From contig CAVZMI010000032.1 in assembly GCA_963776275.1 (NCBI GenBank), positions 56,359 to 120,358 of the forward strand: a stretch of DNA of 64,000 nucleotides. The letters are read 5' to 3'. The position numbers were made by a program, and so were the translations under genes. Origin of the DNA: Ignavibacteriota bacterium. GTDB lineage: Bacteria > Bacteroidota > Ignavibacteria > UBA10030 > CAVZMI01. Below the pieces are notes generated by a model, which did not search any database, was not told the origin of the DNA, and worked only from the letters and a program-made list of their open reading frames with translations. Of the stretch, positions 1-64,000 are shown in pieces (positions within the stretch are counted from its first letter, which is position 1; each line of letters begins with the position of its first letter).

Positions 1-2013
1 TGGGTTGGAACACATCTTGGCGTACGAATCATTGACGAGTCTGACCCGACAAAAGTCGTCTGGCTTACAACCAAAAACGGATTACCACAAAATGTGACTT
101 CATACATTTATACGGATCGACAGGCAAACGTGTGGGTCGGAACATACAGTGGATTAGCCATATGGAAGGACGGTAAGTTTACAATATATAATGTGAACAA
201 TGGCTTGTCGGATAATTTCATACTTGTAATCTATCAAGACAGGGACGGCAACGTTTGGGTTGGAACCCATAAAGGACTCAATCGATTTTATGGAGGCAAA
301 TGGACAAGCTACATAGATTCAGATGGCCTGACCGATAACAATGTTGTATCACTCACAGAAGATCATGAAGGCGGACTCTGGGTTTGCACTTCAAATGGAC
401 TCAATCTATTCAAAAACGTCAACATCACTACATTCACAACTTACGAAGGACTTCCGAGTAACAACATTTCAAGTATCATTGAAACATCGGATAAAAGCCT
501 ATACTTCTTTAGTAATGAAAGATCATACATTACCCGATTTATAAATGGGAAGATCACCAAACGTGGCATACAAATCGGTCCCCTTTTTGCAGGACCGGTT
601 TATTCGGCACGAGACGGGAGTCTGTGGATTGGTCAGAACGGATTACTTTTCAACATCAAGAATGGAAAAGTCAAACGCTATGATGCTACAACAGGATTAC
701 CCTTAAAATGGATTCCTGCAATTACTGAAGACGATAAAAGTCTAATTTTATACATCGACCACAAAGGTATCTTTAGATTCGTTAATGGACGGTTGACGCC
801 TTATTTAATGAAAGACGGAAAACAATATCCTGCCGAAGAATATGTGGTATGTTTTTACCAACAACATGATAATCTTTTGTGGATCGGGGCCGCTAGCTGG
901 CTGATGAAAGTAGAGAATGGAGAAGCTACAACTTATACAATTAAAGACGGGCTGGCCGGTAACTGGGTCACTTCTATTTATGACGATCGACAAGGGAATC
1001 TCTGGATCAGTTCACCCCAAGGCGGTCTCACGCGATACAAGAACGGTAAATTCACTGCATACAGCAAGAAGGCGGGTCTATTCACTGATGAAATATATTG
1101 CGTGTTAGGCGACGATCAGGGCGATCTATGGTTGAGCAGTCCGGTGGGCATCGGGCGCGTCAGCTGCAAGGAACTCGATGATTACGCCGAAGGACGGACA
1201 AACATCATTCATTCACAGGTCTATGAAATCGCTGACGGGATGAAAACGGATGAGTGCTTTGGAGAATATCAGCCTGCAGGATGGAAAACACACGACGGCC
1301 ATATATGGTTTGCGACGAGGATTGGTGCAGTAATGATTGATCCCAAAACGTTCAAGAAAAACGAACTCCAGCCACCGGTGTTGATCGAGCATGTCACTGT
1401 GGATCAACAGATAGTACCACCCGACCGTTTCATTAGTCTTCCGGCTGGTACACAAAAGTTGGAATTTCATTACACCGCACTCAGTTTCCTTATGCCTTCA
1501 AGAGTGTTATTCAAGTATAAGCTTGAAGGATACGATCATGATTGGGTAGATGCAGGTACAAGACGTGTGGCTTATTATACAAATCTTCCGCACGGTGATT
1601 ATCGTTTTCATGTGATGGCATGTAACAACGACGGATTATGGAATGAGGTCTGCGCAGACTTCGGTTTTAAACTTGAGCCGCACTTCTATGAAATGTACTG
1701 GTTCTATGCACTCGTATTGATTGCATTGGGAGGAATCATCTACGGCTTTATCCGATTACGATTATGGCAGCATATAAAGAAAGAGAAAGAGCTGCAGGAT
1801 CGCATCCAGGAGGCACTCACCAATCTTAAAATATTGGGAGGTCTTGTTCCGATTTGCGCCAATTGCAGGAAGATTCGAGACGACAAAGGGTATTGGGACC
1901 AATTGGAAGAATATGTCCAGACCCATTCAGATGTGAGATTTTCACACAGCATCTGTCCCGAATGTGCAAAAAAATTGTATCCTGATATGATTTTAAAAAA
2001 GAAGAAAACGTGA
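1..2013 (+). CDS. Ligand-binding beta-propeller sensor (Reg_prop repeats + Y_Y_Y domain + TM) with C-terminal PICxxCxKIRD...HxICPxC domain; 5'-partial
   Basis: Repeated D..GN(L/V)W(V/I)GT..GL units, YKLEGYDxDW/YTNLPHGDYRFHV Y_Y_Y motif, TM helix and Cys-rich tail. The frame is open back to position 1. Confidence 0.85.
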   Translation, partial: WVGTHLGVRIIDESDPTKVVWLTTKNGLPQNVTSYIYTDRQANVWVGTYSGLAIWKDGKFTIYNVNNGLSDNFILVIYQDRDGNVWVGTHKGLNRFYGGKWTSYIDSDGLTDNNVVSLTEDHEGGLWVCTSNGLNLFKNVNITTFTTYEGLPSNNISSIIETSDKSLYFFSNERSYITRFINGKITKRGIQIGPLFAGPVYSARDGSLWIGQNGLLFNIKNGKVKRYDATTGLPLKWIPAITEDDKSLILYIDHKGIFRFVNGRLTPYLMKDGKQYPAEEYVVCFYQQHDNLLWIGAASWLMKVENGEATTYTIKDGLAGNWVTSIYDDRQGNLWISSPQGGLTRYKNGKFTAYSKKAGLFTDEIYCVLGDDQGDLWLSSPVGIGRVSCKELDDYAEGRTNIIHSQVYEIADGMKTDECFGEYQPAGWKTHDGHIWFATRIGAVMIDPKTFKKNELQPPVLIEHVTVDQQIVPPDRFISLPAGTQKLEFHYTALSFLMPSRVLFKYKLEGYDHDWVDAGTRRVAYYTNLPHGDYRFHVMACNNDGLWNEVCADFGFKLEPHFYEMYWFYALVLIALGGIIYGFIRLRLWQHIKKEKELQDRIQEALTNLKILGGLVPICANCRKIRDDKGYWDQLEEYVQTHSDVRFSHSICPECAKKLYPDMILKKKKT

Positions 2014-2064
2014 GCGTTAGCGACTTCATAGCACCTTTACATATATAGAGGCGATTCTTTTTCC

Positions 2065-3771
2065 TCACTTCACCTTATATACAGCGTAGGAGATCCCCGG
2101 CACATCCAGGCTTACGATTTTATTTTTCCTTGATATTTTTATCGCTTTCCCTACCAGTAGCTGCAGCTTTTTATATTCTATGTTCATCTGGAATTCCGCC
2201 GATGCATCCTTATCGGCCGGATTTAGAATCATCAGAATCACATCTTTTCCGTTGGCTCTGGCATAAATAAAGGGATATGTATTTTCTTTTGCATATAGCG
2301 GTACAAACTCGGCATATGCAGCCAGAGCAGGCTCTTTATGCTTCAATTGTATCAGTTTCCTAACCCGGTTCAGCAGCGAATTCGGATCTTTATCCTGCCT
2401 TTCAATATTGGGTGCGTTGTTTGTCGTATCCACAGGCAAATACAGATTCGAAAAATCAGCTGCAGAAAAACCGCAGTTCTTACCCGACGTCCATTGCATT
2501 GGAGTGCGGGCACCTGAGCGTGGTTTGTAGGCGCCTTCAATTTGGGGCATGTCGGCCAATTGACGCATACCTATTTCATTTCCATAATAAATAAATGGCA
2601 CGCCGGGCATGGTTATCCCGAATGCCATAATCATTTCAAGTTCATCGGTGGTCCGGTTTATATTCAACCGTGCGTTATCGTGGTTCCCGAGAGGCAGCAG
2701 AATATATCCCTTGGTTTTTGTGTCATTGTATTGATCCATGTATTTCGAAAGGAAATTAGCTATGTTCCCCTTTCCTTCCTTATCGAAAAAACTGTGCCCT
2801 TCGGAATATCCGTTCAGAATGCGCCAGCTTTCTTTTTGCATAAGATCGTTGTAGCCGTCGAACCAGTGGAAAAAATCGGCGTGGAAGGCACCGTCAAGCG
2901 CGTCTTTCGGATACGACCATTCTGATACCATAAATGCCTGGGGGTATTTCGTTTTCACAATCTGACGAATCTCGGTCCAGAATTTTTTTGTATCTCCATT
3001 TACATCGCTGCCTTTCACCAACGCACCGGCCATATCTGCGCGTATACCGTCGGCGCCCATGTCCATCCAGAAGCAGAATACTTTTTTTAACTCCTCGCGC
3101 ATCGCTAGAATGTCTGGATGGTTGACCGGCAGCTGCCATTTTTTTGTCGAATCGGGTTTACCGAAACCAAAGTTGAGCGCCGGCTGCGACCAGTAGAAAT
3201 TCCGCATAAAATTTCCATTACGTTGTCCGTAACCCTGAATAAATCTGTTACAGTACTCGCCTTCGTCCATCTTCCATACATTATCTGTCCATACATACCA
3301 GTTCGAATATTTATTCTGTTGTTGTTTGCATGATTCAATGAACCACGGATGATCAATGGCAGTGTAGGTTATGACATAATCGAAAATCACTCTTAAACCG
3401 CGTTTGTGCGCTTCTTCAAACAGCCGTTTTGCATCATCGTTTGTTCCGTAACGGGGCGCCACTTTATAATAATTTCGAATATCATAACCTGCATCATTAA
3501 ACGGCGAGTCAAAAAACGGATTAATCCAAATGCCGTCGACCCCGAGGCTTTTAACGTAATCCAATTTTTGAATGATACCGTTCAAATCGCCTATACCGTC
3601 GCCATTTGAATCGTAGAAGGTTTGCGGGTAAATCTGGTAAAACACCGCGTGATGAAGCCATGCAGGACCATCGGGGATGGTGCATAATCCGGTTATATCA
3701 GCTCCTTGCCCATATGCAGGAGCAAATCCAATGAATATGTATATAGCAACAAGAATTAATTTCTTATTCAT
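2065..3771 (-). CDS. GH13 alpha-amylase/alpha-glucosidase family protein, secreted
   Basis: YQIYPQTFYDSNGDGIGDLNG, DGIRADMA, SEW, NHD, PFIYYGNEIGM and RTPMQW motifs; signal peptide. Confidence 0.9.
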   Translation of the reverse strand: MNKKLILVAIYIFIGFAPAYGQGADITGLCTIPDGPAWLHHAVFYQIYPQTFYDSNGDGIGDLNGIIQKLDYVKSLGVDGIWINPFFDSPFNDAGYDIRNYYKVAPRYGTNDDAKRLFEEAHKRGLRVIFDYVITYTAIDHPWFIESCKQQQNKYSNWYVWTDNVWKMDEGEYCNRFIQGYGQRNGNFMRNFYWSQPALNFGFGKPDSTKKWQLPVNHPDILAMREELKKVFCFWMDMGADGIRADMAGALVKGSDVNGDTKKFWTEIRQIVKTKYPQAFMVSEWSYPKDALDGAFHADFFHWFDGYNDLMQKESWRILNGYSEGHSFFDKEGKGNIANFLSKYMDQYNDTKTKGYILLPLGNHDNARLNINRTTDELEMIMAFGITMPGVPFIYYGNEIGMRQLADMPQIEGAYKPRSGARTPMQWTSGKNCGFSAADFSNLYLPVDTTNNAPNIERQDKDPNSLLNRVRKLIQLKHKEPALAAYAEFVPLYAKENTYPFIYARANGKDVILMILNPADKDASAEFQMNIEYKKLQLLVGKAIKISRKNKIVSLDVPGISYAVYKVK

Positions 3772-3774
3772 TTT

Positions 3775-4224
3775 TTATCTCTTCAATTTTATTGTCATTG
3801 CTTTTTGTCTGTAGGTAATGATCTTATCAGGATTCGCGGTACTTTCAACACCAACTCCATGATCAGCACCCACAAGCACAATGTGAAAGGTGCGCTGCAC
3901 CGGTGCTCCATGATATGATCCTATCTGTGCACCCAAGGTAAGCATTTTCCTTTCTTCATTCCACCGGATCGGAATTTGAATACAGAGATGCTTTTCATAA
4001 TCATATGTATCGCCCTCATCGTCATACAGGGTGAACTCGGCATCCTCACCGGTGTAGAATGTATCCGATGCTGAAATACGGACGCGCACAACAACCGGCG
4101 AGAAAAAAGTGATTCTAATTTTGTACTTCCCGATATCGAATACTTCCGTCGAATGTCCGGAGAAGACATTCCCTTGACAGAGTACTGTCAGACAGAAGAT
4201 CCACGATACTATTCTTCTGCTCAT
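3775..4224 (-). pseudogene. GH31 glycosidase remnant: N-terminus joined in frame to the C-terminal (DUF5110-like) domain
   Basis: Signal peptide + RITFFSPVVVRVR joined directly to YTGEDAEFTLYDDEGDTYDYEK...LTLGAQIGSY; catalytic barrel absent. Confidence 0.7.
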
Positions 4225-4319
4225 AATTGATTCTTGGCAATAAGAGTTGTATAATAATATAATGAACTCTAAAATATAATCCTACCATCCAATAATAAAA
4301 AAGCAATCCTGAGGGCGAT

Positions 4320-5675
4320 ATGAGCACAGATTCAGTACGCGTGGAAGAATTGATGCTGCTTCTTACTGAAGGAATTTTACACAGGTGGTATCCATTAGTC
4401 ATCGATAAGGAATGCGGGGGATATTTTACCAACGTGTCTCACGACTGGACGTTGCCGCCGGAGCAGGAAAAAATGATAGTATCTCAGGCACGTCATGTAT
4501 GGACGTTGTCGAAGGTGGCCGAATTTCTTGGAGGGAACAGGGAATATGAGCAGATGGCTCGTCACGGCTTTCCATTCCTTAAGAATAAAATGTGGGATGA
4601 GAAATACGGCGGTTTTTTCCAGATCCGAAGCCGGGATGGCGGTATGTCGGATGTTCGCGGATGGCGGGATGAAAAGCGCGCGTACGGGAACGCTTTCGCT
4701 GTGTACGGCCTTGCCGCACTCTACGAGAAAACACACGATCTGGAAGTTCTAGAGTTTGTAAAGACCGCTTTTCGTTGGATCGAAGAACATGCACACGATC
4801 CGAAGCACAAAGGATATTTCCAGTTTTTCACGCGGGAGTCGAAGCCGTTTGACAAAACGTCGGAATATAAAACAATTGCTTTCGATAGCAATGAACTGGG
4901 ATTTAAGGATCAGAATTCATCGATACATTTGCTGGAAGCATTTACCCAGCTGTACGATGTCTGGAAGGATCCTCTGGTACATTCAAGGCTGCATTCGCTA
5001 TTGGAGCTCATCCGGGATACAATGGTGGCAAAACAGGGTTATCTGCAATTGTTTTTCCACAATGATTGGACGCCGGTCTCTTTCCGTGACAGTTCTAAGG
5101 AAGAACGCGAAGCCAACTACGGATTGGATCATGTCTCATTTGGCCATGATTATGAAACCGCCTTTTTAATGCTGGAAGCTTCGTACGCATTAGGATTGAC
5201 CGGCGATATACGTACGCTGGTCGTCGCAAAAAAAATGCTCGATCACGCCCTGACGTACGGCTGGGATGAAAAAGCCGGCGGGTTCTACGACGGCGGATAT
5301 TACTTCAAGGGGGATGACCGCTGTACAATCATCAAGGATACAAAAAACTGGTGGGCGCAGGCTGAAGGACTGAACGCGCTGCTCTTGTTTTCAAAAATAT
5401 TTCCCGACGAATCCCGCTACTATACATATGTCCTGCGCCAATGGAAGTATGTAAAATCGTACATCATCGACGGGGAAAACGGAGATTGGTTTGAAGGCGG
5501 CATAGATAAAGAGCCGCATTTCCGCACAGGAATGAAAAGCCACATGTGGAAATGCACCTATCATACATGCCGTTCTCTTATGAACTGCATAACGATGATC
5601 ATCAATAATTCCGACAAACCATTGAACAGAGTGATTGAACACTGGCGCAAGACCGCTAAGCAGTTACCAAAATAA
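4320..5675 (+). CDS. AGE-family epimerase, cellobiose/mannobiose 2-epimerase-like
   Basis: QARHVWT, YGNAFAVYGLA, NSSIHLLEAF, SFGHDYE, WWAQAE and WKCTYH motifs. Confidence 0.85.
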   Translation: MSTDSVRVEELMLLLTEGILHRWYPLVIDKECGGYFTNVSHDWTLPPEQEKMIVSQARHVWTLSKVAEFLGGNREYEQMARHGFPFLKNKMWDEKYGGFFQIRSRDGGMSDVRGWRDEKRAYGNAFAVYGLAALYEKTHDLEVLEFVKTAFRWIEEHAHDPKHKGYFQFFTRESKPFDKTSEYKTIAFDSNELGFKDQNSSIHLLEAFTQLYDVWKDPLVHSRLHSLLELIRDTMVAKQGYLQLFFHNDWTPVSFRDSSKEEREANYGLDHVSFGHDYETAFLMLEASYALGLTGDIRTLVVAKKMLDHALTYGWDEKAGGFYDGGYYFKGDDRCTIIKDTKNWWAQAEGLNALLLFSKIFPDESRYYTYVLRQWKYVKSYIIDGENGDWFEGGIDKEPHFRTGMKSHMWKCTYHTCRSLMNCITMIINNSDKPLNRVIEHWRKTAKQLPK

Positions 5676-5713
5676 AAAAACCTGCTGACGTCAATACTCT
5701 CGACGCAGCAGGT
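5675..5713 (-). terminator. Intrinsic terminator between convergent epimerase and GH130 genes
   Basis: ACCTGCTG(A)CGTC...GACGCAGCAGGT hairpin preceded by an A-run (U-tract on the minus strand). Confidence 0.6.
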
Positions 5714-5732
5714 CGTGAAAAAATTAAATGTA

Positions 5733-6920
5733 TTATTTTCGATGTGACAGCTCGAGATTTTTCTTTATGAGCTGAATTCGCTGTTGAACACTTGCACCAG
5801 TACGAAGTCCGTCTTCCGGCGTGGAAAGAACATAATCAAGAAGCCTATCGACCGTTGAAACAGCGACGTGCATCCTCGTATCAGATGAACCGTAATAGAT
5901 AAATACGTCGCCGTTCTTGCGTTCCACCCACCCGTTACTAAAGGTGACATTCGAAACATCTCCGACCCGTTCGTCGCCCTGGGGAGCCAGAAAATATCCG
6001 CCGGGCCTTGCGATAACTTTTGCAGGGTCTCTTAAATCAGTAAGTAACATATATAATACGTAGCGCAATCCTGCGGCGGTGTTTCGAACGCCGTGCGCAA
6101 GTTGAAGCCAGCCTTTGTCTGTTTTAATCGGTGCCGGACCCAGGCCGTTTTTCACTTCCTTTATTGTATGGTATGCCCGATCATCGATAATGGTTTCATT
6201 ATCGATCACGGCATTCTCGATACTATCCGACAGTCCCCACCCTATCCCGCCGCCCGATCCGGCTTCTATGAAACCATCCTGCGGTCGTGTATAGAATGCA
6301 TATTTCCCGTTAATGAACTCGGGATGAAGGACGACATTCCGCTGCTGCGGAGATTTTGTTATGAGATCCGGCAGCCGTTCCCATTTCAATAAATCTTTTG
6401 TTCTGACTATACCGCACTGGGCGATAGCAGAAGACATGTCGGTACGGGGAACATCAAGATCCTTCCGCTCCGTACAAAACAAACCGTAGATCCAGCCATC
6501 CTCGTGCCCGACTAGGCGCATGTCGTAGACATTAATATCGGGATCCGAAGTCTCCGGGATCTGGATGGGATAATCCCAGAAGCGGAAATTGTCCACACCA
6601 TTGGAAGATTCTGCAATGGCAAAAAAGGATTTGCGATCCACACCTTCAACGCGCACCATCAATAAAATTTTTCCCTTATATTCAATAGCGCCGGAATTGA
6701 ATGTTGCATTCACCCCCAGGCGTTCCATCAGATACGGATTGGTTTTGTAATTCAGGTCATATCGCCAGAAAAGCGGCGTATGTTCGGCAGTGAGTACCGG
6801 ATTCGCATACCGTTGATAAACACCGTTTCCTTTCCCTAATTTTCTATTCTTTTTTGTGATGAGACGTTTGTGCTCTGCAAGGAGCCGTTTCAACTGCCGG
6901 TTGAATTCTTCTTTTTTCAT
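5733..6920 (-). CDS. GH130 4-O-beta-D-mannosyl-D-glucose phosphorylase-like
   Basis: [44 protein letters not shown] and [12 protein letters not shown] motifs. Confidence 0.9.
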
Positions 6921-7050
6921 TCTATCCTTTCCTTTTTATTATCCTTAAATATACTACAAGGTTTCAGAAATATCAAATTGATGAAATGAATAATCATAGA
7001 GCCCGGGTCTTTTTCTTATCGTTAAGTTTTATTATCTTATACAGACACAA

Positions 7051-9144
7051 TTGTCTAAGGAACACACTTCGGAAAGGCACACAGAAATGATACTTCCATC
7101 ACGCTCGTACTTGAAAACTATCTTATGTGGGTGTGTTATGATTCTGACAACAACTGTATGCGTTGTCCCTTCGTTATCCCAACAATCAACTTTCCAACTT
7201 GCTCCGCTTTTTACAGATAATATGGTTCTACAACAGCAACGGCATGTGCCTCTATGGGGAAAAGGCATTCCGGGAACCTCAGTCGTTATTCGGGCATCAT
7301 GGGGAAGACAGGCGACCGCAACCGTCATGGGGGACGGCGCGTGGTCGGTGAAACTCCCGACTCCAAAAGCAGGTGAACCATTCCAAATATCCTTTATTCA
7401 CGATACATCGACGACGGTATTACGAAATGTTCTAACAGGCGAAGTATGGCTCTGTTCAGGTCAATCGAATATGGAAATGCCGTTGGAAGGCTGGCCTCCG
7501 GCAGATACGATCGCGAATTCCTCCAGTGAAATTGCACAAGCTCAATTCCCTTCCATACGTCTATTCTCGGTTAAGCGTGCCAACGAAGCAGAACCGAGCG
7601 ATATTTGTGAGGGAAGGTGGCAGGAATGTTCGCCCAACACCGTGCGCAGTTTCGGCGCAGTGGCGTATTTCTTTGGCCGGATGCTGCATCAGAATCTCAA
7701 GATACCGATTGGTCTTATCAATACAAGTTATGGAGGCACTCCGATAGAGGCATGGATGAGCAGGGAAGCACTGCAATCATTCCAGGAATTTACCGAAAAG
7801 TTGAAAAGGTTGGATGAAAACAAAGACGGTATGCGGTTGCAGAAACAGTGGATCACTCATCACGCCGGTATTAAGATTCGTGAAGGCGACCCATTGCATA
7901 AATGGGAAGGATTGAAATTCCAGGATGATAATTGCGCTGCGCGTGAGTACGACGACAGTACATGGAATGAAATGAAGCTGCCGACGCTGTGGGAACAGAC
8001 ATCGCTCGGCAACTTTGACGGAGCCATATGGTTCCGGAAAAAAATCGCGATCCCATCGGCCTGGATAGGAAAGGATCTCGTTCTTAAACTCGGTCCAATT
8101 GACGATATGGATGAAACCTTCGTCAACGGTCGGCCCGTTGGTAATTATCTCAGCGAAGATTTCTGGAAAATCGACCGTGCGTACAAAATTTCAGGGTCGA
8201 TTATCCGTGATTCCCTTCTACAGATTGCAGTTCGAGTCATTGATACACAGGGCGGCGGCGGGATCTGGGGAGATGCAAAGAACATGCAGGTGTATCAGGA
8301 TAGCAGCAGCACCCGGATATCACTTGCAGGAAACTGGAAGTATCTACCTGTGGCAGAGTACCGCGCGAATACCTTCTATATGTTCGGAGCAGCGGGGAAA
8401 GAATTCTACAACCGGCCCAAGCTCACAATCGACTTTTCAGCAAAGACACCGACGGCGCTCTACAATGGAATGCTCCATCCGCTCATTCCGTTTGCGATCA
8501 AAGGCGTAATATGGTACCAGGGGGAAGAGAATACAGGACAACCGGCGCTTTACAAAAAGCTATTTCCGGCAATGATAAACGACTGGCGCTCGGCATTTTC
8601 ATGCGGCGATTTTCCATTCTATTTCGTACAGCTTGCACCCTGGGATTATGGAATTGTGACGAAATCCCAGCTCCTTCGGGAAGCGCAATTGCAGACTCTC
8701 TCGGTAAAGAATACGGGAATGGTCGTTACACTCGATATTGGCAATCCGAATAATATTCATCCTGCCAATAAACAGGATGTCGGTAAGCGGCTTGCTCTCT
8801 GGGCGCTCTCGAAAACGTACGGCAGGAAAATCGCATACTCCGGTCGTATCTATAAGTCGATGAAAATACAGAGGGGCAGAATCATTCTTTCGTTCCAGTA
8901 TGCTGAGAAAGGATTGGTTTTGAAGAATCTTAAGGCCGGAAATAAATTCCAGATTGCCGGCAACGATATGCGGTTCAAAGATGCGGACGTAAAAATTCAG
9001 GGAAACAAACTCGTCGTCTCACATCCTGAAATTCTTAGTCCGAAGGCCGTGCGCTACGCATTCCACAACACAGACGAAGCGACACTCTTTAACAAGGAGG
9101 GGCTGCCTGCATCGTCATTCAGGACAGACGACTGGGAGAAATAG
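7051..9144 (+). CDS. Sialate O-acetylesterase (SGNH) family protein with inserted sugar-binding domain
   Basis: GEVWLCSGQSNM, WYQGE and IHPANKQDVGKRL motifs. The true start may be the ATG at 7087. Confidence 0.85.
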   Translation: MSKEHTSERHTEMILPSRSYLKTILCGCVMILTTTVCVVPSLSQQSTFQLAPLFTDNMVLQQQRHVPLWGKGIPGTSVVIRASWGRQATATVMGDGAWSVKLPTPKAGEPFQISFIHDTSTTVLRNVLTGEVWLCSGQSNMEMPLEGWPPADTIANSSSEIAQAQFPSIRLFSVKRANEAEPSDICEGRWQECSPNTVRSFGAVAYFFGRMLHQNLKIPIGLINTSYGGTPIEAWMSREALQSFQEFTEKLKRLDENKDGMRLQKQWITHHAGIKIREGDPLHKWEGLKFQDDNCAAREYDDSTWNEMKLPTLWEQTSLGNFDGAIWFRKKIAIPSAWIGKDLVLKLGPIDDMDETFVNGRPVGNYLSEDFWKIDRAYKISGSIIRDSLLQIAVRVIDTQGGGGIWGDAKNMQVYQDSSSTRISLAGNWKYLPVAEYRANTFYMFGAAGKEFYNRPKLTIDFSAKTPTALYNGMLHPLIPFAIKGVIWYQGEENTGQPALYKKLFPAMINDWRSAFSCGDFPFYFVQLAPWDYGIVTKSQLLREAQLQTLSVKNTGMVVTLDIGNPNNIHPANKQDVGKRLALWALSKTYGRKIAYSGRIYKSMKIQRGRIILSFQYAEKGLVLKNLKAGNKFQIAGNDMRFKDADVKIQGNKLVVSHPEILSPKAVRYAFHNTDEATLFNKEGLPASSFRTDDWEK

Positions 9145-9167
9145 CATCATAATCATTTAAATTGCTT

Positions 9168-9313
9168 TTTCTAAGGAAAAAGTAAAAATTAAAAAGTGTA
9201 AAATAAAAATATTTTTAAGTGCCAGGTAGTACTTTTTACTTTTTCATTCCCGTCCTGAGCGAGTCCCGATTTTATCGGGACGAGTCGAAGGATTTACTTT
9301 TTAATTTATTTTT
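9168..9313. repeat. A-rich/T-rich heptamer inverted element (MITE-like scaffold) with nested hairpin insert at 9249-9292
   Basis: TTTCTAAGGAAAAAGTAAAAATTAAAAAG matches 50201 at 28/29 nt; T-rich complementary arm downstream. Confidence 0.65.
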
Positions 9314-9330
9314 CTACGCTGGAGGTCTTC

Positions 9331-11163
9331 GTGCTCTTTGTTCGAATGATCGGTTCTCTCTCCATCCTTTTTCTTTGTATAGCAACTCTCTTCGCTGCAG
9401 GGCACCTCAAAAGATCCAGAAGAACATCATGATCGACCAGTTCGGTTACAGACCTGATGATCAAAAAATTGCAGTGGTTGTCGATCCTAAAATTGGCGGT
9501 AATTCAAACGAGAATTTTAATCCGGGTTCGACATACGAAGTACGTACCTGGGATGATGACAAGGTTGTTTTTACAGGGAATCCTGTGGAATGGAATAACG
9601 GCGCCATAGACTTTTCATCCGGAGATAAAGGATGGTGGTTTGATTTCTCCCGGCTGGACAAGGAGGGTGAATATTATATCTTTGATAAAGAACAAAACGT
9701 GGGTTCTTATAAATTCGAAATATCGAAAAATGTTTATAAGAATATTTTGAAAGCTGCGATGCACGTATTCTACTATCAACGGTTAAACGATCCTAAAAAG
9801 AAACCATACGCCGAGGAACCCTGGACAGACGACGCCGCTTTTATTGGCCCTGGCCAGGACAGAGAAGCGTTGTATGTTAACGATAAACAAAATAAGTCTC
9901 TTGCAAAGGATCTTTCCGGAGGATGGATGGATGCCGGAGACTATAATAAATACGTCACCTTCGCGGATAATCCTATCCATCTGCTTCTAATGGCTTATAC
10001 TCAAAAACCAAAAATATTTACAGACGATTACAATATACCTGAGTCAGGTAATGGAGTACCGGATATTATTGATGAAATCAAATATGAACTCGACTGGCTT
10101 AAAAAAATGCAGGAAGATGACGGAGGCGTGTTGATAAAAATGGGGAATATCGATTTTAACATTTCCTCTCCCCCAAGTACTGATAGACGCCCCAGATACT
10201 ACGGACCGAAGTGTTCATCATCGACTATTGCAGCAGCCGGAATGTTTGCACATGCCGCGATCGTATTTTCGGATTTCCCCACGTTAACGGAATATGCAAA
10301 AGATTTAGGAAAAAGAGCCGTGAAGGCCTGGGAATGGTATAAAAGTAATCCGCGTTCTGATTCATGCGACGATGGAACAATTGAATCGGGGGATGCGGAT
10401 TATAGCCTGGACATGCAGGATGGAATGGAAGTCGTATCCGCGATCTATTTGTTTGCACTTACCGGAAAATCAAAATATAATAACGTCGTCAAGAATAATT
10501 TTTACGCCGCTTCTCCATTCTATGACTCGCATCTCTCCCTTTATTTTAGCCACCAGGAAGATGCATTACTCTATTACACAACTCTCTCCGACGCTGACGA
10601 AGATGTAAAAAAGGCGATTCTGTCTCATCGTGCAAAACAAGGAATGGGAATGGAGTTGTATCGGTATCAACAGGCGGACGATTTGTATATGGCATATTTG
10701 CCGAGGGCTCTATATAATTGGGGATCGAATAGTCTGCGTGCTGCACTTGGCAGCGCAAATTATGATTTCATTATATACAATCTTAACAGCGGGAATAAGA
10801 CCGTCTATCTGAATAGGGCATTGGGAATTCTTCATTATTTTCACGGAGTTAATCCGCTGGGAATCGTTTACTTAAGCAACATGTACAACTATGGCGCCGA
10901 TTATTGTGCCGATCAAATATGGCACGATTGGTTTAGGGATGGATTGAAGCTGGGCCTGAAATCTCCGCCGGGCTTCGTCCCCGGTGAAGCCTAATTGTAT
11001 GTATGGCGGCAGCTTGAAATATTTATCCGTGCAGCCTCTACAAAAGTGCTATTTAAATTGGAATAACGGCTATCCGGAAAACTCCTGGGAAATTACGGAA
11101 CCTGCAATTTATTACCAGGCCTCTTATATTAAACTACTTTCAAAGTTTGTCAATTCTGAATAA
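9331..11163 (+). CDS. GH9 endoglucanase with N-terminal Ig-like domain (two apparent frameshifts at ~9400 and ~10988)
   Basis: GGAGGT RBS + GTG at 9331 with a signal peptide in a different frame from the body. [15 protein letters not shown] motif. The C-terminal ...[13 protein letters not shown] segment lies in another frame ending at TAA 11163. Confidence 0.85.
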
Positions 11164-12005
11164 TGCATTCTATACTGGAAAGTACACTTGAGACTATTGA
11201 GATCGCTTCAGCGGATCGACGCGTCATCTATACTACCCGCGATCACATCGAGGCGCCCAACTGGTCACGCGATGGAACATACTTTCTCTTCAACAGCAAC
11301 GGCCTGATATACAGACTGGCAGTTACCGGCGGAACCCCTCAATTGCTCGACACCGGATTTGCCACGCATTGCAACAACGATCATGGCATCTCGCCCGACG
11401 GCAAGCAGCTGGTTATCAGCGACCAAACCGGCGATAATAAGTCGCGTATTTATCTCCTGCCAATTGACGGCGGAACCCCACGCCTCGTCACTCTGCTCGG
11501 TCCCTCCTACTGGCATGGATGGTCGCCGGACTGCAAAACCTTGGCATACTGCGGCGAACGCAACGGCGAGTACGACATCTACACGATTTCCACCGATGGC
11601 GGCAAAGAGAAACAATTGACTAACGCTCCCGGTATCAACGATGGACCCGATTATACGCCCGACGGCCAGTATATCTATTTCAACTCTGAGCGAACCGGCT
11701 CGATGCAAATCTGGCGCATGAAAACCGACGGCGGCTCTCAGGAACAGATCACAGCCGACGAATACAACAACTGGTTTGCCCATCCATCGCCCGACGGCAA
11801 ATGGATGGTTTTTTTATCATATGAAAAAGATATAAAGGGACATCCTGCGAATAAAAATGTAATGCTTCGTCTCATGGCTTTAGATGGAGGCAAGATTCAA
11901 ACATTGGCCACACTCTTCGGCGGGCAGGGCACGATCAACGTACCGTCATGGTCACCCGACAGTCGAAATCTGGCTTTCGTAAGTTATAGATTAATCGATC
12001 AATAG
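11163..12005 (+). CDS. TolB-like PD40 beta-propeller protein
   Basis: Repeated (W/I/P)SPDG motifs, [22 protein letters not shown]. Confidence 0.85.
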
Positions 12006-12016
12006 GATATTAACAG

Positions 12017-12745
12017 ATGACGAAAAATAAAGTCGCAATAATCACAGGAGCCAGTCGCGGAATAGGCCGGGAGGTTGCCATAGGTCTTGCCAGAGACGGT
12101 TATAGTGTGGTTTTAGTAGCACGTTCAAAAGGCGATTTAAAGAAGGTGTTGGACAAAATTAACACCGAACCCGTCAAAGGTGCATCTACTGCCATACACA
12201 TGATGTATGCTGTTGATGTAGCTGATGCTCAGTGTATTAAAAAAATAGTCAGAGACTCCGTAAAGAAATATGGCCATATCGATGTATTAATCAACAATGC
12301 CGGAGCATATTTCAGAGGAACATACAGCGTAACTCTCAAAGAACTTGAGTATATGCTTCGGGTCAATCTTATTGCCCCATTTGCCTTTATGCAGGAAGTA
12401 ATACCGATAATGAAAGATCAAAAAGACGGCTATATCATCAATATAGCCTCGCGGGCAGGAAAGATAGGTTTTTCAGATGAGGGCGCTTATGCTGCCAGTA
12501 AATTCGGACTGGTGGGGTTGAATGAATCGGTTTATAGAGAACTGTCGACATACGGAATAAGAGTAACTGCTATTTGTCCGGGGTGAACCAATACCAAAAT
12601 GGCACAAAAAGGAGAACCACCAATCGCCGGCACGGAAATGATACAGCCGTCGGATATTTTAAAAACCATTCGTTGGTTGTTGAGCGTTTCGCCGTCGGTA
12701 AGAATTCGGGAATTGGTCATGGAATGTAAAGAAAGCATTTGTTAA
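12017..12745 (+). CDS. SDR family oxidoreductase with in-frame TGA at the expected Trp of CPGW
   Basis: TGASRGIG, NNAG and YAASK motifs. The frame continues past TGA 12584-12586 (TNTKMA...IQPSDI) to TAA 12745. Confidence 0.8.
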
Positions 12746-12809
12746 TCATAAGAAGATATGCACTATACCAAATCGATAACTATCATCCAGTAACTCTGAG
12801 GATAAAAAA

Positions 12810-13454
12810 TTGAAGACTCTAATCTCGCTCATGACTTTTTTCACTGTTATTAATACTTCATCTTCCAATGCTCAATTAATACGGACTTACGGCTTCAAGG
12901 CCGGATTTATTAAAGCAGAGCAGCAATGGGACTATTCTCCACAATCCGGTATACATGCATCCGGGATCGGTCTAATATGGGGATTTGACGGAGGTGCCTT
13001 TATTGAATTATTCAATTTCCAAAATTTCAGTTTACTTACCGAACTTCATTATATTCAAAAAGGAAGGACTGTTACTGTAATTGCGACTGCGGCTGCCGAC
13101 AATCCACAGGGTTACATCGATCTTGGCCCGGAAGAAATCAAACAGAGATTTGAATATATTAGCATCCCTGTCCTTGCTAAATTGCGCATCGAAAACGATA
13201 TGGTGACTCCGTATATTGCTCTCGGACCACGCCTCGAGTACCTGGTTGCACATCCTCCCTCACCCGTCTATGATAAGTTTAATAAAATTGAGCTCGCCGT
13301 CACTGGTGCCGCGGGGGTGGAGTTGTATTTCGGATTCACCCCGAAGTTCTTGTTTGAGGTCAATTACAGTCTAGACTTAACCAATAGTTACAAGAACGAG
13401 AATGTTACAGTGAACAATCGCTCAATATCATTCCTTTTTGGTGCGGAATTTTAA
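12810..13454 (+). CDS. Outer-membrane beta-barrel protein (PorT/OMP_b-brl_2-like)
   Basis: Signal peptide, GFKAG, ELHYIQKG and YISIPVL motifs, C-terminal Phe. Confidence 0.7.
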   Translation: MKTLISLMTFFTVINTSSSNAQLIRTYGFKAGFIKAEQQWDYSPQSGIHASGIGLIWGFDGGAFIELFNFQNFSLLTELHYIQKGRTVTVIATAAADNPQGYIDLGPEEIKQRFEYISIPVLAKLRIENDMVTPYIALGPRLEYLVAHPPSPVYDKFNKIELAVTGAAGVELYFGFTPKFLFEVNYSLDLTNSYKNENVTVNNRSISFLFGAEF

Positions 13455-13515
13455 TATCATCTGTTTAATGCCGACTCAATAATCATAGTAACTATACTGA
13501 AGGAGAACAGATCCA

Positions 13516-14907
13516 ATGGAGACCAAAGCAAGGTTGTCTGTGTTTCAGAAATTTTACTGGGGACTCGGAGGTTTCGCTGAAAATCTTGCCAATAATGCGC
13601 TTCTCTCTCTCATCTACCCGATTTTTGCTGTCGGCATGGGAATCAGCCCTTTCTTTATCGGCCTCGCGCTGACCGGTTCGCGTATCGTCGAGGTGATCAC
13701 AGACCCTATGATCGGAAATCTATCCGACAATACGAAATCACGATGGGGACGCAGAAGACCCTGGATTTTCATCGGCTCGATCCTGATGTCGATTCTCTTC
13801 GTCGCGATCTGGTTCACCCCGCGTCCCGATGGCGGATCATTTCCGATCGTCTATCTCATCGCGATGTGTTCTCTGTTCTACTTCGCATTCACCGTCTGGA
13901 ATATCCCGTACAGCGGTCTAGGACTCGAGCTGGAGACCGATTACGATGAACGGACAAAACTTATGATCTACCGCGTAACCCCTTCATTCATCGTGGGTAT
14001 CGCGATCGGATCGCTCTATAAACTGACGCTAATGAGAGATGTGTGGGGAGGAGACGAGATCATCGGAGCCAGATACGTCTGTACCATTATCGGTGTCCTG
14101 ATGCTGATCACCGGAATTATTCCGTCTCTCTTCTGTAAAGAACGCTACACTCTGCCGACCAAGCATGAAAAATTAAGCATCTGGCGCGCGATGGGGCTGA
14201 CATTCAAAGATAAATCATTTCAATTGCTCATCGGCTCGGCCTTCTTCGTCTTTGTTGGCTTATTCTTCATGATACCTCTGCTCACCTACATATCGCTCTA
14301 CTACGTCTGCCACGGAAGCAAAGAGTTGATGGCAACTATCGGAATGTATACCGCATTCGTCCAGGCAACAACACAGATACTGAGCATGATCGCCATCGGT
14401 GCCATCGCAAAACATTTCGATAAGAAAATCGTGCTTATTGCCGGGCTTATCATCGGTATCATCGGTTATGTCTCAGGCTGGTTCCTGTTCACACCGGATG
14501 CTCCATACCTGACCATTATTCCTCCAGTCATCATCAATATCGGACTCTGCGCATGCTGGGTGCTTAATGGCTCGTTCAATGCCGATATCTGCGATTACGA
14601 TGAGCTGAAGACCGGCCGCCGCCGCGAAGGGATGTTCAGCGCTGTCTTCGCCTTCCTTACAAAACTAGCTATCGCATTCGTTTCTGCGGTCAGTTCATGG
14701 GTTCTCGTAAAGCTTGGATTCGAAGGACAGGATATTCACCCAACCATCGAACAACTGTTCACACTACGGTGGATCTACATCGCCATTCCGGTTGGTGCCA
14801 TGGTTGCGGCGATCCTCTGCATGTGGAAATATCCTCTTACGAAGCAGCGAGTGGTTGAAATTCAGGAGCAGTTAAAACAAAAAAGAGTTGAAATGGCGGT
14901 GCAATAA
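13516..14907 (+). CDS. MFS glycoside-pentoside-hexuronide:cation symporter
   Basis: DPMIGNLSDNTKSRWGRRRPW and DYDELKTGRRREG motifs; about 12 TM segments. Confidence 0.9.
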   Translation: METKARLSVFQKFYWGLGGFAENLANNALLSLIYPIFAVGMGISPFFIGLALTGSRIVEVITDPMIGNLSDNTKSRWGRRRPWIFIGSILMSILFVAIWFTPRPDGGSFPIVYLIAMCSLFYFAFTVWNIPYSGLGLELETDYDERTKLMIYRVTPSFIVGIAIGSLYKLTLMRDVWGGDEIIGARYVCTIIGVLMLITGIIPSLFCKERYTLPTKHEKLSIWRAMGLTFKDKSFQLLIGSAFFVFVGLFFMIPLLTYISLYYVCHGSKELMATIGMYTAFVQATTQILSMIAIGAIAKHFDKKIVLIAGLIIGIIGYVSGWFLFTPDAPYLTIIPPVIINIGLCACWVLNGSFNADICDYDELKTGRRREGMFSAVFAFLTKLAIAFVSAVSSWVLVKLGFEGQDIHPTIEQLFTLRWIYIAIPVGAMVAAILCMWKYPLTKQRVVEIQEQLKQKRVEMAVQ

Positions 14908-15109
14908 TAATCTCATAACGATTACCGTCTAAACATTTTTTTTCTCTTAATAATCCCGCTGATCTTGCGTACTCCGTACGAAGTCTTTTCGTGTAAAAGA
15001 TATTGAGACAGCGGGATGGAACCTACCCCAATGGCTGTCGGGGAATCTCGAAAATAAATAGGGACAGGTTAAGTATTTGGAATAGTAACATCATATAAAA
15101 GGAAAAAAT

Positions 15110-15547
15110 ATGAACTATATCTCCGAACTTAAAAAACAGAAACAAATTCTGAACGATCTCTTCGATAAAAAAGAAATTTATCGCAAGAGATACAGAAAAG
15201 GGGGATGGACAGGAAAAGAAGTCCTGATTCATATCAAAGATTCCGAGACTGTTAATTATGACAGGCTCAGAAGAATCATTGCGGAAGATAAGCCTATTTT
15301 GTGGTTTTTTTGGCAAGATCAATGGCAGAAGAATCTCAAATACATGAAACAGGATATTGTACTGGCAAAAAACTTATTCATGACAACACGGGACTCACTT
15401 ATCGAGACTGTCAAGATGCATTTGAAAAAGTCTGAAAAGAGGGAAGGCGTTCATTCCCGGCGTGGGGTGATGAACATGAGACAACTGATAGAATTTCATA
15501 TCCGTCATGTCGACCGTCATATTAAACATATTCAAAGAATAAAATAA
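15110..15547 (+). CDS. DinB family protein
   Basis: WTGKEVLIHIKDSE and HVDRHIKHI metal-binding His pattern. Confidence 0.75.
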   Translation: MNYISELKKQKQILNDLFDKKEIYRKRYRKGGWTGKEVLIHIKDSETVNYDRLRRIIAEDKPILWFFWQDQWQKNLKYMKQDIVLAKNLFMTTRDSLIETVKMHLKKSEKREGVHSRRGVMNMRQLIEFHIRHVDRHIKHIQRIK

Positions 15548-15629
15548 ACCGATCCTGCAGCAAGGATACACTTTTTCAGATATTGAATCCTAAATAAAAA
15601 ATGAGGCTATCGGGGGGATAATACTTTTA

Positions 15630-16181
15630 CTACAGGATCCTTCCTTCATCATCGAGCAAGTTAAGCTCACGGAGAATCCCGCGAGCATCAGACGCTTGCG
15701 TACGCTGCACCATCACTTTCACAATGGCCGATTTGTTATTCATTGCAAAAGAGAGATAATCGTGTTGTGAAAACACCTTCGAGGGAAATCCGGCATTCTC
15801 GAGATTTTTCCTGATCATCTCGGCTTCATATTCATTCTTCGTTGTAAAAACAGCCGACCATTGCCGGTGTATCTTCATATGCTCGGCAGTTTTGCAGAAG
15901 ATGGTATTTCCCTTTTTTCTTGCACAATCGTTGCAGACCGGCTTTCCACAGACCACGCAAACACCGACGGCATCCTGTTTCGGATGCTCCTCGCATTCGA
16001 TTTCCCCTTCGCCGGGTTCGAGAATAACTCCACAATGAGAGCAGAAGAAATCCTTTGCCCTCACCCGTCCGTCGCAATTTTCACATGACTGCTCTTCGTG
16101 CAGCTCAAGTTCCTCACCGCACTCCCGACATTTGGCGTCACCTTCTGTGTAGTAATTTCCACATACGGGACAATTCGGCAT
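15630..16181 (-). CDS. Double zinc ribbon + B-box-like + DUF2007-like protein
   Basis: Multiple CxxC pairs, CEEHP...CVVCGKPVCNDC, EAEMIRKNLENAG. Confidence 0.7.
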   Translation of the reverse strand: MPNCPVCGNYYTEGDAKCRECGEELELHEEQSCENCDGRVRAKDFFCSHCGVILEPGEGEIECEEHPKQDAVGVCVVCGKPVCNDCARKKGNTIFCKTAEHMKIHRQWSAVFTTKNEYEAEMIRKNLENAGFPSKVFSQHDYLSFAMNNKSAIVKVMVQRTQASDARGILRELNLLDDEGRIL

Positions 16182-16185
16182 ACGA

Positions 16186-17130
16186 TTATCCCTCCTCCCC
16201 TTTCGGCTTCACCGAGAAATGGAATGCGACAATGGAGAAGGCCAATATGACTGTAAACACGATGAAATTTGCCATAATTACCGGTATCGTCATTTTTCCC
16301 GCTGCCAGAGTTCCCACCATATCATCGTCGATTTTAAAATAGGCTGCCAATATAGCAACCGTATTATTAAAAAAATGTACAATGACGGCGACCATAATAC
16401 TATTCGAATGATATACAATGTAGCCAAAGAAGATTCCAAGTGCAATAAGTGGAATGAGCGAAAAAGGACTGAGATGATACACTCCAAAAATTATCCCTGT
16501 AATAATAATACCAAGCCACCCGCTAGAGCCGCTTTTCTCGAAATTCCTCTGGACCAATCCGCGGAAAAGAAACTCTTCACAAATCGACGGAATCAGTGCA
16601 GCGACGGTAATGACAAAAAAAAGCTCGGTTATTGAATGTGCCGTAATAAGCATACGATAGATTTCTTCAATCATCTTTCGGACTTCATCGATCTGCGGTT
16701 TAAGCACATGAGGCAGCGGGATTTGATCCTGGAAATAGAGATACACCTGCAGAACCTGCTGAAGTGCGAAGACGCCGACTATCGCAAAGAACACGCTCTT
16801 GATTGACGGGGTATTGAATCGAAAAAGCAAACGGAGGTTTTTTGTCTGGAGTCGCGCCAGAACGAGCGTCGGAATCAGTAAAAGAAAAATCTGTGCAAGA
16901 GCTGTTTGGATCCGGACTCCCCGAACATTTTCAGGCGTGACCTGTGTAGTCTTAAAAATAAGAACTGAAATGATGCTGCCGATGATCTGATACGAAAAAA
17001 AAATAACGCACAGAACAATGAGAGCGTACACCCAGGGTGAGATACCGAGTCGATCGATTACCGAAAATTCTGAGAGTTGCGGTACGTTCTGGTCGGGCGC
17101 CCGGTCGTCGTTTTGATATTCTTCCGTCAT
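16186..17130 (-). CDS. CPBP (Abi/CAAX) intramembrane metalloprotease
   Basis: EEFLFRG, FGVYH and HFFNN motifs. Confidence 0.9.
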   Translation of the reverse strand: MTEEYQNDDRAPDQNVPQLSEFSVIDRLGISPWVYALIVLCVIFFSYQIIGSIISVLIFKTTQVTPENVRGVRIQTALAQIFLLLIPTLVLARLQTKNLRLLFRFNTPSIKSVFFAIVGVFALQQVLQVYLYFQDQIPLPHVLKPQIDEVRKMIEEIYRMLITAHSITELFFVITVAALIPSICEEFLFRGLVQRNFEKSGSSGWLGIIITGIIFGVYHLSPFSLIPLIALGIFFGYIVYHSNSIMVAVIVHFFNNTVAILAAYFKIDDDMVGTLAAGKMTIPVIMANFIVFTVILAFSIVAFHFSVKPKGEEG

Positions 17131-18074
17131 TACATCCGCTGTTTAATCATCGCGGCAAGGAGTGGTATCATGATTTCATGATGCCCGGTGATCTGAACCC
17201 CCCATCCCCCTTTTTGCGTCGGGCGTTGGACTACATTGACTCTTGGCCGGTAATGCTGTAGCATATCAAAATTCGCCGTTGTAAACCCGCGGGCATCGAA
17301 TCCGAGGTTACGAGCGACAGTGAGCGATTTTAAAAAGACTTCGGGCAGGATGACCGCCGAGCCGACATTCAGTACAACGCCTCCGCCGCGCAATCTCTTC
17401 ACGACTTCACATAGTACCCGGAAATCCCTGAAGCTCAATTCACCGGTCACGGCTCCGTTCATCGATGGCTGTTGATGAATCGTATCGGTTCCGATCGCCG
17501 CATGGACTGTCACCGGGACGCCATGCGTGACGCATGCCGCGAGGATGCTGTATTTTCTCTTCGGCGCTTTCAGAAGTGCGTTTCCGAGCGCCTCGCCATA
17601 TCCCATATCACCCTCGATACGGGCCCGCTCTAAAACTCCATTGATGAATTCACCAGTTTCTCTGGACATCCCAAAACTACCATCCTCTATTTTCACCGCA
17701 ACGTCTTCCGACGTTTCCCCCCACATTGCAGTCTCCACATCGTGAATCGATGCCGCGCTGTTCATCGCAACTGCAGTGATCATTTCACGCTCAATAAGAT
17801 CTATGACGACGGGAGAAAGTCCGACTTTAATCACATGCGCACCAATCATTAAAATGACGGGTTTGTTTTTTCTACGCGAATTGACGATATCATCGACTAA
17901 TTTCCGAAGATCCCCGGCAACGAGAATTCGCGGAAGAGAATGCACGAAAGACGAAAAAGCCTCTTTCTTCGGGTTGTATACCTTTGCGAATGCTGAAAGC
18001 TTGACCCTGCTCCCACGTTTTTTAATAGAAACCGTCTTTACCTTGCTGAGATCCGCTTTTTTAAATTGTGACAT
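17130..18074 (-). CDS. Conserved protein, deoxyhypusine-synthase-like (GSU2086-type) family
   Basis: GAHVIKVG, GSAVILPEVFLK and GHHEIMIP motifs; start placed at ATG 18074. Confidence 0.65.
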   Translation of the reverse strand: MSQFKKADLSKVKTVSIKKRGSRVKLSAFAKVYNPKKEAFSSFVHSLPRILVAGDLRKLVDDIVNSRRKNKPVILMIGAHVIKVGLSPVVIDLIEREMITAVAMNSAASIHDVETAMWGETSEDVAVKIEDGSFGMSRETGEFINGVLERARIEGDMGYGEALGNALLKAPKRKYSILAACVTHGVPVTVHAAIGTDTIHQQPSMNGAVTGELSFRDFRVLCEVVKRLRGGGVVLNVGSAVILPEVFLKSLTVARNLGFDARGFTTANFDMLQHYRPRVNVVQRPTQKGGWGVQITGHHEIMIPLLAAMIKQRM

Positions 18075-18187
18075 GATATTCCTACTTTCTTCATAAACAA
18101 AAAATAACACCAGGCTCATAAAAAATAATGCACGATGCTGTACTTATTCATTAAAAAATAGTTGTATGAGTAAGGCAACAAAGAAAT

Positions 18188-19018
18188 TTATTTTACCTTT
18201 GCCGGTATCGGCCCGCGCAGACCGGAATATTCCCGCAGCTCCACATCGATCGATCCTATGACAACCTGTGTACTTACCTTGACCGGTATTTTCCGCTCAT
18301 CATCAGATAACCATACTATAATACGCCCTTCGCTCTTGAATAAACCACCTTCTTTGACAAGAGGCTCGAGAATTATGCACTTGAATGTCCCTGCCTCAAC
18401 CTCGATTTCCTGACGGCCCAGATATTTCACATCGAGTGCATACGCTGAGTCTTTATAAAAATTCTTCAGATGAAACCGTTCCCCGGGACGCCGATTATCG
18501 TAATTTTGAGTCCGCATGAAATAGAATGCCGACATAATATCGTGGACGAATTCCGGAATCCGGTAATTGCCTTCACTCGTTCTGGCAATATGATTCCGCT
18601 GATCGAAATCGGCAGTAAAATCGCGCGTGTAACCTCCTTCGCGTATGTGCTGTTCAAATCTCCAGGGGAAGATTCCTTCCGCATCGATATATGTTTCGTA
18701 CCGATCCCTGACGCGATAAATCCATGAAAATGCCGGCAGGGAATTCACCTCAAAGAGCACCTTGTACGTGCTCCTACCCTGCATAATCATAGTATCGGTA
18801 ACCGACATAAATGCTTCACCGGCGGTGATGAAGCCATAACCGATGTCGAACACCAGCTTCTCGCCAATCCCAAATGCAGTGTTCGCGATGCCTGACGGAT
18901 TCAGATTCATTGTGTCCGGAAGAACACGAACGGTATCCGTCTGGCAAAAAGCGTGCTGCTGCAAGACGAGAACTAACGCAAGAGTCCGGATTATGATTTT
19001 CCAATTATATTGCGGCAT
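18188..19018 (-). CDS. DUF3108 family exported protein
   Basis: Own ATG at 19018 with signal peptide; F.IGEKL.F.IGYGFITAG and WLSDDERKIPVK motifs. Confidence 0.75.
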   Translation of the reverse strand: MPQYNWKIIIRTLALVLVLQQHAFCQTDTVRVLPDTMNLNPSGIANTAFGIGEKLVFDIGYGFITAGEAFMSVTDTMIMQGRSTYKVLFEVNSLPAFSWIYRVRDRYETYIDAEGIFPWRFEQHIREGGYTRDFTADFDQRNHIARTSEGNYRIPEFVHDIMSAFYFMRTQNYDNRRPGERFHLKNFYKDSAYALDVKYLGRQEIEVEAGTFKCIILEPLVKEGGLFKSEGRIIVWLSDDERKIPVKVSTQVVIGSIDVELREYSGLRGPIPAKVK

Positions 19019-20032
19019 ATTTCTCAAGAAGCTGGAGCACTCCATTTTCGACATCGTCAACTGCAATTTGTTCCATGCATAGCGAGTGCAACGGCAAGGA
19101 CCTCTCGAGCATTCTGGACATTTCGATTTATCCGGCTCAAAGATTAACCTCTTCTCCGTATATGGCCCCCAGCGTGCCGGACTGCACTGTACAATCGGCG
19201 GATAGAATCCTATTACCGGAGTACCGACGGCCGCCGCAATATGAATCGGACCCGTAGAATTTGCGACGAGAACATGTATTTTCTCATAAAGGGCCGCAAG
19301 GTCTCTTAGGGAAAACCTCCCTACTGAGTTGATACACCCATTTCCGATTCCCGTGAATATTGAATCAACCAAAGATTGTTCTTCCTCACTTCCGGTCAGG
19401 ATCACTCTCAATCCCCTGTGAAGTAATCGACGTCCTATGAATATGAAACGTTCCACCGGCCAATCGCGTGCCGAACCGCCGCTTCCCGCATGAAGCACAA
19501 CCAGACGATCGGCCGGCGATATATGATATTCTTCAAAGAATGTCAGGATTTTCAGCCGTTCCTTTTCTCCAAACGGCACCGAAAAATCTCTCGACGGCTC
19601 TCGGCTGCAACCGAGCGGCTCCAGCAAATGAATATCGTATTCCAGCTCGTGACAGCGTGCATCTTTCCGGTGCTCATACACACGCCGGTTGAACAGGAAA
19701 GAATACCACCTGTAACCTGTCCCTATTCGGATCGGAATCCTTGCTGCAAAAAAAAGAAGAGCAAGCCAAAAACGCGGGAAGGCCATAACTACGACATCAT
19801 ACCGTTCTTTTCTTACGCGATGGAACAACGTCCACAATGATCCTAATTCTTCGAGAGTCAGTGCAGCATCCAGGTAACGATGTCCTTCCACAAGACCCAA
19901 CGTGTATTGACGCACAAGCATTGATATCTTTGCCTGTGGAAATTTCCGGCGCAATACCGCCAGCATCGGAAGAGAAAGAACTACATCGCCGATGCGATCC
20001 GTTCGCGTAATAAGGATGTTTCTATATTCCAT
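19005..20032 (-). CDS. GT9 glycosyltransferase (LPS heptosyltransferase-like); apparent -1 frameshift at ~19092
   Basis: RTDRIGDVVL, NSTGPIHIAAAVG and RWGP motifs. Restoring one C gives CPLHSLCMEQIAVDDV...* at 19005. Confidence 0.8.
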
Positions 20033-20224
20033 AAGAGAAATATACGCGTACAAAGACCGAAGTGCAACCTTACTCCTGATGATGTGTTTGAAATCACACT
20101 CAACCTTGCCACCATTTTTTATCAGCCAGTTTCCCGAGTCCCTTTCTGCCCACAGGACGGGAAGAGAAACATACTATGGAACAAAGATATATCGTTATAC
20201 AATTTTTAACCGGTTGTCTCGAGT

Positions 20225-20470
20225 GGCTGTTTTTACAGCCTTCGATCATTCACAATTCCGCCTTCACTTCCGCCTTCGTTCCAAAAAACGGAACTTCGGC
20301 GGACAAGTCGTTCCGGCGCCTGCCTGCTCGCCTCGCTTCGCTCGGCGAAGCGGGCCGGAGTGCCCGCCTTCAATGAAGCCTTCGGCAGGCGAAGGCCTCC
20401 GGCACGCAGGCCCGCCTTAGTCCGGAGGACGTCGGCGGGCAGGCAGGGACAGGTCGCAAATCACAATTCA
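20225..20470. repeat. Scaffold repeat with multiply nested hairpin mini-elements
   Basis: Same scaffold as 20654-20710 and 39635-39720; nested CCGCC..GGCGGACA(A/G)G and CCTGCC..GGCAGGCAGG units. Confidence 0.75.
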
Positions 20471-20504
20471 TACATACCACTCCTGACGGCGCTCGATACC
20501 GAAA

Positions 20505-20726
20505 AACAATTCTTCATTCACCGTGGTTTGACTCGCTCACCATACTAAAGTACTGCTCACACCACTTACCTTCGACCCCTCGATGAACTCGGGGCAAGCA
20601 AGCTTTGGATTCCGTGGTGCTCGCTGCAGGCTCGAGCCAAGACTCGGCAACCTGGCTGTTTATATAACCTTCGATCATTCACAATTCAAGAATCACAATT
20701 CACAATTTATTTGTAGCCTCGACTCG
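20505..20726. repeat. Dispersed ~220-bp intergenic repeat, copy A (empty TCACAATTC site)
   Basis: Collinear with 39515-39736, e.g. CCAAG.CTC.GCAACCTGGCT.TTTATA...TCACAATTTATT...GCCTCGACTCG. Confidence 0.75.
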
Positions 20727-20811
20727 TTAACGAACCCCGGTAGGGGTGGTATATTTATAGAACCGGATTTCAGAAAAATACAAACCCTGTAAGTGTGACA
20801 TGTTAAAATTT

Positions 20812-21894
20812 CTATTTCAGCAAAACCATCCGTTTTGTTATCGTGACATTTCCGCTCTGGAGACGGCAGAAATAGACTCCACTCGACACCGATGCTGCAT
20901 TCCAACGGATCACGTACGATCCCGGTTCGAGGAGAGCGTTCAGAAGTGTTTCGATTTCCTTCCCTGTGATATCAAAGAGTGTGATCGAGACACGATCATG
21001 TCTGGGCACATGGAATTTGATAGTGGTTCCGGGATTAAAAGGATTTGGATAATTCTGCTCGAGGATGAATTGCGGCGGTGTTCCGTCCACATTCTGTTCA
21101 ACTCCGAGTGTGGCTTCATATGCGATTGCCGCGTTGAATATCTCTTCAACAAGAAGCGGCGCTACATGAGCCGTTGCCGCATCATTCGGGTGGCTGTTGC
21201 CGGACTCGGTGCGGTACGAGTCGGGCAATTTGCCGTCCGAACCGGCAAGATGGTGGAAGAAATCGAAAACATAGACGTTCTGCGGAAACTGTCCGAACGC
21301 CGGGTCGAAACCGCCGGCAAGCGTATCTTTTGCCCAGCGGCAGAATTGGTCGGACAGGAGTGCCGATTCATCGCTGGTCGATTCTCTCTCCTGAGGTGCG
21401 TTCGTCCATACGACGAAAAAGTTCGCCGGGTGGTTTTGCATGACACGGATAAAATTGCGCCAGTGCCACTTGTAATTGAAGATCGTTTTCGATGCCGGAT
21501 CGGTGGTATCCGAGGGCTCGCCCTCGCCCCACAGGTCGGATGATGGAAAACACGATTTAATCATGATAATTTTGTTGGCGGCAAGGTACGGACCGATATC
21601 GGAGGTGGTATCGTTGCTATCGAAAATATCGTGCCACCTGGACCATTCATTATCCCACGGATCCACCGGCCACCATTCTTCGTTGAGCGAGACTGCGAAT
21701 GATCCGGTATATCCATGACTTGAATTATAAGCATCGATCTCCTGCGGAACGCTAGTTGCACTTCCATTCGGTCCCCAGATGCATCCGCCTGTCGAATGGT
21801 GCAGGAATATGCCGCTGCGGAATAGATTTTCTTGCGCGGATGTGGATGTGAGAAAGGAAATTGTCAGCAAGTAAAACAGTATGGTCTTGTGCAT
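20812..21894 (-). CDS. Secreted protein with T9SS type A C-terminal sorting domain
   Basis: Signal peptide after a GGAGGAG RBS; FLHHSTG and IKSCFP N-domain; LEQNYPNPFNP...SGVYFCRL...KRMVLLK tail. Confidence 0.8.
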   Translation of the reverse strand: MHKTILFYLLTISFLTSTSAQENLFRSGIFLHHSTGGCIWGPNGSATSVPQEIDAYNSSHGYTGSFAVSLNEEWWPVDPWDNEWSRWHDIFDSNDTTSDIGPYLAANKIIMIKSCFPSSDLWGEGEPSDTTDPASKTIFNYKWHWRNFIRVMQNHPANFFVVWTNAPQERESTSDESALLSDQFCRWAKDTLAGGFDPAFGQFPQNVYVFDFFHHLAGSDGKLPDSYRTESGNSHPNDAATAHVAPLLVEEIFNAAIAYEATLGVEQNVDGTPPQFILEQNYPNPFNPGTTIKFHVPRHDRVSITLFDITGKEIETLLNALLEPGSYVIRWNAASVSSGVYFCRLQSGNVTITKRMVLLK

Positions 21895-22003
21895 GTACTC
21901 CTCCATATGTAGTTTAGTTATAGTAGATTGCATGTGATAATTTCTTATATCTGCTCACGCACATAATCTACTACCTTTTTACGGCAAAGCCAACTCGACA
22001 TAA

Positions 22004-22022
22004 CCACCGCCAAAGGCAGTGG
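22004..22022. repeat. IS200/IS605- or REP-like hairpin remnant
   Basis: CCACCGCC-AAA-GGCAGTGG; resembles IS605-type subterminal hairpins; no transposase nearby. Confidence 0.35.
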
Positions 22023-22073
22023 ACTTCTGCTTCACACTAAAATAAAGTGGGTCGGTTTTGTTGTGAATTTACC

Positions 22074-22102
22074 TTGACTTTAAATGTGGAATATAATAAC
22101 AT
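22074..22102 (+). promoter_or_regulatory. Candidate sigma70 promoter upstream of the first attI (Pc-like)
   Basis: TTGACT-N17-TAACAT. Confidence 0.4.
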
Positions 22103-22118
22103 GTCAACATCCTACAAC

Positions 22119-22176
22119 TATGTTTCCCAAAGCCGTGTTTGGAATATTGGGTGGAGCAATATAGTTATCGTTAGCC
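22119..22176 (+). mobile_element. attI-like site, copy 1
   Basis: TATGTTTCCCAAAGCCGTGTTTGGAATATTGGGTGGAGCAATATAGTTATCG|TTAGCC; similarity between copies ends at the GTTAGCC core. Confidence 0.7.
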
Positions 22177-22199
22177 ACTATAATTATTAAAGTTAAAAT

Positions 22200-23093
22200 A
22201 TGATTAATAGCATTTTAAAAGTATTAAAAAATATTCTAAAATTTTATTTTGATATTTGTTTAATAATTATGTCGGTTATTATTATATCAATCATTTTTAC
22301 CCATCTCTTTCACTCTTTATTATCTACGGGTAAATATCTAAAATCCATCTTCATAATATGGATAATTCTTTTACCGATTTTAATAATTTTATATTATCTT
22401 ATTACAAAATCTAAAAATTTTGATACGTTGGGTTTTAGAATTCTAAAATTAAATAATAATAAGAAATACGCCATTAGAAATTTTTTCGTTATTACTGCTT
22501 TCACAATATCATTGATATTTCTATTCCAATTATATTATGTAAATGTCTATTTCGTACCTGTAATGTGTTCAGCAAAACCAAATTTATTTGAAGGTGATTA
22601 TTTAATGGTCGATAGGTTTTGGGTAAGAAATAATTCTCCTTCTCGTGGTGAAGTAATTGGATTTAAAACTCAAAAAATGAATTTTGATCTTGTCAAAAGA
22701 TGTGTAGCTTTTGGTGGAGATACAATAGAAATAAAGCAAGGAATTGTATTAATCAACAACGAACCAGAAGGCAAACTGATATATTTGAAAAATGCATATG
22801 ATTTCGTTGAACAGGAAGAATTGGAATATTATAAGATAATCAAAAAAAATGGTTTTGAGCATCTAGTTTGTTATCGACCAAATGGTTATTTTCGCAAGGA
22901 ACATTTTGGTCCAATCGTTATCCCGGAAAATCATTATTTTCTTTTAGGGGATAATAGAGATAATAGTGGTGATAGTAGGTATTATGGCTCTTTTCCTAAA
23001 AATGAAATGTTTTGTAAAGCAGGATTTGTATATTTTTCAATTGACCCAATAACTAAAAAAATACGATGGTCAAGAATTGGGATAACAATTTAA
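22200..23093 (+). CDS. Signal peptidase I-like protein in an integron cassette (AT-rich)
   Basis: KPNLFEGDYLMVDR, LVKRCVAFGGDTI and LLGDNRDNSGDSRYYG motifs. Cassette bounded by GTTAGCCACTA (22170) and TAGGCGGCTAAC (23117). Confidence 0.85.
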   Translation: MINSILKVLKNILKFYFDICLIIMSVIIISIIFTHLFHSLLSTGKYLKSIFIIWIILLPILIILYYLITKSKNFDTLGFRILKLNNNKKYAIRNFFVITAFTISLIFLFQLYYVNVYFVPVMCSAKPNLFEGDYLMVDRFWVRNNSPSRGEVIGFKTQKMNFDLVKRCVAFGGDTIEIKQGIVLINNEPEGKLIYLKNAYDFVEQEELEYYKIIKKNGFEHLVCYRPNGYFRKEHFGPIVIPENHYFLLGDNRDNSGDSRYYGSFPKNEMFCKAGFVYFSIDPITKKIRWSRIGITI

Positions 23094-23250
23094 GTAATTA
23101 TAAAATAGGCGGCTAACAAAAGTATTGATTTTTTGTGTCGGCGGGTAAGCGTGGTACATTAAGCATGGCTGGCAGAGATCTCGTGAAAACTGTAAAGCAA
23201 TCTACCATATTTCGATAGATATAGTTAAAATGATTTTTAATTTCGGGTGT

Positions 23251-23317
23251 CTTATGTGTTTCCCAAAGCCATGTTTGGAATATTAGGTGGATCGATATAA
23301 ATTAATTATTGTTAGCC
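23251..23317 (+). mobile_element. attI-like site, copy 2
   Basis: TGTTTCCCAAAGCCATGTTTGGAATATTAGGTGGATCGATATAAATTAATTATTG|TTAGCC (5 nt longer than copies 1 and 3). Confidence 0.7.
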
Positions 23318-23320
23318 GTC

Positions 23321-24046
23321 ATGTCAACTACACATAGTCCCGTAGAATGCGGGGATTGCGGGAGCGCAATCGATGTGAGCGCAGACCCTCCTGAGGGACG
23401 AGCCCCTTGCCCGAAATGCGGAAGCAAGAAACGCGCATACTATGCCACAATGGCAAATGCACAACCAACAGACTACATGCTTGACCACTTCGTCGCGCAC
23501 AAGCTTTCGCAACTCACTGAGTGCGGGGCGGCTGAACTGCCTGAGAAATCGTCTTGGTTGAATGCCTTCATTCTCAATAACCTCTTCATGGTCAACTTCC
23601 CCCTGAAGACACGCGCGTACCTGTTCAACTTCCTCAGGCGTGCTGAAGGAGCACTTTCGGGCTATCGCGAGGCGCGTCTCGCGCTGATTAACTACGTCAA
23701 TACACCACGCAGCACCATCTACCCATATTTCAAGGCACTCTCGCTATTCGAGATCTGTGTCTCGCAGTGCTACCAGGGATACGAGCTCCTCGCTACTGCA
23801 TCTGGTGAGAGGTTCTTCGAGCAGGGCGATGGAAGCGCCGCAGAACGGCTTCAAAAGCTCTATGTAGATTCCAAGCACATGGATTGCATGATTGATGGCG
23901 AAAAAGTACCATTAGAAGCAACAGTTCCCCTATGGATCACTAATTCTGGACTTGAGAGCGGTAGGGCCGCGCTCTCATTTCTGGAACTGGAAGAGATACT
24001 GCTCAACATGTACACATTAGCGGAAAAGGTTTCTATGCTTGACTAG
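23321..24046 (+). CDS. Hypothetical cassette protein with N-terminal CxxC...CxxC zinc ribbon
   Basis: ATG 10 nt after the core G at 23311; CGDCG and CPKCGS motifs. Confidence 0.7.
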   Translation: MSTTHSPVECGDCGSAIDVSADPPEGRAPCPKCGSKKRAYYATMANAQPTDYMLDHFVAHKLSQLTECGAAELPEKSSWLNAFILNNLFMVNFPLKTRAYLFNFLRRAEGALSGYREARLALINYVNTPRSTIYPYFKALSLFEICVSQCYQGYELLATASGERFFEQGDGSAAERLQKLYVDSKHMDCMIDGEKVPLEATVPLWITNSGLESGRAALSFLELEEILLNMYTLAEKVSMLD

Positions 24047-24052
24047 TACGCA

Positions 24053-24160
24053 GATCAAATGCGTGAGGTAATTCGATCACGCCATTACAGCTACAAGAGT
24101 GAAGAAGCCCATGTTCTCAACCTTGGCCCGGCCGGTGTCCGCAATCGAATCGATACCCTT
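24053..24160 (+). pseudogene. intI: Integron integrase remnant: N-terminus fused in frame to extreme C-terminus
   Basis: Translates DQMREVIRSRHYSYKSEEA|HVLNLGPAGVRNRIDTL. This matches the IntI N-terminus (DQxRxxIRxxHYSxxTExAY) and C-terminus (THVLxxGxxGVRSPLD). Confidence 0.8.
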
Positions 24161-24217
24161 ATGTTTCCCAAAAACGTGTTTGGAATATTATGTGGATCAA
24201 TATAATTACCGTTAGCC
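24158..24217 (+). mobile_element. attI-like site, copy 3 (immediately 3' of intI remnant)
   Basis: CTTATGTTTCCCAAAAACGTGTTTGGAATATTATGTGGATCAATATAATTACCG|TTAGCCC. Confidence 0.75.
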
Positions 24218-24242
24218 CGTTTGTCGCTATAACAAATCGGAG

Positions 24243-24437
24243 ATGCCCAATATGAGCATGCAATCAGTTAAAAAAAGCAAATGGCTATACCCTCTCCTTT
24301 ATGTTGCCTTTTTCATTATCAGTATGTTACCGCCTTATACAGAAAAGCCATATGCTCCACAAGATACACAGAATGTGATTTGTTGTTATTTCTGTATATG
24401 CCTTCATATTACCGCGAATATACAAGAAGCGGGCTAA
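24243..24437 (+). pseudogene. Short, probably deleted cassette ORF (membrane-protein N-terminus)
   Basis: 64-aa ORF whose stop lies in the inverse core GGCTAAC; cassette ends are complementary (GTTAGCCCG / CGGGCTAAC). Confidence 0.5.
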
Positions 24438-24501
24438 CATTCGGCTCGACAGCGCATGAAAAAGCGTTCCGCTTTTTCATCGAGTCAGGCTTTTGTTAAG
24501 C
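24432..24501 (+). mobile_element. attC site (70 bp)
   Basis: R'' GGCTAAC, L'' GCTCGAC, perfect ATGAAAAAGCG-TTC-CGCTTTTTCAT stem, L' GTCAGGC, R' GTTAAGC. Confidence 0.85.
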
Positions 24502-24541
24502 GCTCGCACATTAGGTTCGACCCATTAGAAGAGGACATACA

Positions 24542-25174
24542 ATGCGAAAAATCGAAATAGCGACAATAGGTGTTTTATTTGGTGCAGTACCCATCATCAT
24601 TTGTTTTCTCGCAGGGTGGTGGATCAGCATCCCTCTTGTTCCTGAATCATGGATATTCCTATGCGCTCTAACGGGTTTTCTTGTTGGAGTACTTGTCGAT
24701 GTTCTTTTTCTAAAAACGTGGGTTCGACATGCCTATTCGATGAAACCTATAGTCTGGATGATGATTTATCTGTTCTATTCCATTGGGATGTTCGGTTTCT
24801 TCATGGGAGTTCCGGTTTTCAATGTAGCGCTTGCCTTGCCTGCTGGTTTTTTCATCGGGGGATGGCTGGTTCATAGCGGTGCAGATTCCACACGCATGAA
24901 GAAGGTAGCGCGACATTGCGCTATATTCACTACAAGTGTCCTAGCACTTATTTGCATCGCATCAGCCGCAATTGCTCTGGCCAGTTCCTCCACAGCTTCC
25001 GATCTTCAAAAAATGTTCGGTCTTTCAGTTCAGGTTACACCCGCGATGATCATTGGCATCATCTTGGGCGGAGGCATCTTCATCCTTATTCTTCAATGGT
25101 GGCTCACATTCAAGTCTGTAGAGCGAGCGTATAGATATTTTTTTGCACGTGTCAGTCCGTCAACGTTCACATGA
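24542..25174 (+). CDS. Hypothetical integral membrane cassette protein
   Basis: Multi-TM, GFFMGVPVFN motif; cassette bounded by GTTAAGCGCTC (24495) and GAGCGCTAAC (25203-25212). Confidence 0.75.
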   Translation: MRKIEIATIGVLFGAVPIIICFLAGWWISIPLVPESWIFLCALTGFLVGVLVDVLFLKTWVRHAYSMKPIVWMMIYLFYSIGMFGFFMGVPVFNVALALPAGFFIGGWLVHSGADSTRMKKVARHCAIFTTSVLALICIASAAIALASSSTASDLQKMFGLSVQVTPAMIIGIILGGGIFILILQWWLTFKSVERAYRYFFARVSPSTFT

Positions 25175-25230
25175 AGTATATCATAGTTTGTATATAGTTA
25201 CCGAGCGCTAACCAGCGGCTCCTCGGTAAA

Positions 25231-25305
25231 TCCCACTGGACCCCACAATCCCACATAAAACGTGGGACGAGTACAACACGAGAATGTGGGACGTAGTGCA
25301 ACATT
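25231..25305. repeat. Nested CCCAC..GTGGG hairpin mini-elements interrupting an attC
   Basis: CCCCACAA[TCCCACATAAAACGTGGGACGAGTACAACACGA]GAATGTGGGACGTAGTGCAACA just after R''/L'' of an attC. Confidence 0.6.
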
Positions 25306-25333
25306 GCATGACAATTAATCGGAGATTAAAGGG

Positions 25334-25792
25334 ATGGAAATTAGAGATGCCATATTTAATGATCTTCCTTCAATATTAAAGCTACAAAAGTTGTGTTATC
25401 GGGAAAATGCGGAACGATATAACGACTATCAAATACCACCAATGATTCAGACAATTAATGATTTAGAAGATGAATTTAATTATAATGTAATATTAAAAGC
25501 TGAAGATCAATCTAAAATAATTGGCAGTCTAAGAGCATATGAAAAAAATGGTATTTGTTACATCGGGAGAGTTATTGTTCATCCCGACTACCAAAACAAA
25601 GGAATTGGAACAAAATTGATGATAGAGATTGAAAGAAGATTCCCCAATGTTTCAAAATATGAATTATTTACTGGATATAAAGACGAAAAAAATATTTACT
25701 TCTATGGTAAATTGGGCTATAAGATTTTTAAGGAAGAAAACCTTGGCTATAAGATAAAACTTGTTTTCCTGGAAAAAATAAGAATAGGATGA
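25334..25792 (+). CDS. GNAT family N-acetyltransferase
   Basis: VHPDYQNKGIGTKL and NIYFYGKLGY motifs. Confidence 0.9.
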   Translation: MEIRDAIFNDLPSILKLQKLCYRENAERYNDYQIPPMIQTINDLEDEFNYNVILKAEDQSKIIGSLRAYEKNGICYIGRVIVHPDYQNKGIGTKLMIEIERRFPNVSKYELFTGYKDEKNIYFYGKLGYKIFKEENLGYKIKLVFLEKIRIG

Positions 25793-25796
25793 AATC

Positions 25797-26384
25797 ATGA
25801 AACAGATTGTCACAAAGGAAGCCCTCAAGGATTTGTCGTCTGATAATCCGAGAATAAAATACAAACGGGTCAAAAATCTCCTGACGATTGCCGGGAAGAA
25901 CCCGGAACAACTCTACCCACATCTCCCCTTCTTTGTCAAACTTCTCAAGAGCGAGAACAACATTTTAAAGTGGATGGCAATCGACATCATTGGATCTCTA
26001 TCCAGGGTCGATACGGCGAAGAGAATCGATGGATTGCTGACGACTCTCTTTGGATTCCTTCGAGCCGGGAAAATGATTACTGCGAACCATGCAATCGCCG
26101 CCCTGTCTGCCATCGCTTCAGCTAAACCATATTATCAGAAGAAAGTGACACAGGAGCTTTTAAAAGTCGAGCAATATACGTACGACACAGATGAGTGTCA
26201 TAATATAGCCCTCGGGAAAGTCATTGTGGAAATAAATTCGTATTTTAAAGAACTGAAGCAGAATGATCAGGTCGTGGAATTCGTCAGCAGGCAGATAAAT
26301 AATTCGCGTGCCGCAACAAGGAAAAAAGCTGAGAATTTCTTAAAAATTCATAAAAACCAACCAACGAAGGAGAATAAACAATGA
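25797..26384 (+). CDS. Hypothetical HEAT/ARM-repeat-like protein
   Basis: Helical protein; PEQLYPHLPFFVKLLKSENNILKW pattern. Confidence 0.55.
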   Translation: MKQIVTKEALKDLSSDNPRIKYKRVKNLLTIAGKNPEQLYPHLPFFVKLLKSENNILKWMAIDIIGSLSRVDTAKRIDGLLTTLFGFLRAGKMITANHAIAALSAIASAKPYYQKKVTQELLKVEQYTYDTDECHNIALGKVIVEINSYFKELKQNDQVVEFVSRQINNSRAATRKKAENFLKIHKNQPTKENKQ

Positions 26385-26765
26385 AATCGATTAAATTGGT
26401 TTTCCTCTACGGATTTCTCATCTGGCTAATACCCTTCATCGTATCGTTCATTATATTCCCGATTCATGAGAATGACCGTACGCTGTTCGAATCTATCATG
26501 CCTGTCGTATTGACTATTAGTACAGTTCTGTTTTCAATTCTTTATTTAAAAAAGGTCGAAACTAAATTTTTAAAAGAGGGCATTCTCCTCGGCGTTATCT
26601 GGTTTCTGATAAGCTTCATTATCGACCAGTTTTTGTTCAGCGCAGGTCCCCATGAAAATGAGTTTTATCGACTATATAAAAGATATCGGACTTACTTATT
26701 TGATCATTCCCACCGTCACAATCGGATCCGGTTATCTCCTTGTAATTAGACAGAAACCTCAATAA
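26381..26765 (+). CDS. Four-TM membrane protein, +1 frameshift at ~26650
   Basis: WLIPF and FESIMPV motifs. Removing one C from GGTCCCC gives GPMKMSFIDYIKDIGLTYLIIP...* at 26765. Confidence 0.7.
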
Positions 26766-26774
26766 AATTATATA

Positions 26775-27299
26775 ATGCAGATTGAAAAATTACTATCCGG
26801 CGGCGATCTGCGTTCGATCGGGAAAAGCAATTCTGTTGTTTTGAAAATAAAAAATCAAAACGACTTTGACGAACTTTTTCAATGCTTGTTTCATAAAGAC
26901 AGAATTGTTGTAATGCGCGCGGCCGATGCAATTGAAAAAATAACAATAAAGGATCCTCTGTATCTGGCAAGGCATAAGAAAAAAATACTGGAATTGTGCA
27001 ACACCGCTGACGATAAAGAACTTCAATGGCATCTCGCTCTCATGATTCCAAGGCTGCATCTGACCTATAAAGAACTTGCAAGAATGTGGAATTTACTATC
27101 ACGCTGGGCATCGGATAATAGGGAGAGCAGGATTATGCAGGTGAATTCGATTCAGGGTCTTTTTGAATTATCAAGAGTCCACACTAAATTGATCACCGAC
27201 TTCAATATGATTCTTTCCAACATTGAACGGCAAAATATACCCTCCATCGCGGCAAGAATAAGAAAATTGAAGAAGTCGTTCGGTCGAATCAATCCATGA
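26775..27299 (+). CDS. Hypothetical HEAT-repeat-like protein
   Basis: GGDLRSIG, VMRAADAIEKIT and ELQWHLA motifs. Confidence 0.6.
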   Translation: MQIEKLLSGGDLRSIGKSNSVVLKIKNQNDFDELFQCLFHKDRIVVMRAADAIEKITIKDPLYLARHKKKILELCNTADDKELQWHLALMIPRLHLTYKELARMWNLLSRWASDNRESRIMQVNSIQGLFELSRVHTKLITDFNMILSNIERQNIPSIAARIRKLKKSFGRINP

Positions 27300-27454
27300 C
27301 ATCTTCCGTATAATCGATATGGCATGCGACGATCAAATATCGTATATTATTGAAAATAATCTTCAATAATAGAAAAGTAATTTTCCCCTTTGCGCTTTTA
27401 CTTTTTCCTAAATAACGTCATTATACCATTGTCTCACAGTCGGAACATATCGGA

Positions 27455-28597
27455 ATGAAACGATTCATACTTTTAATCTTGCTATTTGTTGCTGTTGGCA
27501 GCACTTCATGTAAGGAAGACACAGCCGGTTCCGATGAGAACCAGCCACCGGCAAATTACAACTCGGCACTTGCAACGCTTCTCGATTCGCTCAGGAATGT
27601 ATATAATCTTCCCGCCCTCGCCGGTGCCATTGTAACAGATACGGGTGTGATCGATGCGCAGGCAGTCGGCTGCAGACGATACGCCGGGCCGGCAAATGTA
27701 ACTGTAAACGACCAATTCCACCTCGGTTCGAATACCAAAGCCATCACTGCAGTCCTCTTGGGAATTCTTGTCGACAGCACTCTTCTCGGCTGGGATTCGA
27801 CATTGCCGTCGATATTTCCAGAGTATGCAGAAACAATGCGAACTGAATACCGCTCTGTCACAGTACGCGATATCCTTTCTCACAGCGCAGGATTCATCCG
27901 TGATCCATCCCTGACGCTTACTACACAAACACTAAGGGATCAGCGTGCGGAAGTCGTCGCTTGGGCTCTTAAACAACCCCCCGCAAACGTGCGCGGACAA
28001 TATCTCTACAGTAATCTCGGGTACATTATTGCCGGAGCTATCGCGGAAAAGTTGACGAATCGTCCGTACGAGGATCTTCTCATGGAACGGGTTCTCCAGC
28101 CTCTCGGAATAACCACGGCTGGTTTCGGCCCCATGGGAACGGTCGGACTCGAAGATCAACCGCTTCAGCATACACCTCAGTACATACCTCTTCAACCCGA
28201 AGCGGCCGCAGATAACCCTCCAATATATAATTCTGCGGGGAGGCTTCATATGTCGGTTGGTGACTGGGGCCGGTACATACAATGGGTACTGGCATGTGAG
28301 GCTGGACATCCCACGCTGCTTCGTCCTGAAACCGCACACACTCTGACTACGGGGGTAGTACCGATGCCCGGAGAGGGTTCGTATGCATTCGGGTGGGTAA
28401 TTGTCGACCGGCAGTGGGCCGGCGGGCGCACACTCACACATACAGGGAGCAATGGGCTGAACTTCGCGGTCGCATGGCTCGCCCCGAATCGAAGATTCGC
28501 GGTCCTTGCTGAAACGAATATCTGCACCAGCACGACACCCGGCTCGATGGACGCCGTCGTCGGCCGGATGATTATGTTCCATTTGAACGGACACTAG
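27455..28597 (+). CDS. Serine hydrolase (beta-lactamase class C/PBP-like fold) lipoprotein
   Basis: Lipobox STSC; SNTK, YSNLGY and HTGSNG motifs. Confidence 0.85.
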   Translation: MKRFILLILLFVAVGSTSCKEDTAGSDENQPPANYNSALATLLDSLRNVYNLPALAGAIVTDTGVIDAQAVGCRRYAGPANVTVNDQFHLGSNTKAITAVLLGILVDSTLLGWDSTLPSIFPEYAETMRTEYRSVTVRDILSHSAGFIRDPSLTLTTQTLRDQRAEVVAWALKQPPANVRGQYLYSNLGYIIAGAIAEKLTNRPYEDLLMERVLQPLGITTAGFGPMGTVGLEDQPLQHTPQYIPLQPEAAADNPPIYNSAGRLHMSVGDWGRYIQWVLACEAGHPTLLRPETAHTLTTGVVPMPGEGSYAFGWVIVDRQWAGGRTLTHTGSNGLNFAVAWLAPNRRFAVLAETNICTSTTPGSMDAVVGRMIMFHLNGH

Positions 28598-28603
28598 GAC
28601 ACG

Positions 28604-29410
28604 ATGAGCAGCGAAAACTTTTCAACGATAGCCCAACGATATAGAGAGACTTCGATAATCCAGAAGTCTGCAGCAGAAACATTATTTTCATTACTGGATC
28701 TCAAGGATGGTGAAAGTGTTTTGGATATCGGCTGCGGAACCGGAAACCTGACAAAAAAGATTTTCGATATCACTCATGGAAGAACCGTCGGCATCGATCC
28801 TTCAAAAGGTATGATCGATGAATCGATAAAATCTTACGGTAATATCATGGAATTCCGGATGATGAGGGCAGAGGATCTTGACTTTAAAAATGAATTTGAT
28901 GCGGTCTTCTGCAATTCTACCTTTCAATGGATTCGGGATGTCGATAAAGTCACAGCCAATTTCTATCGCGCACTCAAAAAGGAAGGACGTATAGGAATTC
29001 AGGCTCCGGGGAGAAGGCAATATTGTCCGAATTTCATCGCGGCTGTTTCAGAAGTACTTAAAAATCCCGGCACAAGAGAGTATTTTCGGAATTTTAAACA
29101 TCCCTGGTTTTTTCGCGATACCGCCGACGAGTACTCACAATACTTCCTCAGACAGGGATTTCACATTGCTTTGAGTGAAATACAAACAATGGAAACATAC
29201 CACAGTCCTGAAGAGATATATGAGATATTTGCATCGGGTGCGATTGCAGGATACCTGAATAAAGAGTATTACCCGGATGGATTCGACGAGTCATATAAAA
29301 AAGAATTTGAACGAATCGTGAAAGACTCATTCTATAAGCAGGCCGGCAGTGATGGAAAGGTAAAATTAGTATTTAATAGAATATTTTTAATCGCCGAAAA
29401 AACTGCATGA
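28604..29410 (+). CDS. Class I SAM-dependent methyltransferase (Tam/BioC-like)
   Basis: VLDIGCGTG and FDAVFCNSTFQW motifs. Confidence 0.85.
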   Translation: MSSENFSTIAQRYRETSIIQKSAAETLFSLLDLKDGESVLDIGCGTGNLTKKIFDITHGRTVGIDPSKGMIDESIKSYGNIMEFRMMRAEDLDFKNEFDAVFCNSTFQWIRDVDKVTANFYRALKKEGRIGIQAPGRRQYCPNFIAAVSEVLKNPGTREYFRNFKHPWFFRDTADEYSQYFLRQGFHIALSEIQTMETYHSPEEIYEIFASGAIAGYLNKEYYPDGFDESYKKEFERIVKDSFYKQAGSDGKVKLVFNRIFLIAEKTA

Positions 29411-29490
29411 AAAGAATATTTGTCGCTATAGTTATATCTGCACTATCCGTTGAAAAATAACATAATACATTTTATCAACAGGATGGCAAA

Positions 29491-30645
29491 ATGAAACTAT
29501 CGAAAGCCATGATAGAACTATTCATCGTCGTTTCGCTACTTATCACAGCCGCTGCATTATGCTTTGGACAGCAAAAGAATATCAATTCTTCCGGCTTCGA
29601 AATTCACAGAGGCGTCAACCTGAGCCATTGGCTGTCGCAATGTTTAGGGTGGTCGCCCAGGGAGACTTTTATCACAGAGAAGGATATACAATTTATCGAC
29701 AGCATGGGCTACGACCATGTGCGAATACCTATCGATGAAACCGAGATGTGGACAAGCGACGGAAAGCCGATAGAAGAATCATTCACATATCTCACCCGCT
29801 GCCTCGACTGGTGCGCGAAACACAATTTAAGGGCTATTGTCGATCTTCATATCCTGAAATCGCATAATTTCAACGCCGATAATGAAGGCGGGGAAAATAT
29901 ATTATGGACAGACTCTTCAGCACAGCACAATTTCATCAAACTCTGGAATGACATTTCGGATTACCTGAAAAATTATCCTGTCAACATGGTTGCCTATGAG
30001 CTTATGAACGAGGCGGTTGCGCCTAACCATGAAGACTGGAACAGGTTGATTGCCAAAGCTGTAAAGGTGATCCGCATACTTGAACCCAATCGTGTTCTTA
30101 TCATCGGATCGAATAGATGGCAAAGACCCGAATTTTTCCCGCAGTTAAAAGTGCCTGAGAATGATAAAAATATTATCCTCAGTCTGCACACATATTCGCC
30201 AATTCATTTTACACACAATCGGGCCGACTGGACATCCTTCAAATTATACACCGGGCCTGCACACTATCCCGGCCAGGTTGTTGCCGACGCCGATTATAAA
30301 AAATATGTCGACACAAATAATTTAGCTCTTGTGCATGGAATGGACGGATCGGTCCAGGTATTCGATAAAAAGAGGCTTACAGAAGAACTGCTGCCTGCTG
30401 TACAGAAAGCCAAGGAACTCAATCTTCAGCTTTACTGCGGTGAATTTGGATGCCTTCCTCATGTCGACAGAACTGAAAGGTTGAAATACTACAACGATAT
30501 CGTCTCGGCATTCGAAGAGAACAATATCGCCTGGTGCAACTGGGAATATAAAGGCGACTTTGGAATATATTCTTTTGACTTTGAGAAAAAAGTCTCCCTC
30601 TCACCCGATTTCGGATTGATCAACATTCTGATGCAAAAGAAATAA
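29491..30645 (+). CDS. GH5 glycoside hydrolase (cellulase family), secreted
   Basis: RGVNLSHWLSQ, YELMNE (acid/base) and GEFG (nucleophile) motifs. Confidence 0.9.
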   Translation: MKLSKAMIELFIVVSLLITAAALCFGQQKNINSSGFEIHRGVNLSHWLSQCLGWSPRETFITEKDIQFIDSMGYDHVRIPIDETEMWTSDGKPIEESFTYLTRCLDWCAKHNLRAIVDLHILKSHNFNADNEGGENILWTDSSAQHNFIKLWNDISDYLKNYPVNMVAYELMNEAVAPNHEDWNRLIAKAVKVIRILEPNRVLIIGSNRWQRPEFFPQLKVPENDKNIILSLHTYSPIHFTHNRADWTSFKLYTGPAHYPGQVVADADYKKYVDTNNLALVHGMDGSVQVFDKKRLTEELLPAVQKAKELNLQLYCGEFGCLPHVDRTERLKYYNDIVSAFEENNIAWCNWEYKGDFGIYSFDFEKKVSLSPDFGLINILMQKK

Positions 30646-30693
30646 TAAACTGCCCCACACCTCACCTGCCGGCTATAAATAGGAGAAAATCTG

Positions 30694-31101
30694 ATGAATG
30701 AAAATTTAAACTCTGCACAGGAAGATTACACGGGTGGTGGGCGGCAAGATCATGAACCTCCGGTCGTCATCGCTTCATATGGCTGGCGCTATCATCATCT
30801 CGGTATACCAACCGATATCCCCCGCCCCGGCGAGCGATTTCTTGAGCAATTCAAGATGTATGTGTCGGGTTTCGAAACAAGTCCTTACGGCATCGAATGG
30901 ATGCGATTCGAGCAGGATAGCCCTGTTTCTGAACTGATCAGAAATGTTCCCCACTTAGCCTTTGAAGTAGACGATCTCGATTTTGCAATAAAGGGTAAAT
31001 ATATACTAACTGAAGCAACCTCTCTCTCCAATGGCATAAGGGTTGCCATGATCATCCATGACGGCGCCCCTATCGAACTCCTTGAATTTCGAAAGGGCTG
31101 A
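30694..31101 (+). CDS. VOC/glyoxalase-like protein
   Basis: YHHLGIPT, PHLAFEVDDL and GAPIELLE motifs. Confidence 0.7.
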   Translation: MNENLNSAQEDYTGGGRQDHEPPVVIASYGWRYHHLGIPTDIPRPGERFLEQFKMYVSGFETSPYGIEWMRFEQDSPVSELIRNVPHLAFEVDDLDFAIKGKYILTEATSLSNGIRVAMIIHDGAPIELLEFRKG

Positions 31102-31223
31102 CAATCATTGCTTTTACACACAAGAATAATTAATTTTTATAGATCGGGACGTTTGAAAAACTCTGTTTATATATTTTCTATGGACACACTTGAGCCGGCG
31201 GTCTGAAACAACCTGTATTTTCT

Positions 31224-31492
31224 GAATTGCCACGAGCTCGGGCTTTTACGCCCCACGCTTTCGTGCTTTTCACGTCCCACGATCTTTGTGGGACCAGTGG
31301 GGTTAACTCGTGGGAAATAAGAGGAGAAAAATGAGGGGTTTTAACCCCACATTAAATTGATGTAGGGCTAAAGCCCGCAAAGATTTTTTAGATTTAAAAA
31401 TCCACGACCTGACCCCACTGGAAAGCGTGGGGCGTAAATCCCACAGGAAACGTGGGACGGAAAAAACCCGAAGCACGAGGTCGTGGCCATTC
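31224..31492. repeat. REP/REPIN-like inverted composite with mini-element insertions in both outer hairpin loops
   Basis: Ends GAATTGCCACGA / TCGTGGCCATTC; inner GGGGTTTTAACCCC and GGGCTAAAGCCC palindromes; CCACGACCTGA|AGGTCGTGG split by an insert. Confidence 0.7.
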
Positions 31493-31570
31493 ATTCGGCA
31501 TTAATTTTTCTCCGACCGGATATGTTATTCAGAGGTCTCAGCATTTAAAAGCCATGGAGAGATTCAATCA

Positions 31571-31948
31571 TTGGCTAAGGCACTTACAATAAGGGAAGTA
31601 CCTTGCAACGGCTGCACGCTCTGCTGCCAGGGTGATGCCATCAAGCTTGAAGAAGAAGACCGGGCGCTGGATTATAAGACGGAATCCCATCCGTACATCC
31701 CAGGAGCCCTCATGATTGCACATAAACCGAACGGTGAATGTTTCTACTTAAATGAACAAGGCTGCAGCATCCACAGCTGGGCGCCTTCATTGTGCCGTAG
31801 CGCTGATTGCCGCAGTCTCGCCATTAAATTGAATTATGATGCAGTACGTTCACTCCATATGATGGGCAGGCTGGATTTCCGGGTATGGCTGCAGGGACGC
31901 AGACTTATCGAGGCAATGACCGCTCATGGCGGAAAGGATAATCAGTAA
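31571..31948 (+). CDS. YkgJ-family cysteine cluster protein
   Basis: CxxCxxCC...ECFYL...CSIH..AP..CRxxxC pattern. Confidence 0.8.
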   Translation: MAKALTIREVPCNGCTLCCQGDAIKLEEEDRALDYKTESHPYIPGALMIAHKPNGECFYLNEQGCSIHSWAPSLCRSADCRSLAIKLNYDAVRSLHMMGRLDFRVWLQGRRLIEAMTAHGGKDNQ

Positions 31949-31954
31949 AATAAA

Positions 31955-32671
31955 ATGCTTAAAATCAGCGATATTGCCAAGATGATCGACCATTCAATTC
32001 TTCATCCTACATTTACAGATGATGATTTAAAGAAGAACTGTGATATAGCAAAAAAATATCATGTTGCCACAGTATGTGTCAAGCCCTATCATACTCGGAT
32101 GGCGGCTGAATTACTTAAAGGCTCCGATGTGGGGGTATGTGCAGTAATCGGTTTCCCGCATGGAAACAGTTCGACTGATATTAAAAATGCAGAAACACTT
32201 CAGGTAATTAACGACGGCGCAACAGAAGTGGATATGGTGGTGAATATCGGAAAAGTAATGCAGGGTGACTGGTCATATATCGACAACGAACTTAAAACAA
32301 TTAATGATACCTGCCGTAAAAACAGGGCACTGTTAAAAGTCATTTTTGAGACGGACTTCGTATCGCGCGACAAGGATAAAATAAGACTATGCGAACTTTG
32401 CAACAAACATGATATTGCTTTTGTGAAGACATCGACCGGTTACGGATTTGTCAGGAATAACAATGGAAAATATTCGTATGCCGGAGCGACCGAACACGAT
32501 GTAAAGCTTATGCGTAAACATTGCGCTCCCGGAGTAAAGATAAAAGCTGCCGGTGGTGTACGGACACTTGATCAATTATTGAAATATCGCGAGCTGGGTG
32601 TGACTCGAATAGGTGCCTCGGCAACGGAAGCTATTATGGAAGAAGCGAAAAAACGTTTCGAATCGAAATAG
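31955..32671 (+). CDS. deoC: Deoxyribose-phosphate aldolase
   Basis: IDHSILHP, VIGFPHG, EVDMV, FVKTSTG and KAAGGVRT motifs. Confidence 0.95.
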   Translation: MLKISDIAKMIDHSILHPTFTDDDLKKNCDIAKKYHVATVCVKPYHTRMAAELLKGSDVGVCAVIGFPHGNSSTDIKNAETLQVINDGATEVDMVVNIGKVMQGDWSYIDNELKTINDTCRKNRALLKVIFETDFVSRDKDKIRLCELCNKHDIAFVKTSTGYGFVRNNNGKYSYAGATEHDVKLMRKHCAPGVKIKAAGGVRTLDQLLKYRELGVTRIGASATEAIMEEAKKRFESK

Positions 32672-32681
32672 AGGTTGTTCA

Positions 32682-33125
32682 GTGAATATCGAAATTATCG
32701 AAGCAAAAAAAGAAGATTTGCCCTCAATCTTAAAGCTCTATGCCGTTGAAGACATTGATAACGGCGATATCCTATCAATCGGAAAAGCAGAAGTAATATT
32801 TAATAGAATGCAATCGTATCCGAACTATAAAATCTATATTGCAAAATATAATGGGAAAACGGTGGGCACATTTTCACTCTCGATAATGGATAACATAGCA
32901 CATCTCGGTAAATCTTCCGGTCTGGTTGAAGATGTGGTGGTTGATAAAACCATGAGATCAAAAGGAATTGGGAAGATAATGATGGAATATGCCATGAAAA
33001 TATGTAAAGAAAGTAACTGCTATAAAATGAGTCTATCCAGTAATTTGAAAAGAGAAAGAGCACATAGTTTTTACGAGAAATTAGGATTTGAAAAACATGG
33101 GTTCAGTTTTTTAATTAAAATATGA
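32682..33125 (+). CDS. GNAT family N-acetyltransferase
   Basis: VEDVVVD...RSKGIG and AHSFYEKLGF motifs; GTG start after GAGG. Confidence 0.85.
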   Translation: MNIEIIEAKKEDLPSILKLYAVEDIDNGDILSIGKAEVIFNRMQSYPNYKIYIAKYNGKTVGTFSLSIMDNIAHLGKSSGLVEDVVVDKTMRSKGIGKIMMEYAMKICKESNCYKMSLSSNLKRERAHSFYEKLGFEKHGFSFLIKI

Positions 33126-33231
33126 TTTCGCAGGGCGAGAAGAACTTCCGAAAATAATCAGCTGTTCTCAAAGCCCGCATAACGGTTGCAGAATATTTTT
33201 GTATGATCATAAATGATATAATAGATTTTTA

Positions 33232-34038
33232 ATGAATACCGATTATGTCCATGGATATACAGAGCGAGAGTCGATCAGATTGGAAGATCAAGCCAATTGC
33301 CTGAGCGAGCTTCTCCACCACGATTCTATTTTTCCTAAAGGCTCGATAATACTCGAGGCCGGCTGCGGAACCGGAGCTCAGACAAAGATCATTGCCCCCA
33401 AAAATCCTGACTCAAAATTCATATCAATTGATATTTCCGAAGATTCATTGCGTAAAGCCGATTCTCTCATAAAATCACTTAATATCAATAATGTCGAGTT
33501 TCAAACCGGCAACATTTTTAATCTGAAATTTGAAGAAGAATCCTTTGACCATGTTTTCGTTTGTTTTGTACTTGAACATCTTCCCAATCCTGTCGGAGCG
33601 TTACGAGCATTAAAAAAAGTATTGAAAAAAGGGGGATCCATTACGGTCATTGAAGGAGATCACGGCTCTGCCTATTTTTATCCTTACAGCCGGTATGCGC
33701 AAGAAGCGATTGATGCACTGGTAAAATTGCAGTCGACAAACGGCGGAAACGCCTCAATAGGCAGAGAACTTTACCCGCTTTTAAGCATCTCGAATTTTAA
33801 AAACTGCAAGGTTTCTCCCAGAATGGTTTATGTCGATTCGAGTAGACCTGAACTTGTTGAGGGCTTTACAAAAAATACTTTTACGGCTATGATTGAAGGA
33901 ATAAGAAATAAAGCTGTCAATAGTTGTCTCATCGATAAAAGCTCCATTGAAAAAGGTATTCAGGATTTGTATCGAACGACTCAGATTGACGGTGTTTTTT
34001 GTTACACATTTTTCAAGGGAATTGGGTATAATATTTAA
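33232..34038 (+). CDS. Class I SAM-dependent methyltransferase
   Basis: LEAGCGTG and FDHVFVCFVLEH motifs. Confidence 0.85.
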   Translation: MNTDYVHGYTERESIRLEDQANCLSELLHHDSIFPKGSIILEAGCGTGAQTKIIAPKNPDSKFISIDISEDSLRKADSLIKSLNINNVEFQTGNIFNLKFEEESFDHVFVCFVLEHLPNPVGALRALKKVLKKGGSITVIEGDHGSAYFYPYSRYAQEAIDALVKLQSTNGGNASIGRELYPLLSISNFKNCKVSPRMVYVDSSRPELVEGFTKNTFTAMIEGIRNKAVNSCLIDKSSIEKGIQDLYRTTQIDGVFCYTFFKGIGYNI

Positions 34039-34089
34039 AAAAGCAGTCGATGCAAGGAACAAATCCCTCGGGAGAATAATAAAAGAAAA

Positions 34090-35853
34090 ATGAAATCATC
34101 GTTGGCATTATTGAGTTTGCTTTCACTGCTTGCCTGTTCGATTAATCCGCATGTCTGTGCACAGAACGATATACAAAAGACTTACTGTGATAAAGCGTAT
34201 AAAGAATATCATTATGGTGTACCGTTTTTGCATCTGGAAGGGACCGATTATGAAGTAGGTTACCAGTACGGTTATCTCCTTAAAGATGAGTTACATGCCG
34301 TGTACGAGGGATTCAACGATTTCAAAGAAAACATGATGGAAAGGGAAATAAAATACCTGCCCTGGTATCAAAGATTTTTCGCTAATCTGTTTGGCTCGTT
34401 AATTTTAAAACACAAAATAAACAAATATGTCGATCAACTTCCGGATGATATCCATAATCAATTGAAAGGCATGGCTGACGGTGCTGATATGCCGGTCAGA
34501 TTTTTTTATGAAGTCAATCTCTTCGGCGATTATTTATCTCACGGATGTTCTTCATTCGTCATAAAGAAAGGAAGCATAATCTATCACGCCCGCAACCTCG
34601 ATACGCCGCTCAATCTGATCGCCAGATATCCTGTCATTGTGTGTTACAGCATTAACGGACGACAAAAATATACAGATATAGGATTTATTTCCGGATTGAT
34701 GATTTCCACCGGCTTCAACGAATCAGGAATTTCTTTTTCAGAAGATTCAAATAATAATCCGATGGCTTTCGATAAGAATAATTCGAACCTGCTGGTTGAA
34801 CGAAACAGAATTATAACCCGGGCTCACAATCTAAAAGAGGCCGATTCATTAGTCAATGCGTTACTTATTCCCGAGGGATATATTTTTACACTCTCGGACA
34901 GTGAAGAAAAACAGGCAAATGTCTACGATGTAATCGGAAAAATAAAAGCTGCCACTCCGGTAGACGGTTATCAATATGTGGCAAACAGAACAATATCGCA
35001 CGTCCTGGGTAAAAAAAGCGAATCGATTTATGCTGGTAATTTCCATGATATCTCAAGGGAAATAAAATTTTCAGAATTAATCGATACAACTAAGACAAAT
35101 ATCGTCGACGAGGCAATAGATATCTTAAGTAACATCCATTTCTATCATTACACCGACTCGATAGAAGTGTGGATCGATGCAATCAATAATTATCAAACGA
35201 TTCAATCGGCAATTTTTGATCTGGCCGATTCGGCCGTGTATTTCGCATACAATACACACTATGCTGCATGGAGCAGATGGTTGAAGTATAACTATATTAC
35301 AGGTGAGGTTGGTGTCTATAGAGAAGCCGATGACAAATTGAACCGAGCGGATATCTTGAAATTTGTCGATATCTGTAAAGAGTACCAGGCAGCAGACTGG
35401 CGCGACAGCACGATGGTCGATTCACTGGTTCGCCACATCATCGATTCACAAATTGAAAATTACTTTTGCCTTGATGTATTATGTCAGCAATATCTATATC
35501 GTTTTAAAGCACCGGATATAACAATCGCTCATGCCGACAAAATGATCAAGAAATATCCAGATGTAGTCACGGGTTATTATTACAAAGGTCTCGCTCTCGA
35601 AGAACAGAAACAATACGGCAATGCAATCACTCAATATATGAAAGCATTCAATTGTACTATATGCTGTGAATATTACCTTGCCGGTGTCTGCGAACATCTC
35701 GCTTATTCGAATAATTTTCTGGGAAACAAAGAAATTGCCAAAGAATATGCAGTAAAAGCATTGGCAATCCATAATCAGTATTGGATTCCGGATCATTTGA
35801 AAGAAAAGATTGAGAAGCTTGAAAAGATTGCGGCTATAGATTCAAAACGCTAA
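34090..35853 (+). CDS. Peptidase C45 (Ntn-hydrolase, AAT-like) with C-terminal TPR
   Basis: LEGTDYEVGYQYG, G|CSSF nucleophile, HARNLD and GFNESGIS motifs; TPR-like tail. Confidence 0.8.
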   Translation: MKSSLALLSLLSLLACSINPHVCAQNDIQKTYCDKAYKEYHYGVPFLHLEGTDYEVGYQYGYLLKDELHAVYEGFNDFKENMMEREIKYLPWYQRFFANLFGSLILKHKINKYVDQLPDDIHNQLKGMADGADMPVRFFYEVNLFGDYLSHGCSSFVIKKGSIIYHARNLDTPLNLIARYPVIVCYSINGRQKYTDIGFISGLMISTGFNESGISFSEDSNNNPMAFDKNNSNLLVERNRIITRAHNLKEADSLVNALLIPEGYIFTLSDSEEKQANVYDVIGKIKAATPVDGYQYVANRTISHVLGKKSESIYAGNFHDISREIKFSELIDTTKTNIVDEAIDILSNIHFYHYTDSIEVWIDAINNYQTIQSAIFDLADSAVYFAYNTHYAAWSRWLKYNYITGEVGVYREADDKLNRADILKFVDICKEYQAADWRDSTMVDSLVRHIIDSQIENYFCLDVLCQQYLYRFKAPDITIAHADKMIKKYPDVVTGYYYKGLALEEQKQYGNAITQYMKAFNCTICCEYYLAGVCEHLAYSNNFLGNKEIAKEYAVKALAIHNQYWIPDHLKEKIEKLEKIAAIDSKR

Positions 35854-36031
35854 GCTCCTTCGATGAATTTTCCGCAAATTATACATCTCACAGTTACAAA
35901 TGCACGTGGAGTAAGCTGTCGGATGTACGGGTAGTTTTAGCACTGCAGAGCGAAGTTATATCCAAACATTCTGTCGGTCTCAGTATCGGCATCGACGATT
36001 TTCACACAAAGTGGAAATCACATTGTATTTT

Positions 36032-36520
36032 TTAGCGGCCTATTTCGATTATTTCATATTCGAGCATGCCGGCAGGAACCTGGATTTTAATAATCTCTCC
36101 CTTTGATTTTCCCATAAGGGCCTTTCCTATCGGCGAAGTAATTGAGAGCTTATTCTGCTCAAAATCCGCCTCTTCGGGGGAAACCATCCGGTATTCAAAT
36201 TCCTTTTTCGAGTTCTTGTCTTTCACTTTGACAACTGAGAGGATATATACTTTATCGGTTTGGAGGTCTTTACTATCGATGATCCGTGCACGGGAAAGTG
36301 TTTGTTCGAGTTTTGAGATACGCAATTCGAGATGCTGCTGTGCTTCTTTGGCTGCTTCATATTCGGCATTCTCGCTTAAATCGCCGTATCCGCGCGCGTC
36401 GGCAATCTTCTGCGCCATTTCAGCGCGTCCCTTAATTTTCAGCTCACGCAGCTGATTTTCGAGCTCCACCAGACGCTCCCGCGTCAGATAGACAATACCA
36501 TTGTTGGTATTGTCGGACAT
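36032..36520 (-). CDS. greA: Transcription elongation factor GreA
   Basis: GDLSENAEYEAAK and SPIGKALMGK motifs. Confidence 0.97.
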   Translation of the reverse strand: MSDNTNNGIVYLTRERLVELENQLRELKIKGRAEMAQKIADARGYGDLSENAEYEAAKEAQQHLELRISKLEQTLSRARIIDSKDLQTDKVYILSVVKVKDKNSKKEFEYRMVSPEEADFEQNKLSITSPIGKALMGKSKGEIIKIQVPAGMLEYEIIEIGR

Positions 36521-36566
36521 GTCGCATCCTCCCGAATAATAGATTATAATTTCGAATGGAATGGAG

Positions 36567-36604
36567 AAAAATAAAAGCCATCACCGCATCCGCGGATGGT
36601 GGCT
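36567..36604 (-). terminator. Hairpin + U-tract in the greA leader
   Basis: Minus strand AGCCACCATCCGCGGATGCGGTGATGGCT-TTTATTTTT. Confidence 0.7.
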
Positions 36605-36611
36605 ATAATTT

Positions 36612-36640
36612 AATGTACGACAAAACAAAATTAAATGCAA
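36612..36640 (-). promoter_or_regulatory. Candidate sigma70 promoter for greA
   Basis: TTGCAT-N17-TACATT on the minus strand. Confidence 0.55.
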
Positions 36641-36668
36641 GAATAATTTTTTACTATGAGAAAATTTA

Positions 36669-37904
36669 CTACTTGCGGTAATTCGTATCAACCAGTATCA
36701 AATGGCCTAATTTATCGCGTTTCGTTTTGAGATACCGCTCATTAGTTGCATTCGGTTCGATCTCGAGAGGAACACGCTCCACAATCTCCAGACCGTAGCC
36801 GGTAAGTCCCACAATCTTTTTCGGGTTGTTTGTCAACAGCTTCATCTTCCCCACACCAAGATCATGAAGGATCTGTGCCCCGATGCCGTAATCACGCAAG
36901 TCCGGCCGGAAACCGAGTGCTTCGTTGGCCTCGACGGTATCGAGACCTTCATCCTGTAATTTATATGCCTGCAGTTTGTTCGACAGACCTATCCCTCTCC
37001 CCTCCTGACGCATATACACGATCACGCCCGCACCTGTTTTCTCGATCATTTTCATTGCAGCGACCAATTGATCACTGCAGTCGCATCGTAATGAACCGAA
37101 GACGTTGCCGGTCAGACATTCGGAATGAACACGCACCATGACGGGAACATCGGGCGATAATTCCCCTTTCGTGAGCGCGATGTGTTCATTTGCATCGGTC
37201 TGACTTTTATATAAATGAATATCAAAATTTCCGTACCGTGTTGGAAGCTTCGCCGAAGCGACACGCGTCACAAGTTTTTCGCGCATCATGCGATATTCGA
37301 TCAGATCACGGACGGTGATCATTTTCAAATTGAATTTCTTAGTCAGTTTATGAAGATCGGGAACTCGTGCCATAGCCCCATCGTCGGTGAGGATTTCACA
37401 AAGCATTCCTGCGGGATAGAGTCCCGCAAGGCGGCAGAGGTCAACGACAGCTTCGGTATGTCCTGCGCGGCGAAGGACTCCTCCTTCAGACGCGCGCAGC
37501 GGAAAGATATGCCCGGGTCTGGCAAAATCGCTTGGCTTCGATTTCGGGTCGATTACTGCACGAACAGTTGCCGAACGATCGTATGCCGATACACCGGTGG
37601 TAGTTCCATGAATGAAATCGATTGAAACGGTGAATGAGGTCTCGTGTAGCGAAGTATTGCTGTCAACCATGTTTCCGAGTCCGAGTTCTTCGCTCCGCTG
37701 TTTTGTTAACGGCGTGCAGACGACGCCGCGGCCGTACTTAGTAAAAAAGTTGATAGTTTCAGGAGTAACAAACTCAGCCGCGATAACAAAATCGCCTTCA
37801 TTCTCACGATCTTCATCATCGACAACGATAAGGATTTTTCCCGCTTTCAGATCTTCGATCGCTTCGTGAATCGTATTGAATTCCGATATGTGTTTTTCTT
37901 TCAT
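36669..37904 (-). CDS. ribBA: Bifunctional DHBP synthase / GTP cyclohydrolase II
   Basis: [33 protein letters not shown] and QEGRGIG motifs. Confidence 0.95.
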
Positions 37905-37967
37905 CCCGAGATCTTCCTCTCCCCTCGATATTCGGTGAACACCCAGAGAGAAAATCCCCTCTCCATG

Positions 37968-38312
37968 TTAGTTTATCGGTTTATTATCTTCGCCTTCTCG
38001 GAGAATCGTCGAAACCGCACTTCTATCATATTTCACTTTCACGTTGTCGGCGATTTGTATGAGCAGAGTTTTTTCCTCAACACCGATCACCGTTCCATAT
38101 TCTCCGCCGATCGTGACAACTTTATCTCCCTTTTTTACCGAATCGAGAAGTCTCTGACGTTCTTTTTGTTTCTTCTGCTGGGGACGTAGAATGAAAAGCC
38201 AAAAAATCAGAACCATCGCCCCGAGCATAACGAAGGTCATCATGGGGCTGCCGCTACCGCCGCCATTGGGTTGCTGTCCCATGAAGGCCAACAGGTTTAC
38301 AATTGATATCAA
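37968..38312 (-). CDS. yajC: Preprotein translocase subunit YajC
   Basis: FILRPQQKKQK and KGDKVVTIGG motifs; follows tgt. Confidence 0.95.
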   Translation of the reverse strand: MISIVNLLAFMGQQPNGGGSGSPMMTFVMLGAMVLIFWLFILRPQQKKQKERQRLLDSVKKGDKVVTIGGEYGTVIGVEEKTLLIQIADNVKVKYDRSAVSTILREGEDNKPIN

Positions 38313-38361
38313 AGGATCCTCCTATATTATGTTATTGAGTAATATAATGAATTTTTTAAAT

Positions 38362-39504
<1,143 letters not shown>

Positions 39505-39514
39505 CTAATTAATA

Positions 39515-39736
39515 AGAAAATTATTCATTCGTGGTTCGACTCGTCCCAACATACAACGTTGGGACTCGCTCAGCGAAGCCGTACTTTAGTGCACCACAAG
39601 GTCTCGACTTACTCGACCCAAGGCTCTGCAACCTGGCTATTTATACAGCCTCCGATCAATCACAATTCCGCCTTCACTTCGTTTCGGCGGACAGGTCGTA
39701 ACTCAAAATTCACAATTTATTCGTTGCCTCGACTCG
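39515..39736. repeat. Dispersed intergenic repeat, copy B (single 29-nt insert at 39669-39697)
   Basis: Collinear with 20505-20726; extra CGCCTTCACTTCGTTTCGGCGGACAGGTC and a TCCCAAC..GTTGGGA hairpin. Confidence 0.75.
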
Positions 39737-39780
39737 CTTTTAAGATTGTAATTGCGGTTCGATCCCAAAGAAGACGGGAC

Positions 39781-41442
39781 TTACCACAGCAGCAGCATCG
39801 ATACGATGATTTGTGCCATAATGATTTTTGCAACCATTGATGCAGGATATACCGTCGCATACCAGACGTTCGGAAATTCATTTTGCGTCACCTGATTTGC
39901 ATACGCCAGACATGCCGGCTGCGTCTGCATTCCCGAGAGCATCCCCATGATTGCCGACATCGGAAGTCTGAGATATTTATATCCAAGGAGTATTGCTGAG
40001 ACGGCAACGAACGAAGTAATACAGGCTCCAGCCGCTATCAAACCCAGTCCTCCATTCTGGAATGTCGCACCGAATCCCGTCCCGGCCTTCGTACCAATTG
40101 CAGCAAGAAAGAAAACCAGACCGATTTGACGCACTACGAGATTTGCATTGAAGGGCATTCCCCAAGTGATTGGACCTGTTCGTCCAAGCCTTCCAAGGAT
40201 GAGAGCAACTAGAAGCGGGCCACCTGCAAACCCCAGCTTGAATACCATGCCGTTGGGAAGCGGAATCGGGAACATTCCCACAAAAACCCCAATAACAATG
40301 CCGAGTGAGACGGAAAGGAAATCGGTTTCAGCTATCGACTTAATGGAATCACCGAAAAAGTCTTTCATATGTTCAAAATTCTCACGGTTTGAAACGACCC
40401 GAATTCTATCACCCATTTCAAGTATGGTGTCCGGTGTAGGTATAAACTCGATATCACCCCGTCCAAGGCGTGTCACGGTTGCACCGAATTGCTTCTGAAT
40501 ATTCAGTTCTGCGATTGTTTTTCCGACAAGTTCTTTTCGCGATACAAAAATCCTTCGATAAAGAAAATTTCCTTGAGTTTCCTCGAGATGTTCCTGACAT
40601 TGCTCCCCAAAAAGAAAACGCGCCCTTTCAAGTGCCTCGGAATTCCCCACAGCCACCACCTTATCCCCCTTATGAAGGATCGTCTCAGGTTCGACGATTC
40701 TTGTTCTTCCTCTATGCTGAATCCGGCTCAGGACAAATCCGGCATTTTTCATCGGCCGCATTGCATCACGAACGAATTTTTCATCGACAGCAGGATTTGT
40801 GATAAGGTATGTCCGGCTCAGGATTGCATCACCCATTGCTTCCCGCATTCGCTTCTCTTCTTCCTTCACAAAATCAATTTTGTACAGCCGCATAAAAACA
40901 TTAAACCAAAAAATAATTCCGAAAACACCGAAGGGGTACGCCAGACCGTATGTGACGACAGGACTATTCAAGTACAAATTTGCCACGTCGGGTGGAAGAT
41001 GCGTTGACATACCCTTGATTGTCTCGACGGTAGCAGCAAGAGCAGGCGTATTCGTAAGTGCCCCGCAAAAAAGTCCGGCAATACTCTGGCCCGTAAGACC
41101 CAATAATTTTGCCAGAACAATCGCCAGTACAGCTCCTCCTACAATGACCAGAGATGCTACCGCATTTATTTTCATTCCTCTTTTCTTAAAAGAGGCAAAA
41201 AAGGCAGGTCCGGATTGGAGTCCGATTGCATAGACAAACAGAACAAGGCCGATGATATAAATTTCTTCAGGAAGGCTTAACCGCGGATCAACAGCACCGA
41301 ATGTAATTCCAACGAAAAGTACTGCAGCGACTCCAAAATTAAATCCAAAAATCCTTATGTTCCCGACTAAAAAACCTAATCCAATAACGGAAAATAACAG
41401 AAGAAGTTGATTGTTTGCCAGAAGATCGATGATCGCTTGCAT
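39781..41442 (-). CDS. Aspartate:alanine exchanger (YidE/YbjL) family transporter with two TrkA-C domains
   Basis: GLVLFVYAIGLQSGP, GALTNTPAL, AGGPLLVAL and YATVYP motifs. Confidence 0.9.
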   Translation of the reverse strand: MQAIIDLLANNQLLLLFSVIGLGFLVGNIRIFGFNFGVAAVLFVGITFGAVDPRLSLPEEIYIIGLVLFVYAIGLQSGPAFFASFKKRGMKINAVASLVIVGGAVLAIVLAKLLGLTGQSIAGLFCGALTNTPALAATVETIKGMSTHLPPDVANLYLNSPVVTYGLAYPFGVFGIIFWFNVFMRLYKIDFVKEEEKRMREAMGDAILSRTYLITNPAVDEKFVRDAMRPMKNAGFVLSRIQHRGRTRIVEPETILHKGDKVVAVGNSEALERARFLFGEQCQEHLEETQGNFLYRRIFVSRKELVGKTIAELNIQKQFGATVTRLGRGDIEFIPTPDTILEMGDRIRVVSNRENFEHMKDFFGDSIKSIAETDFLSVSLGIVIGVFVGMFPIPLPNGMVFKLGFAGGPLLVALILGRLGRTGPITWGMPFNANLVVRQIGLVFFLAAIGTKAGTGFGATFQNGGLGLIAAGACITSFVAVSAILLGYKYLRLPMSAIMGMLSGMQTQPACLAYANQVTQNEFPNVWYATVYPASMVAKIIMAQIIVSMLLLW

Positions 41443-41611
41443 GAATAGGTATCGAAGTGTTGAAGCAAGTTATATGTTTTCTCAATTTACGGCTATTTTT
41501 GCTGAGATTCAATTGTAAAAAGTAAACCTTTGTAGATCTGCCACTCTTCATTAGAATTGTGAAAGGTTTCCGTCCTTCACACCGGCATTGGTTGACGGAA
41601 ACCTTTTGCTG

Positions 41612-41986
41612 TCACTGCTGCATGCGGATTTTTCGAATGGAATACAACAAAATATAAAGGCATCCTCCGATTGCATCAGCCGTAGCGTCGAAAAGATCGC
41701 TAGTACGCCCAGGAATGAACGACTGATGGAACTCATCGGATAATCCGTAGAGGATAACAATAGCGAGAGCAACAAACAGATGAAGACTCGCCAGACGTGA
41801 AAATTTTCGTTGATGAAGGAGCGCCCTATCGACAAGAGCGCAGAGGATAAAAAAGATGCCTATATGAACAAGTTTATCGGCATACGGAATCGAAATAACA
41901 GGAAATACTGAACTGGGAAGAGATGATAAAAAATAGATCACAACAAACCAGAGAAGAGCCGGCAATTGATAACGAATAAAATGCAT
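41612..41986 (-). CDS. VanZ family protein
   Basis: DKLVH, DEFHQSFIPGR and D..AD..G motifs. Confidence 0.85.
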   Translation of the reverse strand: MHFIRYQLPALLWFVVIYFLSSLPSSVFPVISIPYADKLVHIGIFFILCALVDRALLHQRKFSRLASLHLFVALAIVILYGLSDEFHQSFIPGRTSDLFDATADAIGGCLYILLYSIRKIRMQQ

Positions 41987-41987
41987 C

Positions 41988-43541
41988 CTATTCCTTTATT
42001 TTTATAAACTGGATGGCCTGCGGTAGCCGTTTCTGGATATCGGTCGCCAATAATCCGATGCCCTTGTTTTCAGCAGCCATATCTCCTGCAAATCCATGAA
42101 GAAACACACCGCAGATAGCCGCATCGACGGCGGATGACATTTGACCCCAGAGTCCGCCAATTGTTCCTGTGAGCACATCGCCGGCGCCGGCTGTTGCCAT
42201 CCCCGGATTTCCTGTACTGTTGATGAAGACTTCTCCTTTCTCAGATGCAATAATCGTCGGCGCCCCTTTGAGAACGAGCGTTACCTTATACGTTGTAGCA
42301 AATTCACGTGCAACATCGATCAGGTGGCAAGGAATGTCTGCCGATTCGATTCCGGATAGGCGCGCAAATTCGCCGATGTGAGGTGTGAGAATCGTGTCAG
42401 CTTTTTTCTTTTTGAGAATATCTATGTCTGCCGCAAGAGCATTCAAACCGTCGGCATCGATCAGCATCGGTTTCCCGGAAGAGGCAATAAGATCGAGGAT
42501 CAGGGAGTCTGTTTCAGGATCGCGGCCAAGTCCCGGACCGATAATCAATCGATCCGCCCATTCGATCCTTCTCTGAATTTCGGGCATTGCCTTTTTACCG
42601 ATCGTAAAAGTATTTGTTTGTGCCAGTGCCAGAGGCATGACTTCAACTGATTTTTTTGCCACTGCGTTATACACTCCCTCAGGTACTCCCAGCACCACAG
42701 ATCCCGCACCGGCCTTTAATGCCGATTCGGATGCCATCTTTGCGGCACCGGTGAGTCCGCGTGACCCTGCGAGAATAAATATCTTTCCGACCGAATGCTT
42801 GTGTGCCCTGCGCTCCCGGTGAGGTAATCGTTTAAGAATGTCTTCATGTTCCACAAGGTATGTCGCAATATTCGAAGTCTCATAGACGATGCGCGGTATA
42901 CTGATCTCGGCAATCACCAGATTGCCGCTCACATCGGGCCCGTCGTTGATCAGGTGTCCGACTTTCGGCATTCCCATGGTCACGGTATACGAAGCCTGGA
43001 CAGTCGATGCGCTTGCCATACCGGTTTCACCGTTGAGTCCGGAGGCGATATCAACGGCAATCACCGGTACACCGAGAGTATTCATCTCGGCGATCGCCGC
43101 AGCGTAATTCCCTTGTGTCTCTCCAGAGAAGCCTGTACCAAATAATGCATCGATAACCAAATCCGGCGGAGTCAGCGGTTTTGATAGAGAAAATTGTTCG
43201 AGAAGGATTCGCGGTTTCTTTCCCTCCGCCTGGATAATCGCTCTGACGAACTCGAGGTTTAATTTAGCGTCGCCCGATACATCCCGGCCACAAAAAATAA
43301 CCTGGATATTCATTCCGAGATTGTACAGATGTCTCGCAACAACAAATCCATCTCCCCCATTATTCCCTTTCCCGCAATAGATGCGGGCAGTCTTTCCATC
43401 AAGTGGTGAAAAAGAATTCTGGATAAGGCGCGACACCGATCGACCTGCATTCTCCATCAGGAGCAGACCGGGAATTCCAAATTCAACATTTGCACGTTGA
43501 TCGCATTCACGCATTTCCTGAGGTGTGGCAACAAGGATCAT
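41988..43541 (-). CDS. nnr: Bifunctional NAD(P)H-hydrate epimerase/dehydratase
   Basis: LMENAG, GKGNNGGDG, DALFGTG, TPHIGE and ATAGAGDVL motifs. Confidence 0.93.
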   Translation of the reverse strand: MILVATPQEMRECDQRANVEFGIPGLLLMENAGRSVSRLIQNSFSPLDGKTARIYCGKGNNGGDGFVVARHLYNLGMNIQVIFCGRDVSGDAKLNLEFVRAIIQAEGKKPRILLEQFSLSKPLTPPDLVIDALFGTGFSGETQGNYAAAIAEMNTLGVPVIAVDIASGLNGETGMASASTVQASYTVTMGMPKVGHLINDGPDVSGNLVIAEISIPRIVYETSNIATYLVEHEDILKRLPHRERRAHKHSVGKIFILAGSRGLTGAAKMASESALKAGAGSVVLGVPEGVYNAVAKKSVEVMPLALAQTNTFTIGKKAMPEIQRRIEWADRLIIGPGLGRDPETDSLILDLIASSGKPMLIDADGLNALAADIDILKKKKADTILTPHIGEFARLSGIESADIPCHLIDVAREFATTYKVTLVLKGAPTIIASEKGEVFINSTGNPGMATAGAGDVLTGTIGGLWGQMSSAVDAAICGVFLHGFAGDMAAENKGIGLLATDIQKRLPQAIQFIKIKE

Positions 43542-43548
43542 AGAAGCC

Positions 43549-44979
43549 TCAAAAGAGTGAACGAGTGAATTGCAGAATTGTCGATGGGAAAAGACCGATC
43601 ACAACAATGATAATCGCCGATATGAACAGTGCGATTATCCCCGTGATAGGGACTTCGATCTCTTCTTTTTTATCAGGATCGTTGAAAAACATCACGACAA
43701 CGAGACGTAAATAATAGTATACAGATACAAGACTCGCCAGCACACCGATAACGGCAAGCCATGTAAAACCGGAGCTTACTGCTGCAGCAAACACATAATA
43801 CTTGCCGAAGAATCCTGCAAACGGCGGAATTCCGGCAAGAGAGAACATGAATAATGCCATCAGTGAGGCAAGAACCGGTTTACGGTGCCAGAGTCCGAGA
43901 TAATCGTCAAATGTCAGATTCTTATCTTCATCTTTTTCAAGAATCGACAGAACACCGAACGCTCCCAGGTTCATGAATGAATATGCCACAAGGTAATAAA
44001 TGACGCCGATCTGGCCGAGAGTGTTTGATGCAGTCACACCCGAGAGAATATATCCGGCGTGGGCAACGCTTGAATAGGCCAGCATTCGTTTGATGTTTTT
44101 TTGAGCAAGGGCGAGAATGTTCCCGACAATCATCGATGCCGCCGAGAGAATAGCAAAAACCTCGATCAGACGCGGGAGTTTGACCGTTATTGCCTGAGAA
44201 AAAAACAATAGAAGCGCAGAAAACGCAGCTGCCTTTGCACCCGTCGACATAAATCCAGAGACTGGCGTCGGCGCTCCTTCATACACGTCGGGAACCCACA
44301 TATGGAAAGGAACCGCCGCCACCTTGAACGAAAATCCGATAACCAGCAGAGAAACTCCTATCCAGAACAGAACCGGCTGTTGAAGCTGTGGCAATCGCTG
44401 AACGATGACCGAAAAATTTGTCGTTTCTGTTGCGCCGTAAATCAGGGCTATTCCATATAAGAGAAAGCCGGTTGCAAACGACCCGAGCAAAAAATATTTC
44501 AGAGCGGATTCATTCGATTTTATGCGTTTCCTGAAAAATCCCGCAAGAACGTAGAGGCATACCGACATCAATTCAATTCCAAGAAATACCATGATCAGGT
44601 CGAGCGCCGAGGCCATCATCATCATTCCGGCAGTGGCGAATAAAAGCAAAGCATAATACTCACCGTAATTGATACCCTCTTTTTCGAGATAGCTCTTTGA
44701 GAAAAGGATCGTGGATGCGCATACAATCACAAATAACATATTGAAAATAGCCGCATATCCCCCGCCGAGGAGCATCCCTTGAAACCCTACGACATGCAAT
44801 CCTGAAATAGAACCGACGATCCCGGCGGTAATTGCCAATCCCGCCAGCGACACACCGAAGACAATATTTTCTCCTTTTTTTATTGTACCCTCGATCACCA
44901 TGACAACAAGGGCAAGGACTGTGATTGCCACGAGCGGGAGCGAAGCAAGAAAATCGGCTTGTGTAAACATGAGACCCAT
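43549..44979 (-). CDS. nuoN: NADH-quinone oxidoreductase subunit N
   Basis: ESALKYF, PFHMWVPDVYEGAP, KRMLAYSS and YYYLR motifs. Confidence 0.95.
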   Translation of the reverse strand: MGLMFTQADFLASLPLVAITVLALVVMVIEGTIKKGENIVFGVSLAGLAITAGIVGSISGLHVVGFQGMLLGGGYAAIFNMLFVIVCASTILFSKSYLEKEGINYGEYYALLLFATAGMMMMASALDLIMVFLGIELMSVCLYVLAGFFRKRIKSNESALKYFLLGSFATGFLLYGIALIYGATETTNFSVIVQRLPQLQQPVLFWIGVSLLVIGFSFKVAAVPFHMWVPDVYEGAPTPVSGFMSTGAKAAAFSALLLFFSQAITVKLPRLIEVFAILSAASMIVGNILALAQKNIKRMLAYSSVAHAGYILSGVTASNTLGQIGVIYYLVAYSFMNLGAFGVLSILEKDEDKNLTFDDYLGLWHRKPVLASLMALFMFSLAGIPPFAGFFGKYYVFAAAVSSGFTWLAVIGVLASLVSVYYYLRLVVVMFFNDPDKKEEIEVPITGIIALFISAIIIVVIGLFPSTILQFTRSLF

Positions 44980-44995
44980 TTAAAATTACTTTCTT

Positions 44996-46432
44996 TTAAA
45001 AAGTCGTTTTATATTTCGATTTACGGTTAAACGAATATTTTAACAACGGCGGAGTAACCAACGTCGTTATCATCACCATCATTACCACGGCTGAAAATAC
45101 AGCATCGCTGATGACCGGGATCATTTGCTGGCTTCCATCAGGATGAACCCAGAGCATCTGCATACTCTTACCTATACCGGCAACAATCAGACCAACCTCG
45201 CCGCGCGGGATCATTCCGAATCCTATCGTTAGACGGTCGTAATTTTTACTGACGCCGAGTCCGCATATCTGCTTGCCGATAATAGCAGCAGCGGTAATAG
45301 CAATTCCGACACCCAGAAGATCCGGCTGGAAAAAAGTCGCCAGCTTTACCTGAATACCCATGAGAACGAAAAAAACAGGAACAAGAAAATGGTAGATTGG
45401 CTGAATGAGTTCAACCGTGTGTTTTTCTTCACCATTACCGACAAAATGGACATCTTCAAGGACGAGACCCGCTGCAAATGCCCCGACTATAGGTGCAAGT
45501 CCGATTAGACTTGCAATCCATGATAGGAAGAAAGCAAAGATTAAACTCGTCACCACCTTCATCCCGTCAACCGTCATGAGCGAGATCCAACGCCCTATAA
45601 TCGGAAATAATTTTGTTCCGAGGACGATTGCGCCGACGAAAAAGAGGACTGCCTTCAGACTGATGATAAGGATATCTACAAAGGAAAAAGAACCTGTACT
45701 CACAATACCGACGACCACTGCGAGCACAATCAAGCCGAGCACATCATCGATGACCGCGGCTCCCAGAATGATTTTTGCTTCACCGGTGTGCATTTTGTTC
45801 AGGTCTTTCATGACCCGTGCCGTGATCCCGACGGACGTTGCGCAGAGAACGGCTCCGGTAAATATATGAACGGCATCGGGTTCGGCAGAGAAAAAATACT
45901 TGCTGGCAAAAAAACCGAGGATAAATGGCACTATCACTCCAAGCATCGCAACGATAAAAGACGGAACGCCGACTTTTTTCATCTCGTGGATATTCGATTC
46001 CAAACCGGCCTGGAAAAGAAGAATAATGATACCGATCCGTGCAATCTGATCGATCACAACGGCCCATTGCACCGTCAGATGTTCGGTACGAAATGGTGCA
46101 AAGAAATTCATGAGACTACTCTCCGGAAAGAGCATCCCGATATTGCCGAGAATCACGCCGAATAGCAATTCGCCGAGGACAGCCGGTTGATGCAGGCGCT
46201 CGGCAAGCTCCCCTCCTACTTTTGCAGCAATAAGAATAATGATCAGTGCCAGCAAAATCGGTGTTACAGGATCAATATGCGATGTCGGCTGCGACGTGCC
46301 CGCGAACTGCGAAGTGCTTCGGTACGCAGTAGTGTCGCTAGCGGCAGGATTGATGGTATCACCGGCCAATATCGGAAGAGCCGGGAAGCACAGCACAAGC
46401 AGACAGATCAATATCAATGCAGCGTTCTTCAT
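44996..46432 (-). CDS. Cation:proton antiporter (CPA2/NapA-like)
   Basis: ATSVGIT, AAVIDDVLGL, PVFFV and GMIPRGEV motifs. Confidence 0.9.
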   Translation of the reverse strand: MKNAALILICLLVLCFPALPILAGDTINPAASDTTAYRSTSQFAGTSQPTSHIDPVTPILLALIIILIAAKVGGELAERLHQPAVLGELLFGVILGNIGMLFPESSLMNFFAPFRTEHLTVQWAVVIDQIARIGIIILLFQAGLESNIHEMKKVGVPSFIVAMLGVIVPFILGFFASKYFFSAEPDAVHIFTGAVLCATSVGITARVMKDLNKMHTGEAKIILGAAVIDDVLGLIVLAVVVGIVSTGSFSFVDILIISLKAVLFFVGAIVLGTKLFPIIGRWISLMTVDGMKVVTSLIFAFFLSWIASLIGLAPIVGAFAAGLVLEDVHFVGNGEEKHTVELIQPIYHFLVPVFFVLMGIQVKLATFFQPDLLGVGIAITAAAIIGKQICGLGVSKNYDRLTIGFGMIPRGEVGLIVAGIGKSMQMLWVHPDGSQQMIPVISDAVFSAVVMMVMITTLVTPPLLKYSFNRKSKYKTTF

Positions 46433-48010
46433 TATTTTACCGCCTCAGGAAACGGTTGTTGCTGTGTCGGAGACATAGATGTGATCTTCCCGCTGATCCT
46501 TCCCTGCATCTGCTGGACGGTATGTCGCACGGATACCGCAGAGGTGTTCAAAAATGTCGATGGATATAAACCTATCCAGACGATGAAGAGTACAATAGGC
46601 ACAAGGACCATAATTTCTCGTTTCGTCAGATCATGAAGCGATTGATTAGCCGGATTTGTACATTCACCAAAAAACATCCGTTGATATGCCCACAGCAGAT
46701 ACACCGCCGCAAAAATCACTCCTGTCGCGGCAAAAATTGTGTACCAGGGACTGTTCAAAAGTGGTGAGCTGAACGACCCCAGAAGAATAAGAAACTCGCC
46801 GACAAACCCATTCAGACCGGGAAGTCCGATCGACGAAAGCGAAACCAACATAAAGAAGAATGCAAATACAGGCATCACCTTCACAAGTCCGCCAAAGTCG
46901 CTGATCATCCGTGTGTGGCGACGATCGTAGATCATCCCGACAAGAAGGAAGAGTGCGCCTGTAGAAAGACCGTGATTAACCATCTGAATGATGCTCCCCT
47001 GTAGACTCACTTCGGTCATCGCGAAAATGCCGAGCACGACAAATCCGAGATGGCTTACCGATGAATATGCGACGAGTTTCTTGATATCTGTTTGGACCAT
47101 CGAGACAAGAGCGCCGTAAATTATTCCGATTATTGCCAGAATGCTTATAAATGGCGCAAGATGAGCCGACGCAATCGGGAAAAACGGTATACAGAAGCGA
47201 AGAAGCCCATAAGTCCCCATCTTCAATAGTACGCCGGCAAGGATGACGCTCCCGGCGGTTGGAGCCTGGACATGCGCATCCGGCAGCCATGTATGAAACG
47301 GGAACAGCGGGGACCTTAATTGCAAAACTCAGCGCAAACGCAAGAAGCATCCAGGTCTGGATGCCGATTGGGATATTTGGAGCGACGTTCAGAAGTTCAA
47401 TATAGTCTGTCGTGAAATGCGAGAGCGTGGAGTTTGCCGCCGTATAGCCAAGCCATAGAATCGCGACGAGCATCAGCACACTTCCAAACATTGTATAGAT
47501 GAAAAACTTCACCGCCGCATAAATCCGTTCCTGACCTCCCCACACCCCGATTATAAAATACATCGGTATAAGCATTGCTTCCCAAAAGACATAAAAGAGA
47601 AACATATCGATCGCACAAAACACGCCGAGCATTCCCACTTCAAGCAGAAGCATGAAGATTACATATTGTTTAATCTTCTGTGTGATTGAATCCCACGATG
47701 CAAGAAGAACAAGCGGTGTAAGAAACGTCGTCAATAGTACAAGCAATAATGAAATGCCGTCGATCCCGACGCTGTAGCTGATATTCAATGATGATATCCA
47801 TGGTACCCGCTTTACAAACTGCATCGCCGCCGTAGCGCTGTCGAAACGAAAATACAGGTGGAGCGAGAGGATGAATGTCAGTATCGACACTCCCAGACCG
47901 ATTGTTTTTATCGCTGTCGTCCGCTCGGGCTTGAGCAGTACAATCAGCAGCACACCGATCAGCGGTGAAAAGATGACAAGCGTAAGAATTATTTCATTCA
48001 TTGAATTCAT
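46432..48010 (-). CDS. nuoM: NADH-quinone oxidoreductase subunit M (+1 frameshift at ~47310)
   Basis: FYVFWE..LIPMY in one frame and [14 protein letters not shown] in the next; removing one base restores [13 protein letters not shown]. Confidence 0.93.
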
Positions 48011-48090
48011 GAACCTCTCCAAAGAGGCTGCTAAAAAAAATATTTTTAGTATTAATGCGTTTTGGCTCAATATCTTTGTACGGCCAAATC

Positions 48091-48190
48091 ACCGGATTCC
48101 GACATTCCGCCTCCATCCGCTTCCGGCGCATTTCGGCGGTCTACGACCCCTACGGGTCTGTAGACCGTAGGACCTACGGCCCTACAAGTC
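48091..48190. repeat. Short-period repeats and hairpins in the nuoL-nuoM spacer
   Basis: ATTCCG and (C/T)CTACG repeated at 7-8 nt period; CCGCC..GGCGG and CCTACGG..CCGTAGG hairpins. Confidence 0.45.
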
Positions 48191-50118
48191 TACCTGAACA
48201 ACATCCATCCCATTACAAGAAGCACTCCGATGACAAAAACAATTGCATAGAATTGCACAACGCCGGTCTGGATGCGCCTTGCGAACGAACTCAGCGATTG
48301 CATCAGTTTTGCCGAACCGTTGACTATGCCATCGATTACACCGACATCAAAACCATTCCAGAGAATTTTTTCGGAGACTTTCACAACCGGAGTAACAACA
48401 GCTGCATCATAGATCTCATCAACGAAATATTTCCGCCATAGGAGCGTATAGATTCCATGAAATTGTTTTGCTATGTTCTCCGCTATATCGTTTCTCCTCA
48501 GATACACCATCCGGGCACCGGCTACACCGAGGAGTGCAACGCCGACAGAAAGCGCCATGAGAATATATTCGATGATCTGAACACCTTCTGTATATAATCC
48601 GAGTTTGACATTTGCTCCTTCGAAAACCGGTTCGAGGAAATGCTCGATTCTGTTTCCCCCGCCGAGTGCCGCCGGAACACCGATAAAGCCGCCGACAATC
48701 GATAGGAGTGCAAGAATAATCAGAGGTATGGTCATTGTCGACGGTGCTTCGTGGGGATGTATATCATGTTCCCATCGTTTTTCACCGTTGAATGTAAGAC
48801 TGACGAGCCGGAACATATAGAACGCCGTCAATCCGGCACCGAAAACACCCAGCGTCCACAGAAAATACGATTCGTGCGAAAAAGCCCGCCATAATATCTC
48901 ATCCTTGCTGAAAAATCCCGAGAAGGGTGGAATACCCGCAATCGCAATTGCACCGATAAGAAAAGTCCAGTACGTCTTCGGCATCAGTTCTTTCAGTCCC
49001 CCCATTTTCTGGATATCCTGCTCTTCATGCATCGCATGAATGACCGCACCGGAACCGAGGAAAAGAAGTGCTTTGAAGAAAGCATGTGTCATGAGATGGA
49101 ATATTCCGGCGGTGAACGCACCTACTCCAAGCGCGAGAAACATATATCCAAGCTGACTGATCGTCGAATATGCCAGCACTTTCTTAATATCGTTTTGAAC
49201 AAGTCCGATTGTAGCTGCAAAGATCGCCGTCAATGCTCCGACCATCGCGACGACGGTCATTGTCAGGGGCGTAAGCGCATAGAGAAGCGAACAGCGGGCA
49301 ACCATATAGACACCCGCGGTGACCATTGTCGCGGCATGAATCAATGCGCTGACAGGTGTGGGACCCGCCATCGCGTCCGGGAGCCAGACAAACAGTGGGA
49401 TCTGAGCGGATTTCCCTGTTGCGCCAAGAAATAACAGGAGCGTTATCCAGGTCATTGTTGTATCGCCGACTTTCCACGATTCCGCCCGGGCGAACACTCC
49501 GTCGAAACTTAAAGTCTGAAAATGTGTAAAGAGAAGAAACATCCCGATTAGGAAACCAAAATCGCCGATCCGGTTAACGATGAACGCCTTCTTCGCCGCA
49601 TCCCCCGTTGTCCCTTTTTCGAATTTCTTGTCATACCAAAAACCTATCAGCAGATAGGAGCAGAGTCCAACTCCTTCCCACCCGAGGAACATCAGGACAA
49701 AATTATCGGCAAGGACGAGATTCAGCATTGCAACGATAAAAAGGTTCAGGTAGGCAAAGAATCTCCAGTACCCCCGGTCATCGTGCATGTATCCGATGGA
49801 ATAAACGTGTATCAAAAAGCCGACACCGGTAACAATCAGTGTCATAAGGATCGATAGCTGATCGACCTGATAGGCAACCGAAACAGACAGCGCTCCGGCG
49901 TTAATCCATGAAAATATTTCAACTATGTGTTTACGCTGATCAACCGGTGCACCGAGCATTTCAATTAAGATTGCGTTTCCCACGAGGAATGAGAGCCCCA
50001 CGGCCAGACTCCCGATCCATCCTATAAATTTCTCTGATCGGATCCTTGATCCGAAGATACCGTTGATGAGAAATCCGATAAGCGGGAACAGGACAATCAG
50101 ACCGACATAATTAAACAT
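48190..50118 (-). CDS. nuoL: NADH-quinone oxidoreductase subunit L
   Basis: GWEGVGLCSYLLIGFW, GKSAQIPL.VWLPDAMAGPTP and HAFFKALLFL motifs. Confidence 0.97.
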   Translation of the reverse strand: MFNYVGLIVLFPLIGFLINGIFGSRIRSEKFIGWIGSLAVGLSFLVGNAILIEMLGAPVDQRKHIVEIFSWINAGALSVSVAYQVDQLSILMTLIVTGVGFLIHVYSIGYMHDDRGYWRFFAYLNLFIVAMLNLVLADNFVLMFLGWEGVGLCSYLLIGFWYDKKFEKGTTGDAAKKAFIVNRIGDFGFLIGMFLLFTHFQTLSFDGVFARAESWKVGDTTMTWITLLLFLGATGKSAQIPLFVWLPDAMAGPTPVSALIHAATMVTAGVYMVARCSLLYALTPLTMTVVAMVGALTAIFAATIGLVQNDIKKVLAYSTISQLGYMFLALGVGAFTAGIFHLMTHAFFKALLFLGSGAVIHAMHEEQDIQKMGGLKELMPKTYWTFLIGAIAIAGIPPFSGFFSKDEILWRAFSHESYFLWTLGVFGAGLTAFYMFRLVSLTFNGEKRWEHDIHPHEAPSTMTIPLIILALLSIVGGFIGVPAALGGGNRIEHFLEPVFEGANVKLGLYTEGVQIIEYILMALSVGVALLGVAGARMVYLRRNDIAENIAKQFHGIYTLLWRKYFVDEIYDAAVVTPVVKVSEKILWNGFDVGVIDGIVNGSAKLMQSLSSFARRIQTGVVQFYAIVFVIGVLLVMGWMLFR

Positions 50119-50200
50119 TCTTTACTCCGACGCAGATTTGTCTGAAAAAATCAAAACGGAATGTCATGGACATCCTTTACAAGAGACAGTTATATGACTA

Positions 50201-50420
50201 TTTCTAAGGAAAAAGGAAAAATTAAAAAGGAAAAATTATTCGATGGCTGATAAGAGAGTCGCTCATCCCTTTGACTCGCACTACCTTCCTTCGACTCGAA
50301 CTTCCTTCCTTCGACTCGTACAACCTTCGGTTGTACTCGCTCAGGACAAGTCGGTAGTACTCACTCAGGACAGACTTTTATCTTTCATCTTTTTACTTTT
50401 CCCTTTTTAATTTTTAATTA
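50201..50420. repeat. A-rich/T-rich heptamer scaffold (second copy) with nested hairpin inserts at 50266-50374
   Basis: Same 29-nt start as 9168; three TCCYTYGACTCG starts and two CTCRCTCAGGACA ends, i.e. nested copies. Confidence 0.7.
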
Positions 50421-50462
50421 TGAATTCATCTTACTTCAACAATCTTTTATAAAAGACTCCGA

Positions 50463-50765
50463 TTACCACTTTAAGATATTCAGTTCATCGATATTCACAG
50501 TCGATCGATTCCGGTAGATCGCAATAATGATGGCGAGTCCAACGGCAGCTTCAGCCGCAGCGACAGCCATGACGAAAAAGACCAGAATTTGTCCCGTAGC
50601 GTTTCCCAGAAAAGCAGAAAATGCTATAATAGACAGATTCACCGAATTCAACATCAACTCGATGCACATGAAGACGATGATGGCGTTACGGCGTGTCAGT
50701 ACGCCGGCAACGCCGACAGCAAACATTATTGCACTGATGATCAGATAATGACTCAACGGAATCAT
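50463..50765 (-). CDS. nuoK: NADH-quinone oxidoreductase subunit K
   Basis: [16 protein letters not shown] and [10 protein letters not shown] motifs. Confidence 0.97.
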
Positions 50766-50777
50766 TTTTAACTTCTC

Positions 50778-51287
50778 CTACTCAAACTTTTTCTTTGCCA
50801 GTACGATTGCGCCCATAATCGCTGCAACAAGCAACAAGGAAGTCGCCTCGAACGGAAATAGATACTCTGAAAACAATACCCTGCCGATGTTCTCGACGGT
50901 CCCGATCTCAACCGCCCCCGGTGATTGCACAGCGGCTAGTCGTGATTGGTAGCCGACGATATACAAAATCTCAAGGGCGAGGGCTACACCCAACCCGATA
51001 GCGACGATCTTTTTCCAGCCGATTTTCTCGCGAAGTTGATCCTCATTCCCAAGGTTGAGCAGCATGATGACGAAAAGGAAGAGCACCATGATCGCGCCGG
51101 CATAGACGATAATCTGAACAATCGCAATAAATTGTGCATGAAGGGTGAGATATAGGCCGGCAAGGCAGAAAAAATTCAGAATAAGAAAAATTACGCTTAT
51201 CACCGGATTACGCCGGGTCACCATCAGCAATGCCGAAGCGATCGCAACTGAACCGAGGAGATAGAATATAACCGTATCTAAGATCAT
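50778..51287 (-). CDS. nuoJ: NADH-quinone oxidoreductase subunit J
   Basis: QIIVYAGAIMVLFLFVIML and PFEATSLLL motifs. Confidence 0.97.
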   Translation of the reverse strand: MILDTVIFYLLGSVAIASALLMVTRRNPVISVIFLILNFFCLAGLYLTLHAQFIAIVQIIVYAGAIMVLFLFVIMLLNLGNEDQLREKIGWKKIVAIGLGVALALEILYIVGYQSRLAAVQSPGAVEIGTVENIGRVLFSEYLFPFEATSLLLVAAIMGAIVLAKKKFE

Positions 51288-51301
51288 ATAACCAACCGCT
51301 T

Positions 51302-51799
51302 TTAATAGAAATAGTAATGGATTCCAATGTGCGGCAACGGCAGTATTGTTCCGTCGCTAAAGAAGGTGAACGCTCCTAGCAGCGAAATATGGAGTGGGCC
51401 GTTTACTGCAAATTCGGCTCCCATGCCAAGTCCTATCCGGAAGGGTCCTTTCAAATCGTTTTTCGAAGTAGAACCCGAGTAATAGTATCCGATGCCAAGA
51501 AGAACAAAATAGCGGCCGTTGGTACTCCGCGCAAGATCGTATTGGATATCGCCTCCGATTGCATAGTGCAGGTTTTCATCGACCTTGATGATGCCCATAT
51601 TCAGGGTGTAGGAAAAAGGAGCGGGAAGATGATGCCGGAAACTAATTCCTGCCCCTTCAATCGGACCGGCTGTGACACCGACACCGAAGACCTGCCGTTC
51701 ATAGTGCATGTCGGTTCGTTCCGAGACAATTACCTGAGAATAGAGGAGCGACGTACTTCCGAGTACTCCTGACAACAGTACCATGATAAGTTTTTTCAT
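51302..51799 (-). CDS. Hypothetical small outer-membrane beta-barrel-like protein
   Basis: Signal peptide, amphipathic beta strands, aromatic C-terminus (HYYFY). Confidence 0.55.
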   Translation of the reverse strand: MKKLIMVLLSGVLGSTSLLYSQVIVSERTDMHYERQVFGVGVTAGPIEGAGISFRHHLPAPFSYTLNMGIIKVDENLHYAIGGDIQYDLARSTNGRYFVLLGIGYYYSGSTSKNDLKGPFRIGLGMGAEFAVNGPLHISLLGAFTFFSDGTILPLPHIGIHYYFY

Positions 51800-51802
51800 A
51801 GT

Positions 51803-53054
51803 TTATGCCCTTTTCAGCCAGTGTACTATTTCACCGATTGTTGGACGTTTTCCCGTGATGAGTATTCCCAGTCGAAAGATCTTTCCTGCCGCCCACATCA
51901 TAAAAATTGAACTTGCTAAAAGCACCGTGATTGTCCCTATGATTTCCCAGAGCGGCGGCATACTGATTGGAATCCGCAGTACCATAAGCGTCGGTGTCAA
52001 TAAGGGGAAGAAACTAAGGACTTTGATCCAGACAGCCTCAGGGTTCTGGATCGCCACGAATGCAAACGCGATGGGCATTACCAGGATAATTGTTAAATAT
52101 TGGGTGAACTGTTGAGCTTCCTGTTCCGTGGTCAGAGGTGCTCCGACAGCAACGAAAATTGCCGCATAAAAAATATATCCCAATAAAAAATATACCAGAA
52201 TTAGCGGGAGACTGGAAAAAGAAATCAGCGCGACGCCGGATTGAAGAGTGACCACAGCCGCAATCAAAAACCAGAAACCGATCTGTGTCAATCCGAGAGC
52301 GCTCAACCCGAGTATCTTTCCCACCATAAGATCTGTTGCACTACACGAAGAGACGAGGATTTCGATTATCCTGTTCGATTTCTCTTCGATAACACTTCTG
52401 ACAAGTATCTGGCCGGATGTCAGAACCAGCATCATCAACATCATAATAAAAAGGTATGCCGTGATAAAAATCTGCCCGAATCCCGACTCTTCCTCTCCTC
52501 CGCTTTTACTCAATTTGATTGTTTTAATCTCGATCGATGTGCTTAGCTTTTTCACGCGCGCCGGGTTCGATTCCCTCCTGTATCAATTTTTTCTCAGTGA
52601 CGACTTCACGGATTGAACTCGAAAAACGCTCGATATCACGGATATTGCCGACATTTTCAGATCGATATTCGATGAGATTAGTGTCGTACAGATCCTTCCC
52701 GATAAGCAGGTACCCTGCGATCGCCTCATTTGCTACCATCTCATTTCCATTTTTTTTCAGATCATCCAGTGTAGTGAACCGGGGATCAGCCATGTTCCGG
52801 AGAACATAGTTCGGCTGTCCGTCAGGAAGTTTGTATTTCTCTTCGAGTTTTTTCTGCAAGGGTTCGATCAGCGAGCCATTCTGATCGATCACGCCGATCA
52901 CCCGCGTCTCAGTATCCGGCCGTGTCGCGAGTAGTGTCGGCAATCCGCCAAACAAGATCATGATGACCGGAAATAGGAAAAGTCCGAACAGAAATGTCTT
53001 CGTCTTCACACGCTCGAGATATTCCCAACGCGCAACGCTCCAATATTTCTTCAT
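51803..53054 (-). CDS. ABC-2 type permease (NatB/YhaP-like), frameshift at ~52563
   Basis: ARWEYLERVKTKTF N-half and SVIEEKSNRIIEILVSS C-half lie in adjacent frames. Confidence 0.85.
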
Positions 53055-53953
53055 GCCTTTCCCTCCTTCGCGCCGACAACATCGATAAAAATGGAATTCA
53101 GAGAGGGTTCCATGATTTCGAATTTCCTGATCTCGAGCCGCTGGACAAGCTGTTTGAGGATATCATTCACCGATCCATGATCGGCGGGCTGTACCTCGGC
53201 GAAGTTTTGATATACATCGGCCTTCTGAAATTCGGGCATTGTTTTGAGGAAACTGCCGTCGCCGTCAAATTCTATATGCAATGAATTCTTTCCGTATCGC
53301 TTTTTGATCCCGGCGATATCTCCCTCCAGCACAACCCTTCCATAATTGATCACACAAATATTGTCGCAGAGTTTCTCTGCCTGTTCCATCTGATGCGTTG
53401 AAAAGATGATGGCCTTACCCCGACTCCTCAGATCCATCAGAATATCCTTCATTAAGATCTGGTTCACCGGATCGAGTCCCGAAAATGGCTCATCAAGTAT
53501 CACAAGGTCTGGATTATGAAGAATGGAGACGATGAACTGGACTTTCTGTTGATTCCCTTTCGAGAGTTCTTCGACTTTTCTATGGATGTACTGTTGAAGA
53601 TTGAATCGCTCGAGCCACTTCCTACCTTCTATCGCCGCTGTGCGAGAGGGAATCCCTTTAAGACTTGCAAGATATTGAATGGTGTGCAGTAATTTATTTT
53701 TTTTATAGAGTCCGCGTTCTTCGGGAAGGTATCCGATACGGTTTGAGATTCCAGGATTATAGGGTATTCCATCGAAAAGAATTTGTCCATTATCGGGTTC
53801 AATGATATTGAGGATGGCCCGGATGGTTGTTGTTTTTCCGGCACCGTTCGGTTCGAGCAATCCGAAGATTTCTCTTCGCTGGACCGCTATCGACACATCG
53901 TCGACGGCCACCGTTGTTGCATATTCTTTTCGTAAATGCGATACCGTAAGCAT
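53051..53953 (-). CDS. ABC transporter ATP-binding protein (NatA/YhaQ-like)
   Basis: xPNGAGKTT, LSKGNQQK, ILDEPFSGLD and STH motifs. Confidence 0.9.
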   Translation of the reverse strand: MLTVSHLRKEYATTVAVDDVSIAVQRREIFGLLEPNGAGKTTTIRAILNIIEPDNGQILFDGIPYNPGISNRIGYLPEERGLYKKNKLLHTIQYLASLKGIPSRTAAIEGRKWLERFNLQQYIHRKVEELSKGNQQKVQFIVSILHNPDLVILDEPFSGLDPVNQILMKDILMDLRSRGKAIIFSTHQMEQAEKLCDNICVINYGRVVLEGDIAGIKKRYGKNSLHIEFDGDGSFLKTMPEFQKADVYQNFAEVQPADHGSVNDILKQLVQRLEIRKFEIMEPSLNSIFIDVVGAKEGKA

Positions 53954-53959
53954 AGGAGA

Positions 53960-55255
53960 TTATGGAGTCAGTCTGTAAATCATTCGGGGAAACGGGATTG
54001 TCTCACGGACATGTTCAAGACCGCATATCCATCCTACCGTCCGCTCGACTCCAAGTCCGAATCCTGAGTGCGGGACGGATCCATACCGCCGGAGATCCAG
54101 GTACCAGTCAAACGCTCCAGCAGGCAGCTGATTTTCTTGAATACGACGGACAAGTGTATCATAATCATCTTCGCGCTGACTCCCGCCGATAATCTCCCCA
54201 TACCCTTCCGGAGCCAGGACATCCACGGCAAGCGCATACCGCTCGTCGTTAGGATCGCGCTTCATATAAAACGCTTTTATGCCGACAGGATAATGATCGA
54301 CCATTACAGGCCGGTCGAATTGCTCGGAAATAATCGTTTCATCCGTACCGCCAAAATCGTTCCCCCACTCAAACTGCACTCCATGCTTACGAAGAATCTC
54401 AACGGCTTCTTCATAATGGATACGTGGTAAGGGCTTCCTGACGTTCTCAAGAAATTTTGTGTTTCGCTCAAGCACAGCAAGTTCTGGTTGCCGATTACGC
54501 ATTACGGACCCGACGATATGTTCAAGAAATTCTTCGGCCAGCTCCATGTTGTCATTCAAATCGTTGAATGCGACCTCCGGTTCAACCATCCAGAATTCTG
54601 TCAGATGCCGCCTGGTCTTCGATTTCTCGGCACGAAATGTCGGTCCAAAAACATAGATCTTCCCGAACGCCATTGCTGCTGCTTCACCGTAGAGCTGACC
54701 GGATTGTGTCAGGTACGCTTTCCCGAGATCGAAATATTCCGTCTCAAATAAAGTGCTTGTCCCTTCACATGCCGCCGGTGTGAAAATCGGAGCATCTATC
54801 AGGAGAAATCCACGGCCGTCAAAAAATTCTCTGATCGATTGTATAATTGTATGCCTGATACGCATTATCGCATGCTGTCGGGATGACCGCAGCCATAAAT
54901 GTCGGCGATCTGCCAGGAATTCAATACCATGCTCTTTTGGCGTTATGGGATACTCACCGGCGATATGAATTACTTTTACTTCGCTGACATCAAGTTCATA
55001 TCCACCCGGTGCACGGTCTTCCTTCCTTACCTTTCCCATCATCACGAAAGAACTTTCCTGCGTCAACTGGTCGAAGATGTTAAATATTTCTTCCGTAACA
55101 TTCGCCTTTACAACCACCCCCTGAACAACGCCGGTTCCGTCACGAAGGAGTAAGAACCGAACTTTCCCGCTCGAACGTTTATGATATAACCAGCCCCGAA
55201 GAGTCACTTCTTCGCCTACATGGTGTGCAAGGTCTTCAATATAGATTCGGCTCAT
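53960..55255 (-). CDS. asnS: Asparagine--tRNA ligase
   Basis: [35 protein letters not shown] and GFGLGVER motifs. Confidence 0.95.
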
Positions 55256-55357
55256 CTGTTCCCTTCGTCATGCTAATATTTATAAATATAGAAAGAAAAA
55301 AGGAGACCTTCAATAAAAAAGACTTCGTAACTCCTTATCATCACTCTGTCCAGGAAT

Positions 55358-55386
55358 TTGACATTTCATTAAAAAACAATTATAAT
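55358..55386 (+). promoter_or_regulatory. Perfect consensus sigma70 promoter
   Basis: TTGACA-N17-TATAAT upstream of the 55543 lipoprotein gene. Confidence 0.8.
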
Positions 55387-55542
55387 CGGTTGCCAGGGCG
55401 TATGCACTCAGGGAATCTTCATGAAGTTTTTCGATCCTTCCAGTGCTACTCTGACCATGTGTTTCTTCTCTCAGCTATCGTCGTCTCACAAAGTGCCGTC
55501 AGCTATCTCATATGGCTTGTGCCACAATAGAGGAATCAGATC

Positions 55543-56139
55543 ATGAAAAAGATAATTGATTTTCTTTCGATCATCTTCATATTGACGATTGCAGTTATAA
55601 GCTGTAAAGACGATTCGACAGGTCCGAATCGTGTAAGCTGCGGTGGTGGCGAAGGATACACTGTCGAATTCTGCCGTCAAGTCCCACATTACACGGCAGG
55701 TTATGGAGATCCGAGATTTGATCAGATCACCGCAAATTGTCTGGTAGGCCCTGAAGGAGCGACGGTTTCGAATAGTCAGAACGGCACGTACCATTGTTCC
55801 GGCACGTATAAATTAACCACGTTTTCGAATGCCGTGATTTCCTTGAATTGGGGAGGCACAACAACATTCGATGAAATGCCTCAAAATTATACCATATCAT
55901 CAAAGGGACAGGGCACTTTTTCCGTAAGCATCTCTAAAAAATCAGGCGGTGAAGGAAATATGTTCCTGAGTATGTCGAGCGGATCTTCGTGGATGTTCGA
56001 TATCGTCCTGGTCAACGTCGACTGTAATTCAGCGTCACCAAAAATAAAGAGAGTGCCGGCGGGCGAAACTGGCTCTCAAGAAAAATCTTCGTCCGCTTTA
56101 AAAAAAGTAATGCCTGCAAAATATATTCAGGGTGACTAG
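55543..56139 (+). CDS. Hypothetical lipoprotein
   Basis: Lipobox VISC-KDD; GAGG RBS. Confidence 0.7.
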   Translation: MKKIIDFLSIIFILTIAVISCKDDSTGPNRVSCGGGEGYTVEFCRQVPHYTAGYGDPRFDQITANCLVGPEGATVSNSQNGTYHCSGTYKLTTFSNAVISLNWGGTTTFDEMPQNYTISSKGQGTFSVSISKKSGGEGNMFLSMSSGSSWMFDIVLVNVDCNSASPKIKRVPAGETGSQEKSSSALKKVMPAKYIQGD

Positions 56140-56195
56140 AGATCCATTGCTGACGATCTTGAAACGCAATCCGCCCAGTCGCTATTTAAACTCTT

Positions 56196-56998
56196 CTACC
56201 TCAGCGGTCTTCCGGCATCTACCATCCGGTAGATATTCCGTATAAAGAAAGCTATCAAGGGATACCGTAGAAGAACCGATGATAATTTGTATACCATCCC
56301 TGGAATACTCACCACCTTTCCCTTCTCCAGATCGGCGAGTGAACAGCGGACGACCCGATCGGCTTTCAACCAGAACAATCGCGGGATATCCGAGCGGGCA
56401 TCGATTCCGGCATATTCGGATGTATCATGAAATTCGGTAAATGTGAAACCCGGACAGAGTACCTGGGCAGCTTTATACCGGTCTTGCGGAGTTCTTCGTG
56501 CAGCGCTTCTGTAAAAACAACCAGGAATATTTTTCCGGCACAATAGACGGAATTCCTCGGTGACGGGAAAAAGGCCGCAACAGAAGCGACGTTAATAATC
56601 GCACCTTGATCCCTTGCGATCATTGAAGGAAGAACCAGCCGGCTGAGTCTGACCGGCGCATCGACGTGCACTCGAATCATTGCATTGTGCTTTGCACTAT
56701 CGACATCCGTAAATCGGCCGACAGTCGCAAAACCGGCATTATTTACCAACATATCAATAGGCTGAGATTGAAGTATCTTTTGTTCAAGTCGGATGAAATC
56801 TTTTTCGTCCGCTAAATCAGTTTTGAACACTTCAACCGTAATCGGATATTTTTGCATCAGTGTTGAAGCGATTGTCTTAAGTCTTTCTTCTCGACGAGCA
56901 ACAAGAAGAAGGTTGTATCCTTTTGCGGCTAGCTGCTGCGCGAACTCGGCACCGAGTCCACTTGAGGCGCCTGTAATGAGGGCTGTTTTAGTGGCCAT
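56196..56998 (-). CDS. SDR family oxidoreductase (frameshift at ~56467)
   Basis: TGASSGLG, NNAG and YCAGK in one frame; QVLCPGFTFTEFH in another. Confidence 0.85.
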
Positions 56999-57023
56999 AG
57001 ATATATTTGGGGTTAAAGGTTGA

Positions 57024-57094
57024 CCCTTCGACTCCCCCTCGATTCGCACTTCCCGAAAAACGGGAAGTACTCGCTCGGGGTCGCTCAGGGCGAG
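57024..57094. repeat. Nested hairpin mini-elements inside AGGTT heptamer repeats
   Basis: CCCTTCGACTC[CCCCTCGATTCG CACTTCCC..GGGAAGTA CTCGCTCGGGGTC]GCTCAGGG-CGAG. Confidence 0.7.
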
Positions 57095-57171
57095 GGTTCC
57101 AGGTTTAAGGTTTCAAGATAAAAATATACTAAAAAAAGGGAAGCTACTCCAGAAATGATTCTAATAATTTT

Positions 57172-57567
57172 TTAATCCTGTGTCGATGAGGAAACTGTAA
57201 TTTCCGGCGGATTGTGCAGGTGTTTTTTAACTGCGCACAGCTCTGCAGCATTGATCACCGCGGATCGATATTTTTCCGGAAAATCTGCCGGCAATTGGAT
57301 ATCCAGACCGATTTTCGACACCATGCGTTTTGCTGGATCGACTTCCATTGTCTGCACGAGTTTAATGTTATCCGTGGGAATGCCCCGCTGAGCACAAAAT
57401 GATTTCACATAGATCCCCGCGCAGGTGCCGATCGAAGCCAGAAAAAGATCAAAAGGCGGTGGCGCCGAATTATCGCCGGTGGGTTGCGGTTGATCGGTTG
57501 TAATAACATGGCCATTATAGTGAGCCTTTACTGTTGCTTTTCCTTCGAGCGTAACGATCAAATCCAT
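57172..57567 (-). CDS. OsmC family protein
   Basis: TDQP, PFDLFLASIGTCAG and CAVKKHL motifs. Confidence 0.9.
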   Translation of the reverse strand: MDLIVTLEGKATVKAHYNGHVITTDQPQPTGDNSAPPPFDLFLASIGTCAGIYVKSFCAQRGIPTDNIKLVQTMEVDPAKRMVSKIGLDIQLPADFPEKYRSAVINAAELCAVKKHLHNPPEITVSSSTQD

Positions 57568-57661
57568 TGTCTATTTTTCCTTTGTTATTAGAATTCGTTT
57601 TTATTATATGATGCACTCCATGTCGAAAAGATTCACACATCATCGACAATGAAACAGACAG

Positions 57662-57702
57662 AAAAAACCAGCCTCCCGATTCAATCACTGGGAGGCTGGT
57701 TT
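57662..57702 (-). terminator. Intrinsic terminator after peroxiredoxin
   Basis: AAACCAGCCTCCC...GGGAGGCTGGTTT hairpin with flanking A-run. Confidence 0.85.
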
Positions 57703-57715
57703 CACAGCTGTTGCT

Positions 57716-58431
57716 CTATTTCTTCAGGATCGTACTAAGAACCTTTTCCTTGTCGATCTTCTTCGTGCAGAAGAACCAGTCGTAGCATTTTACATCTTCC
57801 TGTTTACTCTCCATGCGTTCTTTTGCAACACCACACGACCCAGCAGTAGGTACAATGACATCGTCTCCCGGACGCCAATCGGCCGGAGTGGCAACTGAAA
57901 ACGCATCGGCAGTCTGAAGTGCAACGACAACCCGATAGAGCTCGTCGAAATTACGTCCGAGACTGAGCGGATAGTAGATGATAGTCCGTATAATTCCTTT
58001 CGGATCAATGACGAACACAGCACGAACGGCTTTCGTGGAACTCTCACCCGGCTGGATCATGCCGTACTTCTTCGCAACTTCCATCGTGATGTCTTCAATC
58101 AAGGGAAATTTTACTTCGACGTTCTTTCATTCCCTTGTATTCGATCTTTTCTTTGATGGTTCTCAGCCATGCGATATGGCTGTATAATCCATCAACAGAT
58201 AGACCGACTAAGTTTGCAATTTGCTTGCGCAAACTTGTCTTCCATAGATGCAAAGGTCATGAATTCAGATGTGCAGACCGGTGTAAAATCTGCCGGATGG
58301 CTGAAGAGAATAACCCAACTTCCGGAATATTGTTCAGGGAAATTAATTTCTCCCTGTGTTGTAACTGCCTTAAATGCAGGGGCTTTATCGCCGATGCGCG
58401 GCATGGAGATAGGTTGAATGGTTGTTTCCAT
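57716..58431 (-). CDS. Peroxiredoxin (Prx6/archaeal-type), two apparent +1 frameshifts (~58210, ~58127)
   Basis: FSHPADFTPVCTSE, VRAVFVIDP, GRNFDE and CYDWFFC motifs spread over three frames. Confidence 0.9.
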
Positions 58432-58473
58432 AGTGGATCTCCTTGCTGTTATATTGTATAATTTCGGATTATC

Positions 58474-58931
58474 TTATTTCCGTCGCCAACCGCTCCAAAC
58501 AGGAACACCATTTTATCCCGAAGTACCAATATCTCTTCTCCCTTTTTCACTTCGGCAGCGATTATAGCAGGCTTGCCTTCAAATGTGATTCGTGAACCTT
58601 TGATCTCTACCTTATCTTTCAGTTCAATCTTGACATCCTGGTTTTCAAGATACCATCCGGGTCCGAGGTGGATAGAAATAGTCTCCTTATCGGTTTTAAG
58701 CATCAAATGAATGCCGTAAGACATCCTTTTTGTGGGTGTTATTTTATCGACAGCAATGACTTCACCTATCACAGTCTCCACTGTTTTTGGGTCGTACATT
58801 CTATTGTATTTTGAACCCATTCCCCAACCGCCGCTGCCTCTCCATTTCATTCCACGCTGTGCCATCGATTCTGCTGTAAAAACAACCATGAGAATGGTTA
58901 GCGTTGTAAAGGTGACTCTGACGAGTTTCAT
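58474..58931 (-). CDS. Exported OB-fold (MamS/MamX-domain-like) protein; frameshift near the 3' end
   Basis: Signal peptide, YDPKTVETVIG and HLGPGWYL motifs; adding one A gives LRDKNGVPVWSGWRRK*. Confidence 0.65.
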
Positions 58932-59200
58932 TTTATTTACTCCTTTCGAATATAATACTTTACTTGCTCTACAGATTCGGTTAATTATAGTATTAGATGC
59001 ATCAATTCCACAAAAAGGTTCTGCCGTTCGGGGCAATCCTTAAATATAAAGTTAGGATTTATTTTCACCGAAAAGTGAATGCGCCGTGAGCCCATGCATA
59101 GCAGACGTTTGAATAGAGAAGCTCGGCGGTTGCAAGGACAACTCTTCCTCACTTACCCGCCATCCGGGCGTATGTGCAACGGAACCGCGCTATAATCATC

Positions 59201-59548
59201 TCAAAGTAACAATATTACTACAGTGGCTGTTAAAAAAATAAGTATTACCAAAGAATAATAAAAAAGACCAATACGCTCGTAAGTTTGTTTCCCGTCTATC
59301 TCTTTTATTTTGAAATCCATCCATGATTTTGTATAGGTATCTGTTTTAATGCGATAAGTAAAATGAAGAATTGTCGCACATACTAGAATAACTAAAATCC
59401 AAATGATGGCTTTGATAATTCCAAAAATGAAATAGATTAATATTAAACCTGCTAAAAGAAGAAATACTTTTGCTTTTTTCCACCACTTTGGCTGTAAAGT
59501 ATGTTTTACAAGGAATTCGATATCGTTTTTTATTTCTTTGCCCACCAT
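59201..59548 (-). CDS. Hypothetical membrane protein
   Basis: 3 TM; HTLQPKWWK and HFTYR.KT...TKSWMDF motifs. Confidence 0.6.
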   Translation of the reverse strand: MVGKEIKNDIEFLVKHTLQPKWWKKAKVFLLLAGLILIYFIFGIIKAIIWILVILVCATILHFTYRIKTDTYTKSWMDFKIKEIDGKQTYERIGLFYYSLVILIFLTATVVILLL

Positions 59549-59551
59549 TAC

Positions 59552-59950
59552 TTATCTTTTAAGTATTCTATGAAGACTCGGGATACTTATTATTACTGAC
59601 AAAACTACCAACAACCAACCATATAACTTCCAGTTGATGCCTGGCAAATAACTCGCAAAAAGAGTCCCAGAACCTATGCCAAACCAAAACAAAAATCTCC
59701 ACAGTATACATACGCCTGGCAGTAGAGGATTCAGCAACTTTTTGACTCTGAGGGTGGTGATAATAAATGACAAGAGAATAAACAACCAGCCATACAACTC
59801 CCAATTGAGACTTTGTAAATAACTCGCTAGAAGAAATCCAAAACCTATACAAAATAAAAGTTTGCAAAATACATATGTGACTAATAGAGATCTCGGCAGC
59901 CTTAAAAGGTTTTCAATATTCTTGGTACGTATTTCAACAAACCAGGTCAT
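59552..59950 (-). CDS. Hypothetical membrane protein with internal duplication
   Basis: Two IG.G.L.ASYL...NW.LYGWL...LS.II units. Confidence 0.6.
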   Translation of the reverse strand: MTWFVEIRTKNIENLLRLPRSLLVTYVFCKLLFCIGFGFLLASYLQSLNWELYGWLFILLSFIITTLRVKKLLNPLLPGVCILWRFLFWFGIGSGTLFASYLPGINWKLYGWLLVVLSVIISIPSLHRILKR

Positions 59951-60015
59951 ATTTTTTCTTTAAACGGAGATCATTCGCTAATCCTCAAGGTTTGCGCCCC
60001 GAAGTGAGCATTACT

Positions 60016-60240
60016 TTATCGAAACAATTTAGTACCTTCTTTGAGTGTATTGAGCGCCAGGTGAATGCATTCATGTTTTAACGTCGGAATCCCCTCGAGA
60101 TAATTCAGAATATCCTGAAAACCGATTTGAGACGCTTCCTTCACGGTCATTCCCTTCACCATTTCTGTTAAAGCCGATGCTGCTGCCTCCAATCCTCTGC
60201 ATCCGATATATTCATAAGTCGCATTACTGATTTTCTGAAC
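60016..60240 (-). pseudogene. 5'-truncated IscU/NifU-N family scaffold remnant (missing from the ORF track)
   Basis: Translates KISNATYEYIGCRGLEAAASALTEMVKGMTVKEA...LEGIPTLKHECIHLALNTLK*; first Cys region and start are absent. Confidence 0.7.
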
Positions 60241-60340
60241 CGATACATCGTTTCTATTTTCTTTTTGAAAGCAGATTTTATTTTGCCGAATTGAAGAGCC
60301 ATATAAAATTATTTATAGAGAATATAATCTTTCAAGGTTT

Positions 60341-62060
60341 TTAAAGAATAAGATTAAGCAATGTACCCGTTAATAGCGCAACTATAATCATAATGGATGT
60401 AGCCTTTAGCGTATCTTTTATCCCTAATTCTCTGATTAAAACCATATAAGTAGCAATACAAGGAAAATAAACCGCTAATATCGTTGAGCCAATTACTAAT
60501 TGCTTGGTAGATAAGATTAAGCGGCCCAAGCATACCCACAGCAACATCTTTTCTTAAAAAACCAACTATTAAAGCAGAAATGGCTTCTTTAGGAAGTCCC
60601 CATAGGCCGGTTAAGACCGGAGTAAAAATATCAGCAAAGAAATCTATAATTTTTAGTGTATAAAGTACATTCACAAAAAGCACACCTAAAAGCACTAAAG
60701 GCAACGCTTCCTTTAAAAATCCGGATAAACGCATCCAAAGTTTTTTAATCACCGCTTGAATTTGAGGTATTCGATAAGGAGGAATTTCAACTAATATCTC
60801 CGGACTCGCTCCTTTTAAGACCCTATTTAAAATTAAACCCTTGATAACTAAAAGCACAAAAAGAGTGAAGAATATAATCGCTACGTATTCACCTCCCCGC
60901 TGCCCAACCAACCCTACAATCATGGCAATTTGCGCCATGCAAGGAATGGCAATTGCCATTAAAGTAGCAGCAATAAATTTCTCGCGCCTTTCTTCTAAAA
61001 GCCGAGTGGCTAATGCTCCCGGGAACATTACATCCTAAACCTAAAATAAAAGGAATGATTGCATATCCGTGCAAGCCCTAAATGATGCATAAAATTATCT
61101 GCTAAAACTGCCAAACGAGGAAGATATCCAAAATCTTCTAAAATCCCTAAGACCAGATAAAAACTAACTATATAAGGTAATACCATACCAATAGGCACAA
61201 AAAGTCCGGTAGTTAACAAACCAAAAGATTGACCAAAATCTATTTTGCCTTCGATAAGATTGCCGATAAGAATATGATGTAAAAAAGTTTCCTCACCTAG
61301 AAATGTGCTTAGATTTCATCATCAAGGGCAACCAAAGATTTTTAAACAAAGGCTCAAATATATACCCAATAAGACTTTCTCCGATAAAACGAATTACCCA
61401 AAAGGCACAATATATAATACACAGAGCAATTGGCAGACCGGTAAGAGGTCTAATACTTAAATCTTCTAGTCTTTCTAAAAATGTGTGGTGGCGGTGAGTT
61501 AATTTCTGAGCTTCTTCCACAATTTTTCCTATTTTTTCCCATCTGTCACCATCAGAAGAGACAGGCACCTTTCCCGCCTTTGCCTCCGGTATGCGATCAA
61601 TTAATTCCTTTATACCTTCACCGGTCAAACCGCAAGTATGAACTACCGGCACGCCCAATTGCTCTTCTAACTTTTTGACATCAATATGGATGCCCCGATG
61701 CTTGGTGTCATCCCAAATATTTAAAGCAACAATTACAGGAATATTTTTCTCTAGTAATTCGAGTGTCAAATAAAGATTTCTCTCTAAATTTGTAGCATCC
61801 ACAATATTGATAACTACATCACCTTCTTTTAACATCCGGACAGCCACTTCTTCGGCTTCGCAGGTTGGCTCTAAGGTATATGTTCCGGGAACATCTATAA
61901 TCATTACCTTTTTATCACCAAGTTTCATTTGGCCTTGGCTAAATTCTACTGTTGTTCCCGGATAGTTAGAGATTATTACTTTTACTCCAGTAAGCCTGGA
62001 AAAGATTGTGCTTTTGCCAACATTAGGATTACCTACAAGTAAAATCTTCTCTATTTGCAT
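60341..62060 (-). CDS. feoB: Ferrous iron transporter FeoB (four apparent frameshifts)
   Basis: GNPNVGKS, NYPGTTVE, DVPGTY, LEDFGYLPR, LGLGCNVP, EIPPYR and YFPCIAT motifs across consecutive frames. Confidence 0.9.
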
Positions 62061-62290
62061 TTTTCTATCTCAACAAATATTTTTTTTGCAATTCCAAATC
62101 CAACAGCAACCTGCATATTGTCTATCGCTATGGTTTGTGGACCGTGCCAGAAATGAGAACTTACCTTAGTTATTTTCTTGCCAGGCCTCACTCCTATACT
62201 TTGTAGTTTTCTTATAAGACCGTGACCGCCCTGAATCTCTTTTACTATGCCGGTTTCTCCTGGCTGCATTTGAGTTAAATCAACAATCAT
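62051..62290 (-). CDS. feoA: Ferrous iron transport protein FeoA
   Basis: LTQMQPGETG...KLQSIGVRPG...AVGFGIAKKIFV. Confidence 0.9.
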   Translation of the reverse strand: MIVDLTQMQPGETGIVKEIQGGHGLIRKLQSIGVRPGKKITKVSSHFWHGPQTIAIDNMQVAVGFGIAKKIFVEIEKCK

Positions 62291-62393
62291 TTTCGATACC
62301 TTAATAATTTGTAAAGAACACCTGTGTAAGAACAAACATATTCTTCTCCTTCTCGTATTCAATCCCGGTACAGGGACTATCCTGTCTTTTTGT

Positions 62394-62414
62394 TATCGGG
62401 AACCATTACCATTT
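62394..62414 (-). promoter_or_regulatory. Degenerate second Fur-family box upstream of feoA
   Basis: AAATGGTAATGGTTCCCGAT resembles the perfect palindrome at 62922. Confidence 0.5.
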
Positions 62415-62434
62415 AGTAAGAAAAAAAATATCGA

Positions 62435-62908
62435 TCATTCCTTTTTGCTGCATTCTCCGCATAGACCGTAGAATTGAAAAAGATGATTTGTAATCTTAAA
62501 ATTATACTTTTTCGAAAGTCCCTTTTCTGTCTGGTGAAGAAGATCCAGCTCTTCATCGATAAAATCGGTATAATCAACCACACGGTTACATTCAGTACAT
62601 ATTAAATGATGGTGATGGTTTGCTCCCTTTTGTCCCACAGCCAGTTCATAACGTGCTCTCCTGTCACCAAAATCAAACTTGAAGACAAGTCCATGATTTT
62701 CTAATATATCCAGAGTTCTATAAATAGTCGTAAATCCGATGTTAGGGTTTTCTGGATGGACTTTCATATAGATGTCTTCGGCACTGAGGTGCCCTTCGGT
62801 TCTTGACAGAACCTTGATGATAGCTTTCCGCCCCTCTGTTAACCGATAACCGTAGCCTCGAAATTTTCCATGCCACCATGGTTGATTATAACGCCCTTTT
62901 CTTTGCAT
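62435..62908 (-). CDS. fur: Fur family transcriptional repressor
   Basis: HLSAEDIY, TIYRTL, HHHHLICTEC and GLCGEC motifs. Confidence 0.9.
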   Translation of the reverse strand: MQRKGRYNQPWWHGKFRGYGYRLTEGRKAIIKVLSRTEGHLSAEDIYMKVHPENPNIGFTTIYRTLDILENHGLVFKFDFGDRRARYELAVGQKGANHHHHLICTECNRVVDYTDFIDEELDLLHQTEKGLSKKYNFKITNHLFQFYGLCGECSKKE

Positions 62909-62921
62909 GTCCGCTTCTCCT

Positions 62922-62942
62922 AAATGGAAATGATTTCCATTT
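62922..62942. promoter_or_regulatory. Fur-family operator (perfect 10-1-10 palindrome)
   Basis: AAATGGAAAT-G-ATTTCCATTT between the -10 box and RBS of fur. Confidence 0.8.
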
Positions 62943-62944
62943 CT

Positions 62945-62973
62945 AATATATGGTAATCTTTGGTATTTGTCAA
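62945..62973 (-). promoter_or_regulatory. sigma70 promoter of fur-feoAB
   Basis: TTGACA-N17-TATATT. Confidence 0.75.
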
Positions 62974-63249
62974 CTGTTTTTTCTCACGCCTCCAATAGAG
63001 TTCTTTGCCTTTGAAAGGTCCGGAATACACCCGCATTTCACGTATTCACACTCCCCGGCGTCTTTCGATTGCCGGCGTATACACTCCGAACATCATCGTT
63101 GCCTACCGAAGCCATACCTGAGCCCGCCATTCACATTTCATTCCGACAGTCTAAATTAAATGCCGGGAAGATCGTTAATCTCACGTATTCTAGTTTCTTG
63201 TAAATCAATAATTCTTGACATTGAAAAGGAGTTTGATTATATATATCTC

Positions 63250-63555
63250 ATGAAAAACAGGTTCTTTAAATTTGAACATTCGATAATAATTGTTGCTCCA
63301 TTCCTGTTGCTTTCGCTGTTCCTCTCGAGCATTATTCTTACATCTTTTCATGAACACCACTGTGACGGAACATCGGACGATTGCGCTATTTGCAGGTTTC
63401 AGACTTCCTCGTTCACAATGCCCGCGACGCCTGTATCAGCCGGCGCTCTTTTTCAGCGGCCGCTTCCCGAACGTGCACTCACTCTCAACGACAACGCCAC
63501 CGATCCGTCCCAGAAGCTCGTTTGCTCTTCTCACGCACCGCCGCAATACTCCTAA
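63250..63555 (+). CDS. DUF2946/CruR-like small protein (TM, His-rich, CxxC, C-terminal HAPP)
   Basis: Hydrophobic segment, HEHHCDG, CAIC, SHAPPQYS*; TTGACA at 63215. Confidence 0.65.
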   Translation: MKNRFFKFEHSIIIVAPFLLLSLFLSSIILTSFHEHHCDGTSDDCAICRFQTSSFTMPATPVSAGALFQRPLPERALTLNDNATDPSQKLVCSSHAPPQYS

Positions 63556-63705
63556 TTTCAGAAGTAAAACTATAACGCCATGAATGACCTTCCTTATTGA
63601 GAAGGTTCATCGTTTTCGCGTTTTATCCTTTGATAAAACCAAGTAACGTTCATGTTCATTATGTGGTCGCCATATCAATTTAGATGGACTTTAATAGGAG
63701 TATCT

Positions 63706-64000
63706 ATGAGATATAAATATTATGTTCTAATACTTCTTGTTGCCGTGATGTCACCATTACGGGGACAGGACAACCCTCCAGAGACTCAAACAAAAACTGG
63801 TTCACCATTCAATCAATCGAAGTTTGTGCCGGACATTTCGATGATCGTTGACTTCTCGTATGTCTCCAGAGACCTCGACAATGATCGATTTTCAGTTTTG
63901 AGCTTACCTGGATTGAGTGCCCCGCTTGAAATGAGTTATGGGAATAATGGATCAAATGCCCATCGTGGATTCAACTTGAACTACGGGGAAATGTCGTTGT
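63706..64000 (+). CDS. Metal (zinc)-regulated outer-membrane receptor/porin, 3'-partial
   Basis: AGGAG RBS, signal peptide, FVPDISMIVDF...GFNLNYGEMSL. Confidence 0.6.
   Translation, partial: MRYKYYVLILLVAVMSPLRGQDNPPETQTKTGSPFNQSKFVPDISMIVDFSYVSRDLDNDRFSVLSLPGLSAPLEMSYGNNGSNAHRGFNLNYGEMSL

Follow-up and report, generated by a model that had tools for sequence, protein, structure and literature searches.

A putative decayed chromosomal integron of the same-orientation type with an attI-like site in triplicate in an Ignavibacteriota bacterium

A canonical integron consists of one fixed platform, made up of the integrase gene intI, the attachment site attI and the promoter Pc, and of mobile cassettes, with a single attI and variable attC hairpins. 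How, then, can a natural chromosomal array come to possess attI in triplicate? This question, which bears on how integron platforms spread and on how long arrays stay expressed, is raised by a locus of an Ignavibacteriota bacterium (GTDB lineage Bacteria; Bacteroidota; Ignavibacteria; UBA10030; CAVZMI01). The window, i.e. the whole stretch of DNA that was analysed, comprises 64,000 nt (assembly GCA_963776275.1, contig CAVZMI010000032.1, forward strand, 56,359-120,358). The source genome (3.7 Mb, 96%-complete) is designated G000 and its sister species G001. We consider it reasonably probable that window positions 22101-25212 represent a decayed chromosomal integron of the same-orientation ('inverted integrase') type that carries a 57-bp repeat as its attI in three copies (Table 1). 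The array reads, in order, intI start, R1, a first unit (c1, inverse core and spacer x), R2, a second unit (c2 and a deleted intI), R3, c3, attC and c4. The intI remnant, R1-R3 and the open reading frames of c1-c4 all lie on the + strand, which is the gene orientation of the same-orientation type.

Table 1 Features of the array, with positions in the window (the slash in G/TT marks the putative crossover point)
Feature	Position	Strand	Basis or remark
Promoter-like sites upstream of the intI start, facing R1 and cassette c1 (candidate PintI)	22068..22102	+	TTTACC-18-TATAAT, TTGACT-17-TAACAT (consensus scan)
intI 5' remnant N1: start codon and five codons (MSTSYN)	22101..22118	+	homology to L054 (G001)
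R1, attI-type copy 1, ends G/TTAGCC	22119..22176	+	CM score 71.6 bits; no fold
Cassette c1, ORF 22200-23093, S26 signal-peptidase-like	22171..23117	+	PF10502, 4.1e-30
Spacer x, 137 nt between c1 inverse core and R2	23118..23254	+	
R2, attI-type copy 2, 5-nt insert, ends G/TTAGCC	23255..23317	+	CM score 65.6 bits; no fold
Unit c2, ORF 23321-24046, 241-aa Zn-ribbon protein	23312..24046	+	no inverse core, no attC
Internally deleted intI: N-terminal part (24053-24109) continuing in frame into last 17 codons (24110-24160)	24047..24160	+	
R3, attI-type copy 3, begins at intI stop position, ends G/TTAGCC	24160..24217	+	
Cassette c3, ORF 24243-24437, 64 aa, carries sole canonical attC	24212..24501	+	
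attC of c3	about 24430-24501	+	fold, hairpin scan
Cassette c4, ORF 24542-25174, 210-aa membrane protein, ends in inverse core	24496..25212	+	
Right border, hairpin-rich, TCCCAC..GTGGGA units, common to G001	25213..25310	.	variable region stops here

A pattern search of the window gave exactly three + strand matches to the repeat, at 22121, 23257 and 24162, against 0.00 expected from 100 shuffles, which agrees with the three copies of the original prediction, and these are also all the matches in the whole source genome (control hits 0). The copies are 57-63 bp long; aligned on R1, 47 of 59 columns are invariant, and pairwise identity in the gapless register is 72-88%. The similarity begins at (T)ATGT and ends right after the GTTAGCC core, as had been claimed, and each copy is followed by an unrelated gene. 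The cassettes differ in GC content (c1 26%, c2 52%, c3 40.5%, c4 44.7%). On the + strand, GTTAGCC itself is found at only three places in the 64-kb window, each of them a repeat end; it deviates from strict GTTRRRY at position 6, where C replaces a purine. With three copies within 2.1 kb, the array departs from the textbook arrangement of one attI per integron. Judged by motifs only, the copies contain GTT boxes at either end as well as in the middle, and the core common to 14 aligned sites, again a motif alignment only, reads GGAATATT..G.GGATCAATA.TAAT....GTTAG.

The repeat is an attI-type site and not an attC. Copy R3 lies at the last codon of an intI remnant and R1 follows intI codons 1-6, so that both adjoin intI in cis, and all three copies have a GTTRRRY-type core, GTTAGCC, with G/TT as the first-cassette junction. 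The DNA of R1-R3 folds at -2.1 to -4.5 kcal/mol (z -0.74 to +0.55, either strand), whereas the true attC (24428-24505) reaches z values of -3.9/-3.0. This is the behaviour of a double-stranded site without an attC hairpin and bears out the earlier statement that the repeat lacks an attC fold; the R''-L''...L'-R' single-strand palindrome is absent from R1-R3, the test being weak for copy 2. A scan of positions 18-40 kb for AAC..GTT hairpins of 45-150 nt found a single canonical attC (24436-24497), so that, together with its fold, the presence of just one complete attC in the array was confirmed.

The ends of the cassettes fit this arrangement in part. Cassette c1 starts with GTTAGCCACTA at 22170 and has the inverse core TAGGCGGCTAAC at 23106 (23106-23117), c3 starts with GTTAGCCCG at 24211 and has CGGGCTAAC at 24430, and c4 starts with GTTAAGCGCTC at 24495 and has GAGCGCTAAC at 25203, with no R' to match. 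Three of the four cassettes thus end in an inverse core complementary to their own start, at the places where these had been proposed; for c1 and c3 such a match is what attI x attC insertion should leave behind. Cassette c2 has no inverse core, and its protein has no Pfam match; the protein was found in one of 277 genomes of the order, G000 itself, and has 193 metagenome relatives, the best non-self one at 68% identity. Spacer x shows no fold (z -0.09/+0.59) and no family match, and comparison with the intI remnant and with the sequence preceding R1 reveals no similarity (of 500 shuffles, 250-376 score equally well). The 137-nt spacer and the lone inverse core of c1 are not accounted for by the explanation that we prefer below, and we count them against it.

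The integrase of this locus is dead. In tblastn, 24053-24118 matches the IntI N-terminus (residues 36-57 of the L018 IntI, E 7.8e-4), and 24110-24160 matches the last 17 IntI residues, 12 of 17 being identical (E 0.016, tblastn alone). The N-terminal part is also recognised by a profile built from 15 IntI proteins, whose best hit in the six-frame window lies at 24023-24115 (iE 0.03), and the sole family match of the region is the integron integrase NF011946 (E 0.099). The local intI thus retains only about 22 N-terminal and 17 C-terminal residues, and R3 begins at the codon following the last of them; the proposed contact of copy 3 with an intI 3' end is real, and the remnant is larger than first described, comprising both N- and C-terminal parts. 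As to the few codons before R1, in their G001 homologue L054 ATGTCAACATCA continues into LLEQMREAKRSRHHSHRTKEV, a stretch that matches IntI profile positions 9-52 (iE 0.0015). An intact IntI-specific domain, as in a complete integron in the IntegronFinder sense, is absent from the locus, and the 96%-complete source genome has no integron integrase above the family cut-off (best TIGR02249 137.6 bits, cut-off 265); a true intI is present in 21 of 61 relatives. Since G000 is without an intact integron integrase, the array is frozen. The original idea of a working multi-attI landing pad served by an integrase in trans finds no support here, given the internal deletion of the local gene and the lack of any above-cut-off integrase in G000.

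Comparison with related genomes places the repeat in its context. The locus is chromosomal and common to the sister species: both flanks show 94-97% identity to G001, the variable block is exactly 22115-25207, and synteny resumes at 25208 (88.7%). The candidate PintI region is 74% conserved with G001, and the right border folds with z -2.9/-3.7 in a shape that is not attC-like. In G001 the place of the variable block is taken by about 580 bp that comprise an uninterrupted remnant of the intI N-terminus, a portion of R and a single further gene. A distance of 1.93 kb separates the first intI codons from the N-terminal part in G000, whereas the two are contiguous in G001. This difference counts against the explanation that we prefer below, since it can be read as insertion of the stretch from R1 to c2 into a dead intI by an unspecified route, instead of as attI stacking.

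A sequence model of R, scanned over 265,661 bases around 20 intI loci and L054, found three sites, all near an intI, with weak scores (20.4, 18.8 and 13.5 bits) and rough E-values, which we count against the preferred explanation. One lies 130 nt downstream of an intact intI in G052, on the same strand, and ends in GTTAGCC; a second is located about 260 nt upstream of an intact, divergent intI in G057; and in G026 a site with an 18/18 core, TGGAATATTAGGTGGATC, lies about 115 nt upstream of an intact intI and points towards it. In G052 the next cassette starts with GTTAGCCCGCCGC and ends with GCGGCGGGCTAAC, the inverse core matching the start over 13 nt, and the G052 site is thus a functional junction. 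These sites establish the homology of R to attI, and they show that its relatives do adjoin intact intI genes (in G052 and G057), something that the original prediction had made a test of itself. Neither GTTAG nor CTAAC occurs in the 1.8 kb that precede the intact G052 platform, and a mobile 'master copy' is therefore hypothetical.

The architecture recurs elsewhere. Six of 22 scanned metagenome contigs contain a conserved module of 560-650 nt that combines a promoter-like site, a dead intI and the same attI, and that extends from G/TTAGGCC at the left to the attI G/TTAG, the left end being the G/TT of the preceding attC. Of seven modules with a visible left end, five begin directly after an attC, and four contigs have two to three modules per array. 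The intI gene is deleted in at least four different ways, both module ends being kept, and the right 37 nt of the module attI are 89% identical to R3. In contig L101, the cassette after the module attI has an inverse core, CTCTAAC, that matches its start, GTTAGAG. A sample of 401 genomes of the phylum yielded no copy of the module, and no array-internal platform with an intact intI was detected; both results count against the preferred explanation. As far as sequence can tell, these recurrent dead-integrase and attI modules suggest that integron platforms, in the manner of cassettes, can move or be stacked. The arrays with two to three G/TT-bounded modules lend backing to the earlier suggestion that whole intI-attI-cassette units were stacked or that attI travels; its recombination route stays conjectural.

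In the explanation that we prefer, the repeat would be a double-stranded attI that starts where intI ends, its last box G/TTAGCC being the crossover at which cassettes are joined, and the two attI-flanked stretches would be attI-bounded units. Since the second unit has its own integrase remnant, a whole platform would be present inside the array. The units may have entered, or may have been duplicated, by integrase-mediated recombination at G/TT, one conceivable route being that a circle bearing attI was integrated by an attI x attI or an attI x attC reaction. Loss of the integrase would have made the units impossible to excise, and for that reason three direct attI copies would persist. Whereas the anatomy, the attI homology, the dead integrase and the recurrence of the architecture elsewhere are observed, the recombination route, the order of events and a role as promoter or landing pad are what we infer from the sequences. 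A more general proposal would be that, in same-orientation integrons, the whole platform (promoter, intI and attI) is a cassette-like unit excised and inserted by the integrase via attI, and that deleted copies are non-autonomous mini-platforms that spread through arrays, each adding a promoter and an insertion point. We put this forward tentatively, as something that may well turn out to be wrong. If modules are moved by an integrase in trans, same-orientation platforms would be mobile in the same currency as cassettes, arrays could gain internal promoters and extra capture sites, and software that seeks only attC and an intact intI would mis-segment such arrays; if whole-platform mobility is true, platforms, and not just cassettes, would have a route between genomes.

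A simpler history is plain tandem duplication, twice, of a segment comprising intI, attI and the first cassette by unequal or illegitimate recombination, followed by decay and cassette exchange, with no integrase-mediated movement of attI. In its favour, the direct copies lie near one another, their identity of 72-88% is what old duplicates would show, and no core site separates c2 from the intI N-terminal part that follows it, which resembles a duplication junction. However, no similarity survives beyond 57 bp, unit borders lie exactly at G/TT, and the metagenome module begins, on its left, at the R' of five different attC sites, an indication of site-specific joining. R1 and R2 also share their left edge to within 3 nt, which disfavours duplication; simple decay does not predict this either, and it is counted against our preferred explanation as well. 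On balance we consider duplication rather unlikely.

Other readings concern the nature of the repeat itself. R2 could be the right arm of a 207-nt attC of c1 (23111-23317), with R1 and R3 as truncated copies of such sites: GGCTAACAA at 23111 pairs with TTGTTAGCC at 23309, a 10-bp inner stem is possible, and a related array in G052 has attCs of 162-166 nt with weak z values (-0.74, -2.04), so that the fold test has little power at that length. Still, the original prediction had named the right arm of a long attC as an outcome that would overturn it, and for copy 2 we found no support for it: the 207-mer has z values of -0.10 and +0.36, its left arm does not repeat R in reverse, and the two spacers would differ in length (5 against 13 nt). 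Moreover, R is homologous to sites that follow an intact intI and begin arrays, and the left neighbour of R1 and R3 is intI and not a cassette. We consider this reading very improbable. It is likewise very improbable that the repeat is conserved for coding or regulation, as a 14-residue IntI tail, a mini-ORF (MFPK..FGILGGSI-stop) or a promoter or operator before each gene. All three copies have an open frame that stops at the same position, some differences are synonymous, and the G026 core upstream of intI would suit a regulatory site; yet in G052 and the metagenome modules intI ends 130-150 nt before the site and the motif is conserved nevertheless, which places conservation at the DNA level. 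A consensus scan puts no sigma-70-like promoter inside R, and the exact end of the similarity at GTTAGCC would not be accounted for by a regulatory site. Hardly credible, finally, is the view that the repeat forms the terminus of a MITE, an insertion sequence or a group IIC-attC intron targeting integron sites, even though such elements are known in attC sites and appear as an unusual cassette class in PMC12901181. The end of an IS or group IIC intron, likewise named beforehand as a counter-indication, did not materialize: the block has no transposase or reverse transcriptase in Pfam, the repeat has no inverted partner, no Rfam family, intron models included, comes near its gathering score (best of two matches E 0.5), and all copies have one orientation and end at a core site.

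Several known systems resemble the decayed integron proposed here. Like the CALIN with an intI pseudogene, described in PMC4889954, it is a cassette cluster with a recognisable intI remnant and no working integrase, and 15 of 279 CALIN are reported there to have nearby intI remnants (Cury et al. 2016, PMC4889954); in contrast to CALIN, the punctuation of the present array is mostly attI. According to the same paper, IntegronFinder does not search for attI in generic integrons because its sequence is unknown for most (PMC4889954). An analogy, and only that, can be drawn with MITE-like non-autonomous elements, since the metagenome modules keep the G/TTAGGCC left arm and attI with the integrase between them deleted; the modules differ in having no terminal inverted repeats or target duplication, and their movement would depend on an integron integrase at core sites. 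The inverted integron-integrase group, with the chromosomal integrons of Treponema denticola as an example, is named as a related system (PMC3607928, PMC4889954). As far as the accessible text of these papers goes, they have one attI per integron (stated outright in PMC3607928) and describe no attI repeats or array-internal platforms; unlike in the Treponema denticola type, the integrase here is dead.

The closest precedent is found in class 1 and 2 integrons, where 'unusual delta-attI-type' cassettes occur as rarities, along with one attI1-ORF-attI1 unit (Gonzales Machuca et al. 2026, PMC12901181). The premise that integrons only ever have a single attI overlooks these cases, among them the attI1-delta-aacA4-attI1 unit of class 1 (PMC12901181). 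There, as here, an ORF in the array is followed by attI-derived sequence and not by attC, in the order attI-ORF-attI or attC-ORF-attI (PMC12901181); in our array c1 is followed, after a leftover inverse core, by R2, and c2 by the deleted intI and R3. That text defines attI1 by integrase-binding L and R boxes and accessory direct repeats (PMC12901181); R has neither an attI1 nor an attI2 sequence and belongs to another attI family, so that a class 1 or 2 mobile integron is not involved. The delta-attI-type cassettes, as portrayed there, mostly carry attI stubs of 14-18 nt and stem from plasmid-borne clinical integrons with a divergent intI (PMC12901181), whereas here an environmental bacterium carries three full 57-bp sites in a same-orientation integron on its chromosome, one unit has an integrase remnant, and the metagenome relatives form a conserved family of 560-650-nt modules. 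The units of the delta-attI type are recombined by the integrase, and those flanked by a complete attI on either side are seldom found in the presence of an active integrase (PMC12901181). The same source reports that IntI1 excises an attI1-aadB-attI1 unit at 100%, by which its authors explain the rarity (PMC12901181). Persistence of attI-flanked units as seen here fits this only where the integrase is lacking. The present locus is a natural counterpart to the near-immediate excision of attI-ORF-attI units in the laboratory: here the units survive, and the integrase is gone.

The repeat that the original prediction had described at three places, each followed by an unrelated gene, is real: a 28-nt R pattern matches the window at three places, all on the forward strand, against none expected from 100 shuffles, and a looser 24-nt pattern finds these places alone in the genome G000 (3.70 Mb, 38 contigs). 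The alignment of R1, R2 and R3 has 47 invariant columns for the 59 R1 positions and is bounded by (T)ATGT at the left and GTTAGCC at the right; R2 carries a 5-nt insert, and identity to R1 in gapless register is 72% and 88% for the other two copies. The window has just three forward-strand occurrences of GTTAGCC, each forming the last seven bases of an R copy; the two occurrences of GGCTAAC mark where cassettes 1 and 3 end. The complementarities between cassette starts and ends are present where they had been predicted, as is the differing base composition of the four units (26%, 52%, 40.5% and 44.7% GC). With up to two mismatches allowed, the 24-nt pattern gave, in 61 relatives, only two-mismatch matches outside G000, and the one examined further (G035:C6, read as L084) does not continue into the remaining repeat. 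An exact-pattern scan of genome contigs yielded 15 matches that were dismissed as chance, none reaching past the hairpin-like half of R, and the first exact pattern used on metagenomes gave no match.

Coordinates of features at the locus and of related features elsewhere (window positions unless a contig or locus is named)
Feature	Position	Strand
Collinear with sister species G001	18000-22114; 25208-38057	
Glycosyltransferase-DUF3108 frame	18188-20053	-
Its counterpart in G001	G001:C5:191055-192915	
intI start codon	22101	
Eight bases shared by intI remnant and ORF2	22101-22108; 23321-23328	
Block replaced in G001	22115-25207	
Replacement in G001	L054 4472-5051	
R1 (pattern match)	22119-22176 (22121)	+
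R2 (pattern match)	23255-23317 (23257)	+
R3 (pattern match)	24160-24217 (24162)	+
Spacer between c1 inverse core and R2	23118-23254	
Stretches folded as putative long attC	23111-23317; 23108-23229	
ORF2	23321-24046	
Best IntI-profile match	24023-24115	
IntI N-terminal match	24053-24118	+
IntI C-terminal match	24110-24160	+
attC	24428-24505	
Border hairpins, window	25240-25300	
Border hairpins, G001	L054 5060-5230	
Run of co-oriented small genes	25334-36000	
Long attCs of G052	L055 3425-3586; 4274-4439	
Second module subtype	L096 about 250-354 (reverse complement); L102 about 6480-6592	

A reading of R as the end of an IS or a group IIC intron finds no backing in the block, whose genes encode one S26 signal-peptidase homologue and three family-less proteins, with no transposase or reverse transcriptase among them; Rfam gives nothing near the gathering score there (the better of two matches has an E value of 0.5). 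The reading of the open frame in R as a peptide or as the tail of IntI was rejected because intI ends 130–150 nt before the site in the relative G052 and in the metagenome modules described below, and a promoter inside R was rejected because a consensus scan placed none there.

The variable block also holds ORF2, which belongs to a large uncharacterised family (193 matches, best non-self identity 68%); many of its relatives lie on contigs of 1–5 kb, and some sources label them DUF1610 or RpoP-like. The N-terminus of the protein bears a zinc-ribbon motif, and Pfam recognises no domain in it. ORF2 is not a conserved partner of intI, being absent from 276 other genomes of the order. Its first eight bases (ATGTCAAC) are identical to those of the intI remnant before R1, probably by chance; they could also mark an old junction.

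On neither strand do R1–R3, folded as single-stranded DNA, surpass their shuffles (z −0.74 to +0.55, −2.1 to −4.5 kcal/mol). The element downstream of R3 is a textbook attC (z −3.9 and −3.0) and the only match in a scan of 18–40 kb for AAC...GTT-closed hairpins of 45–150 nt, which agrees with the single complete attC originally predicted. The long attCs of G052 fall outside this range, so the sparse attC calls around the intI genes of relatives say little. These two sites, of 162 and 166 nt, belong to an intact integron and are homologous to each other over their full length; an attC of the same type precedes one metagenome module (L091). R2 could be the right arm of such a long attC, and the stretches concerned were folded: they show no excess structure (z about 0 for the longer one), but the two genuine long attCs of G052 are likewise weak in z, the fold test being weak at that length, and the reading is therefore retained as a low-probability rival.

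Whether R is an attI was addressed with a covariance model of R1–R3 that used sequence alone; it was run on 151 relatives and then on 265,661 bases, which cover the surroundings of 20 intI loci and the G001 locus L054. The intI-locus search gave three matches, each beside an intI. In G052 the site follows an intact intI of 348 codons on the same strand, at a distance of 130 nt (20.4 bits, ending in GTTAGCC); in G057 it lies about 260 nt upstream of a divergent intI, which is the classical layout (18.8 bits); and in G026 it lies about 115 nt upstream of intI, with a core match of 18/18. Since the gene after the G052 site starts with GTTAGCCCGCCGC and its unit ends with GCGGCGGGCTAAC, followed by the 162-nt attC, this site is the first junction of its array. 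Fourteen aligned sites have the common core GGAATATT..G.GGATCAATA.TAAT....GTTAG. Position, junction, absence of a fold and homology together make it very probable that R is the attI family of these integrons, and the original attI reading is well supported. The G026 match, on L074 (G026:C7), a contig of only 1381 bp, is a perfect 18-nt attI core (TGGAATATTAGGTGGATC) without L/R boxes, directed towards the intact intI that follows it; it could be what is left of a platform once inserted at another attI, or a motif in regulatory use.

Comparison with G001, a sister species of the same genus, is informative about the age of the locus. Both flanks are collinear at 94–97%, with weaker matches near the borders, and the block in between is replaced in G001 by about 580 bp, in which ATGTCAACATCA continues into a frame reading LLEQMREAKRSRHHSHRTKEV. 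This frame is the best IntI-profile match at the locus (iE 0.0015, positions 9–52); after it come an incomplete copy of R's right end and then one small gene. From this comparison, window position 22101 is the intI start codon, with R1 six codons later, the integron is an old resident of this chromosomal site, and the first codons and N-terminal part of intI, contiguous in G001, lie 1.93 kb apart in G000, separated by R1 through c2. Only the G001 locus revealed that R1 is located right after the intI start: local alignments of the DNA upstream of R1 and R2 with the intI remnant and with each other are no better than shuffles, and family scans of this DNA gave no match.

The remainder of intI adjoins R3. 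When IntI proteins from 15 related genomes were compared to the window by tblastn, the N-terminal match corresponds to residues 36–57 of L018 IntI (E 7.8e-4) and the C-terminal one, in the same frame, to the last 17 IntI residues (12/17 identical, E 0.016). A 15-protein IntI profile has its best six-frame match in the window here (iE 0.03), and the stretch, when translated, has a single family match, 'integron integrase' (E 0.099). The local gene is therefore an intI with an in-frame internal deletion, on the same strand as all four cassette genes; R3 starts at the codon after the last IntI residue. None of the nine TIGR02249 matches of G000 (completeness 96.4%) contains the middle part specific to IntI, and their highest score, 137.6 bits, falls short of the cut-off of 265, which is exceeded by an intI gene in 21 of the 61 genomes searched (G000 together with 60 others from its order). 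An integron integrase is absent from G000, and the locus is a fossil.

The co-oriented genes from 25334 on are kept in G001, lack attC sites and were not counted as cassettes. This run of small genes resembles a cassette array, is 94% conserved in G001 and has no attC hairpins; it includes two GNAT acetyltransferases, a HEAT-repeat protein, a serine beta-lactamase-family hydrolase, two methyltransferases, a GH5 cellulase and a DeoC-type aldolase. At the right border of the variable block there are short hairpins (TCCCAC..GTGGGA / TCTCAC..GTGAGA), about two units in the window and about five in G001; the stretch has fold z −2.9/−3.7 and a shape that is not that of an attC, and could be a REP-like repeat or a wrecked long terminal attC with a left arm like that of the G052 attC family. 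On the left flank, a 621-aa fusion of a family 9 glycosyltransferase with DUF3108 is matched in G001 by a pair of neighbouring open frames (388 and 317 aa), reflecting either a fusion in the window or a frameshift in G001.

A gapped pattern of the R core retrieved 22 metagenome contigs, in nine of which the R model scores 12 sites; the other 13 loci were taken as chance (no model match at E up to 1). IntI fragments lie just upstream of the sites in six contigs (L091, L096, L097, L101, L102 and L104), while L090, L093 and L099, with weak or isolated matches and no intI fragments, were left out of the module counts. The six contigs have a module of 560–650 nt in common, most copies being 92–97% identical: it starts at G|TTAGGCCGAAGATCTCC, continues with a promoter-like TTGACA..TTTAAT, an intI remnant and a spacer of about 150 nt, and ends in an attI of which the last 37 nt are 89% identical to R3. 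No two copies agree in sequence beyond GTTAG. The intI part is shortened in at least four ways (C-terminus only; N–C fusion, as in the window; N-terminus only; nothing left), and parts of the module match the N-terminus, C-terminus and attI of the intact G052 platform at 78–87%. Five of the seven modules with a visible left end start directly after an attC R' (L101, L102 twice, L104 and L091); the remaining two are one with a degenerate junction and a truncated one. There are two modules in L091, two in L104, two and a diverged third in L102, and three, two of them diverged, in L096. The arrays contain canonical attC hairpins, and the L101 cassette after attI ends with CTCTAAC, matching its start GTTAGAG. 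Dead intI-attI units thus sit inside cassette arrays, with crossover points on both sides, in several independent contexts. A second subtype in L096 and L102 has a TTGACA..TCTAAT promoter-like site directly followed by a 24-codon frame of the last IntI residues (MATMIYTHVLNRGPAGVRSPVDAL*). A search for the metagenome module in 401 genomes from the phylum, run without a positive control, gave no match at E 1e-6.

The locus is thus a same-orientation integron with attI in triplicate and two attI-bounded units, one of them with an integrase remnant. An integrase acting at G|TT may have brought in or multiplied such units: recombination of an attI-bearing circle with a resident attI would give exactly R-[circle]-R, and with an attC it would give attC-G|TT-[circle]-R, the metagenome layout. 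IntI1 handles attI x attI recombination and attI-bounded cassettes, and excised attI1-aadB-attI1 at 100% (PMC12901181), which fits the persistence of three direct attI copies only after loss of the integrase. Since intI and cassettes are co-oriented, deletion of intI would bring its upstream promoter-like site close to the next cassette, and a gain in expression may be one reason for the deletions. The original proposal that units were stacked or that attI travels with cassettes is backed by the recurrence of dead intI-attI units within metagenome arrays, and the route is our inference; the whole explanation, site identity and integrase-mediated entry included, we hold to be somewhat favoured.

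Some observations fit this explanation poorly. The 137-nt spacer and the lone inverse core of c1 are not accounted for, and the left edges of R1 and R2 lie within 3 nt of the point where R3 and intI meet, which random deletion does not predict; a GTT box is found exactly at this point, and an alternative crossover there is conceivable. The arrangement can also be read as an insertion of [R1..c2] into an already dead intI, in line with the contiguity in G001 of the intI start and N-terminal part that G000 splits. No array-internal platform with an intact intI was found, and the 1.8 kb preceding the intact platform of G052 contain no core site.

Integrons of the same-orientation type have been described in Treponema and elsewhere (PMC3607928, PMC4889954); PMC3607928 allows an integron only one attI, and according to PMC4889954 attI is unknown for most integrons and was not searched for. 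Cassettes with attI-derived ends have been described in mobile integrons of classes 1 and 2: most carry stubs of 14–18 nt, one has a 244-nt piece, and in one case a complete attI1 flanks a truncated aacA4 on both sides (PMC12901181). Our literature search found no description of a chromosomal array with several full attI sites, of a [dead intI-attI] module family conserved within arrays or, apart from PMC12901181, of natural tandem full-length attI sites or platforms inside arrays; supplementary tables, including those of PMC12901181 and PMC4889954, may hold further cases. The interest rests on the recurring module, with which integron platform mobility becomes directly testable. In contrast to the class 1 and 2 attI-type cassettes as described in PMC12901181, full attI sites are here repeated in a chromosomal array.

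Follow-up and report, generated by a model that had tools for sequence, protein, structure and literature searches.

How can a reading frame of only 48 codons carry both ends of an integron integrase (IntI), and what does its position tell about the integron to which it belonged? This question is raised by positions 24047–24205 of the window, the 64,000-nucleotide stretch of DNA analyzed here, where a sequence-only reading had recognized a fusion of the N- and C-termini of IntI and had taken it for the scar of an integrase gene that once sat inside the cassette array, between two attI sites. Dead chromosomal integrons are common, and the attI sites of inverted integrons are poorly defined. In our view the locus is likely to be the decayed platform of a small inverted chromosomal integron, the intI gene of which would have been broken by two separate events: a deletion of its core and the insertion of a block of DNA.

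The window belongs to a metagenome-type assembly (G000; 38 contigs, 5.3% contamination). It was compared with a sister species of the same genus (G001), with a genome of the same family (G002), and with a relative of the same order carrying an intact intI gene (G052, locus L012/L115). Twelve full-length IntI proteins, all encoded by genomes belonging to the order of the window, served as the reference set. Matches above the cut-off of the TIGR02249 profile (265 bits) were obtained in 21 of the 61 genomes of the order searched, G000 being counted among the 61.

The fused integrase remnant

Read in the frame of 24047, the window translates as YADQMREVIRSRHYSYKSEEA and then HVLNLGPAGVRNRIDTL, and on to a TAA codon ending at 24205; the ORF starting at the ATG at 24059 (48 aa) is present in the ORF list. 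At positions 24047–24160, about 21 codons from the N-terminus of IntI are joined in frame to 17 codons from its C-terminus. The N-terminal part, or piece B (24047–24109, + strand), corresponds to codons ~7–27 of the ancestral gene, as indicated by tblastn, by shuffling, and by its identity with G001; the C-terminal part, or piece C (24110–24160, + strand), corresponds to the last 17 codons and begins at the His residue following the catalytic Tyr, as indicated by tblastn and shuffling. When the 12 intact IntI proteins were used as tblastn queries against the whole window, residues 36–57 of the L012 protein were found to align with 24053–24118 (E 7.8e-4), and residues 332–348 of the same protein with 24110–24160 (E 0.016, 70.6% identity). 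These two matches are adjacent, collinear, and in one frame; the remaining matches in the window are weak, scattered noise. The Smith-Waterman score obtained with the best IntI was 65 in the case of the N half and 62 in that of the C half, vs. 28 and 24, respectively, with whichever of three other G000 tyrosine recombinases scored best, and the observed score was reached by none of the 1000 shuffles of either half. Both terminal motifs are nearer to IntI than to other tyrosine recombinases, as descent from IntI implies, and for both halves the nearest match is the integrase of G052 (L012). The proposals that this is an in-frame IntI fusion and that each half prefers IntI to other recombinases were therefore borne out by the translation, the alignments, and the shuffles.

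The remnant is not a member protein of the family. At the curated cut-off it fails the membership of full-length IntI proteins and is a pseudogene fragment, from which the catalytic residues, including the Tyr nucleophile, and the extra domain specific to IntI are missing. The sole NCBIfam family obtained at E ≤ 10 was NF011946 ("integron integrase"), with a weak match (E 0.05, 12.8 bits vs. a cut-off of 435); no Pfam family was found for the remnant, and it does not figure among the TIGR02249 matches of G000. A search with the 38-aa peptide among 1.8 billion representative proteins yielded just the 48-aa ORF of the window itself and one repetitive artefact, and no longer relatives of the remnant were obtained in a word-indexed protein search with a 52-aa query. 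Since a peptide of 38 aa is too short to reach significance at the scale of 1.8 billion proteins, its identity rests on the targeted tests. Judging from these alignments, the remnant is genuine debris of an intI pseudogene.

The triplets fused in the remnant are 277 codons apart in all 12 intact relatives, in agreement with the loss of roughly 280 codons, including that of the Tyr, which had been estimated previously. As the catalytic Tyr sits two residues before the retained His, it is deleted in the remnant. The junction between pieces B and C falls between a GCC codon and a CAT codon (CATGTT). In the intact relatives, the corresponding triplets, Ala/Ser-Tyr-Val/Leu/Ile/Thr and Thr-His-Val, have 3–7 of 9 nt in common in the same codon phase (6/9 in L012 and 7/9 in L014). 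An internal loss of ~277 codons between the Ala-Tyr-Val and Thr-His-Val triplets would have joined B to C, and slippage or illegitimate recombination between such in-phase repeats would automatically give an in-frame fusion; the open frame therefore requires no selective explanation. The microhomology and the exact junctions are those suggested by relatives that are ~55–70% identical in these peptides. A deletion catalyzed by the integrase at G|TT secondary sites was also considered for this junction and seems to be disfavored, as the junction keeps CAT (His) and not TAT (Tyr).

It might be asked whether the 48-aa ORF is a functional small protein, such as a DNA-binding or regulatory stump of IntI. 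The fact that it is in frame, begins with an ATG, and has been annotated as a gene in a public collection (P0001) speaks in favor of this idea, but it has no homolog among the 1.8 billion representatives, its counterpart in G001 contains an in-frame stop and lacks piece C, and its in-frame state follows from the in-phase microhomology. A function of this kind is thus extremely improbable; we regard the ORF as a by-product, for which there is no evidence of function.

The split gene and its attI-like repeats

G000 and G001 are collinear, with 94–95% identity, from 14001 to ~22002 and from 25312 to 35956. The sole interval that differs extends from 22115 to 25311 in the window and corresponds to 820 nt in G001. 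An ATG stands at the end of the conserved intergenic region in G001, and the homolog of piece B follows contiguously, eight codons later. The counterpart of this start in the window is piece A (22101–22118, + strand), an 18-nt stretch comprising the start codon and five further codons, in which 13 of 14 nt are identical to positions 1480–1493 of the G001 locus L025. Piece A adjoins the conserved chromosomal flank and directly precedes the first copy of an attI-like repeat (attI-1); piece B starts 1.93 kb further downstream, in the same phase as piece A (18 nt, by coordinate arithmetic). Just 5' of the integrase start lies a promoter-like site (22068–22100, + strand; TTTACC-18-TATAAT, 10/12), the best sigma-70-type match of the region, which is a match to the consensus only, as the promoter type of this organism may differ; this stretch still aligns with G001 (74% over 89 nt).

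Since the start and piece B are contiguous in G001, whereas A and B are 1.93 kb apart in G000, attI-1, ORF1, attI-2, and ORF2 lie inside intI; a working integrase must once have had A and B contiguous, and the stretch 22119–24046 therefore lies within the gene. According to this comparison, intI survives in three pieces, A, B, and C. Piece B shows 82% identity over 39 nt with contig C5 of G001, and pieces A and B taken together show 74–82% identity between the two species, vs. 94% for the flanks. We read this lower identity as neutral decay; different alleles could also account for it. The G001 copy of the gene is also dead, with a stop in its frame and its C-terminal piece missing. The deletion in G001 begins within ~3 nt of the G000 breakpoint and ends in the 3' half of attI, and the coincidence of the two left breakpoints seems to fit neither shared descent nor independence comfortably.

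The intact intI of G002 was considered as a means of dating the events at this locus and was set aside, as it does not adjoin homologs of the genes flanking the window's integron. A metagenome scan for strain variants with the flanking secreted protein gave no syntenic locus among the 80 loci listed; these matched mainly the C-terminal sorting domain of the protein, with 33–53% identity, and one of them matched residues 141–358.

The 58-nt repeat (family D1) is present in three copies in the window and nowhere else in G000. The first copy (attI-1, 22119–22176, + strand) ends in GTTAGCC, is identical to the third at 51 of 58 positions, and has sharp homology bounds on both sides. The second (attI-2, 23255–23318, + strand) contains a 5-nt insertion, likewise ends in GTTAGCC, and is identical to copies 1 and 3 at 52 and 51 of 64 positions, respectively. 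The third (attI-3, 24160–24217, + strand), which starts 905 nt after the start of attI-2, occupies the native position directly 3' of the integrase end, and its 3' half aligns with the stretch preceding GTTAGCC after the intI gene of G052 and with a locus on contig C7 of G001. The homology between the copies, which are mutually 80–88% identical, starts abruptly at TATGT and stops exactly at GTTAGCC, and a different ORF follows each copy. Based on its position, its core, and the conservation of its 3' half across the window copies, G052, and C7 of G001, we accept the repeat as attI-like.

Piece C abuts attI-3, and a canonical cassette comes next on the same strand, which is the order expected of an inverted platform. 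As had been proposed, the remnant is co-oriented with the downstream cassette and carries attI at its 3' end, an inverted layout that recurs in the intact integron of G052. Three further candidates in this region did not stand up: piece C and attI-3 showed no attC-like pairing on inspection by eye; a hexamer resembling TATAAT, with a short spacer, which was noticed by eye within the attI repeat, was not flagged as a promoter by the promoter scan; and matches to the attI-like DNA in G104 and G224 were attributed to chance, as neither site has an integrase or cassettes.

These data suggest that a 1.93-kb block consisting of attI-1, a signal peptidase cassette, attI-2, and ORF2 landed between codons 6 and 7 of intI. 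Both junctions of the block carry TAC, which would be compatible with a ring having entered the gene by a single reciprocal crossover, or with a 3-bp duplication; no recognizable mobility gene or terminal repeats were found in the block. The attI copies of the block begin exactly at the left edge of attI, without any integrase debris, whereas three other loci keep 14–17 terminal codons of the integrase. Random insertion does not explain this precise start. In addition, the motif YATGT adjoins every novel junction (B|C, A|attI-1, the edge of attI-2, and that of a second integrase stump on contig C27 of G000). These unexplained features of the junctions could point to sequence-directed, perhaps integrase-mediated, events.

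The sequence-only reading had gone further and proposed that the integrase lived in the array, so that the interval from attI-2 to attI-3 (ORF2, intI, and attI) could be excised as a self-mobilizing circle until it was frozen by the core deletion. The present geometry fits this proposal, the remnant being located between attI-2 and attI-3, and IntI1 recombines attI with attI and excises attI1-ORF-attI1 units efficiently, according to the experiments described in PMC12901181; moreover, if the block was inserted into an intact gene, the interval would briefly have contained an integrase that was complete except for its first codons and had an in-frame ATG at 24059. However, piece A and the promoter-like site are located outside the interval, 5' of attI-1, and are contiguous with piece B in G001. 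None of the relatives examined has two attI copies around intI, since G052 and G002 have one each, and no second unit of this kind came to light, whether in G000, in the 277 genomes searched from the order, or in the set of 1.8 billion representative proteins. The circle model is thus quite unlikely. The location of the start and its six codons, with the promoter-like region (22068–22118), upstream of attI-1 speaks against the idea of an integrase gene housed in the array with an attI site on either side: as far as the alignment with G001 can tell, the intact intI would never have lain wholly between attI-2 and attI-3. As for attI x attI excision, it is mechanistically plausible in the light of what PMC12901181 reports on IntI1, but there is no evidence here of its occurrence, and the self-mobilizing circle is unsupported.

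It has also to be considered whether the integrase itself made the rearrangements, attI-bounded units, which once included a near-complete intI, moving as rings. A ring with two attI-ended units would then have entered the integrase gene, and the interval from attI-2 to attI-3 would temporarily have been excisable with ORF2, a 5'-trimmed and possibly working intI, and attI, the platform thus becoming a cassette. We hold this to be improbable. If it were true, YATGT at the junctions would mark accessory integrase sites and would not be chance microhomology.

Another possibility is that three tandem integron platforms decayed separately, piece A stemming from the first and the B|C fusion from the third, and that no block was ever inserted. 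This would agree with the divergence of the three attI copies, which at 80–88% identity are no recent duplicates, with the presence of several platforms in the genus, and with the fact that the first 8 nt of ORF2 and of the integrase are identical. It would nevertheless require two independent deletions with coincident ends (the end of A falls within about one codon of the start of B) in the same phase, and no integrase debris was found 5' of attI-1 or attI-2; this scenario is therefore unlikely. As regards an assembly artefact, in which strain variants would have been joined or an intact intI collapsed, the fragmentation and contamination of the assembly mentioned above and the variability of cassette regions between strains would make it conceivable. 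It is, however, very unlikely: collinearity of the contig with G001 extends for kilobases to either side, repeats that are 80–88% identical give short exact runs and hence a poor substrate for repeat-induced misjoins, and the gene at this locus is dead in G001 as well, the assembly of which is independent.

The preferred reading thus combines a core deletion with the insertion of the block. Without an integrase in G000, the attI-ORF-attI layout would be frozen; in the presence of an active enzyme, rapid resolution of such a layout would be expected. We read the survival of this layout as a consequence of the loss of the integrase.

Cassettes of the locus and integron remains elsewhere

ORF1 (22200–23093, + strand) encodes an accessory signal peptidase I (Pfam Peptidase_S26, E 4e-30; TIGR02227, 109 bits vs. 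a cut-off of 47). It is a second signal peptidase: the housekeeping copy, which has a counterpart in G001, is located on contig C8. The GC content of ORF1 is 0.26, vs. 0.52 for ORF2 and 0.44 for the window as a whole, and by its composition ORF1 is foreign content. It is followed by a truncated attC site (23108–23186, + strand), which consists of the inverse core GGCTAAC and an internal module and has no 3' core. Positions 23137–23170 of this site match contigs C30 and C4 (90–91% over 31–34 nt), and the 34-nt module recurs inside the long attC-like repeats of the cassette arrays carried by these two contigs of the same genome. Since GGCTAAC and this recurring module follow ORF1, the latter is a genuine cassette with an attC lacking its 3' end. 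The predicted fold of 23100–23325 was no better than that of shuffled sequences (z −0.4). The region downstream of ORF1 was also considered together with attI-2 as one long attC (23110–23318) and rejected, as only the terminal cores pair (z −0.4); the complementarity of the cores across this interval is the family consensus anyway.

ORF2 (23321–24046, + strand; 241 aa, GC 52%) has an N-terminal CxxC...CxxC motif, and its stop codon abuts piece B of intI. No Pfam, NCBIfam, or PADLOC family was found for ORF2, and no relative was obtained when it was used as a query against 276 other genomes of the order. The claim that the remnant lies between two cassettes held only in part: the downstream unit has a canonical attC site, but no attC accompanies ORF2 upstream. 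The start of ORF2 (23321–23334) shares 8 nt with that of the integrase (22101–22108), namely ATGTCAAC, and the next, overlapping 9 nt of ORF2 (CAACTACAC) are found again directly behind the remnant of the attI core in G001 (L025, ~1577–1585). These coincidences hint that the start of ORF2 may have been borrowed from the platform, or may share its history, and that the history of the locus may have been more complex.

The canonical cassette downstream of attI-3 (24243–24501, + strand) is composed of ORF3 (64 aa) and a 70-nt attC site at 24432–24501, with an attC-type hairpin on the bottom strand. This hairpin (z −2.56; 2 of 200 shuffles were as good) was the top candidate in a scan for attC sites of up to 170 nt covering 21900–36100. 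The next unit (24542–25333, + strand) carries ORF4 (210 aa) and the 5' part of a long attC-like site common to G001, as identified in the alignment between G000 and G001: the two genomes differ upstream and match from the CTAACCAGCGG-type inverse core onward, the 94% collinearity resuming at 25312. Altogether, the locus contains one complete attC site (24432–24501) and two truncated ones (starting at 23108 and 25205). Most of what might pass for a + strand array beyond 25312 is fixed, shared DNA, since it is collinear with G001; it has little or no intergenic spacing and no recognizable short attC, except for a repeat-rich gap of 469 nt (31102–31570).

Short hairpins of the form CCCAC(n)GTGGGAC (family D9) recur at 25230–25300, fill the 469-nt intergenic region at 31102–31570, and are also present in the long attC repeats of C30; they may be the remains of long attC sites in DNA that is now fixed in both species. 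Another repeat, made up of 57 nt and 34 nt and ending in TCACAATTCACAATT (families D2 and D8), occurs at 20202–20258, 20631–20726, and 39612–39736 and also matches G001. As it adjoins the gene of a secreted protein and recurs 19 kb away, it may be a small dispersed element.

No intact intI was detected in G000 in the TIGR02249 profile search, and in this respect the array is frozen, as had been predicted. The best matches in this genome, both of them near-identical recombinases without the IntI-specific region, scored 137.6 and 135.3 bits for their best stretch, vs. the cut-off of 265, and do not cover model positions 181–234. Two near-identical tyrosine recombinases, at C22:9542–10312 and C23:235729–236553, are IntI-like at both ends and lack the specific middle domain; the C-terminus of the C22 copy is truncated just before the end of the region of the catalytic Tyr.

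The search for an intact intI and for further copies of the remnant, which had been suggested along with the fusion, was thus negative on the first count, and on the second it disclosed C-terminal stumps at two other loci. One of these is located in G000 (C27:28895–28950, − strand; locus L118, ~4896–4951) and consists of 17–18 codons up to the stop. It begins at the same His codon as the remnant in the window, and the differences between the two are mostly synonymous, so that the C27 and window genes worked separately before they were truncated. The gene preceding this stump is presumably a Mg-chelatase-like gene (ComM/YifB-type), and a 580-aa ORF comes after the stump. The other is located on C7 of G001 (locus L124, ~1495–1660) and has ~14 codons with an internal stop. 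It is followed by the attI-like stretch related to the repeat of the window and then by a cassette-like ORF of 166 aa; its neighbors are, by appearance, what we take to be the ribosomal protein L21/L27 genes. Integron platform decay is general in the genus, to judge from these stumps.

Cassette arrays without an integrase are present at the contig ends C4:1–4000 and C30:1–7000 of G000 (loci L129 and L130). Their composite attC sites look longer than 300 nt (one example measures ~330 nt by eye). These sites open with inverse cores of the GCCTAACCAGCGGCTCAAGCTGAC type and close with CCGTTAGGCGGC; a conserved module and a 58-nt hairpin module with a perfect stem lie inside them, and they are candidates for a structured attC family.

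In G052, GTTAGCC is reached ~175 nt after the intact intI; a cassette ORF comes next, with an attC that starts with GGCTAAC and ends with GTTAGGC, and then a second cassette with the same attC family. This integron has the GTTAGCC core in common with that of the window, and the sequences immediately preceding the core are related. It differs in having a full-length IntI (485.9 bits with TIGR02249), a single attI, and a canonical attC of ~165 nt, and in the distance between the stop codon and the core (~175 nt, vs. ~57 nt in the window). In G002, ~560 nt of 21-nt periodic repeats of the TGAAATGACT type are located just 5' of the intact integrase gene (L116:5517–6078), and two 22-nt direct repeats lie between the stop codon of the integrase and the end of the contig.

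Relation to known integrons and significance

The locus is of a known kind, an inverted chromosomal integron with an intI pseudogene; what is unusual is the triple-attI layout and the split gene. In the survey by IntegronFinder, intI pseudogenes were reported near 15 of 279 CALIN, for which the formal definition requires at least two attC sites (Cury et al., 2016; PMC4889954). As described there, CALIN and integrons with an inactivated intI resemble the window locus in that the integrase has been lost, cassettes and sites have been kept, and an intI pseudogene is adjoining. By comparison with that account, the remnant in the window is very small, at 38 codons, has kept its frame, and is interrupted by an insert, and it has one complete short attC beside it, so that the formal threshold of two attC sites given in PMC4889954 is not clearly reached at this locus. 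The order intI, attI, cassettes on one strand is that of the Treponema denticola type (PMC3607928), of which G052 provides an intact example with the same order. The Treponema integrons presented in PMC3607928 are active, have long arrays, and belong to a different lineage, whereas the integron in the window is dead and very short.

The closest parallel to the architecture is provided by the attI-type cassettes of PMC12901181 (delta-attI; attI1-ORF-attI1), in which an ORF is likewise bounded downstream by an attI-type site and not by an attC. Such an architecture is present twice in the window, as attI-2-ORF2-remnant-attI-3 and as ORF1 followed by attI-2, both of which are candidate substrates of excision. 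In keeping just the inverse-core end of its attC, ORF1 is also similar to the "truncated attC" class (Partridge et al., 2009, as quoted in PMC12901181). The attI-type cassettes treated in PMC12901181 come from class 1 and class 2 mobile integrons with a divergent intI, and most of them carry 11-nt attI stubs. Unlike those, the window carries three full-length 58-nt copies in a chromosomal inverted integron, with integrase debris in one unit, all known from sequence alone. IntI1 was reported to excise a complete attI1-ORF-attI1 unit at ~100%, which is the reason put forward by the authors for the rarity of such units (PMC12901181).

The comparison with G001 resolves the decay of an integron platform nearly to the base, as an in-frame core deletion plus the interruption of the gene by attI-bearing DNA, and at this locus complete attI-ORF-attI units occur naturally in a chromosomal integron of the inverted type. 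Near-immediate excision of such units would be predicted from the IntI1 experiments, as presented in PMC12901181, and their survival beside a dead integrase fits this prediction. This suggests that the loss of the integrase can fix intermediates that would otherwise be transient. Lastly, the final 15–17 codons of the integrase are retained beside attI at three loci, a feature that could guide the mapping of attI sites in inverted integrons.
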